This document shows, in pieces, positions 1-64,000 of a stretch of 64,000 nt of DNA (its first letter is position 1; each line of letters begins with the position of its first letter). The stretch is from Alphaproteobacteria bacterium (GTDB taxonomy: Bacteria; Pseudomonadota; Alphaproteobacteria; UBA828), in assembly GCA_965214705.1 (NCBI GenBank), contig OZ243972.1:512001-576000 (forward strand), given 5' to 3'. The notes under the pieces were generated by a model. The model saw only the letters and a program-made list of their open reading frames with translations. It did no database searches and was not told the DNA's origin. The translations under genes were made by a program, and so were the position numbers.

Positions 1-152
1 GTAGGGAGGGCGTAGCCCGACCGGAGTTCCTGGCCGCCGAAAAAAATCTTCCGAGGCCTCCTGGCATGGCGGCCGGTCGGGCAACGCTTGTGCTTTCCCG
101 AGTCGAAGGAGAGCGCAGGGGTGCCCGGCCGCCACGTCACCGATTGCCAGAA

Positions 153-2248
153 CCCATCTTTGCCACTTTTCGGTCCCGAAGGCCTGATTTTGGGTAGCCT
201 TTGGGATCTAAGGCACTGATTTTGTTGGATTGTGTTTTGGGAAGTCCATTGTAGTGCCATAATCTTTGGTCTGTGGGCCGGCGCTCCTTGACAGTCCGCA
301 AACTGTCCGTGACCCTGCCGCCATGTTCATTCGCAAAACCCTCACCGGTCGCGGAGACGGTGGCGAGCGCTATGCCACCTACCGCCTCGTGCGCAGCGAA
401 CGCATCGGCGGAAGGGTGCGCCAGGTCACGCTCCTCAATCTCGGCGCCGACTTCGGTGTGCCCGAGGAGCAATGGCGCGAATTGGCGCTTCTGATCGAAA
501 CCCTTCTCGCCGGCAGCGAGCCGCTGCTGGAGCCGGATGCCGCCTTGCGCCCCGTCGCCGAGGACGTCGTACGGCGGCTTCACGCCCGCGATCTCGGCGC
601 GTCGCGGCCCGGGGACGAGAGCGACCTGGCCACGGTCCGTCTCGATAGCCTCTCCCACGAACAGGTCCGCTCGGTGGGCTGCGAGCGCCTGGCTCTCGCC
701 GCGCTTGACGACCTTCGCTTCATCGAGACGCTGGAGAGGCTGGGCGCAAGTGAGCGCGACGCACGCATCGCGGCGGCACTGGTGGTCGCGCGCATGATCC
801 ATCCCTCCAGCGAGCGCGAGGCCTTCCGCTGGCTGAGCGCGAACAGCGCGACCCTGGAGTTGCTCGATGTCGACAGCGGCAAGTCGCTCACGCTCAGCAA
901 GCTCTACCGCATCGGCGACCTCTTGTGGCGTCACCGCGCGGCGCTTGAAGAGGCGCTGTGCGCCCGGGAGCGCGATCTCTTCGGCATCCCCGACACCATC
1001 GTCTTCTTCGACCTGACCAACACCCATATGACCGGACGGCCCAGCTCCGCGCTGGCCCGCTTCGGGCGCTCGAAGCAGAGGCGTGACGATTGTCCGATCG
1101 TGACCCTGGCCCTGTCGCTGAACCAGGCCGGCTTTCCGCAGCACAGCGAGATCCTGCCCGGCAACATCTCCGAGCCGGCCACTCTCGCCGACGCCATCGG
1201 GCGGCTGGAATGCCAAGCGCGCGGCAGCAACGCCCCCAGGCCCACGGTCATCATGGACGCCGGCATCTCCACCGAGGCCAACCTCGCCTGGCTGCGGGCG
1301 GGCGGCTATCACTGGATCACCGTTCGCCGCGGCGTCTCGGCGCCGCCCGGGCGCGAAGCCGATGCCGCCTTCGAAACCCGGGCCGGCCACGATGCCCGCG
1401 CCTGGCGTCTCGCGGCAGGGGACGACGAAGCGCACCTGTGCGTCTGGAGCCATGAGCGCCAGCAGAAGGACGAGGCCGTGCTCGCCCGTCAGCGTCACAA
1501 CTTCGAGGACGCCCTGCGCGCCCTGCATGGCGGGCTGTCGAAGAAGAACCACATCAAGCAGTTCACCAAGGTGATGGAGAAGCTGGGCCGGCTGAAGGAA
1601 AGGTACAGGCGCGTCCACCGTCAGTACGACATCGAGGTCGAGTCCGGAGAGAAGGGGCGGGCCAGTGCGGTCCGCTGGAGGCGCAACGCTCTCCATGCCG
1701 AGCGCGACCGCCAAGCGGGCATCTATGTGCTGCGCACCAGCCACGTCGAGTGGGATCTTGAAACCGTGGTCCGAACCTACTGGAAGCTCACAGAGCTCGA
1801 GGCCACCTTCCGCAGCCTGAAATCCGAAATCGGCCTGCGCCCGGTCTGGCACTCCAAGACCTCGCGCATCGCCGCCCACCTGTTCATCGCCGTCCTCGCC
1901 TACCACGCGGTTCATCTGCTGCGAACCCGTCTGGCGGCGCACGGCTTGCATGACCGCTGGAGTACGATCCGCGACAAGCTCGCGGGCTGGGTGCGTCTCA
2001 CCTCCACCATCCGGGAGGTGGACGGAAACCGCATCGTCATCCGCCAGGATGCTCAACCCGACGCCGAGGCGCGCGTCATCGCGCAGGCGGCGGGCCTCAC
2101 GGTGGATCCCCACAGGCGCCGGGCGGTGCTCCCGGGAGTGTCGCGATGAGCGCACAAACGTAGTGCCATAATCCCAGATGGGCCAGAAAATCAGCCCATC
2201 ATCGCAACTACTTAGGTCGCAGGCGCGCGCCAAAATGGCAAAGATGGG
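153..2248 (+). mobile_element. IS1634-family insertion sequence, copy A1 (2096 bp)
   Basis: Terminal inverted repeats CCCATCTTTGCCA (153) / TGGCAAAGATGGG (ends 2248). Near-identical to 50277-52372. Flanks AGAA vs TTGA, so no target duplication. Confidence 0.9.
323..2149 (+). CDS. IS1634-family DDE transposase
   Basis: MFIRKT...YRLVRSERIGGRVRQVTLLNLG N-terminus; FFDLTN, FGRSKQRRDD, VIMDAG, EATFRSLKSEIGLRPVWH motifs. ATG 323 preferred over the ORF-track start 266. Confidence 0.9.
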   Translation: MFIRKTLTGRGDGGERYATYRLVRSERIGGRVRQVTLLNLGADFGVPEEQWRELALLIETLLAGSEPLLEPDAALRPVAEDVVRRLHARDLGASRPGDESDLATVRLDSLSHEQVRSVGCERLALAALDDLRFIETLERLGASERDARIAAALVVARMIHPSSEREAFRWLSANSATLELLDVDSGKSLTLSKLYRIGDLLWRHRAALEEALCARERDLFGIPDTIVFFDLTNTHMTGRPSSALARFGRSKQRRDDCPIVTLALSLNQAGFPQHSEILPGNISEPATLADAIGRLECQARGSNAPRPTVIMDAGISTEANLAWLRAGGYHWITVRRGVSAPPGREADAAFETRAGHDARAWRLAAGDDEAHLCVWSHERQQKDEAVLARQRHNFEDALRALHGGLSKKNHIKQFTKVMEKLGRLKERYRRVHRQYDIEVESGEKGRASAVRWRRNALHAERDRQAGIYVLRTSHVEWDLETVVRTYWKLTELEATFRSLKSEIGLRPVWHSKTSRIAAHLFIAVLAYHAVHLLRTRLAAHGLHDRWSTIRDKLAGWVRLTSTIREVDGNRIVIRQDAQPDAEARVIAQAAGLTVDPHRRRAVLPGVSR

Positions 2249-2340
2249 TTGAGATCGCGGTCGCGCACGTCGTAGGCGGACTTGCGGGGCTTGAGCGCAT
2301 CGACCCGGCGCTCGCTGAGGCGAAGCGTCGCCATTGACAT
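2249..2340 (-). pseudogene. N-terminal fragment of a tyrosine integrase (arm-binding domain), cut by IS1634
   Basis: Own translation MSMATLRLSERRVDALKPRKSAYDVRDRDL, preceded by an AGGAGGA RBS, ending exactly at the IS end. Confidence 0.65.
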
Positions 2341-2459
2341 TCCTCCTGCGTTCCGTTGCAGCCGGGGCGAAATCGGGGATCGATTCCGTGTTCTCCGGCT
2401 AAATCAGGAGAAAAAAAGCAACGCTGTGTCAGCATGTTAGCACCGTAGGTGCGCCGTCA

Positions 2460-2910
2460 GGTGTGCAGTGCCCCATCATCATCAGCCCGAGCTGCTCAGC
2501 TGGCGGCGTCAGGTAGTCCCCGTTGAGACCTAGGCTCTCGTCCACCGGCACCAACGACGCGCAGCTCGCGCCGTTGGGCTAGCGAGCACGCTGATAGGTC
2601 ACAGGACCGAGCGTCGTCATGATCGTCTTCGGAGCCGCCGCCACCCGAAACCAGCTCTGTCCGTAACGCCCGATGCGGCTTGCACAGCCGTCCCGGCTCT
2701 CGGCATAGGATCCAAGGAGCTTGCAGCCCAGCCCGTTCATCCCGTCTCGCAGCCCCGTCGCAACCGTCCCGAACGCCTCAGCAGGCAGGTTCGACGCTGC
2801 CTGTTCGCGACAGAACGCCACCACCTGGGCGACCGCATCGGCCACTTCGGCAGGCAGGTCAGAAATATCGAGAGACGGGCGGGTGAGAGAATGCGTCACT
2901 GCCATGGGGA
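2460..2910 (-). pseudogene. Degenerate ISKra4-like transposase N-terminal fragment
   Basis: KTIMTTLGPVTYQRAR*, then in frame SLVPVDESLGL, then frameshifted DYLTPPAEQLGLMMMGHCTP. Confidence 0.55.
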
Positions 2911-3293
2911 CGCTCATAGTACCAAGTAATGTTGGGTTTTGGCGAGGCATCCTACCATATCTTGCGCTTCGGAGAGTTCCCACACACCACCGCTGGATGC
3001 CGTCGTGATAAAATTGAGCCCTATTGTCACGAAAGCCCGGATTTGGCTGTCCACAGACAACACTCAATCCAACCTACTCACTGACTTCCAAACTCCATGT
3101 CAGACCTACACCCCGCGCAAACCTTTCATACACGTTGACATCACCATTTGTTTCCTCCAACGTACTCAAACTACACATTTCCGTAAAACCTTCCCTGCTA
3201 ACGTCCCTGATGGCCAAACCAAGCGCAAACCAAGAACAACAGCTCGATCACTCAACACTTTGCGCGCGATCTGAATTTCAAGGAGATGACGCC

Positions 3294-6153
3294 GTGGATC
3301 ACGTCCTTGCGAAACTCGATGAGGAAAAGAGAATTCGACAAAGTTTGGGGGAACAGCGGGCTTATGCTGAATACTGTCGCATCGAAGTAGAATATGCCCT
3401 ATCTTTCGTGTTAGGATATTTATGGAACAAGAATATTTTTGACACCAACCCCCTTGATGATGACGATTGCGAAACAATTTTTAACAATATCACACGCCCA
3501 AGCATTGGTACTATTGTTGACATTTGCAGAAGGCTCGATCTACGATGAGAAATATTTGGTAAGCCCATCGAACGGACTGCTACCAAATATGCTGAAATAC
3601 GCAATAAATTCTTTGGACACGGGTTCCTGCATGACGACAAACTGGAGGATGTCCTGTCGTACTTGAATACTATTCAAGCCGGCCTTATTGGCGATAATAG
3701 TATACTGGCACGGCCAATCGACCTTGTGCAACCGATGACTATAGAGTCGAATACCGCATATGGAATTCGCTATTGTCCGAATATGAAAAGAGAACAATGG
3801 CAATGTTCACTCGACGTATGCAACTTCTTGAAGGGTAATGTATATGCGATGTTTGGCACCAACGAATATGTCCGCCTATCGCCCTTTATACATATTCAAG
3901 ACGGAGAGTTTTACGTCTACAAGTCCGTGACGGATCTGATTACCGGAAGAACAATATACAACAAGCTCTTTCATACAGGTACGACGGTAACGCATTGGCC
4001 AGATTTTACCAAAGATAGGACAAATGATGGCGTGCGCAGAACAAGTCAAAATGGAACGGTACTTAATGTTTACCAAGAAAATTCTCGACGATATATTGAT
4101 ATGGGCTTTAAAAAGGTCATTAGAAATTTTTTGATTGATGATCGGTCCTCCGTGTGTGCTATTGTGTGGGGGCATGGAGGAGTAGGAAAAACGGCAACGG
4201 TTCAAAGTGTATGTAAGGATCTTTCCTTGGCAGAGAAATGTTTCGATTATAAGGCTTATCCCTCTGGCTCCGGTTCCCCAACATGTTGTACCGGCCACCT
4301 CGGCGGCGGTATCCGACACGGTCGCAGTTCCTTCCGTGTCTCAATGGGTTGCCCGTAAAGTGCCCAGCGATCCGGCACCCCACATATGGAGAAGCCGGAT
4401 GTAAGGGGATAAGCCTTTCGATTATATCGTATTTGCTTCCGCAAAAGATCGAGCTTTCAGCTACCTTTTGGGAGACATATCTACAATCAATGATCCAATT
4501 GAATCCTACGAAAATCTGATAGAGTGCATAAACTCAACGATACGTGCGGAAGAGACCCAAGGCACGGATCAGATTAGGAGCTTTGAGGGAAGAATACTAA
4601 TTGTCGTTGACGACTACGAAACATTTTCACCAGAAGATCGGCATCATATCCAGGCGTTCATTAGCGAGTTGGACACAAGCAAACACAAGGTAATTATTAC
4701 GACTCGGGCAGCTGCCATTACGACGGGCGTACGAATTAACACTCGAGAGTTGGAGCTTGGAGAGACGATTAGGTTTCTAGAAGAGGTTTTAAAGCTCGAC
4801 GAATTCGCCGGACGGGGAATAGGAAGCTCAATTGATCTAAAGGTTCCCGAGGTGCGGAGAAAAGTTTATGAGATAACAAGTGGAAGGCCATTGTTTATTT
4901 TTCAGTTCGCTCACACTCTAGCTCAGGCGGGAATGGAAAGCGCGTTAGCACAGGATTTTAAGAATCAGGAAGAAGCCAGAGAATTTTTGTACGGAAGAAT
5001 ATTTGAGTACCTGTCTCCTGAGGCCCACCTCATATTTTGCGCTGCGGGTCAACTCGTTTCTGAAAAGGACTTGACGAATCTTCTTAGTAAATTGCGATAT
5101 GTGGTGAATATGGATGGGAATGAAGAGGGTTTTCGAAATTGTATTCGTGAACTTCTCGATTTGAGAATCATTGAGGTGGTACACGAGGAGTTCTTTAGTG
5201 TTTACTCAGTTGAGATATTGGGCATAATGAAGAAGCGGTTTTTGGATATTCATGCGTCAAAGAAGGGTGATATCATTCACAGGGTGCAGCAAGTCAAACC
5301 TGACAAGGCTCAGGATGTTGAACAAGCATTGCTGCGACGTGCAGATGAAGCCCGAACAACGAATAGTCCGCAGGATGTTGAAGCCATGTACAGAGAGATA
5401 TTGAATCGTTCGCGTAGTCCGAAGGACATTCGATCTAAGGCGCTTCGAAATCTGGCCAGCTATTTCTGGTCTGAGAGAGACAATAAAGAGCGGGCAATTG
5501 AGTTGCTTGAGCAACACATTCATATGGAGGAGTTCCGTTACGAGCCGGAGTTAGCTAAGCTGTTGGCAAATCTACATTGGCAATGCAGGAATGGAGATAA
5601 AGCGATCGAAGTGTTGTACCAATATTTTGGTCCAAATATATGGGAAAGAGATGGCCGTGAGAGTAGCATGGAGTTGTTGGGGCTTTGGCTTATGTTTCGT
5701 TCGAAGCTGATAGTGGAGCGAAGCGAAAATATTGAGGCTAGGAGTAGGACAGAAAACTGGGATGAGCAAAGATATCACGGTCAATGCAAAAACGTGTTTC
5801 AAGATTTCCGAACCCTTTTCAATCGTTTCGGCCGTCCGTTATTTCATAGGGTTAGACAGAGTGGTCTAAAGGAGCTCGCCCCAGGTGAGCACCATAACAT
5901 TATAACGGGACTCTATCATTTTAGCGGCGCTTGTTTAAGGTTTGAGGAAAGCGACTTGGCCATGGAGATTTGTGACTTTGCACTAAGGAACGGTAAAACG
6001 GGTACGATGACGCAGGAATTTCAAAGAAGAAGGAAGCTTGCCAGACAAGGCTTCAAGCCAAGCAGACGGGAAGGTGGTAGGGTTCCTCGCCTTAAAGGGC
6101 CGACGGCGATGTCAGAGGCCTTTGATAGGGCAGGACGCGGGCGAAGTCCCTGA
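3294..6153 (+). pseudogene. HEPN-like / STAND (NB-ARC-like) NTPase / TPR protein, disrupted by an in-frame TGA and a MITE
   Basis: ORFs 3024-3548 and 3663-4358 share a frame separated by a single TGA (3546-3548). Removing 175 bp joins them to 4468-6153. Motifs RNKFFGHG, GHGGVGKT, FDYIVFASAKDR, IVVDDYE, VIITTR, SGRPLFI and a helical C-terminus. GTG 3294 follows AAGGAGA. Confidence 0.8.
4251..4417. mobile_element. 167-bp MITE, IS1595-family-like ends
   Basis: IR AAGGCTTATCCC / GGGATAAGCCTT; direct repeat TCGATTAT at 4243-4250 and 4418-4425. Confidence 0.85.
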
Positions 6154-6637
6154 GGTGCGACGCGGCCTTAGGAATGCGTTTTGGCGCTGTAGGGGTGCGC
6201 AGTGATAGAAGGGATAGCTGCTAAGGGTAGTTGTTTGTCATTTGAAGGCACGGTGGTGGCGTGGTCGACAGATTCAGCTGCGTGGGAGAAAGCTACGGCA
6301 AATGCGTCCCCCTACTGGAAGTCGAGCCGCAGTAGAGCACCGCGAATCCAGTCGCCTCAATCCATGGAAGGGTTGGCGGCCGATGATCAGACGCAGGCTC
6401 TAATCATGACTGCGAACTCAAAGAGGCCATTCTGGAGAAACTTGCCCTAATGTCGAGGAACTCAAGTGCGGGGAGCGTTACATTGGTCGTCGAGGGCTTA
6501 GGGTCGCGCACAATACCGGACAGAAGCCACGCACGCACCCGGTCGGCTTCGAGATCGTCCGGCGAAGCGTTTAGAGCTTGGTCAGATGCTAGAATTCGCA
6601 GTTGTAGATGATCTGCGTGGTCTCGGACAGATTGGCA

Positions 6638-7076
6638 ATGCCCATCTGGTCCATCATCCGCTGGCTGAAAGGCGTCCCCTTTGTCGCGTCGGCTGTGTTG
6701 TCGGTCATGATGGATCACCGCCGTCGCAGGCGAGAGCGGCACCGGCGAGCTGGTCACCAGCTTCGAGCGCGACTACGTCTCGTTCGACCACGCTGGCGGA
6801 ACGGTCACGGGCGGCACCTTGCGAGATACGACGACCGTCACCGGGAGCAGCGGCGGTCCGTTCGCGGTGGGCGAAAGCAGCCTCGTGGTGTGCCTCGCCT
6901 ACGTGACGAAGACGGATGCCGGCATGGACCTCGAAGCGCCTTGCACGAACACGGACGCGTCGGGCGACACATCGTTCTGGAGGGCAAGGAGGACTGCGGG
7001 CGATACCGAGGCCGGCGGCGAGGAGCTGCGCGGGAGCTGCTTGGGGGCACCGGCAAGTATGCCGGCTTGAGCGGCG
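6638..7076 (+). pseudogene. Frameshifted secreted beta-barrel (dirigent/allene-oxide-cyclase-like) protein remnant
   Basis: Signal-like MPIWSIIRWLKGVPFVASAVLSV, then WITAVAGESGTGELVTSFERDYVSF...APCTNTDASGD in another frame, then ELLGGTGKYAGLSG. Confidence 0.4.
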
Positions 7077-7610
7077 GTGTCGCGAATCGAAGCGGCGAAC
7101 TACCAGGCGATGCTGACGTCGCATCTCGGCTTCTCGGTCAGGCGGGGCTATGTGGCGCTCGACGCCCGCGTGTCGGGGCGCACTTGGCGCTTCGTGAACA
7201 CGCACCTGGAAGCGTTTTCGGGCGAGGTTCGGCAAGCGCAGGCACGGGAGCTGCTCGCGGCTCTCGCAGGCGAGGCCCTCCCCCTGATCCTGTCGGGAGA
7301 CTTCAATTCCGACGCGGGCGCGCCGCAGGGCGATCCTTCCAGGACGGTCTACGACCTGCTGACGTCGCAGGGATACGAGGATGCCTGGCAGAACGGCGCC
7401 GGGACCGAGGCGACGTGCTGCCAGGCCTCCGATCTTCGCAATGCGGAGAGCGGCCTGTCGGTGCGGATTGACCACATCTTCATTCGCAATGCCGGCGGGT
7501 CGTCCGTCATTGCAGCGGGCACCGTCGGCGACCGGCCCTCCGATCGCCTTGCGTCGGGCCTCTGGCCTTCGGACCACGCCGGGGTAATCGTTTCGCTTGG
7601 CAACCCGTAG
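7077..7610 (+). pseudogene. C-terminal half of an endonuclease/exonuclease/phosphatase (EEP) family protein
   Basis: FVNTHLE, ILSGDFNS, RIDHIF and PSDHAGV motifs present; the N-terminal N/QE motifs are missing. Confidence 0.7.
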
Positions 7611-8470
7611 ATGGTGCCCGGAACGGGCAAGCTTGGCGAAGAGGCAGGGGCAGGGCCACCGGCCCGGTCCCACCGACGACGAAGGCGAGCGCTTGATAGC
7701 CAAATTCTACCGGCTGCCAGACAAGGGATTGGAGGGGCCGGGGCGCAGCGCAATGGTTGCGCTGGTGCGTGGCATCTCCTGGCGGCAGCGCACCGGTGGC
7801 CTCCATTCCGGGCCGCCGTGGAAGGTGAGGCAGTGCCGCGCCGCAGGCCGGTGCCACCCGCGAGGAACCGGCTGCGTCGATCGCGCGGACTCTGCTCTGT
7901 TGGGGCGGACTTCGGCAAGTTTGCAGACATCTGGAAAATGCCGCGCAGGCAACTCCACCCATTGAATTGCGGAGCTGGCACGCGGGCGCCATCGGAATCG
8001 CGGCAACGATAGCGCCCGTCGGGCCTTGGCAGCATTGGGCTGGCGCCCGCCACAAGTTCTGTAATTCGAAAGTCATTATCGAATTTCGAGAGTGCTGAGG
8101 CGACGAGGGTACGCGGGAGTTCGACTTGAGGTGGTACCTATGTGGTATCTAAATTCTAGGGCAGAAACTGCATGAGGAAGCAGACGGGAACCTAACATAT
8201 TATTATACATCATAAAATGCGATTATCTTACGCCGCCTTGAATGGTGAGGCACGTCGCGTCAGATACAATGGTGCGGTGCACGGCGCGCGGCGGGTGCGC
8301 CATCATCGCGCCATGACGTGCAAGAACGGACATGTCGCGACAGGCGGGATGAGCGTACGCGCCAGACGCCTATTCCGCGCGCTCGATCCTTCTTTCGCGC
8401 GCGGGACCTTACAGGCCCGCGCGACAATCCGCGCCGTCGCCACCGCAATCGGCCGTGGCTGCGGATCGAG

Positions 8471-8520
8471 AGAGGCCGCCTTGGGCCACTTTGGGCCGCT
8501 TTGGGCCGGAGTAGGCCGCC
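8471..8520. repeat. Five 10-bp-period units with a GGCC core
   Basis: agaggccgcc ttgggccact ttgggccgct ttgggccgga gtaggccgcc. Confidence 0.6.
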
Positions 8521-8546
8521 TAAAGAAACATTTTCCGGGTAACGAC

Positions 8547-9857
8547 TCAGAGGATGAACTTGCTGAGGTCGGCGTCCTTGGCGAGGTCGCCCACATGGGC
8601 CTCGACGTAGGTCGCATCGATGGTGATGGTCTCGCCGGAGCGGTCGGCGGCCTCGAAGCTGATGTCCTCCAGCAGCTTCTCCATCACCGTGTGCAGCCTG
8701 CGCGCGCCGATGTTCTCGACCGCGCGGTTGACCTCGGCGGCGAGGTCCGAGAGCGCGTCGATGGCGCAGTCGCTGAAGTCGAGCGTCACGTTCTCGGTCT
8801 GCATCAGCGCGCGGTACTGGCGGATCAGGCTGTTCTCGGGCTCGGTCAGGATCTTCTTCAGGTCATCGCGGGCGAGCGAATTAAGCTCCACCCGGATCGG
8901 CAACCGGCCCTGGAGCTCGGGCAGCAGGTCCGCAGGCTTCGCAAGGTGGAAGGCGCCGGAGGCGATGAAGAGGATGTGGTCGGTTGTGAGCGCGCCGTGC
9001 TTGGTGGTGACCGTGGTGCCTTCGATCAGCGGCAGCAGGTCGCGCTGCACGCCCTCGCGACTCACGTCGGCGCCGAGGCGGTCGGAGCGGGCGCAGATCT
9101 TGTCGATCTCGTCGATGAAGACGATGCCGTCGTTCTGGGCGTTCTCCAGCGCGTTGCGCACGACCACGTCCTGATCCAACAGCCGGTCGCTCTCCTCCGC
9201 CATCAGGGTGTCGTAGGAGTCCTCCACGCTCATGCGCTTGATCTTCTTCTGCTCGCCGAACGCCTTGCCGAGCATGTCGCCGAGATTGACCATGCCCATC
9301 TGGGCGCCGGGCATGCCGGGGATATCGAAGGTCGGCAGCGACGAGGCGGCGGACTCGCTCACCTCGATGTCCACCTCCTTCTCGGCGAGCGAGCCGTCGC
9401 GCAGCATCTTGCGGAACTTGCCGCGGGTCTCCTTGGTCGCGTTCTTGCCGACGAGCGCGTCGAGCACCCGCTCCTCGGCGTTGAGCTCGGCTTTGGCCGC
9501 CACCTCTTTGCGCATGCGCTCGCGGGTCATGTGGATCGAGACCTCGACCAGGTCGCGCACGATCTGCTCCACGTCGCGGCCGACGTAGCCGACCTCGGTG
9601 AACTTGGTCGCCTCGACCTTGATGAAAGGCGCCTGCGCGAGGCGGGCGAGGCGGCGCGCGATCTCGGTCTTGCCGACGCCGGTGGGGCCGATCATCAGGA
9701 TGTTCTTGGGCAGCACCTCCTCGCGCAGGTCGTCCGCCAGCTGCTGGCGCCGCCAGCGGTTGCGAAGCGCGATGGCGACGGAGCGCTTGGCGTCGTCCTG
9801 GCCGATGATAAAGCGGTCGAGCTCGGAGACGATCTCGCGGGGGCTGAAGCCGGTCAT
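8547..9857 (-). CDS. hslU: ATP-dependent protease ATPase subunit HslU
   Basis: [46 protein letters not shown]. Confidence 0.98.
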
Positions 9858-10417
9858 GACTCGATCTTCTCCAACACGATCTCGGTGTTGGTGTAGATGC
9901 AGATGTCGGCGGCGATGGCCATGGCGCGGCGCGCGACCTCCTCGGCGTCGATGCCTTCGATGTCGAGCAGCGCCCGCGCCGCTGCCAGCGCGTAAGACCC
10001 GCCAGAGCCGATGCCGATCAGCCCATCCGCCGGCTCCAGCACGTCGCCGGTGCCGGTGAGCACCAGCGAGACCTCGCTGTCGGCCACCGCCATCATCGCC
10101 TCCAGCCGACGCAGATAGCGGTCGGTGCGCCAGTCCTTGGCGAGCTCAACACAGGCGCGGGTGAGCTGGCCCGGGTGCTGCTCCAGCTTGCCCTCCAGCC
10201 GCTCGAAGAGGGTGAAGGCATCGGCCGTGGCACCGGCGAAGCCCGCGATGATGCCGCCCTCGCCGAGGCGCCGGACCTTGCGGGCGTTGGCCTTGATGAC
10301 CGTCTGCCCGAGAGTGACCTGGCCGTCGCCGGCGACGACCACCATGTCCCCCTTGCGGACGGAAAGGATCGTCGTCCCGTGCCACACCGGCCCGCCCCGC
10401 CGCTCTTCCTCGGTCAT
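9854..10417 (-). CDS. hslV: ATP-dependent protease peptidase subunit HslV
   Basis: [39 protein letters not shown]; overlaps the hslU start. Confidence 0.97.
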
Positions 10418-10559
10418 GGTCCCCTGCCTCGCCCGCCTCGCTCGCACCATGTGGGCATTCCCCGCGTACGGTCAAGGGCCGGGGGGAGCGGCGCCGGCGC
10501 GGCCCCGCCGGCCTTGCCAATGCCGCGCGCGCGGTGCTAAGCCCGAGCGTTGGCGGCAC

Positions 10560-10634
10560 GGGCGCTTAGCTCAGGGGGAGAGCGCTTGCTTGACATGCAA
10601 GAGGTCGCTGGTTCAAATCCAGCAGCGCCCACCA
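10560..10634 (+). tRNA. tRNA-Val(GAC)
   Basis: GGGCGCT/AGCGCCC acceptor stem, GCTC/GAGC D-stem, CTTGC-TTGACAT-GCAAG anticodon arm, GGTTCAAATCC T-loop, encoded CCA. Confidence 0.97.
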
Positions 10635-10765
10635 GGCCGCAACGACCGGCCGCGAGCACAGGCTGAACGGCGGGAGCAGGGCGCCCCGCTCCCGCCTCGT
10701 ATCCCCATGCCAGCCGCCCCACTGAAGCCGAGCGCGCGACCGGTGACGCTGCACGAGCCAGAGCG

Positions 10766-11725
10766 ATGAGGCGGCTACTCGACGAGTTCCGCGAGAACCG
10801 GCTCATGCTGCCGACGGTGCTGCTGCTGCTCGGCGGCATCTCATACGGCAGCCTGTTCACCGCCAACAAGATCGCGATCGACGCGGGCTTCCCCTTCATC
10901 GCCTATTCGTTCTGGCAGGCGCTGTTCGCGGGTGTGGTAACGCTGGTGCTGGCCGGGATCGTCTCCAAGCCGCCGTCGCTCGGGAAAGAGAACCTCCGGG
11001 TCTTCGGGCTGGTGGCGGTCTTCGGCTTTTTGGGCCCGCTTCTGGTCGTCACCTACGTCGCCGACCGCCTGCCGCCGGCGGTGCTCACGCTCTGCGCGGC
11101 GCTGATCCCGGCGACCACCTACTCGCTGACCCTCGTACTGAGGTTCGACCGCTTCCGCTGGCTCAGCGTCGGCGGCGTGCTCTTGGGTTTCGGCGGGATC
11201 CTGCTCATCGTCGTGCCCACGGGCAGCCTGCCGGAGTCAGGCGCCTGGGTGTGGGTGCTGTTCTCGCTGCTGATGCCGATGTCTGCGGCGGTGAACAATG
11301 TCGCGGGCGCGCGCTTCTCGCCGGTGGGTGTGAGTGCGTTCGCGCTCTGCGGCGGCATGATGATGGTGGCCGCGCTCCTGCTGCTGATCGTGATGCTCGC
11401 GCAAGGCGAGCTCTTCCTGCCGACCGACGCCGACTCCTCCGGTCTCTGGGGCCTGCTCTGGGCCACGGCAGGCCAGGCGATCACCTACAGCTGCTTCTTC
11501 GAGATCGTGCGTCGCGCCGGCGCGCTCTTCTTCGCACAGCTCAACTACGTGGTGGTGGCGGCCGGCATCTTCTGGGCCAGCATCTTCTTCGGTGCGGCGC
11601 TCAGCCACTGGGTCTGGGCTGCGGTCGCGGTGCTGGTGGCGAGCCTCGTTCTGATCAACGCCGGTACGGCGCGAGGCCTGCGCGAGCAGGCCGCCCGTTT
11701 CGAGGCCAAGCGGTCGGACCAATAA
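10766..11725 (+). CDS. DMT/EamA-family transporter
   Basis: About 10 hydrophobic segments in two EamA-like repeats (GVLLGFGGILLIV). Confidence 0.85.
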   Translation: MRRLLDEFRENRLMLPTVLLLLGGISYGSLFTANKIAIDAGFPFIAYSFWQALFAGVVTLVLAGIVSKPPSLGKENLRVFGLVAVFGFLGPLLVVTYVADRLPPAVLTLCAALIPATTYSLTLVLRFDRFRWLSVGGVLLGFGGILLIVVPTGSLPESGAWVWVLFSLLMPMSAAVNNVAGARFSPVGVSAFALCGGMMMVAALLLLIVMLAQGELFLPTDADSSGLWGLLWATAGQAITYSCFFEIVRRAGALFFAQLNYVVVAAGIFWASIFFGAALSHWVWAAVAVLVASLVLINAGTARGLREQAARFEAKRSDQ

Positions 11726-11797
11726 CAGCGATAACGTCTTGCCGCGTCACGCAAATCAGCCTATCAACCGCGAGCATTTGAGCGACGACAGCGAACG

Positions 11798-13039
11798 ATG
11801 GCGTTCGGCCTCCTGAAATACGGCCTCTCCCGGCGCCGGCCGGTGAAGCGCTTCCTCGCCGCCCGGCCGGAGCTTCGGCCGAGCTATGACGTGGCGATCA
11901 TCGGCGGCGGCGGCCACGGGCTTGCGGCTGCCTACTACCTCGCGGCCAGGCACGGCGTGCGCAACGTCGCGGTGTTCGACAAAGGCTATCTCGGCGGCGG
12001 CAACACCGGGCGCAACACAGCCATCATCCGCTCCAACTATCTGACGCCGGAAGGGGTGGCTTTCTACGAGGAATCGATGCGGCTCTATCGCGGCCTCAGC
12101 GAGGAGCTCGACTACAACATCCTCTATTCTGAGCGCGGGCACTTCACGCTGGCGCATTCCGATTCCGCCATGCGCACCTCGCGCTGGCGGGCCGAAGTGA
12201 ACAAGCATCTGGGTGTCGATTCCGAGGTCGTCGAGCGCGACGAGCTCGCACGCCTCGTGCCGCTGCTCAATATGTCCGAGGACGTGCGCCATCCGGTGCT
12301 GGGCGCACTCTATCATCCGCCCGGCGCGGTCGCCCGCCACGATGCGGTCGCCTGGGGCTATGCCGGCCGCGCCCAGGAGCTCGGGGTCGAGATCCATCAG
12401 GAGACCGAGGTCACCGGCATAAAGATCGAGAGCGGGCGCGTCGTCGGACTCGAGACCAGCCGGGGGCCGATCGCCTGCGGCAAGGCGATGCAGGCGGTGG
12501 CGGGCCTCAGCGGGCAGGTCGCGCGGCTCGCGGGCTTCACGCTGCCGATCCGCACCGTGCCGCTGCAGGCCTGCGTCTCGCTGCCGCTCAAACCCTTCCT
12601 CGACCCGATCATCGTCTCGGGCAGCCTGCACGTCTACATCTCGCAGTCCGACCGGGGCGAGCTGGTGATGGGCGGCGCAACCGACCCCTACCCGCGCTAT
12701 CAGACTTCCTCGACCCTCGACTTCATGGAGGGGCTGATGGCGCACATCCTGGAGCTCTTCCCCTTCATGGTGGACGTCCCGGTGCTGCGCCAGTGGGCCG
12801 GCATGACCGACATGACGCCCGACTTCGCGCCGGTCATGGGGCTCACGCCGGTCGAGAACTACTACATCGATTCAGGCTGGGGCACCTGGGGCTTCAAGGC
12901 GACGCCGGTCTGCGGCACCACCATGGCGGAGATGATCGCGACCGGCCGCGTGCCCGAGTTGATCAAGGAGTTCCGCCTCGACCGCTTCCGCGACTTCTCG
13001 CTCCTGGGCGAGAAGGGCGCGGCCTCGGTCGGGCACTAG
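11798..13039 (+). CDS. mgdA: N-methylglutamate dehydrogenase subunit A / sarcosine oxidase beta-like FAD oxidoreductase
   Basis: IIGGGGHGLAAAYYLA, GGNTGRNTAIIRSNYLTPEG, GWGTWGFKATP, GEKGAASVGH. Confidence 0.75.
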   Translation: MAFGLLKYGLSRRRPVKRFLAARPELRPSYDVAIIGGGGHGLAAAYYLAARHGVRNVAVFDKGYLGGGNTGRNTAIIRSNYLTPEGVAFYEESMRLYRGLSEELDYNILYSERGHFTLAHSDSAMRTSRWRAEVNKHLGVDSEVVERDELARLVPLLNMSEDVRHPVLGALYHPPGAVARHDAVAWGYAGRAQELGVEIHQETEVTGIKIESGRVVGLETSRGPIACGKAMQAVAGLSGQVARLAGFTLPIRTVPLQACVSLPLKPFLDPIIVSGSLHVYISQSDRGELVMGGATDPYPRYQTSSTLDFMEGLMAHILELFPFMVDVPVLRQWAGMTDMTPDFAPVMGLTPVENYYIDSGWGTWGFKATPVCGTTMAEMIATGRVPELIKEFRLDRFRDFSLLGEKGAASVGH

Positions 13040-13065
13040 GGGCTCCGGGTGGCGAAGGTGCGGCC

Positions 13066-13689
13066 ATGAAAATCATGCCCTGCCCCCTCAACGGGCCGCG
13101 CAATATCCAGGAGTTCATCTGCGCCGGCACCGTGGAGCCGCATCCCGATCCCAACCGGTGCTCGGACGACGAGTGGACCGAGTTCGTCTGGATGGAGGAG
13201 AACCTGGGCGGCGTGGTACGCGAGTGGTGGTGTCACGTCGCGACCGCCTACTGGTTCATCGCCGAGCGCAACACGGTGACCGACGAGATCCTTGCCACCT
13301 ATCCGGCCAACCGGGTTTTCTCTGAGCGCGTCGAATTCGAACCTCTGCCACCGCCTCCAGAGCCCGCAGCCGCACCCGAGCCGCGGAAGCAGGCCGCACC
13401 ACCGCCGCCACCTACACCGCCGGAAGCACCGCCACCACCGCCTGAGGCCGCGCCCACCGAGGCCACACAGGAGGAGCCCGCCGCGCCCGAGCCGGAGCCG
13501 CAATCCGAACCTGCCGAGGCCGCGGCGGAAACGCCGGAAGCTCCAGAACAAGCCGTGCCGGCCGACGCCGAAGGCGATACACCCGCCGACGAGGCGTCCA
13601 CAGACGATTCATCCGCAGACGACGCGCCAGCAGACGATAAGCCTGCCGACGACGCGTCGTCCCGCGAGCCCAAGGATCCGGCCGCATGA
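13066..13689 (+). CDS. mgdB: N-methylglutamate dehydrogenase subunit B / sarcosine oxidase delta-like, with long P/A/E/D tail
   Basis: MKIMPCPLNGPRNIQEF, REWWCH, FIAERNTVTDEI. Confidence 0.72.
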   Translation: MKIMPCPLNGPRNIQEFICAGTVEPHPDPNRCSDDEWTEFVWMEENLGGVVREWWCHVATAYWFIAERNTVTDEILATYPANRVFSERVEFEPLPPPPEPAAAPEPRKQAAPPPPPTPPEAPPPPPEAAPTEATQEEPAAPEPEPQSEPAEAAAETPEAPEQAVPADAEGDTPADEASTDDSSADDAPADDKPADDASSREPKDPAA

Positions 13690-16595
13690 TGGCACGGCTG
13701 CCGGAGCCCGCAGGGCTGCTTCTCGATCGCACGGAACCGGTCTCGTTCCGCTTCGAGGGCAAGCAGTTTCAGGGCTATCGCGGCGATACGGTGGCGAGCG
13801 CGCTGGCGGCGAACGACGTCTCGGTGCTCTCGCGCTCCTTCAAGTATCACCGCCCGCGCGGCATCCATTCGCTCTCCGGTCTCGATGCGAACACGCTGGT
13901 CCAGGTCGGCCCCGCACCCAACCGCTTCGCGGACCGCGAGCCGCTGGTTCCCAATCTGGAGGTCACGGGCCAGAACTATTGGGGGACGCTGCGGCACGAC
14001 CGGCTCGCGGTGTTCGGCCTGCTGCACCGCTTCTTCCCCGTGGGCTTCTACTACAAGGCGTTCTACAAGCCGCGTTGGACCTGGCCGCTCTGGGCCAAGA
14101 TGATCCGCCGGATCGCGGGCCTCGGCACCGTCGATACCCATGCGCCGCACGGCTATTTCGACAAGCAGTACCTCTTCTGCGACGTACTGGTGGTGGGCGG
14201 CGGCGCGGCGGGGCTCGCGGCGGCATCGCAAGCGGCGGCCGCCGGTGCCGAGGTCATCCTGGTGGACGAGAACGCGGCTCTCGGCGGCAGGCTTCTCTAC
14301 GGTCGCCCCGATGCCGGCGGCATCCGCGCGGACGAGGAGCGGGCCCGGCTCGTGGGCGATGTCGAGGGCTCGGATCGCATCTCGGTGATGACCGAAACCG
14401 CATGCCTCGGCCGCTACGCCGACAACTGGCTGCCGCTGGTGCGCGGCAACCGGCTCTACAAGCTCCGGACCAAGGCGCTGGTGGTTGCCACCGGCTCGCT
14501 CGAGCAACCGCTGGTCTTCCGCAACAACGACCTGCCCGGCGTCATGCTGAGCAGCGCGGCGCAGCGCCTGATCAAGCTCTATGGCGTGAAGCCCGGCCGC
14601 CGCGCCGTGGTCGCGACGGCGGACGACGAAGGCTACGGCGCGGCTCTCGACCTGCTGGATGCGGGCGTCGAGGTGGCGGCGGTGGTCGATCTCCGCATGG
14701 ATGCGCCGCGCACCGCGATGAGCGACACGCTCGCGGCGCGCCGGGTGCCGGTCCACGTCGCTTCGGCGCCGTGGGAGGCCGTGCCCCAGCGCAAGGGGCC
14801 ACGCCTCGCGCGCGTCCGCGTCGCCCGGATCGAGGAAGACGGCGTGTGCGCGCCCTCCGTGGACAGTTTCACCTGCGACCTGCTGGTCGTGAGCGGCGGT
14901 CACGCGCCGGCGGCCGCACTGCTGCGCCAGGCGGGTGCTACGTTCAGGTACGACAGCGCGCGCCACGCGACCACCGTCGCGGAGCTCCCGCCCGATGTCT
15001 TTGCCGCAGGCGACGTGGCCGGAATCAACGGCCTCGATGCCGCGATGGCCGACGGCCGCCGCGCCGGCTGGCAGGCCGCGCAGGCTGCCGGGCTCGACGC
15101 GGGGCCTGAGCCCGCTGCCCCTGCGGAGGAGGAGCCGGCGGCAGCGCAGGCTGCGTGGCCGATCTTCCCGCATCCAGACCACAAGGCCTTCGTCGATCTG
15201 GACGAGGACGTGCAGGTTCACGATCTGGAAGACGCGATCGCCGAGGGCTACGACCACGTCGAGCTGCTCAAGCGCTTCACCACCAACGGCATGGGGCCAT
15301 CGCAGGGCCGCCATTCGTCGCTGAACGCGGTGCGCATTCTGGCACGGTCAAAGGCGCGGAGCGTCGACGAGACCGGCGTCACCACGGTGCGCCAGCCCAT
15401 CGTGCCGGTCACCATGGGCCATTTGGCGGGCCGCAGCTTCGAGCCGGTGCGCTACACGGCGATGCACTTCCGCCATCTGGAGGCCGGCGCCACCATGATG
15501 CCGGCGGGGCTCTGGCTCCGGCCCGAGTTCTACGGCGACAAGGCGCGGCGCCAGGCGCTGATCCGGGAGGAGGCCAAGAACGTCCGCGACAACGTGGGCA
15601 TCATTGATGTCTCGACCTTGGGCGGGCTCGACGTGCGCGGGCCGGACGCGGCTGAGTTCATGAACCGGATGTACACCTTCGCTTACCTCAAGCAGCCGGT
15701 AGGCCGCTCGCGCTACGTGCTGATGACTGACCTCGGCGGCGTGGTGGTGGACGACGGCGTCGCCTGCCGCATGCACGAGGACCACTTCTACGTCACGGCG
15801 ACCACCTCTGGCGTCGACAACGTCTACCGCGAGATGCTCTGGTACAACGCCCAGTGGCGGCTCAAGGTCGACGTGACCAACGTCACCGCCGCGCTCGCGG
15901 GCGTCAATATCGCGGGCCCCAACTGCCGCCCGGTGCTGGAAACGCTCTGCGACGATGTCGACCTCTCGCCCGAGGGCTTCCCCTACATGGGCGTGCGGGA
16001 GGGCCATGTCGCCGGCATCCCCACGATCTTTCTCAGGGTCGGCTTCGTGGGCGAGCTCGGCTACGAGCTGCACGTGCCGGCGAGCCAGGGCGAGGCGCTC
16101 TGGGATGCGCTCATGGAAGCCGGCAAGAACCACGGCATCCGGCCCTTCGGCGTCGAGGCGCAGCGCCTGCTCAGGCTGGAGAAGGGCCACATCCTTATCG
16201 GCCAGGATACCGACGGCCTCACCACCCCCCACGAGGCGGACATGGCCTGGGCGCTCGCCAAGAAGAAGCCATTCCACGTCGGCATCCGCTCGGTGCGGAT
16301 GCAGGCGGCGAAGGGGCTTACCCGCAAGCTGGTGGGCTTCGAGATGCCGGGCGTCGGAGTGGAACAGCCCAAGGAGTGCCACCTGGTGATCCGCGGTGGC
16401 GAGATCACCGGGCGGGTCACCTCGGTCGCCTACTCGCCGAACCTGGACAAGATCGTGGGCCTTGCCTACGTCGCGCCCGACCAGAGCGAGCCCGGCACCA
16501 AGATCGAGATCCGGGTGGACGGTGCGCGCATGGTGAGCGCGACCGTGGCGAAAATCCCGTTCTTCGACCCCGACGGCGCGCGGCAGGAGCTCTGA
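13686..16595 (+). CDS. mgdC: N-methylglutamate dehydrogenase subunit C / sarcosine oxidase alpha-like
   Basis: GDTVASAL, SRSFKYHRPRG, KRFTTNGMGPSQG and a GcvT-like C-terminus (GFVGELGYE, LRLEKGH). Confidence 0.78.
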   Translation: MMARLPEPAGLLLDRTEPVSFRFEGKQFQGYRGDTVASALAANDVSVLSRSFKYHRPRGIHSLSGLDANTLVQVGPAPNRFADREPLVPNLEVTGQNYWGTLRHDRLAVFGLLHRFFPVGFYYKAFYKPRWTWPLWAKMIRRIAGLGTVDTHAPHGYFDKQYLFCDVLVVGGGAAGLAAASQAAAAGAEVILVDENAALGGRLLYGRPDAGGIRADEERARLVGDVEGSDRISVMTETACLGRYADNWLPLVRGNRLYKLRTKALVVATGSLEQPLVFRNNDLPGVMLSSAAQRLIKLYGVKPGRRAVVATADDEGYGAALDLLDAGVEVAAVVDLRMDAPRTAMSDTLAARRVPVHVASAPWEAVPQRKGPRLARVRVARIEEDGVCAPSVDSFTCDLLVVSGGHAPAAALLRQAGATFRYDSARHATTVAELPPDVFAAGDVAGINGLDAAMADGRRAGWQAAQAAGLDAGPEPAAPAEEEPAAAQAAWPIFPHPDHKAFVDLDEDVQVHDLEDAIAEGYDHVELLKRFTTNGMGPSQGRHSSLNAVRILARSKARSVDETGVTTVRQPIVPVTMGHLAGRSFEPVRYTAMHFRHLEAGATMMPAGLWLRPEFYGDKARRQALIREEAKNVRDNVGIIDVSTLGGLDVRGPDAAEFMNRMYTFAYLKQPVGRSRYVLMTDLGGVVVDDGVACRMHEDHFYVTATTSGVDNVYREMLWYNAQWRLKVDVTNVTAALAGVNIAGPNCRPVLETLCDDVDLSPEGFPYMGVREGHVAGIPTIFLRVGFVGELGYELHVPASQGEALWDALMEAGKNHGIRPFGVEAQRLLRLEKGHILIGQDTDGLTTPHEADMAWALAKKKPFHVGIRSVRMQAAKGLTRKLVGFEMPGVGVEQPKECHLVIRGGEITGRVTSVAYSPNLDKIVGLAYVAPDQSEPGTKIEIRVDGARMVSATVAKIPFFDPDGARQEL

Positions 16596-16597
16596 CG

Positions 16598-17329
16598 GTG
16601 GCAATTCCCGCAGAGGAACGGCGACGCTCGCCGCTCTACCGCGCGCTGGAGGCGCACGGCGCGCGCTTCGAGGCGTTGGGCGGCTATGCGGTGGCCAGCG
16701 ACTTCGGGCGGGAGGCCGCTGCCGAGGCAGCACAAGCGGAATCCCTGGGCCTTGCCGACCTCACGCCCTTTCCGCGCGTCGGCTTCAAGGGCTGGAACAT
16801 CGCCCCCTGGCTCGCCGGCAATGGCGCCGAGATGGGCGAGGCGAGCAACCGGACCTATCCCCAGGCCGATGGCACCCGCATCGCGCGGCTTGCGCCCGGC
16901 GAGGCGCTGGTGCTCGCAGATCGCGGCGGGGCCGGCCCGCTGATCCAGACCCTCGATGGGGCGTGGAGCATGGCGGAGGCGGACGGCTGCTTCCGCGTCA
17001 GGCGGGACGAGACCAGCTGCTGGCTGCTGCTCACCGGCGCGCATGCGCCCTCGATGCTCGCCAAGGTCTGCGCCGTCGATATGAGGCCCCAGGTCTTCGC
17101 AGAGGACGCCATCGCCCAGACCAACGTCGCCCGCCTCAACGTGATCGTGATCCGGGGCGACCTCGGCCCAGTGCCCGCCTACGACCTGATCACCGACCTC
17201 GCTTCGGCGGTCTATCTATGGGGTGCGCTGCTCGATGCCGTGGCCGAGTACGACGGCGCGCCGATCGGCCTCGCCGCGATCCGCGCTCTATTGGATGGCG
17301 GCGGCGAGGAGGACGCGCCTAGCTCTTGA
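16598..17329 (+). CDS. mgdD: N-methylglutamate dehydrogenase subunit D / sarcosine oxidase gamma-like
   Basis: RRSPLY, LADLTPFPRVGFKG, MLAKVCAVDMRP; GTG start just after the mgdC stop. Confidence 0.72.
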   Translation: MAIPAEERRRSPLYRALEAHGARFEALGGYAVASDFGREAAAEAAQAESLGLADLTPFPRVGFKGWNIAPWLAGNGAEMGEASNRTYPQADGTRIARLAPGEALVLADRGGAGPLIQTLDGAWSMAEADGCFRVRRDETSCWLLLTGAHAPSMLAKVCAVDMRPQVFAEDAIAQTNVARLNVIVIRGDLGPVPAYDLITDLASAVYLWGALLDAVAEYDGAPIGLAAIRALLDGGGEEDAPSS

Positions 17330-17504
17330 AGAGCGAGTCCGCCTTGCTCAGGTAGTCCGTCTTCGCGTGGATGGCGCCGCGCACCCGCTCCAGCTCCTCT
17401 TCAAGCTGCCCGGCATAGTGGTTGAGCGCCTCCACCGACATGTCGTCGAGCACGCGCGGGGACCATTCCTGCTCGCGCGGGATGCGAATTGGCTCCTCGT
17501 CCAT
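17319..17504 (-). CDS. DUF1192-family small coiled-coil protein
   Basis: LDDMSVEALNHYAGQLEEELERVR...ADSLFKS; usual position divergent from the quinone oxidoreductase. Confidence 0.75.
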   Translation of the reverse strand: MDEEPIRIPREQEWSPRVLDDMSVEALNHYAGQLEEELERVRGAIHAKTDYLSKADSLFKS

Positions 17505-17571
17505 GCCATTTCTCCTGCGTCGGCCGGGCCCGCTTGAGTATAGTCGCGCGCGCAAATCGTTTGGAGGCGTC

Positions 17572-18579
17572 ATGGCAAAGTTGCCCAATGAAATGACCGT
17601 CGTCGAGATCACCGAACCCGGCGGGCCCGAGGTCCTGCGCCCTGCGCGCAGGCCGGTGCCCGAACCCGGCCTGGGCGAGGTGCTGATCGAGGTGGCGGCA
17701 GCCGGGGTCAACCGGCCGGACGTGATGCAACGTCAGGGCGCCTATCCGCCGCCGCCCGGCGCCTCCGATCTTCCGGGGCTGGAGGTTGCGGGCCACGTGG
17801 TGGCGAATGGCCCCGGTGCGCACCGCTACGCGGCGGGCGATGCCGTCTGCGCGCTCACCCACGGCGGCGGTTATGCGGAGTACTGCGTCGCGCCGGAGAC
17901 GCAGACGCTCCCGGTCCCGGCAGGGCTCCCGGTGGTCGATGCCGCCGGCTTGCCCGAGACCTGCTTCACGGTCTGGACCAATGCCTTCGAGCGTGCCCGG
18001 CTCCGCGCCGGCGAACGGCTGCTGGTCCATGGCGGCAGCAGCGGCATCGGCACCACCGCGATCCAGATCGCGTCCGCGTTGGGCGTCCGCGTCTTCGCCA
18101 CCGCCGGCTCGGCGGAGAAGTGCGCTGCCTGCGAAAATCTCGGCGCCGAACGGGCGATCGACTACCGCAACGAGGACTTCGTCAGCGTGGTGAAGGAGAT
18201 AACCGGCGGCGAGGGGGTCGATGTCGTGCTCGACATCGTTGGTGGCAGCTACCTGCAGCGCAATCTCGCAGCGCTCCGGCCCGAGGGCCGGCTGGCGCAG
18301 ATCGCCGTGCAGGAGGCGTCGAAATCCCAGATCGACCTTTTCGCGCTCATGCGCAAACGGCTCACCATCGTGGGTTCAACGCTCAGGCCCCAGAGCGTGG
18401 AGAGCAAGGCCCGCATCGCCGCAGCGCTGGAGGAGACCGTCTGGCCGCTGATCGAGGCAGGGCTGGTGCGGCCGGTCATCGACACGCGGTTGCCGCTCGA
18501 CCAGGCGGCGGCGGCTCACGCCCGCATGGAGGCAGGCCAGCACATCGGCAAAATCCTGCTGGAGCGCACGAACGAGTAA
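17572..18579 (+). CDS. NAD(P)H-quinone oxidoreductase, PIG3 family
   Basis: AAGVNRPDVMQRQG, PGLEVAG, HGGSSGIGTTAIQ, GSTLRP, HIGKILL. Confidence 0.92.
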   Translation: MAKLPNEMTVVEITEPGGPEVLRPARRPVPEPGLGEVLIEVAAAGVNRPDVMQRQGAYPPPPGASDLPGLEVAGHVVANGPGAHRYAAGDAVCALTHGGGYAEYCVAPETQTLPVPAGLPVVDAAGLPETCFTVWTNAFERARLRAGERLLVHGGSSGIGTTAIQIASALGVRVFATAGSAEKCAACENLGAERAIDYRNEDFVSVVKEITGGEGVDVVLDIVGGSYLQRNLAALRPEGRLAQIAVQEASKSQIDLFALMRKRLTIVGSTLRPQSVESKARIAAALEETVWPLIEAGLVRPVIDTRLPLDQAAAAHARMEAGQHIGKILLERTNE

Positions 18580-18708
18580 TGTCCGGTGAACTGCGGCTTT
18601 GCGCTCCCCACATCTAAGCGATATACCGACCGCCTCACACGTGGCTGCGGGCGATAATGCCGGCCGTGGCACAGTTGCGCGTGGGCAGCAGTGGAAGGAA
18701 CCAATAAG

Positions 18709-19452
18709 ATGGCCGAGTTGCTGATGCCCAAGGCCACGGCGGTGTGGCTGATCGACAACACCACGCTCACCTTCGATCAGATTGCGGCGTTCTGCGAGCT
18801 GCATCCGCTCGAGGTGCAGGGCATCGCCGATGGCGAGGTCGCAGTCGGTATTCGCGGCCTCGACCCCGTCGCCAACGGGCAGGTCAGCCGCGAGGATATC
18901 CAGCGCTGCGAAGAGGATTCCTCCCAGCGGCTAGAAGCCATCGGCCCGGCCCCGGAAGTGCCGCAGCGCACCCGACGCGCCCGCTACACGCCGGTCAGCA
19001 AACGGCAGGACCGCCCCAACGCCATCGCCTGGCTGCTCAAAAACTACGACGAGCTGAGCGACGCGCAGATCGGCAAGCTGCTCGGCACCACCAAGGCGAC
19101 GATCAACGCCGTGCGCGAGCGGACCCACTGGAACACGCCCAACATCACGCCGCAGGACCCGATCCTGTTGGGCATCTGCACCGAGGCGGAGCTTCTCGAC
19201 GCGGTGCGCAAGGCGCGCGCCAGGGCGGAGCGGGCGGCGGCGCGGGAGGAAAAGGCTGCCGAGGCGGCTGCAGCCGAGGCGTCTGCCGCAGCGGCCCAAG
19301 CGTCGCCAGCGCCGCCGCAGGTTGACGCGTCGCCGGTCCAGCCGGACGATGATGCGCCGCCAGCCGCCGCAGAAGCTGGTCCGTCCGACTCCGGCATGCC
19401 GGGCGAAGGCGGCGGGCCCGCAGACGAACTGCAGCCGGAAGCGGCCGACTGA
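18709..19452 (+). CDS. trcR: DUF1013-family cell-cycle transcriptional regulator TrcR
   Basis: LMPKATAVWLIDNT, YTPVSKRQDRPNAIAWL, RERTHWN. Confidence 0.88.
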   Translation: MAELLMPKATAVWLIDNTTLTFDQIAAFCELHPLEVQGIADGEVAVGIRGLDPVANGQVSREDIQRCEEDSSQRLEAIGPAPEVPQRTRRARYTPVSKRQDRPNAIAWLLKNYDELSDAQIGKLLGTTKATINAVRERTHWNTPNITPQDPILLGICTEAELLDAVRKARARAERAAAREEKAAEAAAAEASAAAAQASPAPPQVDASPVQPDDDAPPAAAEAGPSDSGMPGEGGGPADELQPEAAD

Positions 19453-19524
19453 CCGCCGGCCACGACAGCCGCGCCGAGCGGGCCGCCTGGGCGGCCACGG
19501 CGGGCACCATTATCAATTGGGGAA

Positions 19525-20652
19525 ATGACGGCCATGCTCATCGGCGTTCCCAAGGAGACCAAGGTCCACGAGTACCGCGTCGGCATCCCGCCCGGCGGCG
19601 TGCGCGAGCTCGTGCAGCACGGCCATCGGGTCTTGGTCGAGAAGGACGCCGGGACCGAAATCGGGCTCCTCGACGTGCATTACGAGCGCGCCGGCGCCCA
19701 GGTGGTGGATGACGCGGCGGAGATCTTTGGCGCGGCCGAGATGATCGTGAAGGTGAAGGAGCCTTCGCCGGACGAATGCGCCATGCTGCGGGCCGACCAG
19801 GTGCTCTTCACCTATCTCCACCTCGCGGCCGATGCCGCCCAGACCGACGCTCTAATCGATTCCAGCTGCATCGCCATCGCCTACGAGACGGTGACCGATG
19901 CGCGGGGCGGCCTGCCGCTGCTCGCGCCCATGAGCGAAGTCGCGGGCCGCATGTCGATCCAGGCGGGCGCCCATTGCCTTGAGAAGGAGCAGGGGGGTCG
20001 GGGCGTGCTGCTTGGCGGTGTCCCCGGCGTGCCGCCGGCCGACGTGGTGATCCTGGGCGGCGGCGTGGTGGGCACCCACGCGGCCCGCATGGCCGTCGGC
20101 ATGGGCGCGCAGGTCACGATCATCGACCGCTCGATCCCGCGCCTCCGCCAGCTGGAGGAGATCTTCGGCGCCAGCGCCACGACCGTCTACTCCACCGTCC
20201 AGGCCATCGAGGAGACGGTGAACAACGCCGACCTAGTCATCGGCGCCGTGCTCATTGCCGGTGCCGCCGCGCCCAAGCTGGTGCGCCGCGACATGCTGGA
20301 CGACATGCGCCGCAATGCCGTCGTGGTCGACGTGGCGATCGACCAGGGCGGCTGCTTCGAGACCAGCCGGCCGACCACCCATGCCGATCCCACCTACAAG
20401 GTGGCCAACGTCCTGCACTACTGCGTCACCAACATGCCGGGCGCCGTGGCCCGCACCTCCACCTTCGCGCTCAGCAACGCGACGCTGCCCTTCGTGCTCG
20501 CGCTCGCGGGGCGCGGCTGGCAGCAGGCCTTGCGCGACGATGATCACCTCATGCACGGGCTCAACGTCTGCCGCGGGCGCGTCACCCACGAGGCGGTGGC
20601 GCTCGACCTCGGCCACGACTACCTCGCGCCGGAGCGCGCACTCGCCGCCTGA
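19525..20652 (+). CDS. ald: Alanine dehydrogenase
   Basis: [44 protein letters not shown]. Confidence 0.95.
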
Positions 20653-20688
20653 CCGGCACAAAGAACCGACGAGAATCGGGGGACTGTG

Positions 20689-22188
20689 ATGACTGCAACG
20701 CTCACTCACTGGATCAACGGCGCCGCCCAGGCGGGCGCGTCCGGGCGCTTCGGCGATGTATACAACCCGGCCGCCGGCGAGGTGGTCGCGCGCGTGCCCT
20801 TCGCCAGTCCCGACGAGGTGGAGAGCGCCGTGCAAGCGGCGGCAGAGGCCGCACCCGGCTGGGCCGCAACGCCCCCCATTCAGCGCGCGCGGGTGATCTT
20901 CGCCTTCAAGGAGCTGGTCGAGAGCCGCAAGGAGGACTTGGCCCGAGTGATAACGCGCGAGCACGGCAAGGTGCTCTCGGACGCGATGGGCTCCGTCTCC
21001 CGCGGGATGGAGGTGCTGGAGTTCGCCTGCGGCATCCCGCACCTGCTCAGGGGCGACTTCACCCAGTCGGTGGGCACCGGCGTCGACAGCTTCTCCAGCC
21101 GGCAGCCCCTCGGCGTGGTCGCCGGGATCACGCCCTTCAACTTCCCGGCCATGGTGCCGATGTGGATGTTCCCGGTGGCCATCGCCTGCGGCAACACGTT
21201 CATCCTCAAGCCGTCGGAGAAGGACCCCACAGCCTCGATGATGCTCGCCGAATGGCTGGCGGAGGCTGGCTGCCCCGACGGCGTGTTCAACGTCGTTCAC
21301 GGCGACAAGGAGGCGGTGGACGCGATTCTTGCTCACCCGGACATCGCCGCGGTGAGCTTCGTCGGCTCCACGCCCATCGCCGAGTATGTCTATCACACTG
21401 GTTGCGCCCACGGTAAGCGGGTGCAGGCGTTGGGCGGCGCCAAGAACCACGCGGTTGTCATGCCGGATGCCGACCTCACCATGGCGAGCGATGCCCTCAT
21501 CGGCGCGGCCTACGGCTCCGCCGGCGAGCGCTGCATGGCGGTCTCGGTCGCCGTCGCCATCGGCGACAAGGTGGGCGATGCGCTGATCGAGGACCTCAAG
21601 CCCAAGATCGAGAGCATCAAGGTGGGGCCCGGCACCGACGGCGAGGCAGACATGGGGCCGTTGGTGACCAAGGCGCACTACGACAAGGTGCGGGGCTACG
21701 TGGACATCGGGGTCGACGAAGGCGCGGAGCTGGTGATCGACGGCCGCGACCTCTCGCTCCAGGGCTACGAGAACGGCTACTTCATCGGGCCCTGCCTGTT
21801 CGACCGGGTCACGCCCGACATGCGCATCTACCAGGAGGAGATTTTCGGGCCGGTACTCTCGGTGGTCCGTGCGCCCGACTACGACGCCGCGGTGCAGATG
21901 GTGAACGAGCACGAGTTCGGCAACGGGGTCGCCATCTTCACCCGCGACGGTGACGCTGCGCGCGAGTTCGCGAACAAGGTCGAAATCGGCATGGTCGGCG
22001 TCAACGTGCCGATCCCCGTGCCGGTCGCCTACCACAGCTTCGGCGGCTGGAAGCGCTCTCTCTTCGGCGACCACGCCATGCACGGCATGGAGGGCGTGCG
22101 CTTCTACACCAAGCTCAAGACCGTGACCTCGCGCTGGCCGACCGGTATCCGTTCGGGCATCGACCTCTCCTTCCCCATGATGTCGTAA
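20689..22188 (+). CDS. mmsA: CoA-acylating (methyl)malonate-semialdehyde dehydrogenase
   Basis: ITPFNFPAMVPMWMFP, GGAKNH, GSAGERCMA, VGVNVPIPVP. Confidence 0.95.
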   Translation: MTATLTHWINGAAQAGASGRFGDVYNPAAGEVVARVPFASPDEVESAVQAAAEAAPGWAATPPIQRARVIFAFKELVESRKEDLARVITREHGKVLSDAMGSVSRGMEVLEFACGIPHLLRGDFTQSVGTGVDSFSSRQPLGVVAGITPFNFPAMVPMWMFPVAIACGNTFILKPSEKDPTASMMLAEWLAEAGCPDGVFNVVHGDKEAVDAILAHPDIAAVSFVGSTPIAEYVYHTGCAHGKRVQALGGAKNHAVVMPDADLTMASDALIGAAYGSAGERCMAVSVAVAIGDKVGDALIEDLKPKIESIKVGPGTDGEADMGPLVTKAHYDKVRGYVDIGVDEGAELVIDGRDLSLQGYENGYFIGPCLFDRVTPDMRIYQEEIFGPVLSVVRAPDYDAAVQMVNEHEFGNGVAIFTRDGDAAREFANKVEIGMVGVNVPIPVPVAYHSFGGWKRSLFGDHAMHGMEGVRFYTKLKTVTSRWPTGIRSGIDLSFPMMS

Positions 22189-22225
22189 GGCTGCGACGGC
22201 CGGGGTCGCAGGAGAGCCGGGAGCG

Positions 22226-23635
22226 ATGAGCAACGACGACCTCTCCTACCTCTCGGCGACGGAGGCGGCCGCACTCATTCGGGACGGCTCGCTCTCGCCC
22301 GTGGACCTGGTGACGAACGCGCTCGCGCGCATCGAAGAGGTCAACCCGACGCTCAACTGCTTCTGCTTCACGTACCCGGCGGAAGCCATCGAGCAGGCAC
22401 GGGCGGCGGAGCAGGCAATCGCTGCAGGCGCAGACGTGGGCCCCCTGCACGGCGTGCCCATCGCCATCAAGGACCTCACGCCCACCAGGGGCAAGACGAC
22501 CACCTTCGGCTCCCACGCCTACAAGGATTGGGTGCCCGACTACGACGCCCTCGTGGTGCAGCGCCTGCGCGATGCGGGCGCCATCATGGTGGGCAAGACC
22601 ACGACGCCCGAATTCGCCTTCTCCAGCCTCACCGACAGCCCGCTCTGGGGCATCACCCGCAATCCGTGGAACCCCGACCATACGCCGGGCGGCTCGTCCG
22701 GCGGCTCCGCCGCTGCCGTGGCCGCCGGTTGCGTGCCGCTAGCGGAAGGCTCGGACGCCGGCGGCTCGGTGCGCATCCCTGCCTCGCACAGCGGCTGCGT
22801 GGGGCTGAAGCCGAGCTCGGGCCGAATTCCGTTCGAATTCCTGCCGACCCAGTTCGACTACATGTGCTGCCACGGCCCGCTCTCACGGACCGTCGCGGAC
22901 GCTGCGTTGTTCCTGAATCTCTGCCAGGGGCCGGACGAACGCGACCTCAACACGTTGACGCCGGCTCTCGTAATCAACGTGCCGCCGCCGAGCGACGTTC
23001 GTGGCCTCCGCCTCGCGCTCTCCATCGACCTTGGCTACTACCGGATCGACCCGGACGTCGAAGCGAACACCCGCGCGGCTGCCGAGGCCCTGGAACAAGC
23101 GGGAGCGAAGATCGAGCCCGTCGAGCTCGGCTGGAGTGCGGCCTTCAACGAGGCGTGGTGGGCCTATTGGGGCGTGTTCCAGGCCACGCACTTCGGCCAC
23201 CACCTGGAGCGCTGGCGGGACAAGATGCACCCCTCCGTCGTCGCGTCGATGGAGGAAGGCCTGAGCATGACAGCGGTCGAGCTGATGAAGACCGAGACCA
23301 TTTACACCGAGTCCTGGAACAAGCTCCGCCCCATCCTTGAGCGCTGCGACGCCCTGCTCTGCCCGACCGAGGCGATTCCGGCGCCGACCGTCGATTACGA
23401 CGAACTCGGCTCCATGGGCGACGATGCGGACGGCCGGCACCAGAGCATGGACATGACGATGCAGTTCAACGCCCTCAAGCTGCCTGCGCTCTCGGTTCCC
23501 TCGGGCTTCTCCGCAGAGGGGCTGCCCACGGGCCTGCAGATCGTCGGCCGCCGCTTCGACGACCTGACTGTGCTGCGCATCGGCGCCGCGCTCGAAGAGG
23601 CGCGCCCCTGGCGCCAACACCGGCCGCCCTTGTAA
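22226..23635 (+). CDS. Amidase-signature family amidase
   Basis: GVPIAIKD, GGSSGGSAAAVA, GSDAGGSVRIPA. Confidence 0.93.
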   Translation: MSNDDLSYLSATEAAALIRDGSLSPVDLVTNALARIEEVNPTLNCFCFTYPAEAIEQARAAEQAIAAGADVGPLHGVPIAIKDLTPTRGKTTTFGSHAYKDWVPDYDALVVQRLRDAGAIMVGKTTTPEFAFSSLTDSPLWGITRNPWNPDHTPGGSSGGSAAAVAAGCVPLAEGSDAGGSVRIPASHSGCVGLKPSSGRIPFEFLPTQFDYMCCHGPLSRTVADAALFLNLCQGPDERDLNTLTPALVINVPPPSDVRGLRLALSIDLGYYRIDPDVEANTRAAAEALEQAGAKIEPVELGWSAAFNEAWWAYWGVFQATHFGHHLERWRDKMHPSVVASMEEGLSMTAVELMKTETIYTESWNKLRPILERCDALLCPTEAIPAPTVDYDELGSMGDDADGRHQSMDMTMQFNALKLPALSVPSGFSAEGLPTGLQIVGRRFDDLTVLRIGAALEEARPWRQHRPPL

Positions 23636-23719
23636 GGAAACGAGTGCCTCGCACACCGTGGCCCTAGTAGGCGTTCCGGGCTAGGCTGCCGGCTTCGGTG
23701 TAGCGAGGGAGCGGCGGCG

Positions 23720-24592
23720 ATGGCGACGGTGAAGGCCGGGCTCATCCAGATGAGCCTCAAGGGCGAGGTCGAGCACGACACGCCCGAGCAGATCAGCGAG
23801 AAGATGATCGCAGCCCACTTGCCCCTGATCGAGCAAGCGGCGAGCGAAGGCGTGCAAGTTCTGGGCCTGCAGGAGCTCTTCAACCTGCCCTACATCGGCG
23901 CGGTGCAGGACAACTCCTGGTACCGCACCGCGGAGCGGGTGCCCGACGGGCCCACGGTCCAGCGCATGCGGACGGAAGCCGCGCGCCTCGGCATAGCGAT
24001 GGTGGTGCCTGTCTATGAGGAGGCGCAGACTGGCGTCTACTACAACACCGCCGCCGTGATCGACGCAGACGGGCGCTACCTCGGCAAGTTCCGCAAGATT
24101 CACATCCCCCACGTCGTCGGTTTCTGCGAGAAATACTACTTCAAGCCGGGCGACATCGGCTATCCGGTCTTCGAGACCGCATTCTGCAAGGTCGGCGTCT
24201 ACATCTGCTACGACCGGCACTTCCCCGAAGGCTGGCGCGAGCTCGCCATGAACGGCGCCGAGGTGATCTTCAACCCGTCCGCGACCGCGCGGGGCCTGAG
24301 CGACCATCTCTGGAACCTGGAACAGCCGGCGGCTGCGGTGGCGAACTGCGTCTACATCGGCGCCAATAACCGCGTCGGCATGGAGGCGCCGTGGAACACC
24401 GGCTACTTCTACGGCTCCAGCTACTTCGTCAATCCGCGTGGCGAGATTCTCGACCAGGGGCCGGACGATCGGGATGCACTGGTCACGTCCGAGCTCGACC
24501 TCGCCATGATTGCCGAGGTGCGGGACGGGTGGAAATTCTATCGCGATCGCAGACCCGAGACCTACGGCGCAGTGGCGTCGTGGCAGGTCTGA
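23720..24592 (+). CDS. Nitrilase-superfamily C-N hydrolase (beta-ureidopropionase-like), paralog 1
   Basis: E-K-C triad: LQELFN, FRKIHIP, ICYDRHFPEGWR. Confidence 0.88.
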   Translation: MATVKAGLIQMSLKGEVEHDTPEQISEKMIAAHLPLIEQAASEGVQVLGLQELFNLPYIGAVQDNSWYRTAERVPDGPTVQRMRTEAARLGIAMVVPVYEEAQTGVYYNTAAVIDADGRYLGKFRKIHIPHVVGFCEKYYFKPGDIGYPVFETAFCKVGVYICYDRHFPEGWRELAMNGAEVIFNPSATARGLSDHLWNLEQPAAAVANCVYIGANNRVGMEAPWNTGYFYGSSYFVNPRGEILDQGPDDRDALVTSELDLAMIAEVRDGWKFYRDRRPETYGAVASWQV

Positions 24593-24616
24593 GCGGGCGA
24601 GCGAGAGGAGGTTTTC

Positions 24617-25486
24617 ATGCGCAAGGTCAAGGCAGCCCTCATTCAGATGAATCTGAAGGGGGATCCGGCGACGGACTCCATCGAGACGATCCGAGACAAC
24701 ATGATCGCTGCCCACTTAGCGCTGATCGAGGAGGCCGCGCGGCAGGGCGTGCAGGTTCTGGGTCTCCAGGAGGTCTTCAACGCGCCCTACTTCCCCGCCA
24801 CCATCGACGACAAGTGGTTCGAGTCCGCCGAGGCGGTGCCGGACGGGCCCACCACCCAGGCGATGTGCGACGCGGCCAAGAAGCACGGCCTGGTCATCGT
24901 CTCGCCGGTCTACGAGCGCGATCACAATGGCAAGTTCTATAACACCGCCGCGGTGATCGATGCGGATGGCAGCTACCTCGGCAAGTTCCGCAAGATTCAC
25001 ATCCCGAAGATCGGGCCCTACGACGAGAAGTATTATTTCGCTTACGGCGATCTCGGCTACCCGGTGTTCGATACGGCCGTCGGCAAGGTCGGGGTCTATA
25101 TCTGCTACGACCGCCACTTCCCCGAAGGCTGGCGCGCGCTTGCGTTGGGCGGCGCGGAGCTGGTGTTCAACCCGTCGGCGACCTTCAAGGGCCTCAGCGA
25201 CCACATCTGGAACCTGGAGCAGGTGGGTGCCGCCATCGCCAACGGCATCTTCATCGGCACCAACAACCGGGTCGGCACGGAGCCCAGCTTCGGCAACCAC
25301 GTGTTCTACGGCTCCAGCTACTTCTGCAATCCGCGCGGCGAGATCCTGGCGCAAGGCGGCGACCAGGACGACGAGCTGGTGATTGCCGAGCTCGACCTCG
25401 ACCAGATTCGCGAGGTCCGCGACACGTGGCAGTTCTTCCGCGACCGCCGGCCCGAGACCTACCAGCACTGCGCCCGGCAACCGTGA
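24617..25486 (+). CDS. Nitrilase-superfamily C-N hydrolase (beta-ureidopropionase-like), paralog 2
   Basis: LQEVFN, FRKIHIP, ICYDRHFPEGWR, WQFFRDRRPETY. Confidence 0.88.
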   Translation: MRKVKAALIQMNLKGDPATDSIETIRDNMIAAHLALIEEAARQGVQVLGLQEVFNAPYFPATIDDKWFESAEAVPDGPTTQAMCDAAKKHGLVIVSPVYERDHNGKFYNTAAVIDADGSYLGKFRKIHIPKIGPYDEKYYFAYGDLGYPVFDTAVGKVGVYICYDRHFPEGWRALALGGAELVFNPSATFKGLSDHIWNLEQVGAAIANGIFIGTNNRVGTEPSFGNHVFYGSSYFCNPRGEILAQGGDQDDELVIAELDLDQIREVRDTWQFFRDRRPETYQHCARQP

Positions 25487-25500
25487 CACACCTGCGCGCT

Positions 25501-25533
25501 TAGAGCGTGTCTGTCTTAGACGGACACGCGCTA
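25501..25533. terminator. Hairpin between convergent genes (terminator or REP-like)
   Basis: TAGAGCGTGTCTGTC-TTA-GACGGACACGCGCTA imperfect palindrome. Confidence 0.45.
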
Positions 25534-25551
25534 GGCCGCGATCAGCGCTGG

Positions 25552-26367
25552 TCAGACGCCACAGGCGGGGTCCGGGGGAATCGAGCTGGAGTCTGCGGCA
25601 GAAGCACCCAAGCGGGAGGCGGCCCGAGCCCGCGCGGCGTCTCCGAATGCGCCGAAGATCGCCGTCGAGAACGCATCCTCCGTCACCTTCCACTCCGGGT
25701 GCCATTGGACGCCGAGCGCGAATGAAGGGGCGTCGCTGACGCGTACCGCCTCGATCTGGCCGTCAGGTGCGACCGCCTCGATCGCGAGCCGGGGCGCGGG
25801 GCTGTTGATCCCCTGGGCATGCAGCGAATTGACCATGACCTCTGGCGCGGGCCAGAGCGACGCCAGCAGCCCGTCGGCAGTCAACGTCACTTCGTGGATC
25901 GACCCGTACTGCACGTCGCGGGGCTGGTCTTCGTCCGAGCGATGGTCCATCCGCCCCGGCAGGTTGTGAACCTCCTGATGGAGACTGCCGCCGAGGGCGA
26001 CGTTGAGCTCCTGGAAGCCGCGGCAAATGCACAGAATGGGAATCCCTGCGTCGATCGCGCTGCGGATCAAGGGCAGCGTGGTGGCGTCGCGCTCCGGGTC
26101 GTGGAGCGTGCCGTCGGCGCTCGGTAGCCCATCGTAGTGGACGGGCTCCACATTGGAGGGGCTCCCGGTAAAGAGCAGGCCGTCGCAGCGGTCCAGCACC
26201 GCGTCCTGGTCCAGCGCCCCGCCGAGTGCGGGTACAGCCACGGGTAGCCCGCCGGCAGCGTCTACCACTGCTCGCATGTACTTGTCGCCGACGACGTGGA
26301 AGGGGTGGATGCCGATATCCCGCACGCAGGCGGGGAGGCCGATCAGGGGAACCGGCGGCGCGGTCAT
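25552..26367 (-). CDS. Gamma-glutamyl-gamma-aminobutyrate hydrolase family (peptidase C26)
   Basis: GLLFTGSPSNV, CICRGFQELNVALGG, VNSLHAQG, GVQWHPE. Confidence 0.9.
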   Translation of the reverse strand: MTAPPVPLIGLPACVRDIGIHPFHVVGDKYMRAVVDAAGGLPVAVPALGGALDQDAVLDRCDGLLFTGSPSNVEPVHYDGLPSADGTLHDPERDATTLPLIRSAIDAGIPILCICRGFQELNVALGGSLHQEVHNLPGRMDHRSDEDQPRDVQYGSIHEVTLTADGLLASLWPAPEVMVNSLHAQGINSPAPRLAIEAVAPDGQIEAVRVSDAPSFALGVQWHPEWKVTEDAFSTAIFGAFGDAARARAASRLGASAADSSSIPPDPACGV

Positions 26368-26373
26368 GCCGGC

Positions 26374-27714
26374 TCAGCTATCACGGGGCTCGCCGGCGGA
26401 CAAGAAGCCGCCGCGCCGTTGGATGCCCAGATAGATGGCGCCGAGCCCCGCGCCCCGCACCACGTAAAGCAGCGTCATCGCGAGCCAGAGCCCGTGATTG
26501 CCTAGCGGCTCGCGCAGCAGCCAGGCGCAGGGTGTGAAGACCGCGAACGCCAGGATCATGTTGTTCCGCATGTGGGCGGTGCGCGTGGTGCCGGTAAACA
26601 CGCCGTCGAGGAAGATGCCCCAGACCGCCACCAACGGCAGCGCAATCAACCAGGGCAGGAAGTCGTAAGCCAGGGCGCGCACTTCCTCGATATCCGTGAG
26701 CACGCGGATGATCGGTGCGCCGGCGAGGCCGTAGACAGCGACCGTGAGGAGGGCTAGCGCGAAGCACCACAAGAAGCAGGCCCGGATGGCTTGGGTTAGA
26801 TCGTCCCGCCGCCTGGCGCCGAGGGCGCGGCCGGTGAGCGCCTCGACGGCGAAGGCGAAGCCGTCGAACCCGAAGTTGAGGAAGATGACGAAGTTGAGCA
26901 GCACGGCATTCGCAGCGAGCACTACGCCGCCCTGGCGTGCACTCAATGTCGTGAACAGCGCGAACGCCGTGATCACGAAGAGCGTGCGCAGGAAGATGTC
27001 GCGGTTGATGCCGAGGAATCGCCGCATGGCGGCAGCGTCGAGTACGAGGCGCGCATGCCACCGGCCGCCGTGGCGTTGGGCAAGGCGTGCGGTGACGACG
27101 AGGCCGAGGATCAGCCCGGAGTAGTCGGCGGTTACCGTGGCCCACGCGACGCCGGGGACGCCGAGCTCGTAGACGAGCACCAGCACCAGGTCTAATACGA
27201 TGTTGATGCCGTTCACCGTCAGCAGCAGCGCGAGCGCCGCGCGGGTGTTCTGCATCCCGATGAACCAGCCGACGAGCGCGATGTTGGCGAGCGTGGCCAG
27301 CGCCCCCCAGACACGGATGAAGAAGTAGCGCATGCCCTCGTTGGCGACCGCCTCGCTCGGTTCGATCAGATAGAAGGCGAGCCAGCCGATCGGACCCTGC
27401 GCCGCCATGAGCACGACCGCGAGCACGAGCGCGATCAGGAGCGCACGAGCGAGCGTGGCGCGGGTCTCGTTCCGGTCGCGGGCGCCGAAGGCCTGGGCGG
27501 TGAGACCCGTGGTGCCCATGCGCAGGAAATTGCAGCCGAAATAGACGGTGTTGAAGATCAGTGCGCCGACCGCGACGGCACCGAGGAAGTGGGGCTCGGG
27601 CAGATGGCCGATCACCGCCGTATCGACCGCGCCGAGCAGCGGGATCGACAGGTTGGAGACCACCATCGGCCAGGCTAGGCGCCAGACCCGACGGTGCCAG
27701 GCCCACTCACTCAT
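26374..27714 (-). CDS. MATE-family efflux transporter (DinF-like)
   Basis: LAWPMVVSNLSIPLLGAVDTAVIGH, FLRMGTTGLTAQAFG, NHGLWLA. Confidence 0.9.
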   Translation of the reverse strand: MSEWAWHRRVWRLAWPMVVSNLSIPLLGAVDTAVIGHLPEPHFLGAVAVGALIFNTVYFGCNFLRMGTTGLTAQAFGARDRNETRATLARALLIALVLAVVLMAAQGPIGWLAFYLIEPSEAVANEGMRYFFIRVWGALATLANIALVGWFIGMQNTRAALALLLTVNGINIVLDLVLVLVYELGVPGVAWATVTADYSGLILGLVVTARLAQRHGGRWHARLVLDAAAMRRFLGINRDIFLRTLFVITAFALFTTLSARQGGVVLAANAVLLNFVIFLNFGFDGFAFAVEALTGRALGARRRDDLTQAIRACFLWCFALALLTVAVYGLAGAPIIRVLTDIEEVRALAYDFLPWLIALPLVAVWGIFLDGVFTGTTRTAHMRNNMILAFAVFTPCAWLLREPLGNHGLWLAMTLLYVVRGAGLGAIYLGIQRRGGFLSAGEPRDS

Positions 27715-27767
27715 TGGCAGCGACCGCCGCTTCAAGCCCTGCCTCCGAACGGCCGGGCGGCCGCGTA

Positions 27768-28427
27768 CTAGCGGTGCTGAGGACGCTTCGTGCGCGGATC
27801 GTCGAACACGAAGAGCCTGCGCGGCAGCCTGATATTGGTCTTGAGATCGTGCAGGGAGACGGTGGTCACGAGCCCCTGGGCATCGATCACCCGCCAATGT
27901 GTCAGGCGTAGCTGCTCGGTATCCAGGATCAGGGTCAGGCTCCCGCCCCTGGGATCGTCCTCGTGCACCACGGTGATCTCGATGCGCCCGTCGCGCTCTT
28001 CGACTGCGGTGACTTCCACGTCCTCGCCGAAGCGCGTCACTTCCCTGGTGAGCGCGCCGAGCGGGGTCTCGTAGATGAACCAATCGTTGACCTGGCCGAG
28101 CTCCTTGTCGTGATAGTGGATCCACAGCCCATCGCCCACGATCAGCACCGGCACCGGCGGTGCGTATTCCACGCGGAGCAGCCCCGGCCGGCGCATATGG
28201 ATCACCCCTTCAGCGACCTCGCCCTTCGGCCCTACCTGCGTGAAGTCCGCCCTCAGCGTTTGGAGCCCGTTGAGATAGCGCTCGACGGCGGCGAGCGTCT
28301 CCTCCTGCGCCTCGTCCAAGACGACGGAGGCAGACTGCTGGGCCTGCGCCGGCTGGGCGGTGGCAAGCCACGCGGCGAGAATCGGGGCGAGGCAGAGGAG
28401 CGCGGCAGCGCGGATCAATATCGGCAT
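27768..28427 (-). CDS. lolA: Outer-membrane lipoprotein carrier LolA-family protein
   Basis: Signal peptide; LRADFTQ, RPGLLRVEY, ETPL; directly downstream of ftsK. Confidence 0.85.
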   Translation of the reverse strand: MPILIRAAALLCLAPILAAWLATAQPAQAQQSASVVLDEAQEETLAAVERYLNGLQTLRADFTQVGPKGEVAEGVIHMRRPGLLRVEYAPPVPVLIVGDGLWIHYHDKELGQVNDWFIYETPLGALTREVTRFGEDVEVTAVEERDGRIEITVVHEDDPRGGSLTLILDTEQLRLTHWRVIDAQGLVTTVSLHDLKTNIRLPRRLFVFDDPRTKRPQHR

Positions 28428-28481
28428 GCCGTGGAATGTAGGGTGCGCGGGCAGCGCAAACAATCGTAGGCGACTCTGGAC

Positions 28482-30902
28482 TTAGTCGGCCGAGTGGTCG
28501 GAGACCAGCACCTCGCGCTTGCCGACATGGTTGGCCTGGCTGACGACGCCTTCGCTCTCCATCCGCTCGATGATCCGGGCAGCGCGGTTGTAACCGATCT
28601 GGAGATGGCGCTGCACGAAGCTGGTGGAGGCCTTGCGCTCGGCCGCGACCAGCGCCACGGCCCGATCGTAGAGCGGGTCCTCGTCGCCACCCTCGTCGAT
28701 CCCGACGGCGGTCGCTTCGGGCTCCTCGGTGATCCCCTCGATGTAGTTGGGACGCCCGTTGGCGCGCAGGAAGTCGGTCACCCGCTCGACTTCGGCATCG
28801 CTGACGAAGGGCCCGTGCACCCGCGCCACGCGCCCTCCGGCACCGAGATAGAGCATGTCGCCCTGGCCCAGCAGCTGCTCGGCGCCCGCTTCGCCGAGGA
28901 TGGTGCGGCTGTCGATCTTGGACGTGACCTGGAAGCTGATCCGCGTCGGAAAGTTGGCCTTGATCGTGCCGGTGATGACGTCGACCGAGGGCCGCTGCGT
29001 CGCCATGATCAGGTGGATGCCGGCGGCGCGCGCCATCTGCGCCAGCCTCTGCACCGCGCCCTCGATATCCTTGCCGGCGACGAGCATGAGGTCGGCCATC
29101 TCATCGACGACCACGACGATGAACGGCATCGGCGTGAGGTCGATCTCGAATTCTTCGTGGATCGGCGCGCCGGTCTCGGCATCCATGCCGACGTTGACCC
29201 GCCAGGTGAGCTGCTCGCCCTTCGCGCGGGCTTCGGCGAGCCGCTTGTTGTAGCCGGAGATATTGCGCACCCCGAGCTTCGACATTGCCTTGTAGCGGGA
29301 CTCCATCTCCCGCACCGTCCACTTCAGCGCGACGACCGCCTTGGCCGGCTCGGTCACCACCGGCGTAAGCAGGTGCGGGATGTCGTCGTAGACCGAAAGC
29401 TCCAGCATCTTGGGGTCGATGAGGATCAGCTTGCACTGGTCCGGCGGCAGCCGATAGAGCAGCGACAGGATCATGCTGTTGATCGCGACCGACTTGCCCG
29501 AGCCGGTGGTACCGGCGACCAGCAGGTGGGGCATGCGCGCGAGGTCGGCTACCACGGGGTTGCCGCCGATGTCCTTGCCGAGCGCGAGTGTGAGGCTGTA
29601 CTCGGTGCTCTCGTAAGCGGCACTCGCCAGCAGCTCGCGCAGCAGCACGGTTTCGCGTTGGCCGTTGGGAAGCTCGATGCCGATGACGCTGCGCCCCGGA
29701 ATCGTCGCCGCACGGACCGAAATCGCGCTCATCGAACGCGCGATGTCGTCGGCGAGCCCGATCACCCGCGAGGTGCGCGTGCCGGGCTGCGGCTCAAGCT
29801 CGTAGAGCGTGACCACGGGCCCAGGTCTGACCTGCATGATCTCTCCGAAGACTCGGAAATCCTCGAGCACGGAGACCAGCATCTCCGCGTTCTGCTTGAG
29901 CGCGTCTTCGCTCGCGTTGGGCGCCGCGTTGGCGCCATCCGCGTCGGCGAGAAGCGCGAGCGCCGGCAACGTGTATTCTGCGCTGTCCTCAAGATCGAGT
30001 GCGGGCTGACGCTCCTTCTTCTCCCGCTTGCCGGGCTTCACCCTGCGTCGAGGCTTCTCGACGATGCTGGGCTCGGTCGGCCGCTCCTCAATCTCCCCTG
30101 GCGCCGGCGGAAGCAAGCTCGGCTCGCGTCGCCGTGTGGTTTTCTCGGCAGATCGGGCGAGGCGGCGTGGTTTGCGTGCGGGGGCGGTCTCCTCGTCGTC
30201 CTCGACACCGGCCGCCCGATCGCCGCTCCTGCCGGAGGACCAGCGGAGAGCCCAGACGGCGCAGAGGACCACGCCGCGCAAGAGCCAATAGGCGCCCCGG
30301 AACAGCGCGCGCCATTCGCGCCACGGCACGCCGAGCGCGAAGACCAGAGCAACAGCGGCAGCGATCAGGAAGACCGCACCGACGCCGGCGGCGGCCATTC
30401 CGGAACCGCCTCCCAAATCGAGGCCGTCGAGCCCGAGTGGGCCAAGCGCGGAGAGCACCATCTTGCCGGCGGCCCCGCCGGCGCCAGCCGCAGTCGGCCA
30501 GTCGGCAATGCCCACCGATGCGCAGCCGATGGCGGCGAGCAGGATGGAGAGAGGCGCCAGGGCGAAGCGCACCAGCCGCCGGTTCAGCCCGCGGTGACTG
30601 AGCAGGGCCCAAGCCCAGGCCGCGAGGATCGCCGGCACCAGAGCAGCGGCAAGGCCGAACCACTGCAGTAAAAGGTCCGCACCGTAGGCACCGGGGCGGC
30701 CGATCAGATTGGCCGACGCGTTGCTGCTGGCGCTGTTAAAGGAGGAGTCGGCCGCAGAATAGCTGACCAGGGCGACCGCGATGACGGCGGCGAGGGCGAT
30801 GAGCGCGAGCCCCGCCAGTTCACTCAAACGGCGGGCAAAGAACGGCCCCGAGCCCGAAGGAAGGAGAGGCGTGCGCGCATCGCGTGCGGCGGTCGCTACC
30901 AA
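28482..30902 (-). CDS. ftsK: DNA translocase FtsK
   Basis: N-terminal TM segments, [26 protein letters not shown], gamma domain [11 protein letters not shown]. Confidence 0.97.
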
Positions 30903-30957
30903 CGAGGGCTCCTGCAGACGTCCGGTACCGAATCAAACATCGCACACATTACAGAGG

Positions 30958-30986
30958 GTTATATAGTTTAGTTACAGAGAAGTCAA
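30958..30986 (-). promoter_or_regulatory. Putative sigma70 promoter of ftsK
   Basis: TTGACT-N17-TATAAC on the minus strand in an AT-rich intergenic stretch. Confidence 0.55.
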
Positions 30987-31031
30987 AGCTACAGCCGCGT
31001 GTGGACCAAACCAAGTACATGAAAGTGGACG

Positions 31032-31835
31032 ATGCTCCATCCCGTCGTCACGCCCTGGGACCACCACGCCGCCCCGACCCTCGCCGGGCTCGCGGCCGGC
31101 AAGCACGTCCTGGTCGAGAAGCCTATGGCATCGACGGTGGAGGACTGCCAGCGCATGTGCGATGCCGCGCGCGATGGCGACGCCATCCTCATGGTGGGCC
31201 ATATCTGCCGCTTCAACCCGCGCTATATCGCCGCCAAGCGCGAGATCGACGCGGGCCAGATCGGCAAGGTGGTCGCGATCAACGCCCGGCGCAACGTGCC
31301 GGCGCGGTGGGTGATCGATCAGCTCGAGACGATCGGCCCCATTCTGCACACCTGCTCCCACGATACCGACATGATGCTATGGTTGACCGGAGCGAAGGTC
31401 GTGAGCACCTACGCACAGACCGTCAACTCGCTTGGCTGTCAGTATGACGACGTGGCCCAGCTCATGTACCGCTTCGACAACGGCGCGAGCGCGCTCTACG
31501 AGGGTGCCTGGTGCATGCCGGACGGCTCGCCCTTCGAGCTCGACGAGCGCATGTCGGTGATCGGCACCGAGGGCTTCATCCACATCCAGGACACCTTCCC
31601 CAACATCGCCGTCTGCTCAAAGGAGGGCTTCAGGAGCCCGGACACGACCTATTGGCCGGAGCTGCACGGCGTTACGGGCGGTGCGTTGCACGAGGAATGG
31701 TCTTACTTCGCGCGCTGCGTCCGCGAGGGCACGCGCCCGGCGTTGATCACGCCGGAGGAAGCGATGGAGGTTGTGCGGACCGTGCTCGCGGCACATGAAT
31801 CGGCGACCAGCGGCACGGTGGTGAGGCTGGAGTGA
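31032..31835 (+). pseudogene. Gfo/Idh/MocA oxidoreductase lacking its N-terminal Rossmann motif
   Basis: Begins near VVTP...GKHVLVEKPMA; no GxGxxG segment upstream. Confidence 0.65.
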
Positions 31836-31975
31836 CGCGCGGGCGGCCCCTCTGCAGTTGACGACCCGGCGCGTCCCATGTTGCGTGCCGGATCGGTTCC
31901 GGCACCGGTTTCCGCAATCGGGTAGCCACCGCTAAGATGCGGCAGAGAGACAGCACGACGCGCGAGGGGGAGATC

Positions 31976-32923
31976 ATGGCACTGCATCCGCAGGTTCAGG
32001 AGTTCTGCGACGAAATCAACGCGATCGAGGTGCCGCCGCTCGCGGAACGGCCGCTCGACGAGGTACGGGAGGCCTTCAACGATCTGGTGATGGGCCTGCA
32101 GGCACCGGGCATTGACGTCGGCCGGGTCGAGGACCGCGATATCCCCGGCCCCAACGGGCCGATCCGCATCCGCCTCTACTGGCCCAAAGGGGCGGACCCC
32201 GCCACACCGCTACCCGTCTACGTCAACTACCACGGCAGCGGCTACGTGGTGCTCAGCATCGACACCCACGACGGTGTCTGCCGCGCGCTCTGCGAGGGGG
32301 CGGGCTGCATCGTGGTGGGGGTCAACTACTGCAAGGCGCCGGAGAACAAGTTTCCGAAGCCCACGGACGACGCCTGGGCATCGCTCTGCTGGGTCGCCGA
32401 GAACTGCGCCGAGATCGGCGGCGATCCGGCACGCATCGCCATCGGCGGCGATTCCGCCGGCGGCTGCATCACCGCCGTCACCGCGCAGCGGGCGAAGGCC
32501 GAGGGCGGGCCACCGCTGGTCTTCCAGCTCATGGTCTATCCGGTCACCGACACGGACGAAGGCCGCCCGTCCTACAAGACCTTCGCGGATGGCTACGTGC
32601 TCACCGCCGAGGCCATGACCTGGTTCTTCGATTGCTACTTCAACGACGACTCCGAGCGCTCGGACGTGCGCGCCGCACCGATCCGCGCCGACGACCTGAG
32701 CGGGTTGCCGCCGGCGATGGTGATGACCGCGAGCCACGATCCGCTCTTCGACGACGGCCGCGCATACGCCGATAGGCTCAAGGCGGCGGGCGTGCCCACC
32801 GACTACCGCAACTACGAGGGCCATATCCACGGCTTCTGGACCGCCACCGGGCGCTTCGACGTGACCGCCGAGGCGCACGCCACCGCCTGCGCCGCGCTGC
32901 GCGAGGCGTTCGGCACGAGCTAG
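31976..32923 (+). CDS. Alpha/beta hydrolase, HSL-family esterase
   Basis: HGSGY, GDSAGG, HDPL, HIHGF. Confidence 0.9.
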   Translation: MALHPQVQEFCDEINAIEVPPLAERPLDEVREAFNDLVMGLQAPGIDVGRVEDRDIPGPNGPIRIRLYWPKGADPATPLPVYVNYHGSGYVVLSIDTHDGVCRALCEGAGCIVVGVNYCKAPENKFPKPTDDAWASLCWVAENCAEIGGDPARIAIGGDSAGGCITAVTAQRAKAEGGPPLVFQLMVYPVTDTDEGRPSYKTFADGYVLTAEAMTWFFDCYFNDDSERSDVRAAPIRADDLSGLPPAMVMTASHDPLFDDGRAYADRLKAAGVPTDYRNYEGHIHGFWTATGRFDVTAEAHATACAALREAFGTS

Positions 32924-32937
32924 AGGAGGGACGCAGG

Positions 32938-35900
32938 ATGCTGCGAGTCGGGGTCGATACAGGAGGCACCAACACCGATCTCGTCGCTATCGACGAGGAC
33001 GGCGGGATCGTCGTCGCCAAGCGGCCGAGCACCGCCGCCGCGCCTGAAATCGGGGTGCTCGACGCCCTCGACGGCTCCGGCATCGCGCCGGAGGCGGTGC
33101 GCCACTTCGTGCTCGGAACCACCATCGCGACCAACGCGCGCCTTCAGGGAACCGGTGCGCGCGTCATCTACCTCGCGACGGCAGGCTTCGAGGACATTCC
33201 GCTGATCGGCAGCATTTCCCGCCCCCATGCCTACGACCTGAGCTGGCGCCGGCCGGAGCCGGGCGTGGCGCGGCGCGACTGCCTGGGCGTGCGCGAGCGG
33301 ATCGACTACCACGGCCACGTGATCACGGCGCTGGAAGACGCCGAGGTCGCCCGCGTCCTCGACGAGGTGGCGGCCGTGTTGGGCGAGAGCGGCAATGGTG
33401 CCAACGGCGCCGGCGCGGCCTGCTCCATCGCAGTCAACTTCCTGTTCAGCTATCGCAATCCTGTGCACGAGGCCGCGCTTGGCGCGGCGCTCCGCGAGCG
33501 CTTCCCCGGTCTCCCGGTCTCGCTCTCTCACGAGGTCGTGCCCATCTGGCGCGAGTACCACCGGGCGACCACGACCATCCTCGCCGCTTCGGTCCGGCCC
33601 ATCCTGCAGAGCTTCATCACCGATCTCGAGCGGGAACTGGAGGCGCGGTCGCTGCCGGCCCGGCTCGCTATCATGAAGTCCAACGGCGGCCAGATGCTCT
33701 CGGAACGGGCGCCGGACCGCACCGCCGAGATCTTTCTCTCCGGTCTCGCCGGCGGTGTGATTGGCGGCCACTACTTCGCTGCCGCCGAGGGCGCGGAGAA
33801 CGCCGTCACCTTCGACATGGGCGGCACGAGCTGCGACGTGGGCATGATCGAAGGTGGCGATTATCGCTCCGTGCCGCAGATCGACCTCGACTGGGGTATC
33901 CACGTCGTTGCCCCGCATATCGACTTCACCACCATCGGCGCCGGTGGCGGCTCGATCGCCTATGTGGGTCAGGACGGCCTGCTCAAGGTGGGGCCGCAGA
34001 GCGCCGGCGCGGAGCCCGGCCCGGCCTGCTACGGCAAGGGCGGGACGGAGCCCACGGTGACCGACGCCAACGTGGTGCTCGGCCGCATCGACCCCGACTA
34101 TTTCCTCGGTGGGCGGATGCCGCTCGACAGTGCCGCGGCACGCGTGGCGGTGGCTACGGTGGCGGAGCCGCTCGGCCTCACGGTCGAGGAGGCGGCGCTC
34201 ACCATCGTGGAGACCGTCAACGACAATATGGCGACGGCGGTGCGCCGCGTCACCATCGAGCGCGGCCTCGATTATCGCGATTTCGACCTGATCGCCTTCG
34301 GCGGCGCGGGCCCGGTCCACGGTGCCGAGCTCGCACGTGCGGTCGGAATGCGGCGGACCCTGGTGCCGCCCTATCCGGGGCTCTGCTCCGCCTTCGGCAC
34401 CGTGGTCGCCGATGTCCGCGTGGAGAAGAGCCGGACGGTCGCGTTCCGCTCCGACACGATGGCTTTAGGCGACATCGCCGAAGCCTACCGTTCGCTCGAA
34501 GAGCAGGCCGTGCGCGAGCTGCTGGAAGAGGGGTTCGAGGGCGAGCCGGTGATCACGCGCAGCGCATCCGCCCGTTACCGGCTGCAGAGCCATGAAATCG
34601 AGCTGCCGGTGACGCCGAGCGTGCTGGCGGGCACGGCTGCGGAGCTGGTGGAGACCTTCCACGCCGAACACGAGCGACGCTTCGACTTCAAGACGCCGGG
34701 CCACCCGGTGGAGATCGTGCGGCTCACGGTGCTCGCGCTCGGCGCGTCGGCGCCGCCGCGGCTGCCGGGGCTAGAGCCCGGCGAGGCGCCCGAGCCGGCG
34801 ACCAGGCGCGCGGTCTGGTTCCGCGGCGCGGGCGGGGTGGAGACGCCGGTCTACCGGCGGGATGCATTGGGCGCGGGCGTGACGATGGAAGGTCCAGCGG
34901 TCATCCTCGAAGAGGACTCCACGGTGATCGTGGCGCCCGACGACAGGCTGATCGTGCATGGCTCCGGCGTGCTGGAGATTGCGCCCGCGAGCGGCGCGCG
35001 CCGGGCACGGCTCCAGGGCAAGAGCGCGGCGGAGGACATGGTGACGCTCAACGTCATCCGCAACCGGCTCGATGCGATCTGCGACGAGATGGACCTGGAG
35101 GCCCTCCGTACCGCGCACTCGCCGCTGTTCAGCGAGTCCAAGGACTTCTCCTGCATGCTGTTCAACCGCGACCTGGAGCTGATCTCCCAGGCACAGAACA
35201 ACCCGGCGATCATTTGCGCCGGCTTGAACACGGTGCCCTTCGTGGTCGAGGAGCTGGGCGAGGACTATTTCGAGCCGGGCGACGTGGTCGTGCACAACGA
35301 CCCCTACCGCGGCTCCTGCCACATGCCCGAGCACATGCTGCTGGAAGGCATCTTCGTGGACGGCGAGCTGGTCGGCTATGCGGCGATTATCGCCCACATC
35401 GCCGAGATCGGCGGCATGGTGCCGGGCTCCTTCGCGGTCACGGCGAGCGAGGTCTATCAGGAAGGGCTGCGGCTGCCTCCGATCAAGCTGATGAAGCGTG
35501 GCGAGCATGTCGAGGAGCTGTGGAAGGTCATCCTCGCCAACCACCGCACCCCGGATGCGACCTTCGGCGACTTCCACGCCATGCTGGCGAGCCTCAAGGT
35601 GGCGGGCCGCCGTTTTCCGGAGCTGATCCGGGACTACGGCGTGGACACGATCGAGGCGGCGACCAAGGCGCTGATGGCGGCCTCCGAGCGCTGGATGCGC
35701 GAACAGATCAAGGCGATCCCGGACGGCACCTATTCCTTCGAAGACCGCTACGAGGACGATCCCCGGAATAGCACACCGCATGTCTTCCGCGTGGACGTGA
35801 CGGTCGACGACGACGAGATTCTGGTCGACTACAGCCGCTCCGACAAGCAGGTCGACGCCGCGATCAACCTGACCTATGTGGCGACGGCGGCTGCCTCCTA

Positions 35901-36858
35901 CACCGGTATCCTCCAGAGCATCAACGTGCGCGACGTCCCCCTCAATCAGGGCGTGTTCCGTACCATCACGATGATCTGCCCGCCGGGCAGCCTGCTCAAT
36001 GTCGAGCATCCGGGCAGCTCGGTCGGCGGCAACTCCGATGGCCAGCCCAGGGTCATCAACGCGATCTGGGGCGCCATGTCGCAGGCCTTGCCTGAGCGAA
36101 CCTGCGCCGCCGATGGCGGGACCAATTGCCTGTTGCCGATGGGCGGCGTGCATCCCGAGACCGGCGAGTATTTCGCCCATCTCCATCTCGAAGGCGGCGG
36201 CTGGGGCGCGCGGCACGACGCGGACGGCAACGCCAACCTGTTCTGTGCCCACGGCAGCACGATCGAGATCACGCCCATCGAGATTCTGGAGAGCCGCTTC
36301 CCGCTGCTTCATCACGCCTGCGCGCTGCGCCCGGATTCCGGCGGGCCGGGACGCAACCGGGGCGGCCTATCGGTCATGCGCCGGGTGAGCGTGTACGCCA
36401 AGGAGCTGACGGTAAGCGCGCTTTCCGACCGCCACTTCGTGGGTCCCTGGGGGCTGTTCGGCGGAAAGGAAGGCGGCACCCAGGCGTTCCGGGTCAAGCG
36501 CGTGGGCGACACGGAGTTCCGCACCTTCTCCGAGGCCTTCGGGCTGGAGAGCCCGACCAAGTTCGACAACGTCAAGGTCCACGAAGGCGACGAGCTGCTG
36601 CTGGAGGCGCCGGGCGGAGGCGGCTACGGCGACCCGCTGGAGCGGGCGCCGGCGCGGGTGCTTGCCGATGTGCTGGACCGCAACGTCACGCGCGAGGCGG
36701 CCGAGAGCGCTTACGGGGTGGTGCTCGCCGCCAGCAACGGCTCCCTCGCCGTGGACGAGGCCGCGACCGAGGCGCTCCGCACCCGGATGCGCGCCGCGCG
36801 GCCCGAGCCGCCGGCGGCGCCCGCGACCGTCTCGCCTTCCGCAGTGGCAGCCGAATAG
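32938..36858 (+). CDS. Fused hydantoinase A/B (5-oxoprolinase / acetone-carboxylase superfamily)
   Basis: GVDTGGTNTD, DMGGTSCD, GAGGGS, FGGAGP; B half HNDPYRGSCHMPE, PGGGGYGDPLER. Confidence 0.92.
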   Translation: MLRVGVDTGGTNTDLVAIDEDGGIVVAKRPSTAAAPEIGVLDALDGSGIAPEAVRHFVLGTTIATNARLQGTGARVIYLATAGFEDIPLIGSISRPHAYDLSWRRPEPGVARRDCLGVRERIDYHGHVITALEDAEVARVLDEVAAVLGESGNGANGAGAACSIAVNFLFSYRNPVHEAALGAALRERFPGLPVSLSHEVVPIWREYHRATTTILAASVRPILQSFITDLERELEARSLPARLAIMKSNGGQMLSERAPDRTAEIFLSGLAGGVIGGHYFAAAEGAENAVTFDMGGTSCDVGMIEGGDYRSVPQIDLDWGIHVVAPHIDFTTIGAGGGSIAYVGQDGLLKVGPQSAGAEPGPACYGKGGTEPTVTDANVVLGRIDPDYFLGGRMPLDSAAARVAVATVAEPLGLTVEEAALTIVETVNDNMATAVRRVTIERGLDYRDFDLIAFGGAGPVHGAELARAVGMRRTLVPPYPGLCSAFGTVVADVRVEKSRTVAFRSDTMALGDIAEAYRSLEEQAVRELLEEGFEGEPVITRSASARYRLQSHEIELPVTPSVLAGTAAELVETFHAEHERRFDFKTPGHPVEIVRLTVLALGASAPPRLPGLEPGEAPEPATRRAVWFRGAGGVETPVYRRDALGAGVTMEGPAVILEEDSTVIVAPDDRLIVHGSGVLEIAPASGARRARLQGKSAAEDMVTLNVIRNRLDAICDEMDLEALRTAHSPLFSESKDFSCMLFNRDLELISQAQNNPAIICAGLNTVPFVVEELGEDYFEPGDVVVHNDPYRGSCHMPEHMLLEGIFVDGELVGYAAIIAHIAEIGGMVPGSFAVTASEVYQEGLRLPPIKLMKRGEHVEELWKVILANHRTPDATFGDFHAMLASLKVAGRRFPELIRDYGVDTIEAATKALMAASERWMREQIKAIPDGTYSFEDRYEDDPRNSTPHVFRVDVTVDDDEILVDYSRSDKQVDAAINLTYVATAAASYTGILQSINVRDVPLNQGVFRTITMICPPGSLLNVEHPGSSVGGNSDGQPRVINAIWGAMSQALPERTCAADGGTNCLLPMGGVHPETGEYFAHLHLEGGGWGARHDADGNANLFCAHGSTIEITPIEILESRFPLLHHACALRPDSGGPGRNRGGLSVMRRVSVYAKELTVSALSDRHFVGPWGLFGGKEGGTQAFRVKRVGDTEFRTFSEAFGLESPTKFDNVKVHEGDELLLEAPGGGGYGDPLERAPARVLADVLDRNVTREAAESAYGVVLAASNGSLAVDEAATEALRTRMRAARPEPPAAPATVSPSAVAAE

Positions 36859-36867
36859 GGGGCGGCC

Positions 36868-37041
36868 ATGGGGCATTGGGAAGAGATCGAAAAGCCCTGG
36901 TACGAGGTAAAGATCGTCAACTGCTCGCTCTGCGGGCGCATGATCGCGCGCCGCCTTTGGGTGGTCGAGGAGCCGGAGCGACGGGTCTTCTGCGGCGAGA
37001 AATGCGCTCAGCTTGCCGAGCGTCGAGAGGGCGAGGCATAG
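36868..37041 (+). CDS. 57-aa Cys4 zinc-finger protein (not in the ORF track)
   Basis: Own translation MGHWEEIEKPWYEVKIVNCSLCGRMIARRLWVVEEPERRVFCGEKCAQLAERREGEA; starts 9 nt after the hydantoinase stop, behind AGGGGG. Confidence 0.7.
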   Translation: MGHWEEIEKPWYEVKIVNCSLCGRMIARRLWVVEEPERRVFCGEKCAQLAERREGEA

Positions 37042-37115
37042 GTCGCATTTCTCACCAGGGTCCCGGTCTGCGTCGCGCCCACCGCCCGCCGAGAGACCGC
37101 CCCTCCTCGCCCCGG

Positions 37116-37198
37116 CCCTCTCCTCCCGGGCGGGGAGGAGAGGGAGAGAGGGCGGCGCCACCTGCGCTCCCCCTCCGCCTTGTTAGAGGGGAGGGGGA
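37116..37198. repeat. Pair of REP-like CCCTC/GAGGG hairpins
   Basis: CCCTCTCCTCCC-gggcg-GGGAGGAGAGGG (37116-37144) and TCCCCCTCC...GGAGGGGGA. Confidence 0.6.
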
Positions 37199-37908
37199 CA
37201 GAGCCAGCTGGAATAAGCAATGTGTTGAGACGCGCGCCGCTCATTTTTTGGGCGGGACTCGCCGGGATCAGCTGGGATTAAGTTGGATTCCGCAGGGTTC
37301 CACGGGTCCACCGGCACCGACGTGACGGTGCGGGGCGGAGGCGGGGGCGTGACGGTACGGGGCGGCGGTGGGGGCGTCGGGCCCTCCACCTCCGCGCGGA
37401 TGATGGCGACGGCCTCCGGCGAGAGCCCGCCCTGGCGCTTGGCGCGCGCCATCTTCGCTGCCGCCTGCTCCCGGTCCGTGCGCAGCTTGTCGGTGCCCTC
37501 GATGCGCTTGAGGATAAGGGCGAGACGGGCGAGCTCCTGCGTCGACACGGGCTCTTCCCGGCCGCTGAGATCGGCCATGGTGGCGAGCACCATCGTCCGC
37601 AGGGTCTCGATGAGGATGAGCCCCGCCTGGCCCTCGGTGCGCTCGCCGAGCGCGTCTACCCACGCTTTGATCGTGCGGTCGGTCTCCTGCTGCTTGTGGA
37701 TCAGGTCGCGCTCGTTCTTGACGTAGCGGCCGACGGCGGAGCGGGAGCATGTACCGCCTCCGTCCCGGATGCGGGCGGTGATCTGGTCGATTGTGTCGCC
37801 GTCCGCGATGGCCTGATCGACGGCCTCGCGCAGTTTGTGCGGCAGGCGCTTGATGGAGGAGCGGCTGAACGCCGCCGCCGGCGTGGTCTGTCGGGTTTCG
37901 TTTTGCAT
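37183..37908 (-). CDS. DUF3486 / Mu gp27-like protein
   Basis: SSIKRLPHKLREAVDQAIADG-TIDQI...SRSAVGRY and GGLSPEAVAIIR motifs; start uncertain. Confidence 0.7.
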   Translation of the reverse strand: MQNETRQTTPAAAFSRSSIKRLPHKLREAVDQAIADGDTIDQITARIRDGGGTCSRSAVGRYVKNERDLIHKQQETDRTIKAWVDALGERTEGQAGLILIETLRTMVLATMADLSGREEPVSTQELARLALILKRIEGTDKLRTDREQAAAKMARAKRQGGLSPEAVAIIRAEVEGPTPPPPPRTVTPPPPPRTVTSVPVDPWNPAESNLIPADPGESRPKNERRASQHIAYSSWLCPPPL

Positions 37909-38189
37909 GGCGGGGATGTGCTCGCGGGCTGTTCGTTGGCTCATCCCGCGATGCTGCCCCGCGCCGCCCGCGCCTTCCACCGCACCATGTTGCGGGCTAC
38001 CGGGTCCGAGTCCGAGCCCCGCGCGGCCTTGGACGAAGCGTCCGGCAAGAAAGGCCGGGCCGCAGGCCCGGACGGCGCGACAGCGCCGCGCGCGTATGCG
38101 CGGAGCGCACGATCGCTCACGGCAGCTGGCCTGGGGCCGGTGCCTCCGCGTCGCGTGGCCTAGAATTCCCATCAGGGGGCCGCGCGTCC

Positions 38190-38876
38190 TCACTCCGGCA
38201 GCAGGCCTGCCTCCTTGAAGGAGACGTGGCGGGAGCGTCCGATCACCAGATGATCGTGGACGGTCACGCCGAGCGTGGCGCCGGCCTTCGCGACCTCTTT
38301 TGTGAGCTCGATGTCGGCGCGGGACGGGCTGGGATTGCCCGAGGGGTGGTTGTGCACCAGCACGACGGCGCTCGCACCGTGCTCCAGCGCCCGCTTGATC
38401 ACCTCGCGCGGATAGAGCACCACATGGTCGACCGTGCCGTGCTGCTGCTCCTCGTCGGCGATCAGCGCATTGTGGTTGTCGAGGAAGAGCACGCGGAAAT
38501 GCTCGGTCTTTTCCTTGCCGAGCCGCGCGGTGCAGTAGTCCAGCACCGCCTGCCAGGTGGCGATAACCGGGCGGCCGATGATCGGCTCCCGCAGCGTGCG
38601 CACGCCGAGCGCCTCGACCAGTTTGAGTGTGTGGACCACCCCGTCACCGACGCCTGCCACCTCCTTCAACGCCCCCTTCTCGGCGCCGAGCACGCCGCCG
38701 ATGGTGCCGAAGCGCTCGATCAGCCGCTTGGCGAGCGGCTTGACGTCGCGCCTGGGCAGCGCCTGGCAGAGCAGCAGCTCCAGCAGCTCGTAGTCGGGCA
38801 GGGCGTCAGCGCCCGCCTCGTCGAAGCGCCTGCGCAACCGTTCGCGATGGCCGTGAAAATGGGGCTTGTCCGCCAC
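38190..38876 (-). CDS. radC: RadC-family JAB-domain protein
   Basis: GHRERLRRRF, DYELLELLL, HNHPSG, VHDHLVIG; start uncertain. Confidence 0.93.
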   Translation of the reverse strand: MADKPHFHGHRERLRRRFDEAGADALPDYELLELLLCQALPRRDVKPLAKRLIERFGTIGGVLGAEKGALKEVAGVGDGVVHTLKLVEALGVRTLREPIIGRPVIATWQAVLDYCTARLGKEKTEHFRVLFLDNHNALIADEEQQHGTVDHVVLYPREVIKRALEHGASAVVLVHNHPSGNPSPSRADIELTKEVAKAGATLGVTVHDHLVIGRSRHVSFKEAGLLPE

Positions 38877-38889
38877 GGCAGCGGTACTC

Positions 38890-39741
38890 TCAACAGTTAT
38901 AGGGCGGCTTGGTGAGCCCGAGCGGGGAGAGCGTGAATATCTCGTGACCATCCCCGGTCACACCAATCGTGTGCTCGAACTGGGCTGAGAGCGAGCGGTC
39001 CTTGGTCACTGCGGTCCAGCCGTCCCTGAGCAGCTTCACCTGCCAGCCGCCGAGGTTGATCATGGGCTCGACGGTGAAGAACATGCCGGGCCTGAGCTGG
39101 GTGCCTGTGCCGGGCTCGCCGTAGTGCAACACGTTCGGCGCGTCGTGGAAGATGCGTCCGATGCCGTGGCCGCAGAAATCGCGCACCACGGCGCAGCGCT
39201 GGCCCTCGGCATAGCTCTGGATCGCGTGGCCGATATCGCCCAGCCGGGCGCCGGGCCTCACCGCCGCGATGCCGCGCATCATCGCCTCGTAGGTGATGTC
39301 GATCAGCCGGCGCGCCTTCACGCTCGGCTGGCCGACGTAGAACATGCGGCTGGTGTCCCCGTGCCAGCCCTCGAGGATCACGGTCACGTCGATGTTCAGC
39401 ATATCGCCCTTCTGCAGCCGCTTGTCGCCGGGGATGCCGTGGCAGACGACGTGATTGACCGAGGTGCAGATGGACTTCGGGTAGCCGCGGTAGCCGAGCG
39501 GAGCCGGCACCGCCCCATGGTCCACGATGTAGTCGTGGCAGAACCGATCGAGGGTGTCGGTGGTGACGCCGGGCTCGACCATCGGCGTCAACGCATCCAG
39601 CACCTCCGCCGCGAGCGTGCCGGCCTTACGCATTGCCGCGAAGGCGTCGGCGCCGTGGGTCTTGATGCTCCGCTCGATGACTTGCGCGCCGCCGGCAGTG
39701 GACACGGATGACCTCGCTCGCTGGTTACACGCGGCGAACAC
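38890..39741 (-). CDS. map: Type I methionine aminopeptidase
   Basis: SVNHVVCHGIP, GWHGDTSRM, GHGIG, EPMIN, SAQFEHT; start uncertain. Confidence 0.96.
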   Translation of the reverse strand: MFAACNQRARSSVSTAGGAQVIERSIKTHGADAFAAMRKAGTLAAEVLDALTPMVEPGVTTDTLDRFCHDYIVDHGAVPAPLGYRGYPKSICTSVNHVVCHGIPGDKRLQKGDMLNIDVTVILEGWHGDTSRMFYVGQPSVKARRLIDITYEAMMRGIAAVRPGARLGDIGHAIQSYAEGQRCAVVRDFCGHGIGRIFHDAPNVLHYGEPGTGTQLRPGMFFTVEPMINLGGWQVKLLRDGWTAVTKDRSLSAQFEHTIGVTGDGHEIFTLSPLGLTKPPYNC

Positions 39742-39811
39742 GACTCAACGCCGGAAATGCCAACCGCGCACAATCTAATCGGTATCGCTGGGCGTTCAAT
39801 AGACGCGGGCT

Positions 39812-40516
39812 CTAAACAGGGTCGACGACGGGGAGCGGGCGGTCCACGGCGATGCCCGCTGTGCTCAGGCGGCAGGCGTAGGCGAGGGCCTCGACGCTTC
39901 TCGCGCGTGCGTCGGCGAAGGCCGCGGCGTAGGCTGGGTCGATGTCGGCGGCCAGCGTGAAGCGGTCGCAGTCCTCGCGCTGGACGATGTAGAGCATCAC
40001 GGCGCGGGCGCCGCTCTCAGCCACCGCCGCGAGCTCGCGCAGGTGCTTCGTGCCGCGCGCGGTCACGCTGTCCGGAAACTCGGCGGCCGGGCCGCGCTTC
40101 AGGTGGACGTTCTTGACCTCGACGTAGCAGGGCGGGCGATCCGGCGCTTCCAGCAGAATGTCCACGCGCGAGCCCGCGCCGTAGGCGACCTCGCGGCGGA
40201 CGGTCTCGTAGCCGGCAAGCGCCGGGATGACGCCGCCCGAGATCGCCTCCTCGGCAAGCCGGTTGGGCCAGCCCGTGTTGACGCCCACCAGCCCGCCGTC
40301 GGCCCGCACCATCTCCCAGCTGTAGGAGAGCTTGCGCTTCGGGTTCGCGGTGGGCGAGAGCCAGGTTTCGAGGCCCTCGCCCACGAGCCCGGTCATCGCG
40401 CCGGGATTGGCGACATGGGCGGTGACGGTGCTGCCGTCGTCGAGGCAGTGGTCGCTGAGGAAGCGCTTGTAGCGCTTGAGCAGCGTCGCCCTGTGGAGGG
40501 GCAAGGGAAATTGCAT
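39812..40516 (-). CDS. sfsA: SfsA DNA/RNA nuclease-family protein
   Basis: KRYKRFL, NPGAMTGL, EVKNV, FPDSVTARGTKHLREL. Confidence 0.94.
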   Translation of the reverse strand: MQFPLPLHRATLLKRYKRFLSDHCLDDGSTVTAHVANPGAMTGLVGEGLETWLSPTANPKRKLSYSWEMVRADGGLVGVNTGWPNRLAEEAISGGVIPALAGYETVRREVAYGAGSRVDILLEAPDRPPCYVEVKNVHLKRGPAAEFPDSVTARGTKHLRELAAVAESGARAVMLYIVQREDCDRFTLAADIDPAYAAAFADARARSVEALAYACRLSTAGIAVDRPLPVVDPV

Positions 40517-40645
40517 CCCGTCTCATAAGCTGCCTCCTGCCGCCTGCTCAAGGGGCACGGTGCCATCGCACCGTGGCAGCCTCGCACGCCTCGCTCTATG
40601 CTCTGCGCCGTCTCGCACTCGCGCGCATCAACGAGCATCGCCGCC

Positions 40646-41422
40646 ATGTCGCAAGCCACCGTCACCGCCGCCCTGATCGTCATCGGCAACGAGATCCTCT
40701 CGGGCCGGACCAAGGACGTAAACGTCGCCTATCTCGCCCGCCAGCTGACCGCGCTCGGCATCCAGCTCGCCGAGGTCCGCATGGTGCGGGACGAGGAGCG
40801 CGCCATCATCGCCGCCGTAAACACGCTGCGCGCATCCCACGATTACGTGTTCACCACCGGCGGCATCGGCCCGACCCACGACGACATCACCTCCGAGGCA
40901 GTCGCCCGGGCCTTCAACCTGCCCTACCGGATCCACCCGGAGGCGAAGCGCATCCTCGAGGACTTCTACAAGGACACCGGTCGCGAGCTGAACGAGGCGC
41001 GGATGCGCATGGCGCACACGCCCGAGGGCGCCACGCTGATCGAGAACCCGGTGAGCCGGGCGCCGGGCTTCCGGGTCGAGAACGTCCACGTGCTGGCCGG
41101 CATCCCAGCGGTGATGCGCGCGATGTTCGAAAGCGTGGCGCCGACGCTGAGGGGCGGGCGCACGGTCAAGTCGCGCGAGATCGCCGTGCTGCTGGGCGAG
41201 GGCGACGTGGCCGCCCGGCTCGAAGGCCTGCAGGAGCGCTACCAGTCGCTGGAGATCGGCAGCTACCCCTTCGTCCGCGACGGCAACTTCGGCACGACAC
41301 TGGTGCTGCGCGGCACCAACGAGGACGAGATCGCCCGTGCCGCAGACGAGCTCAGCACCATTCTGCGCGAGCTCGGCGGCGAGCCGGAGACGCCGCCGGC
41401 GCCCCCCGCGCACATCGCTTAG
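40646..41422 (+). CDS. CinA-like molybdopterin-binding domain protein
   Basis: [29 protein letters not shown]. Confidence 0.88.
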
Positions 41423-42711
41423 ACGACGAAGCGGGGCCGGCGGGCGAGGCCCGGCTCCTCGTCGAGAGGTGGCACGAAGGCGTTGCCGCCCCGCTCGCTC
41501 ACCGTGTTCCGATAGGGCTTGAGCTCGAGGCGAGCGATCTGGTTGCGGTGAACCTCGTCCGGCCCGTCGGCGAGACGCAGCAGACGCGCGTTGGCGTAGG
41601 CCTTGGCGAGGCCGTAGTCGGCGGTGATGCCCGCGCCGCCGAAGGCCTGCATCGCCCAGTCGATCACCGTGCAGGCCATGTTGGGCGCGGCCACCTTGAT
41701 CATCGCGATCTCCTTGCGCGCGACCTTGTTGCCGACCGTGTCCATCATGTAGGCGGCCTTGAGCGTTAGGAGCCGCGCCTGCTCGATCATGATGCGGGCT
41801 TCCGCGATCCGCTCCTGCGTCACCGTCTGATCTGCAACGGGCTTGCCGAACGTGACGCGCATCTGCGTGCGCCGGCACATGCGCTCAAGCGCGCGCTCGG
41901 CGGTGCCGATCAGCCGCATGCAATGGTGGATGCGCCCCGGCCCGAGCCGCCCTTGGGCGATCTCGAAGCCCCGCCCCTCGCCCAGCAGCATGTTCGCCGC
42001 CGGCACGCGCACGTTCTCGAACAGCACCTCGGCATGGCCGTGCGGCGCGTCGTCGAAGCCGAAGACCGGGAGCATGCGCTTCACCGTGACGCCCGGCCAC
42101 GGCAGCGGCACGAGGATCATCGACTGCTGCTTGTGGCGATCCGGGTTCTCCGGGTCGGTCTTGCCCATCACGATGAGGATGCGGCAGCGGGGGTCCATTG
42201 CGCCGGAGGTCCACCACTTGCGGCCGTTGATGACGTACTCGTCGCCCACGCGCTCGATCCGGGTCTCGATGTTGGTGGCGTCGGAGGAGGCGACCTCGAC
42301 CTCGGTCATGGCGAAGGCGGAGCGGATCTCGCCGGCGAGGAGCGGGGTCAGCCATTCCTCGCGCTGCGCCTCGGTGCCGTAGCGGACCAGCACCTCCATG
42401 TTGCCGGTGTCGGGCGCCGAGCAATTGAAGGCCTCGGGCGCGAATAGGGAGCGTCCCATCTCCTCGCAGGCGGGCGCGTAATCGAGGTTGGAGAGACCGG
42501 CGCCGTAGTCGCTCTCGGGCAGGAACAGGTTCCACAGCCCCTCGGCCCTAGCCTTCGCCTTCAGCTCGTCGAGCAGCGGGATCGGCTGCCAGCGGTCGCC
42601 GTCGGCCACCTGCGCCAGCATCTCCTCTTCGTTGGGGTAGACGTGCGCCGCCATGAAGGCCGCCACCCGGTCGCGTACCTCTTTCGCCTTGTCGCCGATG
42701 TCAAAATTCAT
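41419..42711 (-). CDS. Acyl-CoA dehydrogenase (ACAD10/11-like)
   Basis: [43 protein letters not shown]. Confidence 0.93.
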
Positions 42712-42832
42712 GGGCCCTTCTTCCGGAAATGCGTGATGGTCCTGGGGGTCCTAACGAACCATCAGGGGGCGCAGACGGCAAGCCTCGGGCGGCTGTCCTC
42801 GTCGGTGCAGCGCCGTCGATCACTGCCTCCGA

Positions 42833-43357
42833 TTATCTGTCGGCGAAGATGTCGTCGATCATGGCTCGGTACATGGTGCTCGTTTCGGCGCCGAAGCAGG
42901 CGAACACGACCTTTTTGAGCGCACTGCCGCCCTCGAAGTGATCGCGAGCTTCTGTCACGGCGATGCGCGTCGCCCGGTCGAGCGGATAGCCGTAGACGCC
43001 CGTGCTGATTGCCGGGAACGCGATCGACTCAATTCCCCTCTCGCCCGCCAGCTCGTAGCAGCGGCGGTAGCAGCATGCCAGAAGCGCGGGCTCGCCGCTG
43101 CCGCCGCCCTGCCACACGGGGCCCACGGTGTGGATCACGAAGCGGGCGGGCAGGTCGTAGGCGCCGGTGAGCTTGGCATCCCCGGTCTCGCAGCCGCCGA
43201 GCGTGCTGCATTCCTCCTTGAGGCGCGGCCCGGCGCCGCGGTGAATGGCGCCGTCCACCCCGCCGCCGCGCAGCAGCGCGTTGTTGGCCGCGTTGACGAT
43301 GGCATCGACCGCCAGCGTCGTGATATCGCCCTCGAAGACCTCGATCCGTTCGCGCAT
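42833..43357 (-). CDS. Macrodomain O-acetyl-ADP-ribose deacetylase (YmdB-like)
   Basis: [37 protein letters not shown]. Confidence 0.92.
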
Positions 43358-43373
43358 GTGGCTGCCTCGATCG

Positions 43374-43700
43374 TCAGTCGCGGGGGTCGCTTTCGGCGAT
43401 GCCCGACAGCTCGACGGGCGGCCGGTCGGGAAACTTGGCGACGAGCGAGAGGCTGCCACCCATCGCCTCCACGGTCTTCCGCAGGGTGGAGAGCAGCAGA
43501 TCGCTACGCTGCTCGAGCCGGGAGACGCCGTCCTGGCTGATGCCGAGCTCGGCCGCGACGCGCGCCTGGGTGAGCTGCCGGGCCTTGCGCAGCTCGCGCA
43601 GGGTCATTTCCTCGGCGATGAGCTCGGCCGCCCGCTCCTCGACCCTCCGCCGTGCGTCGGGGTCGAGCCGCGCGATCACGTCGTCCACATTGACGGGCAT
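43374..43700 (-). CDS. XRE-HTH antitoxin (HigA-like)
   Basis: [12 protein letters not shown]...[24 protein letters not shown]; coupled to the toxin gene. Confidence 0.85.
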
Positions 43701-44071
43701 TACGATCCTCCTTCCTGCGCAAGTCGGGCTAGGTGTCTGTCGAAGCGCTCGTCAGCCCTGCGGATGAGCGCGCGATAGAACCGTCTGGCGTTGCCTCCCG
43801 ACTTGTCGCCGGCAACGAGAAGCATGGCCCTGCGCTTCGGGTCGAAGGCGAAGGCGAGGCGCCATTCTCCATCCGCCGCGCTGAACCGTGCTTCCTTCAT
43901 GTTTGCGTGTCGGGAGCCATTAAGCGTGTCCACTTGAGGCCTTCCTAATTGCGGCCCGAACTGCTGCAAGAGGCGCGATAGGGCCAAGATCTGGATTCGC
44001 ACGTCTCTTCGTAGATTGTCGAACTCCGGCTGGAACTCGTCGGCAATTTCGACCGCCCATTTCTTTCTCAT
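43700..44071 (-). CDS. RelE/HigB-family type II toxin
   Basis: GPQLGRPQVDTLNGSRHANMKE, AFDPKR, LLVAGDKSG; toxin-first gene order. Confidence 0.85.
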   Translation of the reverse strand: MRKKWAVEIADEFQPEFDNLRRDVRIQILALSRLLQQFGPQLGRPQVDTLNGSRHANMKEARFSAADGEWRLAFAFDPKRRAMLLVAGDKSGGNARRFYRALIRRADERFDRHLARLAQEGGS

Positions 44072-44137
44072 CTTATGTTTTCCATACCATATGGCGTCAA
44101 GTGCATGTTGAGACGCTCGTCGTGGTCGTGCCCACCC

Positions 44138-47100
44138 TCACCGGAAGTCCCGGGAGTTGGGGATCACGCGCTGGTTGCGCGGGTGGCGCGAAGGAGACGC
44201 AGCGAGCCGCCTGCCGCCGTGCCGACCGGCCCCGGCGCTATCCGGCGACGGCTGCACAGCGCCCTCGTCCGGCGTCAGCAGATCGAACCAGTGGGTCAGG
44301 TCCTCCAGGTGAGCAGCCACCAAGTGGACGATCTCGCCGGCCCGCTGGACCCGGCCCCGCACCATCGCGAGCCGTGCGCCCAGCACCGCCCGGCGGTAGC
44401 GCTCCAGCACGTTGGGCCAGACCACAACGTTCACCACCCCGGTCTCGTCCTCCAGCGTCATGAAGATCACGCCCTTGGCGCTGCCCGGCCGCTGGCGCAC
44501 CAGCACAAGCCCTGCCGTCGCCGCCCGGTCGCCGTCCTGGGCGCGCAGGAGCGCCTCGGCCGGAAGCGCGCCCCGCCCCGCCAGCCGCTGGCGCAGGAAG
44601 GAGAGCGGATGCGCCCTCAGCGAGAGGCGGAGCGTGCGGTAGTCCTCCACCACCTGCTCGCCGTCGGCCATGGCCGGGAGCGCGACCGCCGGCTCCGGCC
44701 TCTCGCCGCGCTGGTCCGCCGCCTCGAAGAGCGGCAGCGGCGGCGCTTCGGCCAGCGCGCGGGCCTGCCACAGCGCTTGGCGCCGGTCGAGACCTGCGGA
44801 GCCGAAGGCATCCGCCGCCGCCAGGGTCTCGATGGCGGAGACCGGGATGCCGGCGCGGCGGTGGAGCGTCGCGATATCGGGATAGGGCGCATGGCTTTCG
44901 TTCTCCACACGCGCGTCTGTGATGCGCGTCGCGTCCTCCTGGCGCAGGCCGCCGATCTGGCGCAGGCCGAGACGGAGCGCACGGTGCTCCGCGCGGCGAC
45001 CCTCCCCCGCGTCCTCCCCCACATCCTCCAGGCTGTTGTCCCATCCGCTCGCGTTGACATCCACCGGGCGTACGGTGACGCCGTGCTCGCGGGCGTCGCG
45101 CACGATCTGGGCTGGGGCGTAGAAGCCCATGGGCTGGGCGTTCAGCAAGGCACACGCGAACGCGTCCGGGTGGTGGCACTTGAGCCAGGAGGAAACGTAA
45201 GCCAGCAGCGCAAAGCTCGCGGCGTGGGATTCGGGAAAGCCGTAGTCCCCGAACCCCTCGATCTGGCGGAAGCAGCGCTCCGCAAGCGCGGGCTCGTAGC
45301 CGCGCGCCACCATGCGCCCGACCATCCTCTCCTTCAGCTGGCCGAGGGTGCCGCGCCGGCGGAAGGTGGCCATGGCGCGGCGCAGCGCGTCAGCCTCGTC
45401 GGGCGTGAACTGCGCCGCCTCCATGGCGAGCCGCATCGCCTGCTCCTGAAACAGCGGCACGCCGAGGGTCTTCTCCAACACTTGGCGCAGCTCGTCCGGC
45501 GGGCCGTGCTCGGGCGCGGGCGCCGGGTAGATCACCTCCTCCAGCCCGTCGCGGCGGCGCAGGTAGGGGTGCACCATGTCGCCCTGGATCGGGCCGGGGC
45601 GCACGATCGCCACCTCGATCACCAGGTCGTAGAAGCGGCGTGGCCTGAGCCTCGGCAACATGTTCATCTGCGCCCGGCTCTCGATCTGGAAGACGCCGAC
45701 CGTATCGGCCCGGCACAGCATGTCGTAGACCGCCGGGTCGTCCTGCGGCACCGAGGCGAGCGTCAGATGCAGGCCCTTGTGTTGCGCCAATAATTCGAAG
45801 GCCTTGCGAATGCAGGTCAGCATGCCGAGACCCAGCACGTCGACCTTCATCAGCCCCAGCGCCTCCAGGTCGTCCTTGTCCCACTCGACAAAAGTACGCT
45901 CCTTCATCGCCCCGTTGCCGATGGGCACGATCTCCTCTAGCGGCCCGCGGGTGAGCACGAAGCCGCCGACATGCTGAGAGAGATGGCGGGGGAAGCCGAT
46001 CAACTCACCCACGAGCGCCACAGTCCGGCGCAGCAGGGGATCGGCGAGGTCGAGACCGGCCTCGCCGAGCCGCCGCACGACGGCGACGACGCCGTCGTGG
46101 TGCAGATCCCGAGCTGCGTCGGCGAGCGCTCCGCATGTGTCCTCGGAGAGACCCATGGCCTTGCCGACGTCCCGCGCCGCGCTCCGCCCCCGGTAGCTGA
46201 CGACGGTGGCGGCGAGGCCTGCGCGCGCGCGGCCGTAGCGGCCGTAGATGTACTGGATCACCTCCTCGCGGCGCTCGTGCTCGAAGTCGACGTCGATGTC
46301 GGGGGGCTCGCGGCGCTCGCGCGAGACGAAGCGCTCGAACAACAGGTCGACCCGGGCCGGATCGACGGCGGTGATGCCGAGGCAGTAGCAGACGGCGGAG
46401 TTGGCGGCGGACCCCCGCCCCTGGCAGAGGATGTCCTTCTCCTCGGCGAAGCGCACGATGTCGTACACGGTGAGGAAGTAGGGCGCGTAGCCGAGCTCGG
46501 CGATGAGCGCGAGTTCGTGCACCAGCGCGCGGCGGACCTTGGCCGGGATGCCGCCGGGATAGCACCGTTCTGCGCCCTCCCAGGTCAGCGCCTCCAGGTG
46601 CTGCTGCGGCGTAGTGCCGGAGGGCACCGGCTCGTCGGGATACTCGTAGGCCAGCTCGTCGAGGCTGAAGCTGCAAAGGTCCGCGATCTCCAGGGTGCGG
46701 GCGACGGCCTCCTCGTGGCCCCGGAAGAGCCGCGTTATCTCGGCCGCGCTCTTGAGATGGCGCTCGGCGTTGGCGGCGAGCCGATAGCCGGCCTGCGCCA
46801 CGGTGGTGCGTTCGCGGATCGCGGTCAGCACGTCCTGCAGGGGGCGGCGTTCGGGCGCGTGGTAGTGGACGTCGTTGGTGGCGACCAGCGGCGTCTCGTG
46901 GCGCTCGGCCAGCGCCGCGAGGCGATTGAGGCGGCTGCGGTCGTCGCCCCGGTAGAGCATGTGGGCGGCGAGATAGAGGGGGCCCGCATGGCGCCGGCGG
47001 AGTGCGGCCAGTGCCGCCGCAAACGGCGCGCCGTTCCCCTCACCGGCCTCTTGGTCCAGGCGATCCGGCGGCAGCGCGATCAGCACCTGGCCCTCGGCGT

Positions 47101-47458
47101 GGGCCGTCACGTCGTCCCTATGGAGCACGCAGCCGCCCTTGGCCGCGCGCCGCTGACCGAGGGTGAGCAGGCGGCAGAGGCGGCCGTAGGCGGCGCGGTC
47201 GCGGGGATAGCAGAGAAGCGAGAGGCCGCAGGCGAGATCGAGCCGCGCACCGACCAGGAACCGCAGACCGACCGCCTTCGCTGCGACGTGGGCACGCACC
47301 GCGCCGGCCAGCGTGTTGCGGTCGGCGATGCCGATGGCGGCGAGCCCGAGTTCCGCAGCCCGCTCCACCAGCTCGTCGGCGTGGGAGGCGCCGCGCAGGA
47401 AGCTGAAGTTGCTCACCGCCTGCAGCTCGGCGTAGGCGATGTTCGGACCGTCAACCAT
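44138..47458 (-). CDS. dnaE2: Error-prone DNA polymerase DnaE2 (ImuC)
   Basis: SNFSFLRGASH, GRGSAANS, PPDIDVDFEH, FPESHAASFA, C-terminal SRDFR. Confidence 0.97.
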   Translation of the reverse strand: MVDGPNIAYAELQAVSNFSFLRGASHADELVERAAELGLAAIGIADRNTLAGAVRAHVAAKAVGLRFLVGARLDLACGLSLLCYPRDRAAYGRLCRLLTLGQRRAAKGGCVLHRDDVTAHAEGQVLIALPPDRLDQEAGEGNGAPFAAALAALRRRHAGPLYLAAHMLYRGDDRSRLNRLAALAERHETPLVATNDVHYHAPERRPLQDVLTAIRERTTVAQAGYRLAANAERHLKSAAEITRLFRGHEEAVARTLEIADLCSFSLDELAYEYPDEPVPSGTTPQQHLEALTWEGAERCYPGGIPAKVRRALVHELALIAELGYAPYFLTVYDIVRFAEEKDILCQGRGSAANSAVCYCLGITAVDPARVDLLFERFVSRERREPPDIDVDFEHERREEVIQYIYGRYGRARAGLAATVVSYRGRSAARDVGKAMGLSEDTCGALADAARDLHHDGVVAVVRRLGEAGLDLADPLLRRTVALVGELIGFPRHLSQHVGGFVLTRGPLEEIVPIGNGAMKERTFVEWDKDDLEALGLMKVDVLGLGMLTCIRKAFELLAQHKGLHLTLASVPQDDPAVYDMLCRADTVGVFQIESRAQMNMLPRLRPRRFYDLVIEVAIVRPGPIQGDMVHPYLRRRDGLEEVIYPAPAPEHGPPDELRQVLEKTLGVPLFQEQAMRLAMEAAQFTPDEADALRRAMATFRRRGTLGQLKERMVGRMVARGYEPALAERCFRQIEGFGDYGFPESHAASFALLAYVSSWLKCHHPDAFACALLNAQPMGFYAPAQIVRDAREHGVTVRPVDVNASGWDNSLEDVGEDAGEGRRAEHRALRLGLRQIGGLRQEDATRITDARVENESHAPYPDIATLHRRAGIPVSAIETLAAADAFGSAGLDRRQALWQARALAEAPPLPLFEAADQRGERPEPAVALPAMADGEQVVEDYRTLRLSLRAHPLSFLRQRLAGRGALPAEALLRAQDGDRAATAGLVLVRQRPGSAKGVIFMTLEDETGVVNVVVWPNVLERYRRAVLGARLAMVRGRVQRAGEIVHLVAAHLEDLTHWFDLLTPDEGAVQPSPDSAGAGRHGGRRLAASPSRHPRNQRVIPNSRDFR

Positions 47459-49217
47459 AGAGCCCGTGGACGTACCAGCGGGGCGAGGCCTCGGCATCGC
47501 CGCCGTCATCGCCGTAGAGCCCGGCGCGGTAGAGCCAGTAGCGCCGGCCCTCTGCGTCCTCGACGCGGTAATAATCGCGCACCGCCTCGTCCCGCCCGCC
47601 GGCGCCAGCCCACCATTCCGGCTCGATGCGCTCGGGCCCGGCGGCGCGGGCGACCCGGCGGCGCACCCGCCGCCAAGTGAAGAGCAGGGGCGGGCCGTCC
47701 GGCACCTCGGCCATCACGTCTATCGGCTCGGGCCGGTCGAACAGGCGGAAGGGCCGCTGCGGCGCCGCAGGCGCTTCGGACACCGCGCGCCAGGGCGCAG
47801 GCTCCCGGCCGGGGGGCACCGCCCGCTCCGCCGTCTCCGGCCTGTGTCGGGCGACCGGCTCCAGCCGGCAGACGGCGCCGTCGCCGAGCTTTGCCAGCAG
47901 GCGATCGACCAGCAGGTCCACGCCGCCCTGCCGCCGTCTGTCCCCGGTGAGGGAAAGCTGCGCGGGCGCGAGCGGCTCGACGCGCTCGGCGTGGAGTGCC
48001 GCAAGATCGATGCCGAAGCCGGGATCGATGGTCTCCAGCGTCTCCCGGAAGAGGCGCAGCAGGTGATCGCCGTCCCTCGTCGCGCGCGCCGTTGCCACCG
48101 CGCGCCGCACCACGCCGCCGTCCACCCGGTAGCACCAGAGCGCGAGCCGGCGGACGCCGAGCCCGTCCCGCTCCAGGGACACGGTGAGCCCCGGCATGAG
48201 CCGGGCCAGCATCGCATCCAACCCCGCCCGGTCGATCAGGGGTTCCGGCAGGGACAGGCGCTCCAGGCAGGCGGGCGGCGGGGCCAGGGGCACGATCGGC
48301 TCGGCGAACCGGCCCAGCGCCCGGTCGAGACGCGCGAGCACCGCGCTGCCCCGCTCCCGGCTGGGGAAGCGGCGGGCGAGCGACGCGCGCGGCAGGCCGT
48401 CCACCGCGCCGATGGTGACCAACCCCAGGCGCCGCAGCAGGTGGGCGTCCTCGGCCGCGAGCCTCAGCCCCTCGACCGGGAGGTCCGCGATCGCCGCACG
48501 GGCCTCGCCGGGCGCGGCGATGCGTGCGTCCGGACGACCGTTCGCTGCCGGGCCGAAGCGAGCCAATGCCCAGGCGGCGCCCGGCGTGTCCGCGAGGCCC
48601 AGGCGGTTCTCGATGCCCAGGCCCGCGAGTCGCGCCGCGATCTCGTCCATGAGCGCCGCCTCGCCGCCGAAGAGGTGGGCGCAGCCCGTGATGTCGAGCA
48701 GCAGCCCGCCGTCGCCGCTATCGCCACAGCCGTCGTCGCTGCCGTCCACCGCGCACCAGGGCGTGAAGCGGTTGCACCACAGGGCGAGCCGCTCGAGCCC
48801 CTGCCGGTCCGCCGCCGCATCGGCGCGCGCGGTCACCAAACCGGCGAGCAGGGCGCGGGCATCGGCGAGGCGCATGCCGGGCCTCAGTCCCTTTGTGCCG
48901 GCCTCGCGGTTGACCGCCCACAGCACCGGCCCGCGCCGACCGGGTGCGACCAGCGCAAAGGGGACCGGTGTGGTCGAGTTTTTGTCGCTCACGGCGGCCG
49001 GCCTGCGGCCGGCGCCTGCCGCGAGGGCGCCGCATTCGCGGCGGGCCGCGGTCGCGGCCTGTCGCGAGCCCGTCAAGGACGGCCTCGCTCTAGCCTCAGC
49101 CGCCGGCGTGTGCGCGGCCTCGGGCTCGGCGCGGGGCCTCGATCTCGCTCGCGCTCGCTCGCGGCGTAGCCGGTCGATCGGCCAGCGCGGCAGCCATATG
49201 GAAATCACCCGTCTCAC
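47451..49217 (-). CDS. imuB: Y-family polymerase-like ImuB
   Basis: RVISIWLPRW, GMRLADARA, LLDITGCAHLFGGE, GPERIEPEWW, RDYYRVED, WYVHG. Confidence 0.92.
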   Translation of the reverse strand: MRRVISIWLPRWPIDRLRRERARARSRPRAEPEAAHTPAAEARARPSLTGSRQAATAARRECGALAAGAGRRPAAVSDKNSTTPVPFALVAPGRRGPVLWAVNREAGTKGLRPGMRLADARALLAGLVTARADAAADRQGLERLALWCNRFTPWCAVDGSDDGCGDSGDGGLLLDITGCAHLFGGEAALMDEIAARLAGLGIENRLGLADTPGAAWALARFGPAANGRPDARIAAPGEARAAIADLPVEGLRLAAEDAHLLRRLGLVTIGAVDGLPRASLARRFPSRERGSAVLARLDRALGRFAEPIVPLAPPPACLERLSLPEPLIDRAGLDAMLARLMPGLTVSLERDGLGVRRLALWCYRVDGGVVRRAVATARATRDGDHLLRLFRETLETIDPGFGIDLAALHAERVEPLAPAQLSLTGDRRRQGGVDLLVDRLLAKLGDGAVCRLEPVARHRPETAERAVPPGREPAPWRAVSEAPAAPQRPFRLFDRPEPIDVMAEVPDGPPLLFTWRRVRRRVARAAGPERIEPEWWAGAGGRDEAVRDYYRVEDAEGRRYWLYRAGLYGDDGGDAEASPRWYVHGLYG

Positions 49218-49968
49218 GGTTCCACTCCACCTCGCAGATCGCAGGCCGCCCGCCGCGCGCGCGCACAAGCGCGAGGCGCCAGCGGGGCAGGCCGGGCGCG
49301 CTCTCGTCGAACGGATCGGCGCGGCTCGGCAGCGCCGCCACCCGCCAGCGCGTGAGCGCCGCGCTCGCCGGGCCGAGCGCGTCGTGGCGCAGCAGCAGCG
49401 CCGGCGTCGCGCCTTCGGCCGCAGCGAGCGCGAGGCGCCGGCTGGCGACGAAGGGGATGCCCTCGGCCTCGGCCAGCACCGCCGTGAGCGCACCGCAGCG
49501 CAAGCCCTCCTCCATCGCCCAGGGCACGTCCTTCTCGCGGCGGGCGCGGAGGATCAGCAGGTCTGCCGGCTCCAGGCCGAGGTCGCGCCAGCCCGGCCCG
49601 TGGAGGCGGCCGAAGCGGGCGGCCCCGCCCCGGCTCTGGCAGACCAGCACCGCGCCGCGCTCGCCGGCGCGCGCATGCCGGGCCAGCAGTGCCGCGAGAA
49701 AGGCGGCGGCGGCCGGCCCGTCCGCAGCATTCGCGCCCGCGGCCTCGTGCAGGCCGTCAGGCGCGAGGCCGCCCTCCGGCAGGGCGCCGTCCAGGGCATC
49801 GATACCGAGCGGCCAGGGCCGCCCCGCCCGGCTTCCGACAGTGGCGCCCTCCAGCGCGGCCGGGCGGCGTTCGAGCGCCGCGATGCGCCGCCGCAGCGCT
49901 GCCAGATCGACAGTGCCGTTGCACGGGGACCCGACTCGCATCGGGGATATGGGGCGAGAGGCGCTCAT
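49096..49968 (-). CDS. imuA: ImuA (RecA/SulA-like)
   Basis: LGIDALDGALPEGGL..GLHE, WAMEEGLRC, SRRLALAA, SAALTRWRV. Confidence 0.9.
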   Translation of the reverse strand: MSASRPISPMRVGSPCNGTVDLAALRRRIAALERRPAALEGATVGSRAGRPWPLGIDALDGALPEGGLAPDGLHEAAGANAADGPAAAAFLAALLARHARAGERGAVLVCQSRGGAARFGRLHGPGWRDLGLEPADLLILRARREKDVPWAMEEGLRCGALTAVLAEAEGIPFVASRRLALAAAEGATPALLLRHDALGPASAALTRWRVAALPSRADPFDESAPGLPRWRLALVRARGGRPAICEVEWNRETGDFHMAAALADRPATPRASASEIEAPRRARGRAHAGG

Positions 49969-49972
49969 GATT

Positions 49973-50005
49973 GTTCACTATTTGTTCTTTTACAAGACCT
50001 GTCAA
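49973..50005 (-). promoter_or_regulatory. Alphaproteobacterial LexA box overlapping the imuA promoter
   Basis: GTTC-ACTATTT-GTTC (49973-49987); TTGACA (50000-50005, minus) N17 AATAGT. Confidence 0.88.
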
Positions 50006-50066
50006 GCCACGCGTGCCGCCCCATCGGTGGTGGGGCGGCATTTTGGAAATGTCACTCACGGTGAAG

Positions 50067-50214
50067 ATTGCGGAATCAGGCCGGGCGGGGAAATGGGCGC
50101 AATATCAGCACTCTAGCGGCTGCCAGCGACAACGGACGGAGGCCGCGCTTCCTCAATTGTGGAATCGTGCCAATTCAGGCGGTTAGCGCATATTGAGGAA
50201 TCCGATGGGGAATC
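50067..50214 (+). repeat. Dispersed ATTGNGGAATC repeats (candidate transposase-binding sites)
   Basis: Copies at 50067, 50156 and 50192; degenerate copy at 50204; inverted partial TTCCTCAAT at 50149. Confidence 0.6.
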
Positions 50215-50276
50215 GCTTCGCCGGATGGGACCCTGCCTGTTTCCCTCGCCACACCGCCCGTGCAAGGACCATGCAA

Positions 50277-52372
50277 CCCATCTTTGCCATTTTGGCGCGC
50301 GCCTGCGACCTAAGTAGTTGCGATGATGGGCTGATTTTCTGGCCCATCTGGGATTATGGCACTACGTTTGTGCGCTCATCGCGACACTCCCGGGAGCACC
50401 GCCCGGCGCCTGTGGGGATCCACCGTGAGGCCCGCCGCCTGCGCGATGACGCGCGCCTCGGCGTCGGGTTGAGCATCCTGGCGGATGACGATGCGGTTTC
50501 CGTCCACCTCCCGGATGGTGGAGGTGAGACGCACCCAGCCCGCGAGCTTGTCGCGGATCGTACTCCAGCGGTCATGCAAGCCGTGCGCCGCCAGACGGGT
50601 TCGCAGCAGATGAACCGCGTGGTAGGCGAGGACGGCGATGAACAGGTGGGCGGCGATGCGCGAGGTCTTGGAGTGCCAGACCGGGCGCAGGCCGATTTCG
50701 GATTTCAGGCTGCGGAAGGTGGCCTCGAGCTCTGTGAGCTTCCAGTAGGTTCGGACCACGGTTTCAAGATCCCACTCGACGTGGCTGGTGCGCAGCACAT
50801 AGATGCCCGCTTGGCGGTCGCGCTCGGCATGGAGAGCGTTGCGCCTCCAGCGGACCGCACTGGCCCGCCCCTTCTCTCCGGGCTCGACCTCGATGTCGTA
50901 CTGACGGTGGACGCGCCTGTACCTTTCCTTCAGCCGGCCCAGCTTCTCCATCACCTTGGTGAACTGCTTGATGTGGTTCTTCTTCGACAGCCCGCCATGC
51001 AGGGCGCGCAGGGCGTCCTCGAAGTTGTGACGCTGACGGGCGAGCACGGCCTCGTCCTTCTGCTGGCGCTCATGGCTCCAGACGCACAGGTGCGCTTCGT
51101 CGTCCCCTGCCGCGAGACGCCAGGCGCGGGCATCGTGGCCGGCCCGGGTTTCGAAGGCGGCATCGGCTTCGCGCCCGGGCGGCGCCGAGACGCCGCGGCG
51201 AACGGTGATCCAGTGATAGCCGCCCGCCCGCAGCCAGGCGAGGTTGGCCTCGGTGGAGATGCCGGCGTCCATGATGACCGTGGGCCTGGGGGCGTTGCTG
51301 CCGCGCGCTTGGCATTCCAGCCGCCCGATGGCGTCGGCGAGAGTGGCCGGCTCGGAGATGTTGCCGGGCAGGATCTCGCTGTGCTGCGGAAAGCCGGCCT
51401 GGTTCAGCGACAGGGCCAGGGTCACGATCGGACAATCGTCACGCCTCTGCTTCGAGCGCCCGAAGCGGGCCAGCGCGGAGCTGGGCCGTCCGGTCATATG
51501 GGTGTTGGTCAGGTCGAAGAAGACGATGGTGTCGGGGATGCCGAAGAGATCGCGCTCCCGGGCGCACAGCGCCTCTTCAAGCGCCGCGCGGTGACGCCAC
51601 AAGAGGTCGCCGATGCGGTAGAGCTTACTGAGCGTGAGCGACTTGCCGCTGTCGACATCGAGCAACTCCAGGGTCGCGCTGTTCGCGCTCAGCCAGCGGA
51701 AGGCCTCGCGCTCGCTGGAGGGATGGATCATGCGCGCGACCACCAGTGCCGCCGCGATGCGTGCGTCGCGCTCACTTGCGCCCAGCCTCTCCAGCGTCTC
51801 GATGAAGCGAAGGTCGTCAAGCGCGGCGAGAGCCAGGCGCTCGCAGCCCACCGAGCGGACCTGTTCGTGGGAGAGGCTATCGAGACGGACCGTGGCCAGG
51901 TCGCTCTCGTCCCCGGGCCGCGACGCGCCGAGATCGCGGGCGTGAAGCCGCCGTACGACGTCCTCGGCGACGGGGCGCAAGGCGGCATCCGGCTCCAGCA
52001 GCGGCTCGCTGCCGGCGAGAAGGGTTTCGATCAGAAGCGCCAATTCGCGCCATTGCTCCTCGGGCACACCGAAGTCGGCGCCGAGATTGAGGAGCGTGAC
52101 CTGGCGCACCCTTCCGCCGATGCGTTCGCTGCGCACGAGGCGGTAGGTGGCATAGCGCTCGCCACCGTCTCCGCGACCGGTGAGGGTTTTGCGAATGAAC
52201 ATGGCGGCAGGGTCACGGACAGTTTGCGGACTGTCAAGGAGCGCCGGCCCACAGACCAAAGATTATGGCACTACAATGGACTTCCCAAAACACAATCCAA
52301 CAAAATCAGTGCCTTAGATCCCAAAGGCTACCCAAAATCAGGCCTTCGGGACCGAAAAGTGGCAAAGATGGG
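50277..52372 (-). mobile_element. IS1634-family insertion sequence, copy A2
   Basis: Same IRs and length as 153-2248; 4-bp duplication GCAA (50273-50276, 52373-52376). Confidence 0.92.
50376..52202 (-). CDS. IS1634-family DDE transposase
   Basis: Same protein as 323-2149 apart from EVESG vs EVEPG. Confidence 0.92.
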   Translation of the reverse strand: MFIRKTLTGRGDGGERYATYRLVRSERIGGRVRQVTLLNLGADFGVPEEQWRELALLIETLLAGSEPLLEPDAALRPVAEDVVRRLHARDLGASRPGDESDLATVRLDSLSHEQVRSVGCERLALAALDDLRFIETLERLGASERDARIAAALVVARMIHPSSEREAFRWLSANSATLELLDVDSGKSLTLSKLYRIGDLLWRHRAALEEALCARERDLFGIPDTIVFFDLTNTHMTGRPSSALARFGRSKQRRDDCPIVTLALSLNQAGFPQHSEILPGNISEPATLADAIGRLECQARGSNAPRPTVIMDAGISTEANLAWLRAGGYHWITVRRGVSAPPGREADAAFETRAGHDARAWRLAAGDDEAHLCVWSHERQQKDEAVLARQRHNFEDALRALHGGLSKKNHIKQFTKVMEKLGRLKERYRRVHRQYDIEVEPGEKGRASAVRWRRNALHAERDRQAGIYVLRTSHVEWDLETVVRTYWKLTELEATFRSLKSEIGLRPVWHSKTSRIAAHLFIAVLAYHAVHLLRTRLAAHGLHDRWSTIRDKLAGWVRLTSTIREVDGNRIVIRQDAQPDAEARVIAQAAGLTVDPHRRRAVLPGVSR

Positions 52373-52641
52373 GCAAGAGCGTTTTGCTCTCCTGAAACAG
52401 CTATCCGGCGCCTCCGTCGGGTGCGAGAGTGATTCGCCCGAGAGCCTCTCCGCTGGCGAAGGCGGGACGAGGCCGGGTGAGAACTCTCCGAAGCTGGAAG
52501 CGCCAGCGCTATGCGCTTGCTGCATGCGTGGCGTCCGTCGGGCCGCCCATGAGCGCGGCTATCCGGGTGCTGACCCGCCGGTCTCAGTCGACGCAATCAA
52601 CTCGTTGGCAAGCGCAACGAGACGGGCCGCCCTCTCCTTGA

Positions 52642-54801
52642 CCCAAGTTGGCACTTTTTCCGACCAGCCGAGCCTGTTCGAGCCAGTTTTGCGGCGCTGA
52701 ACCACTAGATGTTGGGGTTGGAGGACACCTGAGACCCACATTTGCCATTCGTGGTCCTGGAAGCCAATTGTGGGGCCAGGACTTTGGAGTTGAGTCGATA
52801 TCCCTCTTGCCAGATGCCGCGAACGCCGTGTATGCGAAACAGGCATCGCAGAAACGGCGCCGCCATGTACATCAAGGCAACCAGGACACACACCGACAAG
52901 GCCGGCCAGCCGGTCCGAAGCCATCGCCTCGTGCTCGCCCAGCGCGTCGGCGACAAGGTGCGCCACAGGACGCTGCTCAATCTCGGCACCGACTATCCGG
53001 TGCCGCGCGAGAAGTGGAAGGCCGTCACCGAACTCGCCGAGGCGCTGCTTCACGGCAAGCCGCCGCTGTTCGAGGGCGAGGCGGATGTGCGGGCCGCAGC
53101 CGAGGACATCGTCGCCAAGCTCAGGGCCAGGGGGTTCCGCGTCGAGGCGATGCAGGAAGAGGCGCGCAAGCCCGACATCGCCACCGTCGACCTCGATACC
53201 CTGGAGCACGAGAACCCGCGCACGGTCGGCTGCGAGCGCCTGTGCCTCAAGGCCCTCGACGCCCTCGGCTTCGCCGAAATCCTCCACGGCCTCGACATCA
53301 AGGGCCGCGACGGGCGCATCGCCAGCGCGCTGATCGTCGCCAGGATGGTCCATCCCGCCAGCGAGCGTGATACCAGCCGCTGGCTCCGCCACGACAGCGC
53401 GGCCGCCGAGCTCCTGGGCCTGGAGGGCGACCGCAAGGCGCTGCGGCGCAAGACGCTCTACCGCATCGGCGACCTGCTCTGGCGCCACCGCGCCGCCATC
53501 CAGCGGGAGCTGTTCAACCGTGAGCGCGCACTGCTCGACCTGCCCGAGACGATCGCCTTCTACGATCTCACCAACGTCCACTACCACGGCCACACGGGCG
53601 GCGAGCTTCCCAGGTTCGGGCGCTCCAAGCAGAAGCGCGACGACTGTCCCCTCATCACGCTGGCGCTGGCGCTCGACGGCGCGGGCTTCCCGCGCAGTTG
53701 CGAGATCCTGCCGGGCAACGTGAGCGAGCCGGGCACGCTGCACGAGGCGCTGGCGCGGCTCGAGGCGGTGTGCGGCGGCACGGCGCCGAAGCCCACGGTG
53801 GTCATGGACGCGGGCATCGCCACCGAGAAAAACATCGCGTGGCTGGGCGAGCAGGGCTACGACTGGATCGCGGTCAGCCGCGGTGCCAGGCCTGCGCCGC
53901 CCGAGGGCGGACCCGAGGCCCTGCTGATCACCAGCGCGCGCCACGAGGTGCGGGCCTGGCGGCTTGCCAGCGAGGACGGCGAGGCGCGGCTCTACGTCGT
54001 CAGCGAGGGCAAGAAGAAGGCCGAGAACGCGATCATCGGCCTGAGGCGGAACCGCTTCGAGGCGGCGCTGGAAAGGCTCCACGGCGGCCTTGCGGTCAAG
54101 GGCCGCCTCAAGCGCTACGACAAGGTGCTGGAGAGCATAGGCCGCCTCAAGCAGCGCTTCTCCGCCGTCGCCAGGCACTACGAGATCACGGTCGAGAGGG
54201 CGAAAACCGGCCCCAATGCCACCGCCGTGCGCTTCAAGCGCAGGCCGCGATACGACGAGGCCGATGAGGGCGCCGGTGCCTATGTGCTGCGCACCAGCCA
54301 CGTCGACTGGGACATCGAGACGGTCCTGCGGACGTACTGGCGGATCACGGATATCGAGGCGACATTCCGGAGCCTGAAATCCGAGCTCGGCCTTCGCCCG
54401 ATCTGGCACCAGCTCGACCGGCGCATCGCGGCCCACCTGCTGATCGCCGTGCTGGCCTACCACGCCGTGCATCTGATCCGTACCCGGCTGGCCGCGCGCG
54501 GCATCCACAAGTGCTGGGCGTCGATCCGCGAGAGCATGCGGACCTGGGTGCGGATCACCACGCGCCTGCGCCAGACCGACGGCACCTTGATCGTCAACCG
54601 CCAGGACACGCGCCCGGCCGCCGAGGTTGCCGCAATCTCCTCGGCGGCGGGCGTGGACCCCGCCATCCACCGCACGAGGACCCGTCTGATGAGCTGACAG
54701 AATCTCACAAAATGTGGGGCCATGTTGGAATCGACCGAGAAAAATATCGCGTTGAATCAAACCAATAGGGAACACAGGCAGCGGAAAAGTGCCAACTTGG
54801 G
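52642..54801 (+). mobile_element. IS1634-family insertion sequence, type B
   Basis: 17-bp IR CCCAAGTTGGCACTTTT; 4-bp duplication TTGA (52638-52641, 54802-54805). Confidence 0.92.
52865..54697 (+). CDS. IS1634-family DDE transposase (diverged paralog)
   Basis: FYDLTN, FGRSKQKRDD, VMDAG, EATFRSLKSELGLRPIWH. Confidence 0.92.
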   Translation: MYIKATRTHTDKAGQPVRSHRLVLAQRVGDKVRHRTLLNLGTDYPVPREKWKAVTELAEALLHGKPPLFEGEADVRAAAEDIVAKLRARGFRVEAMQEEARKPDIATVDLDTLEHENPRTVGCERLCLKALDALGFAEILHGLDIKGRDGRIASALIVARMVHPASERDTSRWLRHDSAAAELLGLEGDRKALRRKTLYRIGDLLWRHRAAIQRELFNRERALLDLPETIAFYDLTNVHYHGHTGGELPRFGRSKQKRDDCPLITLALALDGAGFPRSCEILPGNVSEPGTLHEALARLEAVCGGTAPKPTVVMDAGIATEKNIAWLGEQGYDWIAVSRGARPAPPEGGPEALLITSARHEVRAWRLASEDGEARLYVVSEGKKKAENAIIGLRRNRFEAALERLHGGLAVKGRLKRYDKVLESIGRLKQRFSAVARHYEITVERAKTGPNATAVRFKRRPRYDEADEGAGAYVLRTSHVDWDIETVLRTYWRITDIEATFRSLKSELGLRPIWHQLDRRIAAHLLIAVLAYHAVHLIRTRLAARGIHKCWASIRESMRTWVRITTRLRQTDGTLIVNRQDTRPAAEVAAISSAAGVDPAIHRTRTRLMS

Positions 54802-55171
54802 TTGAGAGTTCGCGCTTCGCTGTGCAGCGCAAGTGCGGTGTCTCTCACCGGCGAGCAGCCGGCGTCGGTAGCGCGAGAGGATGCGACAATCGCGGCGGCC
54901 AGGGCCTCGACTTCCGCCCTCAGGGCAGGCTCGGCAGCCATGCGTGCGTCGACCCGTGCCCAGGCGTTCACGACCGTCTTGCGGTCGCGGTCGCCGAATT
55001 CGCGGCCGATCTGTGTCGGCGCGTGCTGCGTCAGCTCGCGGCAAAGCCACATGGCGATATGGCGCGGGGCAGACACGTCCCGTGTCTTGCGCGCAGAATC
55101 GAGATCGTTGACCGTTACGCCATAGTGCTCGGCTACCCGCGCCTTGATCGCGGCGATGATTGGCTGGCCGC

Positions 55172-55651
55172 TCATGCGGCGCCACGCCCAGGGCCGTTAC
55201 CACCGCGCGCCTTGCCCTTCTCCCGGTTGTTCATCGCCCGCAGGGCCCGGATGATCCGCTCCGCCTGGTGCTCGGTGACGAAGCGCAGCGCCGAGACCCT
55301 GAAGGTGCGCTCCAACCACCTGTTCAAGCCGCTTTCGCCGCCCTCCTCCGTGGCGTACGCACCCCACAGCTCGCGGATCAGCGTCACCTGGGCCGGCGTC
55401 GCCATGCCGTCCCGGTGCGTGTAGAAGGTCCTGGTGAAGTCGGAGCGGAAGCCCAGCGCCATCATCGCCTTCATGACGTACTCGAAGCCGGTCCGGTCCA
55501 GGTCCTTCGCGCTCTCCACGCCGGCCATCTTGCGCAGGATGAAGCGGTAGCGCTCGTCGCTGAGCCCGAGCTGCTTCCGGGCCACGTGGATCAGCGCGGT
55601 CTGCTTCCTGGTGAGCGCCCCGGATCGAGCGGCCTTCCGCCGCTCGCTCAT
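55172..55651 (-). CDS. Mu GemA / DUF1018-family regulatory protein
   Basis: LIHVARKQLGLSDERYRFIL...GVESAKDLD...GF, ATPAQVTLIRELW. Confidence 0.85.
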   Translation of the reverse strand: MSERRKAARSGALTRKQTALIHVARKQLGLSDERYRFILRKMAGVESAKDLDRTGFEYVMKAMMALGFRSDFTRTFYTHRDGMATPAQVTLIRELWGAYATEEGGESGLNRWLERTFRVSALRFVTEHQAERIIRALRAMNNREKGKARGGNGPGRGAA

Positions 55652-56385
55652 TCGGCTCCTCCGAAGATGCCGGCGGCCTGCTTCAGGTGGACGAACCTGA
55701 TGTCGCCATCGCCCGCCAGATCGCGCCCGACGTCCAGCAGCATTCCCGCTTGACGGAGACCCGACTTGCCTTCGTTCCATTTCTCCAGGAAGGCGATCGC
55801 CCTGGGCTCGTGCACACCGGCATGGCGCGCGAACGCGTCCAGGTCGGCCCCGGTCGATGCCTTGATGTAGAGCTTGGCTCCGATGCGCGAGGCCAGCTGA
55901 TCGAACGCAGCGGCGCGCACGGTGTTGAAGCGGCTGCCCAGGCTCGCGTTGCCGAGGAAGACCAGGGGAACCCCGGTTTCGTCGTGGATGCAGCGCAGCT
56001 GATCGATGTTCCGCGCGTTCAGGTGCTGCGCTTCGTCCACCAGAAGCACCGTCACGCGGTCGTCCGCGATCGCGTTGCAGATGACCTCGTGGAGCTCGAC
56101 GGTGCGGAAGGGCACCCTGCACGAATAGAAGGCCCCGCAGACCAGGCTCAGCATTCCCGCCATGGTGTCGTGCAGCGGGTCCATGACGCAGTAGCGCGCA
56201 CGCCCGACACGCCTCGCATAGTCCCGCGCCGCCGTCGTCTTGCCGACTCCGGGCTCGCCGACCACGCTGCCGATGCACCCCAGCCGCTGCGTAAACTCGA
56301 TCAGCCGCCGGATGTCGCCCACGGTCTGTGTCTCGCAGAGGGCAGGGCGCTCGTCGCTCTCGATCAGGTTCAGGGCTTCAGGCAT
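55648..56385 (-). CDS. MuB-like AAA+ transposition ATPase
   Basis: GEPGVGKT, LLVDEAQHL, LRCIHDETGVPLVFLGN, QLASRIG. Confidence 0.88.
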   Translation of the reverse strand: MPEALNLIESDERPALCETQTVGDIRRLIEFTQRLGCIGSVVGEPGVGKTTAARDYARRVGRARYCVMDPLHDTMAGMLSLVCGAFYSCRVPFRTVELHEVICNAIADDRVTVLLVDEAQHLNARNIDQLRCIHDETGVPLVFLGNASLGSRFNTVRAAAFDQLASRIGAKLYIKASTGADLDAFARHAGVHEPRAIAFLEKWNEGKSGLRQAGMLLDVGRDLAGDGDIRFVHLKQAAGIFGGAE

Positions 56386-57906
56386 GGAAGGACTCCGGGA
56401 TCGACCGTTGGCATGCGGCTGCCGGCGCGGACGCTCGGCAGGAGGCGTGCGCCCTCATCCGTTCGCCCTCCGCCGCTGCAGGAGGGCGTCGATGGCCCGA
56501 CGCCGATCGTCGCTCATGCCGCCGCTCTCGGCCGGCGCGGGACGATCCGGTGCCCGTTCACCACGCTTGGCGAGGGACTCGTCCTGCGCGTTGCGCGTTG
56601 CCTCCCGCCGGCGCTCCTCGCGGGCGGCCCTGGCGGACTCGAAGCTCTTGCGCCCGGCCGGCGTGCGCTTGGCTTCGCGGGCGATCTCCTCCAGGGTTTC
56701 GCCCATGCCGACAAGCGCACCGCGCTCCGGGATCGGGTTCGCCTCCGCCTCGGACACTGACGGAGCCATGAGCGCCTCCATGTCGACGTGCGGGGTCTCT
56801 TGCCGCAGGGTCTTCATCGCCGAGGTGGCCACGCGGCGGCGCCTGGCAGCCTCCCGCGCCCCGCGCGGATCGAGCGCGTCATAGGGTGTGTCGGCCTCCG
56901 CCATGCACAGGAACCCGCCACTTTCGTCGAGGACCGCGAGACGGTCCATGGGGCCGTACAGCGGAACGCGCACCTCCACCTTGCTGCGCGCCGGCACCGA
57001 CCAGAGGGCCTCTGCCGTGTAGATTGCGCCTGCCAACCTGAAACGTCCCTGCCAGAGCGTGCGCGTCGCCGGCCGGCTGAACACGACCCGGAGCACGTCG
57101 GGATCTATGTCCGTGCGCGTCCATCCGTCATCGACGACGGCGGCGGCAAAGGCCTCGTCGGGAGACCGGCCACGCAGGAAGCCCTCTTGCGGTTGCCGGT
57201 TGTACCAGGCCAGCCCCTCGGCGACTCTGCGGGCGAACGCCTCGTCGTCGAGCGGGTTCGGTTCCGGCGCGCGGCCCACGTTGGCCGTCTTCTTGCGCAT
57301 GCGGTTGCCGCCGATGTAACCGGGAAAGGTCGAGAACACGCCCCGGTCCAGGGCAGCGAACGCGCCTTCGATTGCCTTGGCGGCCGCGTTATAGGGCAGG
57401 GCCTTGATGACGGCGCTGGGACGCTCCCGGAAGCGGCTGGCAACCGCGTCGTCGTCGTCCAGATACCGCACCTTGCAGAGCTGCATGGCGTCGTCGACGA
57501 ATTCGCTCCAGTTGTACTCGCCGCCGTTGTCCAGATAGAGAAGCTCGGGCATTCCCCATCGCGGGTCGCTCACCATCTCAATGAAGGACTCGATGACGTG
57601 CTCCTGCCGTATGCCCTCGCCCTTGCGCGGGTGGACGACGGAGCCACAGATGCGGTTCGTTCCCCAGTCGATCCAGCCGATGAGCTTGGCCGTGCAGGGG
57701 CTGCCGTCCGCGCGGCGCCTGTGGATATCCATTACCTTCACGTCACCGATCACGGCCTTCATGGGCCGCCAGTCCTCCCGGCTGCGGAGGATGCGGGGCA
57801 TGCTCTCGTCGAACCAGCGCTTGTGGTCGTTCTCAAAGGTGTCGAGATGCCGCCTGGGCGCCGCGCGCTCCACTAGGCCGCGGCTTACCGTGCAGAGTCG
57901 CTTTAG

Positions 57907-59108
57907 GGAAAGTCTGAACAACCCCATCTTGGCGGCTTCGAGGGGGAGAGGGGGCTTGGATTTGAAGCTCGACGATATTGCCGGCAGGCCGGGGGCTGCT
58001 TTTGTCGCGGGATACGGAGCGAACGGGCGATATCCGCGTCGATCCGCCGCATTCCCCGTCGTCCCGCCGGCGGCGGGCGGACTGCTCCCCTGTCATTGCG
58101 TCGCGTAGCGGCCGGCGATCAGCAGGTTCGAGAACCCCAGCAGCAACGCGATGCGCTGCCTGTTCTTCGCCACGCCCCGGTAGCGCACCTTGGCGTAGCC
58201 GAAGTGCCGCTTCACGTACAGGAACGGATGCTCCACCTTCGCCCGCACCGACGCCTTGCGCGTCTCGGCCGCCGCTTCGGCGCCACCCCCGGCCAGCAGC
58301 CGGCGCCGCCCCGGCTTCATCGCCACACGCCACTCGACACCGCCATCCCGGTGCTCGGGACGCTTCTCCACCCCCTGGTAGCCCGCGTCGCCCCACGCCG
58401 TCGTCTCAGCGCCATGCAGCAGCGCTCCCGCCTGCGTCACGTCGCTTGCGTTGGCCGCCGTCGTCACCACGCTGTGTGCCAGACCCGACCCGGCGTCCAC
58501 CCCGATGTGCGCCTTCATCCCGAAATACCACTGCTTGCCCTTCCTCGTCTGACGCATCTCAGGGTCCCGTGCGCGGCGCCGGTTCTTCGTCGACGACGGC
58601 GCCTCGATGATGCTCGCGTCAACGATCGTCCCCGTGCGCAGCCAATGGCCGCGCGACGCCAGGTGCGCATTGATCTCCTCGAACAGACCCTCGCCCAGGC
58701 CGTGCTTCTCCAGAAGATGCCGGAAGTTCAGGATGGTGGTCTCGTCAGGCAACGCCTCCGCCAGCCGCAGCCCCACGAAACGCCGCACCGACTCCACCTC
58801 GTAGAGCAGGTCCTCCATCCCCGGATCGCTCAGGTTGTAGAACAGCTGCACGCAGTGAACGCGCAGCATCACCGCAAGCGGGTACGGGCGCCGACCGCGC
58901 CCCGCCTTCGGATAGAACGGCTCGATCCGCCGTTCCAGCCGCTCCCAGGGAACCAGCTTGTCCATCTTCTCCAGGAACAGCTCGCGCCGCGTCCGGCGCT
59001 TCTTCAAGTCGTGCTCCAGTTCCGAAAAGCTCGCCTGTGCCATGACCCGATCATCCAATCTGCGACTCCTACGAAAATCATGGCACACCCGACTTGATCA
59101 GACCTTCC
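57907..59108 (-). mobile_element. IS5-family (IS5 subgroup) insertion sequence, 1202 bp
   Basis: IRs GGAAAGTCTGAACAA / GGAAGGTCTGATCAA; duplication TTAG (57903-57906, 59109-59112). Confidence 0.93.
58093..59043 (-). CDS. IS5-family transposase
   Basis: KKRRTRRELFL, PDETTILNFRHLLE, VDASII, FGMKAHIGVD, RAKVEHPF. Confidence 0.95.
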   Translation of the reverse strand: MAQASFSELEHDLKKRRTRRELFLEKMDKLVPWERLERRIEPFYPKAGRGRRPYPLAVMLRVHCVQLFYNLSDPGMEDLLYEVESVRRFVGLRLAEALPDETTILNFRHLLEKHGLGEGLFEEINAHLASRGHWLRTGTIVDASIIEAPSSTKNRRRARDPEMRQTRKGKQWYFGMKAHIGVDAGSGLAHSVVTTAANASDVTQAGALLHGAETTAWGDAGYQGVEKRPEHRDGGVEWRVAMKPGRRRLLAGGGAEAAAETRKASVRAKVEHPFLYVKRHFGYAKVRYRGVAKNRQRIALLLGFSNLLIAGRYATQ

Positions 59109-59915
59109 TTAGCTGCCTCGTGCCGGGGTTGAAGCCTGCCTCCGCGGTCTTCTTCGCCAGCTCGGCGCTGACGGCGCGGGCTATGCGGCGCCAGCCCCAA
59201 TCCAAGCTCTCCGCGTAGATGGAGCCGGAAAGCTCAATTGCCCACGCTCGGAATGACGCCTTGACCTCGTCATCGAAGGGGACGGCGGCATCCCACGCAC
59301 GCGAGATAAAGACGCCGGGTCGCCCCCGGTTCGGCCGGCTCGCAGGAAGCAGGCCGGCCAGGTCCTCCCGTTCGTAACCGGCCAGCCAGCGCCGGACCGT
59401 GCGCGACGAGCATCCGGCGGAGCGTGCCGCAGCATCGACCGCCTTTGCACGTTCAGGCGAGCCGGGCGCGCACTGCAGGATCGGGCGAATGATCTCGTAA
59501 CGCTCGTGGGCCCTGGAGGTTCGCCAGCCCTTGTCGGCCAGGGCCGGCAGCGCTGCGGCGACAGTCCGAGGCGAATGACCTTGTGCCGAAGGCGCGCACG
59601 GGATGCGTGCCGGGAGAGCGGCGCCTCGATCGCTCGGCAGGGGCGCAGATGCAGGCGAAGGCTCCGGCAATGCCGGCGGCGCTGCGGTGGCTGCCTCGGC
59701 TGCCCGGAGAGCCTGTGCCAGCTCTTCCACACGATCCCTTGCACCCACCATGACCTTGCCGCCATTGCCGCCGGGCCCGCGTGACCAGCGCACGCCAAGC
59801 GGGATGCCGTGTAGCGGCTTTCCCTTCAGGTCGCAGCGGAAATAGTTTCTCGCCGTTCGGGTGGATACGCCCCAGATGCCAGCGGCGATCGACGAGGATA
59901 CCCACTCCGCCGGCA

Positions 59916-60173
59916 TCACGCGGCCTTGCCTGGCTCGTCCCCTGCCCGAGGCGCGGGGCGCGGGATGTCGGCGGGCCACTCAAGATCGGCGGGCCAGCGG
60001 GCGGAGATGCGTTGCACGATGCGCTCGGCCCGGCGCCCGGTGATATCGTGGCCGGCCACGAGGCGGGCGTACAGGTCGCCGCTGCCACTACAGCGCAACG
60101 ACATCGTCGACGGCGCGCAACCGGCTGCCTCCGCCGCGCGCTCGATAAGGACGATCAGGTGTCGGTGCCACAT
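59916..60173 (-). CDS. Cro/Ner-like small phage DNA-binding protein
   Basis: 85 aa, divergent from the repressor, WPADLEWPADIPRP tail, TGATG-coupled to the transposase. Confidence 0.7.
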   Translation of the reverse strand: MWHRHLIVLIERAAEAAGCAPSTMSLRCSGSGDLYARLVAGHDITGRRAERIVQRISARWPADLEWPADIPRPAPRAGDEPGKAA

Positions 60174-60184
60174 ATGACACGAAA

Positions 60185-60237
60185 TGCCATAACTAGCAAT
60201 TCATGTCAACCGTTGATGTGATGTGCTATTTCTAGCA
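60185..60237. promoter_or_regulatory. Two palindromic operators between the repressor and the cro-like gene
   Basis: TGCCA-TAAC-TAGCA (60185-60198) and TGCTA-TTTC-TAGCA (60224-60237), flanking a minus-strand TTGACA (60204-60209). Confidence 0.65.
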
Positions 60238-60242
60238 TCGTC

Positions 60243-61067
60243 ATGACTCGCGCCATGGAGAGACTCCAGGCCTCGATCCGGAAGGCTCTGGACGAGCGCC
60301 GCACCAACCCGTCCAGCGTCGCTCGCACCGCCGGCCTGCCGCAACGTGCGCTCTACAACGTGCTTCACGGTCACGTTCCGTCGCTGGATCGGGCTGCCGA
60401 AATCTGCGAAGCCCTCGGTCTCGAACTGTACGTTGGGCTCCCGCCTGAGTCGGAGGAGGCCCAGGTCAAGCGCTTCGTAGGCAGTGTCATTCGCCAGACG
60501 AGCGAAGCTGCCACTGTCGATGACCTGAGACGGGACTTGCGCGGGTTACTCTCCGGAATCGACGAATTGCGCGCAGACATAGCGGCGCTGAGAGGCGAGC
60601 CGGCGCTTTCCGTTCTGGAATGGTCCAGCGACGAGAGCTTGCCACGCGGGGCGCACCCCGTGGGAGTGGTCAAGCTCGCCGCAATGGCCGGGGGCGGGGT
60701 GGATCAGGCGAGTGAGGACGTTACCGGCTGCATCTGGTTTCGCCGAGACTGGCTGGAAAGCCACGGCCTCGATCCCGAGCGCTGCGCGGTCATCGGAGTC
60801 AGAAGCGACTCGATGGCGCCGACGTTGCCGGACGGTTGCTCGATCCTGGTCGATCGTTCGAGCGTCGAGTGGCGGCTAGAACATGTGTACGTGCTGCGCA
60901 CCGGCGACGGCCTCGTGGTGAAGCGTGCCGGTGCGCGGGAGGACGGCAGCCGCCTGTTGGTGTGCGACAATCCTGCGTCTGAGCCAGAGCCGTATCCCGA
61001 CGACGCGGACATCTTCGGCCAAATCGTCTGGGCCGGACGGGCGATCATGGAGGCCATCAGCGAATAA
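60243..61067 (+). CDS. CI-like repressor: HTH + peptidase S24
   Basis: N-terminal HTH (PSLDRAAEICEALGL), Ala-Gly site (AMAGGG), DSMAPTLPDG, VVKR. Confidence 0.88.
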   Translation: MTRAMERLQASIRKALDERRTNPSSVARTAGLPQRALYNVLHGHVPSLDRAAEICEALGLELYVGLPPESEEAQVKRFVGSVIRQTSEAATVDDLRRDLRGLLSGIDELRADIAALRGEPALSVLEWSSDESLPRGAHPVGVVKLAAMAGGGVDQASEDVTGCIWFRRDWLESHGLDPERCAVIGVRSDSMAPTLPDGCSILVDRSSVEWRLEHVYVLRTGDGLVVKRAGAREDGSRLLVCDNPASEPEPYPDDADIFGQIVWAGRAIMEAISE

Positions 61068-61149
61068 CGGGCTTGGTCTCGCTCCGTGGAGGCGGCCTGC
61101 TTAAGCTGGCTTGCGGGATCGAGGCGGACTGCAGACCGAGCGCCGTCTC

Positions 61150-61728
61150 TCACTCGAGAGAGGCTGTCGTGAACACCGCGCCGCCCAAGATCGAGCGCGT
61201 CGCCCCAGCACGCTGCATCGCCACCGCGAAGGGGTTGTCGCGGCAGGCATCCAGGATGATCAGACGAAGGCCCTTCGCCCGTTCCACGGCGCGGGAGAGC
61301 AGATCGAGCGGCACCGCCTCGAACTCCACGTCGGCATCGCTCAGGAGACGGGCGTCCACAGGGATCAGGAAGTTGCGCTTGTCCACCTCGATGCCGTGGC
61401 CCGCGTAGAACACCACCGCCATCTCCGAGGCGGATGCGGCGAGACTGAACTTCTGGAGACCGTCCCACAGCTCCACCCGGCTCGCGTTCGGGAGCTGAGT
61501 GACCGCGAAGCCGAGGCGCTCCAGGGAGGCACCGATGTCGGTCGCGTCGTTGAGGGGGTTCGCCAGCGACGGCGCATGGGCATACGACGCATTGCCGATC
61601 ACTAGCGCCACGCGCTGGCCGGCCGAGGCGGGTGCAGTGAGCGCACACATCAGCAGGATCGCAGAGGCGACAAGAATCGGCCAGGGGCTCCGCCCGTGGA
61701 CCCCGGAGGTAAAGAGGTAAGGACTCAT
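61150..61728 (-). pseudogene. Truncated caspase-like (peptidase C14) paralog
   Basis: Near copy of the caspase domain of 61725-63866 (YAGHG, LDACR); similarity stops near 61189. Confidence 0.8.
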
Positions 61729-63866
61729 GGGGTGAGCGTCCGGGAAACCCGAAACCCGACGAGGTCGCCGCGGACCTCGGTGGAAGCCTCGTTGCGGCCA
61801 GCTGAGCGGAGGACCCACGGATTGAGCCAGGAACCGCCGCGAAGAACGCGCTTCTCGCAATCACCTCCCGACACCCAAGCGCTTCCAGCGGTGGGCGCGC
61901 CCGCGTAGCTATCGTGCCAGCAATCCTCAACCCACTCCCACACGTTGCCGAGCATGTCCGACAGTCCAAACCCGTTCTCGCCGTAGCTGCCGACTCGCGC
62001 CGCATGGATCGAACCATCCCGACACGGTGCAGGCTCAGGCTCCCAATCGTAGTCAAATTCCGCCTTGGCCGTACGGTCATAGCCGTTGGCGTGATCGCAT
62101 TGCGCCCCAACGTCGTCGCCCCAATAGCGAGAAGTGCGCGTCCCCGCCCGTGCCGCATACTCCCACTCCGCCTCCGACAGGAGGCGATAGCGCTCCCCGG
62201 TCTTCCGCGACAGCCAGCGCACATACGCCTTCGCATCATCCCAGCTCACGTTGATCACGGGACGCCGCCCCCGGCCCCAGCCTTGGTCATCCGGCCGATA
62301 GCCGTTGCAACCGCCCGCCGCCACGCACGCATCCCACTCCGCAAACGTCACCTCGTACTTGCCCACCGCGAACGGCGCCGGGATCGTCACCCTGTGCTGG
62401 GGGCCTTCGTCATCATCCCGCCCTTCCTCTGACGACGGCGAGCCCATCATGAACGAGCCCGCCGGCACCACCACCATCTCGGGGCACTCAGGGCAATCGC
62501 GGAATACCCGGCCCGGACGCATTGCCGCCTGCTTGCGCGACTCTTCCTCTCCTGCGGCCAGCAGCAGCTTGGCCGTCTCCGCGTCGAGATAGCCGGTCTC
62601 GTTACCGCCTTGGGACGATTGCCAACCGCCAATGGACGCGCGCGTGCGTTGCCCGAATAGCCCGTCCGCCGGACCGGGATCGAATCCCAGCGCAGCCAGC
62701 CCCTTCTGAATCTGCCGCCGCTCGTCGCGCTCCAGCCCCAGAGACGTCTCCACCATTTCGGGCGCGGGCGGCGCCGGCTCGGGCGATACCACCCGTTCCG
62801 GCTCGTCATGGGTCACCGCCACCTGAACGTCTGGCTTCTCATCTGGCGAGACAGTCAGCCGAGCGAGCCTGTTTCGCGCCAGAGCCTCGTAGGTGCCGCC
62901 GGGGAACTGCTCCAGATAGGCCCCGAAGTCGGCCGCGTGCGTGCTGTCCTTCACCGACTCCCAGAACACCCGTTCAGCGGCAAGTTCTTCCGCTGTCAGA
63001 CGCCGGTCGTTGCCAGGGACCACTGGCTCCGGCTTGGTATCCTCGGGGTCTGGTTTGACGATTGTCTCGGGTTCTTGCGGCTCGGGCAGCGCCGCCAGAT
63101 ACGCCCCCTCGCTCGAAAGGGAGCCGTAGACGAATGGCTCCTGACGCCCGCCCGTCGCCGCGAGCACCGCGTCCCGCACCTTTCGGAACATCAGGCCTAC
63201 CTCCAGCCCCGGCTCCTCCAGATGCTTCAGCAATGCCGAGGTGTAGGGGCTGTTGCGGCCATCGCCGTCCGCCGCGACCGTCCCCTCCTTCGCCGCATAC
63301 GCCACCAGCGTCTCGCCCGAGGGCTCCACGCTCGCCAGACCCCGCCCGATCGAGCGCGTCGCGCCCGAGCGCTGCATCGCCACCGCGAAGGGGTTGTCGC
63401 GACACGCATCGAGGATGATCAGACGAAGGCCCTTGGCCCGCTCCACGGCGCGGGAGAGCAGGTCGAGCGGCACAGTCTCGAACTCCACGTCGGCGTCGCT
63501 CAACAGGCGCGCGTCCACGGGGATCAGGAAGTTGCGCTTGTCCACCTCGATTCCGTGGCCGGCGTAGAACACCACCGCCATTTCCGAGGCCGAGGCCGCG
63601 AGGCTGAATTTCTGGAGACCGTCCCACAGCTCCGCCCGGCTCGCGTTCGGGAGCTTCGTGACCGCGAAGCCGAGGCGGTCTAGCGCCGCACCGATGTCGG
63701 TTGCGTCGTTGAGGGGGTTGGCCAGCGACGACGCATGGGCATACGACGCATTGCCGATCACCAGCGCCACGCGCTGGCCTGCCACGGCAGGGTTCACTAG
63801 GAGTGATAACGACGCGACGACCATCGTCATCATTGCTACTGATCTGAACACCTGCAACATCAGCAT
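61725..63866 (-). CDS. Secreted caspase-like (C14) + peptidoglycan-binding + FGE-sulfatase (SUMF1/CLec) protein
   Basis: Signal peptide, RVALVIGN, YAGHG, LDACR; GPADGLFGQRTRASI; CPEMVVVPAG, SEAEWEYAARAG, GNVWEW, RVLRGGSW, GFRV. Confidence 0.92.
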   Translation of the reverse strand: MLMLQVFRSVAMMTMVVASLSLLVNPAVAGQRVALVIGNASYAHASSLANPLNDATDIGAALDRLGFAVTKLPNASRAELWDGLQKFSLAASASEMAVVFYAGHGIEVDKRNFLIPVDARLLSDADVEFETVPLDLLSRAVERAKGLRLIILDACRDNPFAVAMQRSGATRSIGRGLASVEPSGETLVAYAAKEGTVAADGDGRNSPYTSALLKHLEEPGLEVGLMFRKVRDAVLAATGGRQEPFVYGSLSSEGAYLAALPEPQEPETIVKPDPEDTKPEPVVPGNDRRLTAEELAAERVFWESVKDSTHAADFGAYLEQFPGGTYEALARNRLARLTVSPDEKPDVQVAVTHDEPERVVSPEPAPPAPEMVETSLGLERDERRQIQKGLAALGFDPGPADGLFGQRTRASIGGWQSSQGGNETGYLDAETAKLLLAAGEEESRKQAAMRPGRVFRDCPECPEMVVVPAGSFMMGSPSSEEGRDDDEGPQHRVTIPAPFAVGKYEVTFAEWDACVAAGGCNGYRPDDQGWGRGRRPVINVSWDDAKAYVRWLSRKTGERYRLLSEAEWEYAARAGTRTSRYWGDDVGAQCDHANGYDRTAKAEFDYDWEPEPAPCRDGSIHAARVGSYGENGFGLSDMLGNVWEWVEDCWHDSYAGAPTAGSAWVSGGDCEKRVLRGGSWLNPWVLRSAGRNEASTEVRGDLVGFRVSRTLTP

Positions 63867-64000
63867 TCCCTATATCAAGGCAGCCTCAAGGCAATAAATC
63901 GCCTCCCTTCCCGCCAGTAGTGGTGCAGTCATGCCACGGGAGCTCCACGGGGGCGTTCGTCCCTCGAATCATCGCGCGATCGGGGGTCCGCAATGGGATG

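Follow-up and report, generated by a model that had tools for sequence, protein, structure and literature searches.

Positions 50031-61188 of the window (the whole 64,000-nt stretch of DNA that was analysed) hold a Mu-type element broken up by three simple IS insertions, which is probably a dead, compact replicative transposon from a lineage that carries the early machinery of phage Mu and no virion genes. Without the three ISs the element measures 5.69 kb and consists of an HTH+S24 repressor gene divergent from a cro-like gene, which is followed by the genes for MuA-, MuB- and GemA-like proteins and for a protein made up of DnaA domain IV only, here DnaA(IV); behind the latter lies a 428-nt non-coding tail in which GATTCCNCAAT occurs three times, with a TG terminus (Table 1). 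No further coding-like ORF is present inside the IS-free reconstruction. Gene calls were made with Pfam, NCBIfam and PHROGs and confirm the Mu-type unit of the preliminary description, whose IS lengths were matched exactly, each IS having its duplication, and whose estimates of ~5.7 kb for the IS-free unit and ~0.4 kb for non-coding DNA with end-like repeats were borne out; its ends, 50030 and 61190, come within 1-2 nt of those found here. The tight coupling that it saw in the operon takes the form of overlaps of 1 nt (cro-like/MuA) and 4 nt (both MuB/GemA and GemA/DnaA(IV)), with MuA and MuB being separated by 69 nt.

Table 1. Features of the element and its flanks (window positions).
Feature	Position	Strand	Evidence
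dnaE2 (flank gene)	44138-47509	-	DNA_pol3_alpha domain search
imuB (flank gene)	47451-49493	-	IMS domain search
imuA	49096-49968	-	ImuA NF033429 5e-17
LexA box, alphaproteobacterial type, GTTCACTATTTGTTC, 5 nt upstream of imuA start codon	49973-49987	+	sequence
9-nt inverted copy (GCCGCCCCA) of the end of the element, 7 nt beyond it	50015-50023		sequence
DnaA(IV)-side terminus ('right' end in the Mu sense), outside-in TGGGGCGGCATTTTGGAAATGTCAC	50031-50055	+	fits relatives' terminal site
Three sub-terminal repeats GATTCCNCAAT	50067-50077, 50156-50166, 50192-50202	-	motif count
IS-A, IS1634 family, 2096 bp, duplication GCAA, in non-coding tail	50277-52372	-	NF033559 5.1e-83
DnaA(IV) gene, 3' part severed by IS-B	52559-52641	-	IS-B-free ORF
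IS-B, IS1634 family, 2160 bp, duplication TTGA	52642-54801	+	NF033559 2.6e-76
DnaA(IV)-only gene, 5' part	54806-55175	-	PF08299 2.7e-22; TIGR00362 positions 348-435; PDB 1j1v 7e-13
gemA	55172-55651	-	PF06252 2.1e-22; phrog_286 5e-29
MuB-like AAA+ target-delivery ATPase	55648-56385	-	AAA_22 1.4e-15; phrog_296 'DNA transposition protein' 4.7e-37
MuA-like, C-terminal piece (catalytic core + C-terminus)	56455-57906	-	97% identical to P0001
IS-C, IS5 family, 1202 bp, duplication TTAG, splits MuA	57907-59108	-	NF033581 1.2e-99
MuA-like, N-terminal DNA-binding piece	59113-59916	-	HTH_29, HTH_32, HTH_23, HTH_28
Cro-like or ner-like 85-aa ORF, first operon gene	59916-60173	-	phrog_7669 9e-21
Divergent control region between cro-like and repressor genes	60174-60242		sequence
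CI-type repressor, HTH + Peptidase_S24	60243-61067	+	Peptidase_S24 7.6e-14; phrog_4 7e-27
Repressor-side end, 121 nt, outside-in terminus (T)TGGGCGGCGCGGTGTTCACG	61068-61188	-	paralogue DNA homology stops at 61189
Caspase-domain gene, 5' fragment, cut by element	61189-61860	-	Peptidase_C14 positions 2-130 of 233 only

This copy is dead, both its MuA and its DnaA(IV) gene being split, and it is unable to transpose because IS-C interrupts MuA. Upon removal of IS-C, MuA becomes a single ORF of 772 aa from the first start, or of 751 aa when started at the Met corresponding to that of P0001, an intact 751-aa homologue (97% identical; phrog_310 'transposase', 2.8e-51). Likewise, taking out IS-B and one copy of its duplication yields a DnaA(IV) ORF of 150 aa ending at 52559, the same length as its 94% identical homologue P0112; another homologue is 91% identical, and intact ones span 141-158 aa. 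IS-A has a second copy at 153-2248 (99.9% identical) and is 68-82% similar to IS-B across aligned stretches. The 4-bp duplications are intact at all three ISs, so that none of these caused the rearrangement described below.

The transposase has 111 homologues, which form a transposase family and not a one-off. Columns D323, D328, D394, E398 and E448 show no variation among 35 sequences, and a profile of 35 homologues matches the MuA structures 4fcy (6e-7) and 1bcm (1.9e-4). A tblastn search against 50,697 phage records returned zero matches for the transposase, and thus it is profile-level similarity alone that carries the label 'Mu-like'. The MuB-like protein matches Phage-MuB_C at just 2.9e-4, under Pfam's cut-off. 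DnaA(IV), which has no matching PHROG family, reads RDRKTVVNA in the lineage of the window where E. coli DnaA has RDHTTVLHA, and its gene occupies the place of a Mor-type activator in capsid-bearing relatives; most likely, it would act as a sequence-specific HTH accessory or regulator. Small proteins with only this C-terminal HTH are also encoded in the early operons of Bradyrhizobium phage ppBeUSDA76-2 and Rhizobium phage RHph_N28_2, but these temperate alphaproteobacterial phages do not belong to the Mu-like type, the genome region concerned also encoding ERF, NinB and a PBSX-type terminase, and their proteins show just 38-40% identity to DnaA(IV) over half the protein.

The repressor shares its HTH + Peptidase_S24 layout with LexA and lambda CI and contains AMA-GGG, SDSM and VVKR, of which we take the Ala-Gly site, the Ser and the Lys to be the parts that count. 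It differs in being longer (274 aa, as is its 94% identical homologue P0118), with an ~80-aa insert between the HTH and the predicted cleavage site. The S24 repressor of the preliminary description stands for the window and not for its relatives L003, L009 and L013, whose repressors lack the S24 domain; SOS induction through the repressor, itself putative, would thus be a feature of the sub-lineage of the window only. The product of the first operon gene, which has no Pfam match and an 85% identical copy in the equivalent position of L003, may be called cro-like or ner-like by gene position alone. Neither a sigma-70 consensus promoter nor a LexA box was found in the control region between the two genes.

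The terminus on the DnaA(IV) side fits the terminal site or consensus of the family, represented beside LexA boxes in relatives by TGGGGCGGAAATCGCTAA (L055/L058) and TGGGGGGGACATCGATAAATGTCGG (L030). The sub-terminal motif GAKTCCNCAAT occurs three times, all within 50067-50202, versus 0.23 expected in the whole window, and three copies were reached in 0/100 shuffles; L002 and L003 carry four GAGTCCSCAMT copies at the equivalent place. At the repressor-side end the motif has no inverted copies, and the only look-alikes there, GATCCCGCAAG and CAGTCCGCC (read by eye), have the same orientation as the far-end repeats. Same-direction look-alikes at both ends are unusual for transposase sites. The two termini form an imperfect inverted repeat and are weakly alike, with a score of 8.5 against 3.2 +/- 1.8 for random 45-mers, 0.8% of which equal it. 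An inverted copy of its own end, similar to that outside the element here and longer (43 nt), also lies just outside the L013 element.

The LexA box of imuA, the only match to GTTC-N7-GTTC or GAAC-N7-GAAC in the 64-kb window, is 43 nt from the DnaA(IV)-side terminus. At the other end, the truncated caspase-domain gene is a tandem paralogue of its intact neighbour (61725-63866) and is 89-92% identical to the N-part of the latter; DNA comparison and tblastn place the breakpoint of this homology at 61189, and tblastn found the rest of the fragment nowhere in the window. The 5-bp duplication that had been proposed as a check is missing from this copy, its outer 5-mers being GGTGG and AGATC (+ strand), so that for this copy insertion by transposition can only be presumed; its two flanks did not originally adjoin each other. 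An adjacent deletion would explain both the absent target duplication and the non-contiguous flanks.

A MuA phylogeny, also proposed earlier, places the window in a seven-row clade with L001, L002, L003, L007, L009 and L013 (SH-aLRT 99), the sister clades of which have capsid genes. Head, tail and lysis genes are absent from all six relatives, and 0/54 of their flank proteins fall into the PHROG head, tail, connector or lysis categories, with flanks read to at most 10 kb, so that virion genes may lie farther out; these members are metagenome bins, including short contigs (L001, 3.8 kb; L002, 6.3 kb). Four related loci (L002, L003, L009 and L013) hold the MuB-GemA-DnaA(IV) run, after which come unrelated genes: an isochorismatase; IS1595, KilA-N and a porin; an S8 peptidase and a second transposon; and an MmeI-type restriction enzyme. 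The recurrence of the gene order amid variable flanks, anticipated in the preliminary description, is seen for this run in these four; in L001 the order is odd and MuB is absent. L007/L008, a 4146-bp element of which one chromosome carries two copies, 100% identical, at separate sites, points to recent mobility in the clade; it shows no clean target duplication, and no structural genes lie downstream. L009 and L013 have ~6 kb in common from the same first base and different left flanks, and L002 and L003 are alike up to one point, after which their right flanks differ, a pattern suggesting that clade elements are discrete units with differing flanks. Both ends together could be defined in no relative.

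The earlier alternative of a stand-alone mini-Mu transposon or a satellite holds insofar as six virion-less loci argue against a simply deleted prophage, its two members being indistinguishable in this analysis. Laboratory mini-Mu is packaged by a helper, along with flanking host DNA. A natural satellite, in which Mu-type replication and a lysogeny switch would be combined with packaging by a resident Mu-like helper phage, is conceivable but unlikely. The lineage retains a repressor/cro switch that a plain transposon would not need, and sister lineages have a partial virion set (capsid, protease and a tape-measure-like protein) without terminase or portal within 10 kb, which is a satellite-like pattern; since this MuA family also includes true Mu-like prophages, which have MuF, terminase and lysozyme, helpers are plausible. 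However, neither a packaging signal nor a helper-interference gene came to light, nor did a helper prophage, none being recognised in the annotated parts of the window, and a Mu gp27-type small-terminase-like ORF 12 kb away (37183-38193) is surrounded by housekeeping genes, with radC as its neighbour, and is unlinked to the element. P4, PICI and capsid-forming PICI are likewise small, with their own lysogeny switch and replication and with most or all virion genes absent, and some relatives of the element retain capsid and protease only; the element differs from them in lacking integrase, primase-replicase and helper-redirecting genes and in its predicted replication by transposition.

That a complete Mu-like prophage lost its late region in this genome, leaving a one-off remnant, is quite improbable and largely refuted already. 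The heavy decay with three IS insertions fits such a history, and the non-contiguous flanks without target duplication do imply that at least one deletion or rearrangement touched the element, but the junction that was rearranged belongs to the repressor side, opposite to the expected late-gene end. On the DnaA(IV) side, the repeat-bearing tail leads into a family-consensus terminus, in agreement with the earlier view that the operon runs into an apparent end and not into broken late genes. Moreover, the six related loci are equally virion-less in unrelated contexts, and the IS-free size is near that of the unit common to L009 and L013. The outcome named beforehand as contrary, that the nearest homologues always belong to complete prophages whose late genes follow the DnaA-like gene, was not found, and the reading as a virion-less lineage is supported.

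Phage Mu and mini-Mu have a repressor facing a ner-like gene, then A, B and GemA, with TG termini and sub-terminal repeats, and the element shares this order, its TG-starting termini and its repeats, besides the profile-level matches given above; its make-up equals that of a laboratory mini-Mu (Mud), yet it belongs to a natural lineage. It differs from Mu in lacking Mor/C, lysis, head and tail genes as well as a visible 5-bp duplication and any phage relative by tblastn, in its additional DnaA(IV) gene and in its S24 self-cleaving type of repressor, which Mu does not have. The N-terminal DNA-binding part of its transposase resembles TnsB more closely than MuA, the family profile matching TnsB N-terminal domains (7svw, 8rdu) at 1.7e-13. 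Like the element, Tn7, Tn552 and Tn5053 (TnsB/TniA + TnsC/TniB) pair a DDE transposase with an AAA+ target-delivery ATPase, but the element lacks TnsA, TniQ/TnsD and resolvase genes, has GemA and a CI/Cro switch, and has relatives with Mu-type capsid (gpT) and protease (gpI) genes.

In the wider family, 24/65 related loci, versus ~4 expected, have a LexA box immediately outside the element, beside lexA, recA or ssb; the box is at the repressor-side end in these relatives and at the DnaA(IV)-side end in the window. Such neighbourhoods, together with the imuA box here and transcription in the same direction as imuA-imuB-dnaE2, could suggest an immobile, domesticated module that the host keeps next to the imuABC mutagenesis operon for a role in DNA damage, but this reading is disfavoured already and highly improbable, since the genes are IS-broken and hence not under purifying selection in this genome, other clade members have unrelated surroundings that lack a nearby SOS gene, and relatives beside lexA, recA and ssb are intermingled in MuA clades with good support, which argues for repeated insertion rather than inheritance.

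As a compact replicative transposon, the element would be held off by its repressor, which is transcribed towards the near end and would silence the divergent operon until DNA damage activates RecA and the repressor cleaves itself. The operon would then be transcribed from the cro-like gene through DnaA(IV), MuA would bind the TG termini and probably the sub-terminal repeats, and MuB would bring target DNA, so that the element is copied by replicative transposition. This copy would have landed beside imuA, its repressor-side end most likely then making an adjacent deletion into the caspase paralogue, and the three ISs would have come later, killing MuA and clipping the DnaA(IV) gene. Tn7 targets an attachment site, and Tn5053-type 'res hunters' also choose their sites. 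The family to which the element belongs appears to tend to sit beside DNA-damage switches, and a preference for LexA-box sites may recall both systems; with head, tail and lysis genes absent, its virion-less members would leave the cell only on plasmids or other phages.

The element spans positions 50031-61188 of the window and measures 5688 bp without its insertion sequences (IS); the ends of the preliminary description (50030-61190) were correct to within three bases, and the three IS sizes it gave are those obtained here by boundary reading. Because the window has ~70% G+C, codon-position G+C was used to sort real genes from chance open reading frames (ORFs), and the window genes were checked against Pfam, NCBIfam and PHROGs. 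Within the operon, the cro-like and MuA genes overlap by 1 nt, MuB and GemA by 4 nt, and GemA and DnaA(IV), the gene of a small protein with DnaA domain IV alone, also by 4 nt. The repressor additionally matches phrog_4 (7e-27) and phrog_6201, a "CI-like repressor" (9.5e-12), and the MuB-like ATPase matches Phage-MuB_C at 2.9e-4, under the Pfam cut-off, and TniB weakly (0.0017, Pfam). A promoter scan of the switch region gave nothing.

Genes and insertion sequences of the element, in window coordinates
Feature	Position	Strand	Size	Target duplication	Matches and remarks
Repressor, HTH + Peptidase_S24	60243-61067	+	274 aa		PF00717 7.6e-14, HTH_26, HTH_3 (Pfam)
Cro-like ORF	59916-60173	-	85 aa		phrog_7669 9e-21; named from position alone
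MuA-like transposase, two pieces	59113-59916 + 56455-57906	-			split by IS-C
MuB-like ATPase	55648-56385	-			AAA_22 1.4e-15; phrog_296 4.7e-37
GemA	55172-55651	-			PF06252 2.1e-22
DnaA(IV) ORF	start 55175	-			PF08299 2.7e-22; 1j1v (E. coli domain IV structure) 7e-13
IS-A	50277-52372		2096 bp	GCAA	IS1634-family
IS-B	52642-54801		2160 bp	TTGA	IS1634-family
IS-C	57907-59108		1202 bp	TTAG	IS5-family; splits MuA

Computational removal of the three IS, with one copy of each duplication, restores MuA as one ORF of 751 aa, counted from the Met that matches an intact database homologue (P0001, 97% identical), and the DnaA(IV) ORF as 150 aa, as in its homologue P0112 (94% identical). Since all three duplications are intact, the IS represent simple insertions that did not rearrange the region. 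IS-A and IS-B are 68-82% alike across aligned stretches. A second, inverted copy of IS-A lies at window 153-2248, and its 99.9% identity argues that IS-A was recently active in the source genome. The ~6 kb beside this copy (window 2249-8500) contains few recognizable genes, with partial Exo_endo_phos and weak NB-ARC matches, and is possibly another foreign or decayed region.

Similar to phage Mu, the element carries a MuA-type DDE transposase, an adjacent MuB-type AAA+ ATPase and a member of the GemA family, all recognized at the profile level, whereas Pfam searches and ORF reading revealed no ORF for head, tail or lysis proteins or for the late activators Mor and C within 50031-61188. P0001 matches phrog_310 over residues 46-709 (2.8e-51), the sequence profile of the MuA family matches the MuA structures 4fcy (6e-7) and 1bcm (1.9e-4), and the acidic columns are invariant across the family alignment (35 sequences); the MuA of the window itself matches Pfam Mu-transpos_C at 0.0048, under the cut-off. 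The element also shares a TnsB/TniA-like transposase and a TnsC/TniB-like ATPase with Tn7/Tn5053-type transposons, and the N-terminal DNA-binding part of the family profile fits TnsB domains (1.7e-13) better than MuA, but TnsD/TniQ selector, TnsA and resolvase domains are absent from all six element genes (Pfam, NCBIfam, PHROGs). A tblastn search of 50,697 phage records with the intact transposase returned nothing at E <= 1e-5, and a plasmid collection yielded only 9 distant transposase matches (29-35% identity). At the profile level the element is clearly Mu-like: judged by its sequence, it is predicted to work like the Mu early region, but it lacks the virion genes that mark a Mu-like phage. 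No description of a virion-less Mu-type transposon or of a GemA-DnaA(IV) unit was found in the literature searched, which included few subscription journals. The accessible part of a report on a Pseudomonas helper-satellite pair mentions no transposase, and that pair is unrelated to the element (PMC4936722). Elsewhere in the window, 12 kb from the element, a 336-aa ORF (37183-38193) with a Phage_Mu_Gp27 domain (1.2e-22; phrog_426 small terminase, 4.9e-25) adjoins radC amid housekeeping genes, and its surroundings showed no further phage genes.

The C-terminal piece of MuA has 111 homologues, and an alignment of 35 of them served as the query for a genome scan in which 166 stretches were confirmed by tblastn; the best 80 of these 166 loci (L001-L080) were examined and searched with the window proteins by tblastn. 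Among these best 80, GemA is present in ~40 loci and the DnaA(IV) gene in five only (L001, L002, L003, L009, L013), each belonging to the closest MuA relatives. Four of these five, L002, L003, L009 and L013, repeat the run MuA-MuB-GemA-(small ORF)-DnaA(IV), and the next genes are unrelated: isochorismatase in L002; IS1595, KilA-N and porin in L003; an S8 peptidase plus another MuA/MuB-type transposon in L009; and an MmeI-type restriction enzyme, just right of the element, in L013. PHROG head, tail, connector and lysis families matched 0/54 flank proteins in L002, L003, L007, L008, L009 and L013 (flanks of up to 10 kb). In a quick IQ-TREE analysis of MuA (72 rows; L008, a duplicate of L007, was left out, as were eight loci whose MuA call was absent or below 550 aa), the window falls into one clade with L001, L002, L003, L007, L009 and L013 (SH-aLRT 99); all members besides the window are metagenome bins. 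The sister clades carry Mu-type capsid (gpT), protease (gpI), MuF, Mor-type activator and tape-measure-like genes.

Several of these relatives have discrete borders. L009 and L013 share ~6 kb at 82-87% DNA identity, and the shared stretch starts at one base (TAGTGTGTACCG...), to the left of which the DNA differs; likewise, the sequence shared by L002 and L003 runs up to ...CCGCCAATTCCTA, and the DNA past that point differs. L007 and L008 are two sites in chromosome OZ242015.1 with a 100% identical element of 4146 bp (8519-12664 in each), which comprises a 694-aa MuA, small ORFs and an ORF of 73 aa with an HNH motif but lacks MuB. This pair shows no clean target duplication (GCTTGT lies near both sides in L007, and nothing in L008), and neither both ends nor a clean duplication could be fixed in any relative. 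A repeat search in L003, L009 and L013 detected the solo inverted end of L013 only, a fuzzy search with the left terminus of L009/L013 across all loci and the window gave no right-end partner, and short-word BLAST of right ends against upstream DNA gave only noise. A possible candidate for the left terminus of L003 lies at 8541 (TGGCCCACGG, preceded by TTTCC). A 9-nt direct repeat in the same locus (AATTCCTAA, at 3683 and 14362) was put down to chance (E = 6.3).

The preliminary description had suggested a stand-alone mini-Mu transposon or satellite as opposed to a one-off deletion remnant, whose closest homologues would always sit in full prophages with late genes after the DnaA-like gene. 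In L002, L003, L009 and L013 unrelated genes occupy that place, and the seven-row clade, the flanks (up to 10 kb) free of structural proteins and the discrete units speak for a lineage of compact form. The evidence thus supports the view that the element of the window is one copy, now dead, rearranged and riddled with IS, from a lineage of compact Mu-type transposons that lack virion genes. This lineage may move between cells on its own or as a satellite; neither a packaging site nor a helper phage was identified.

Some loci show arrangements of their own. L001, a whole contig of 3823 bp, has the odd order DnaA(IV) ORF, MuA, gemA (5' part); the 3' part of gemA matches briefly at 677-727, and MuB and switch are missing. 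This could reflect mis-assembly of repeated copies or a different arrangement. The second MuA/MuB-type pair of L009 (14887-20644, opposite strand; phrog_310 2.3e-34, phrog_296 1.2e-20) is accompanied by an AAA_25 helicase-like gene, a Toprim/DUF3991 gene and the S8 peptidase gene; this unit lies directly against the DnaA(IV) gene end and has probably taken the place of the first element's own end. Just left of the element in L003 (3746-8464), a low-GC3 gene pair encodes a DNA methylase of 706 aa and a helicase-like protein of 816 aa, which may form a restriction-modification island beside the element or be its cargo. Many relatives are compact capsid-bearing units (e.g., L024 9740-18425, L050, L010, L011, L019, L023, L026, L045 and L055) made up of MuA, MuB, GemA, a Mor-like activator, a head protease, a capsid protein (gpT or E-like) and a tape-measure-like protein of 600-800 aa, beyond which host genes begin; within 10 kb, neither a terminase nor a portal was seen, leaving a partial virion set. 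Capsid-bearing relatives are found in isolates such as Rhodopseudomonas palustris BisB18, Microvirga sp. CF3062 and Methylobacterium strains. In L068 and L072, from the betaproteobacterial-type MuA branch, the gene pair beside the repressor side is groES-groEL in place of an SOS gene.

At the DnaA(IV) side of the element, 428 nt of non-coding DNA extend past the DnaA(IV) gene and include three copies of GATTCCNCAAT, vs 0.23 expected in the window. The terminus on this side, read outside inwards from 50031, is TGGGGCGGCATTTTGGAAATGTCAC; it fits the terminal sites of relatives, e.g., TGGGGCGGAAATCGCTAA and TGGGGGGGACATCGATAAATGTCGG. Next to the repressor-side end, an ORF (61150-61860) has a Pfam match to a caspase domain that covers just the domain's first half, and it shows 89-92% identity to the N-terminal part of the gene after it (61725-63866). 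The DNA homology between these paralogues ends at 61189 (...CGATC), where TTGGGCGGCGCGGTGTTCACG comes next, and therefore the repressor-side junction is 61188/61189. The caspase paralogues stand in tandem (window 61150-63866): the intact one, of 713 aa, combines Peptidase_C14 with a peptidoglycan-binding and an FGE-sulfatase domain, and the element cuts the other at ~codon 224 of its ORF. The remainder of the cut paralogue was found nowhere in the 64-kb window.

Both window termini start with TG, outside inwards, and they are weakly alike (score 8.5 vs 3.2 +/- 1.8 for random 45-mers, 0.8% of which score at least as high); a k-mer search for terminal inverted repeats between the two non-coding ends found one weak 14-mer only. 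The outer 5-mers are GGTGG and AGATC, i.e., the flanks contain no target duplication. IS-mediated rearrangement is ruled out as the reason, given that each IS retains its own duplication. Because the caspase remainder is absent from the window and the imuA promoter lies on the far side, the two flanks were never neighbours. The simplest history would be an insertion near imuA, after which an adjacent deletion, an event that intramolecular replicative transposition is known to produce, ran from the end on the repressor side into the caspase gene. An inverted copy of the terminus, 9 nt long and 7 nt off, lies just beyond the true terminus (window 50015-50039), and the same arrangement is seen in L013 (3595-3689), with an inverted copy of 43 nt and arms 9 nt apart; these outside copies may have been left behind by abutted ends or have arisen by chance. 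The hairpin at 50015-50039 was rejected as a terminator, as the operon strand has no T-run after it.

The translated repressor contains AMA-GGG, SDSM and VVKR, which we take to be the Ala-Gly cleavage site and the Ser/Lys dyad of S24 repressors, a predicted assignment. With its HTH and Peptidase_S24 domains, the protein would belong to the self-cleaving type of LexA and CI, for which cleavage is predicted. This S24 form is not unique to the source genome, since a 94% identical homologue of 274 aa exists (P0118). The L003 repressor shares only the HTH part (80% identity), and no S24 domain was detectable in the repressors of L009 and L013. HTH+S24 repressors are also present in true Mu-like Rhodobacterales prophages within the same MuA family (cluster 12).

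The DnaA(IV) protein, whose homologues measure 141-158 aa (one, P0113, 91% identical), shares the domain IV HTH with the DnaA initiator but is devoid of domains I-III (AAA+ ATPase): it matches TIGR00362 at positions 348-435 only, and no PHROG family matches it. Temperate rhizobial phages that are not Mu-like likewise encode small DnaA(IV)-only proteins in their early operons, and in the capsid-bearing relatives the position of the DnaA(IV) gene is that of the Mor-type activator (phrog_836). Where domain IV of E. coli reads RDHTTVLHA and VARPRQ, the lineage of the window reads RDRKTVVNA and VSAPRH, the differing residues presumably being base-contacting positions; L002 and L013 retain RDH(T/S)TV. 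The sub-terminal repeat is GATTCC in the window and GAGTCC in L002 and L003. That the DnaA(IV) protein binds these repeats is an attractive idea, since the recognition helix (RDRKTV/RDHTTV) and the repeat (GATTCC/GAGTCC) change together between sub-lineages, and the protein might thus use them as DnaA boxes. This possibility ranks second behind MuA, the more likely binder, since similar repeats occur in loci without a DnaA(IV) gene (GTCCGG and GTGCGG in L007/L008, GTCCGC in L019).

The most novel lead concerns where these elements sit. The window terminus at 50031 is 43 nt from a LexA box, GTTCACTATTTGTTC (49973-49987), and in the whole 64 kb the alphaproteobacterial LexA-box pattern matches here alone. 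From the box it is 5 nt downstream to imuA, which heads the series imuA-imuB-dnaE2. Among the best 80 of the 166 loci, lexA is found just left of the element in 13 (L010, L014, L019, L028, L029, L039, L042, L043, L052, L055, L056, L058 and L080), with comEC, gltX and citrate synthase farther out, and recA in nine (L005, L006, L011, L023, L024, L034, L046, L048 and L050), with alaS farther out; additionally, ssb lies left of the element in L030, and L049 has a double box. In 65 loci of this set the DNA to the left of MuA extends for 1.6 kb or more, and 24 of these 65 show a box match between 600 and 2300 bp upstream of where MuA starts (900-1250 bp in most), vs ~4 expected from a background of 0.065 matches per 1.7 kb; two of the 24 (L065 and L076) appear to be chance matches, and L005 and L006 adjoin recA yet show no exact box match. 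Where the terminus of a relative is readable, it lies 7 to 42 nt from the box. Neighbours of all three kinds, lexA (L042), recA (L034) and ssb (L030), mix within one 4-row MuA clade (support 100), which argues for repeated insertion and not descent. The box faces the DnaA(IV)-side end in the window and the repressor-side end in relatives, and no LexA box was found near the other members of the window's own clade.

A tentative reading, in which our confidence is less than even, is that this MuA family homes to LexA operators, inserting outside the SOS box in the promoters of lexA, recA, ssb or imuA at a distance of 7-43 nt, and that the window's clade is its extreme form without virion genes, in which DnaA(IV) replaces the Mor-type activator. 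The LexA box, or LexA bound to it, would then offer MuA-family elements a universal safe landing site, and bound LexA could perhaps gate the transposon end until DNA damage removes it. We know of no transposon that picks its sites by SOS boxes. No report of such targeting was found in the literature searched, with its small share of subscription journals.

To our knowledge, Mu-type replication has been seen almost solely in complete phages and laboratory mini-Mu constructs. A natural lineage with a switch, A/B transposition genes and GemA alone would show a virus shrinking into a plain transposon or satellite. The LexA-box habit of the MuA family is here a statistical pattern only; if true, it would constitute a new way of target choice for a transposon and would directly connect mobile DNA with both the SOS response and the imuABC mutagenesis operon.
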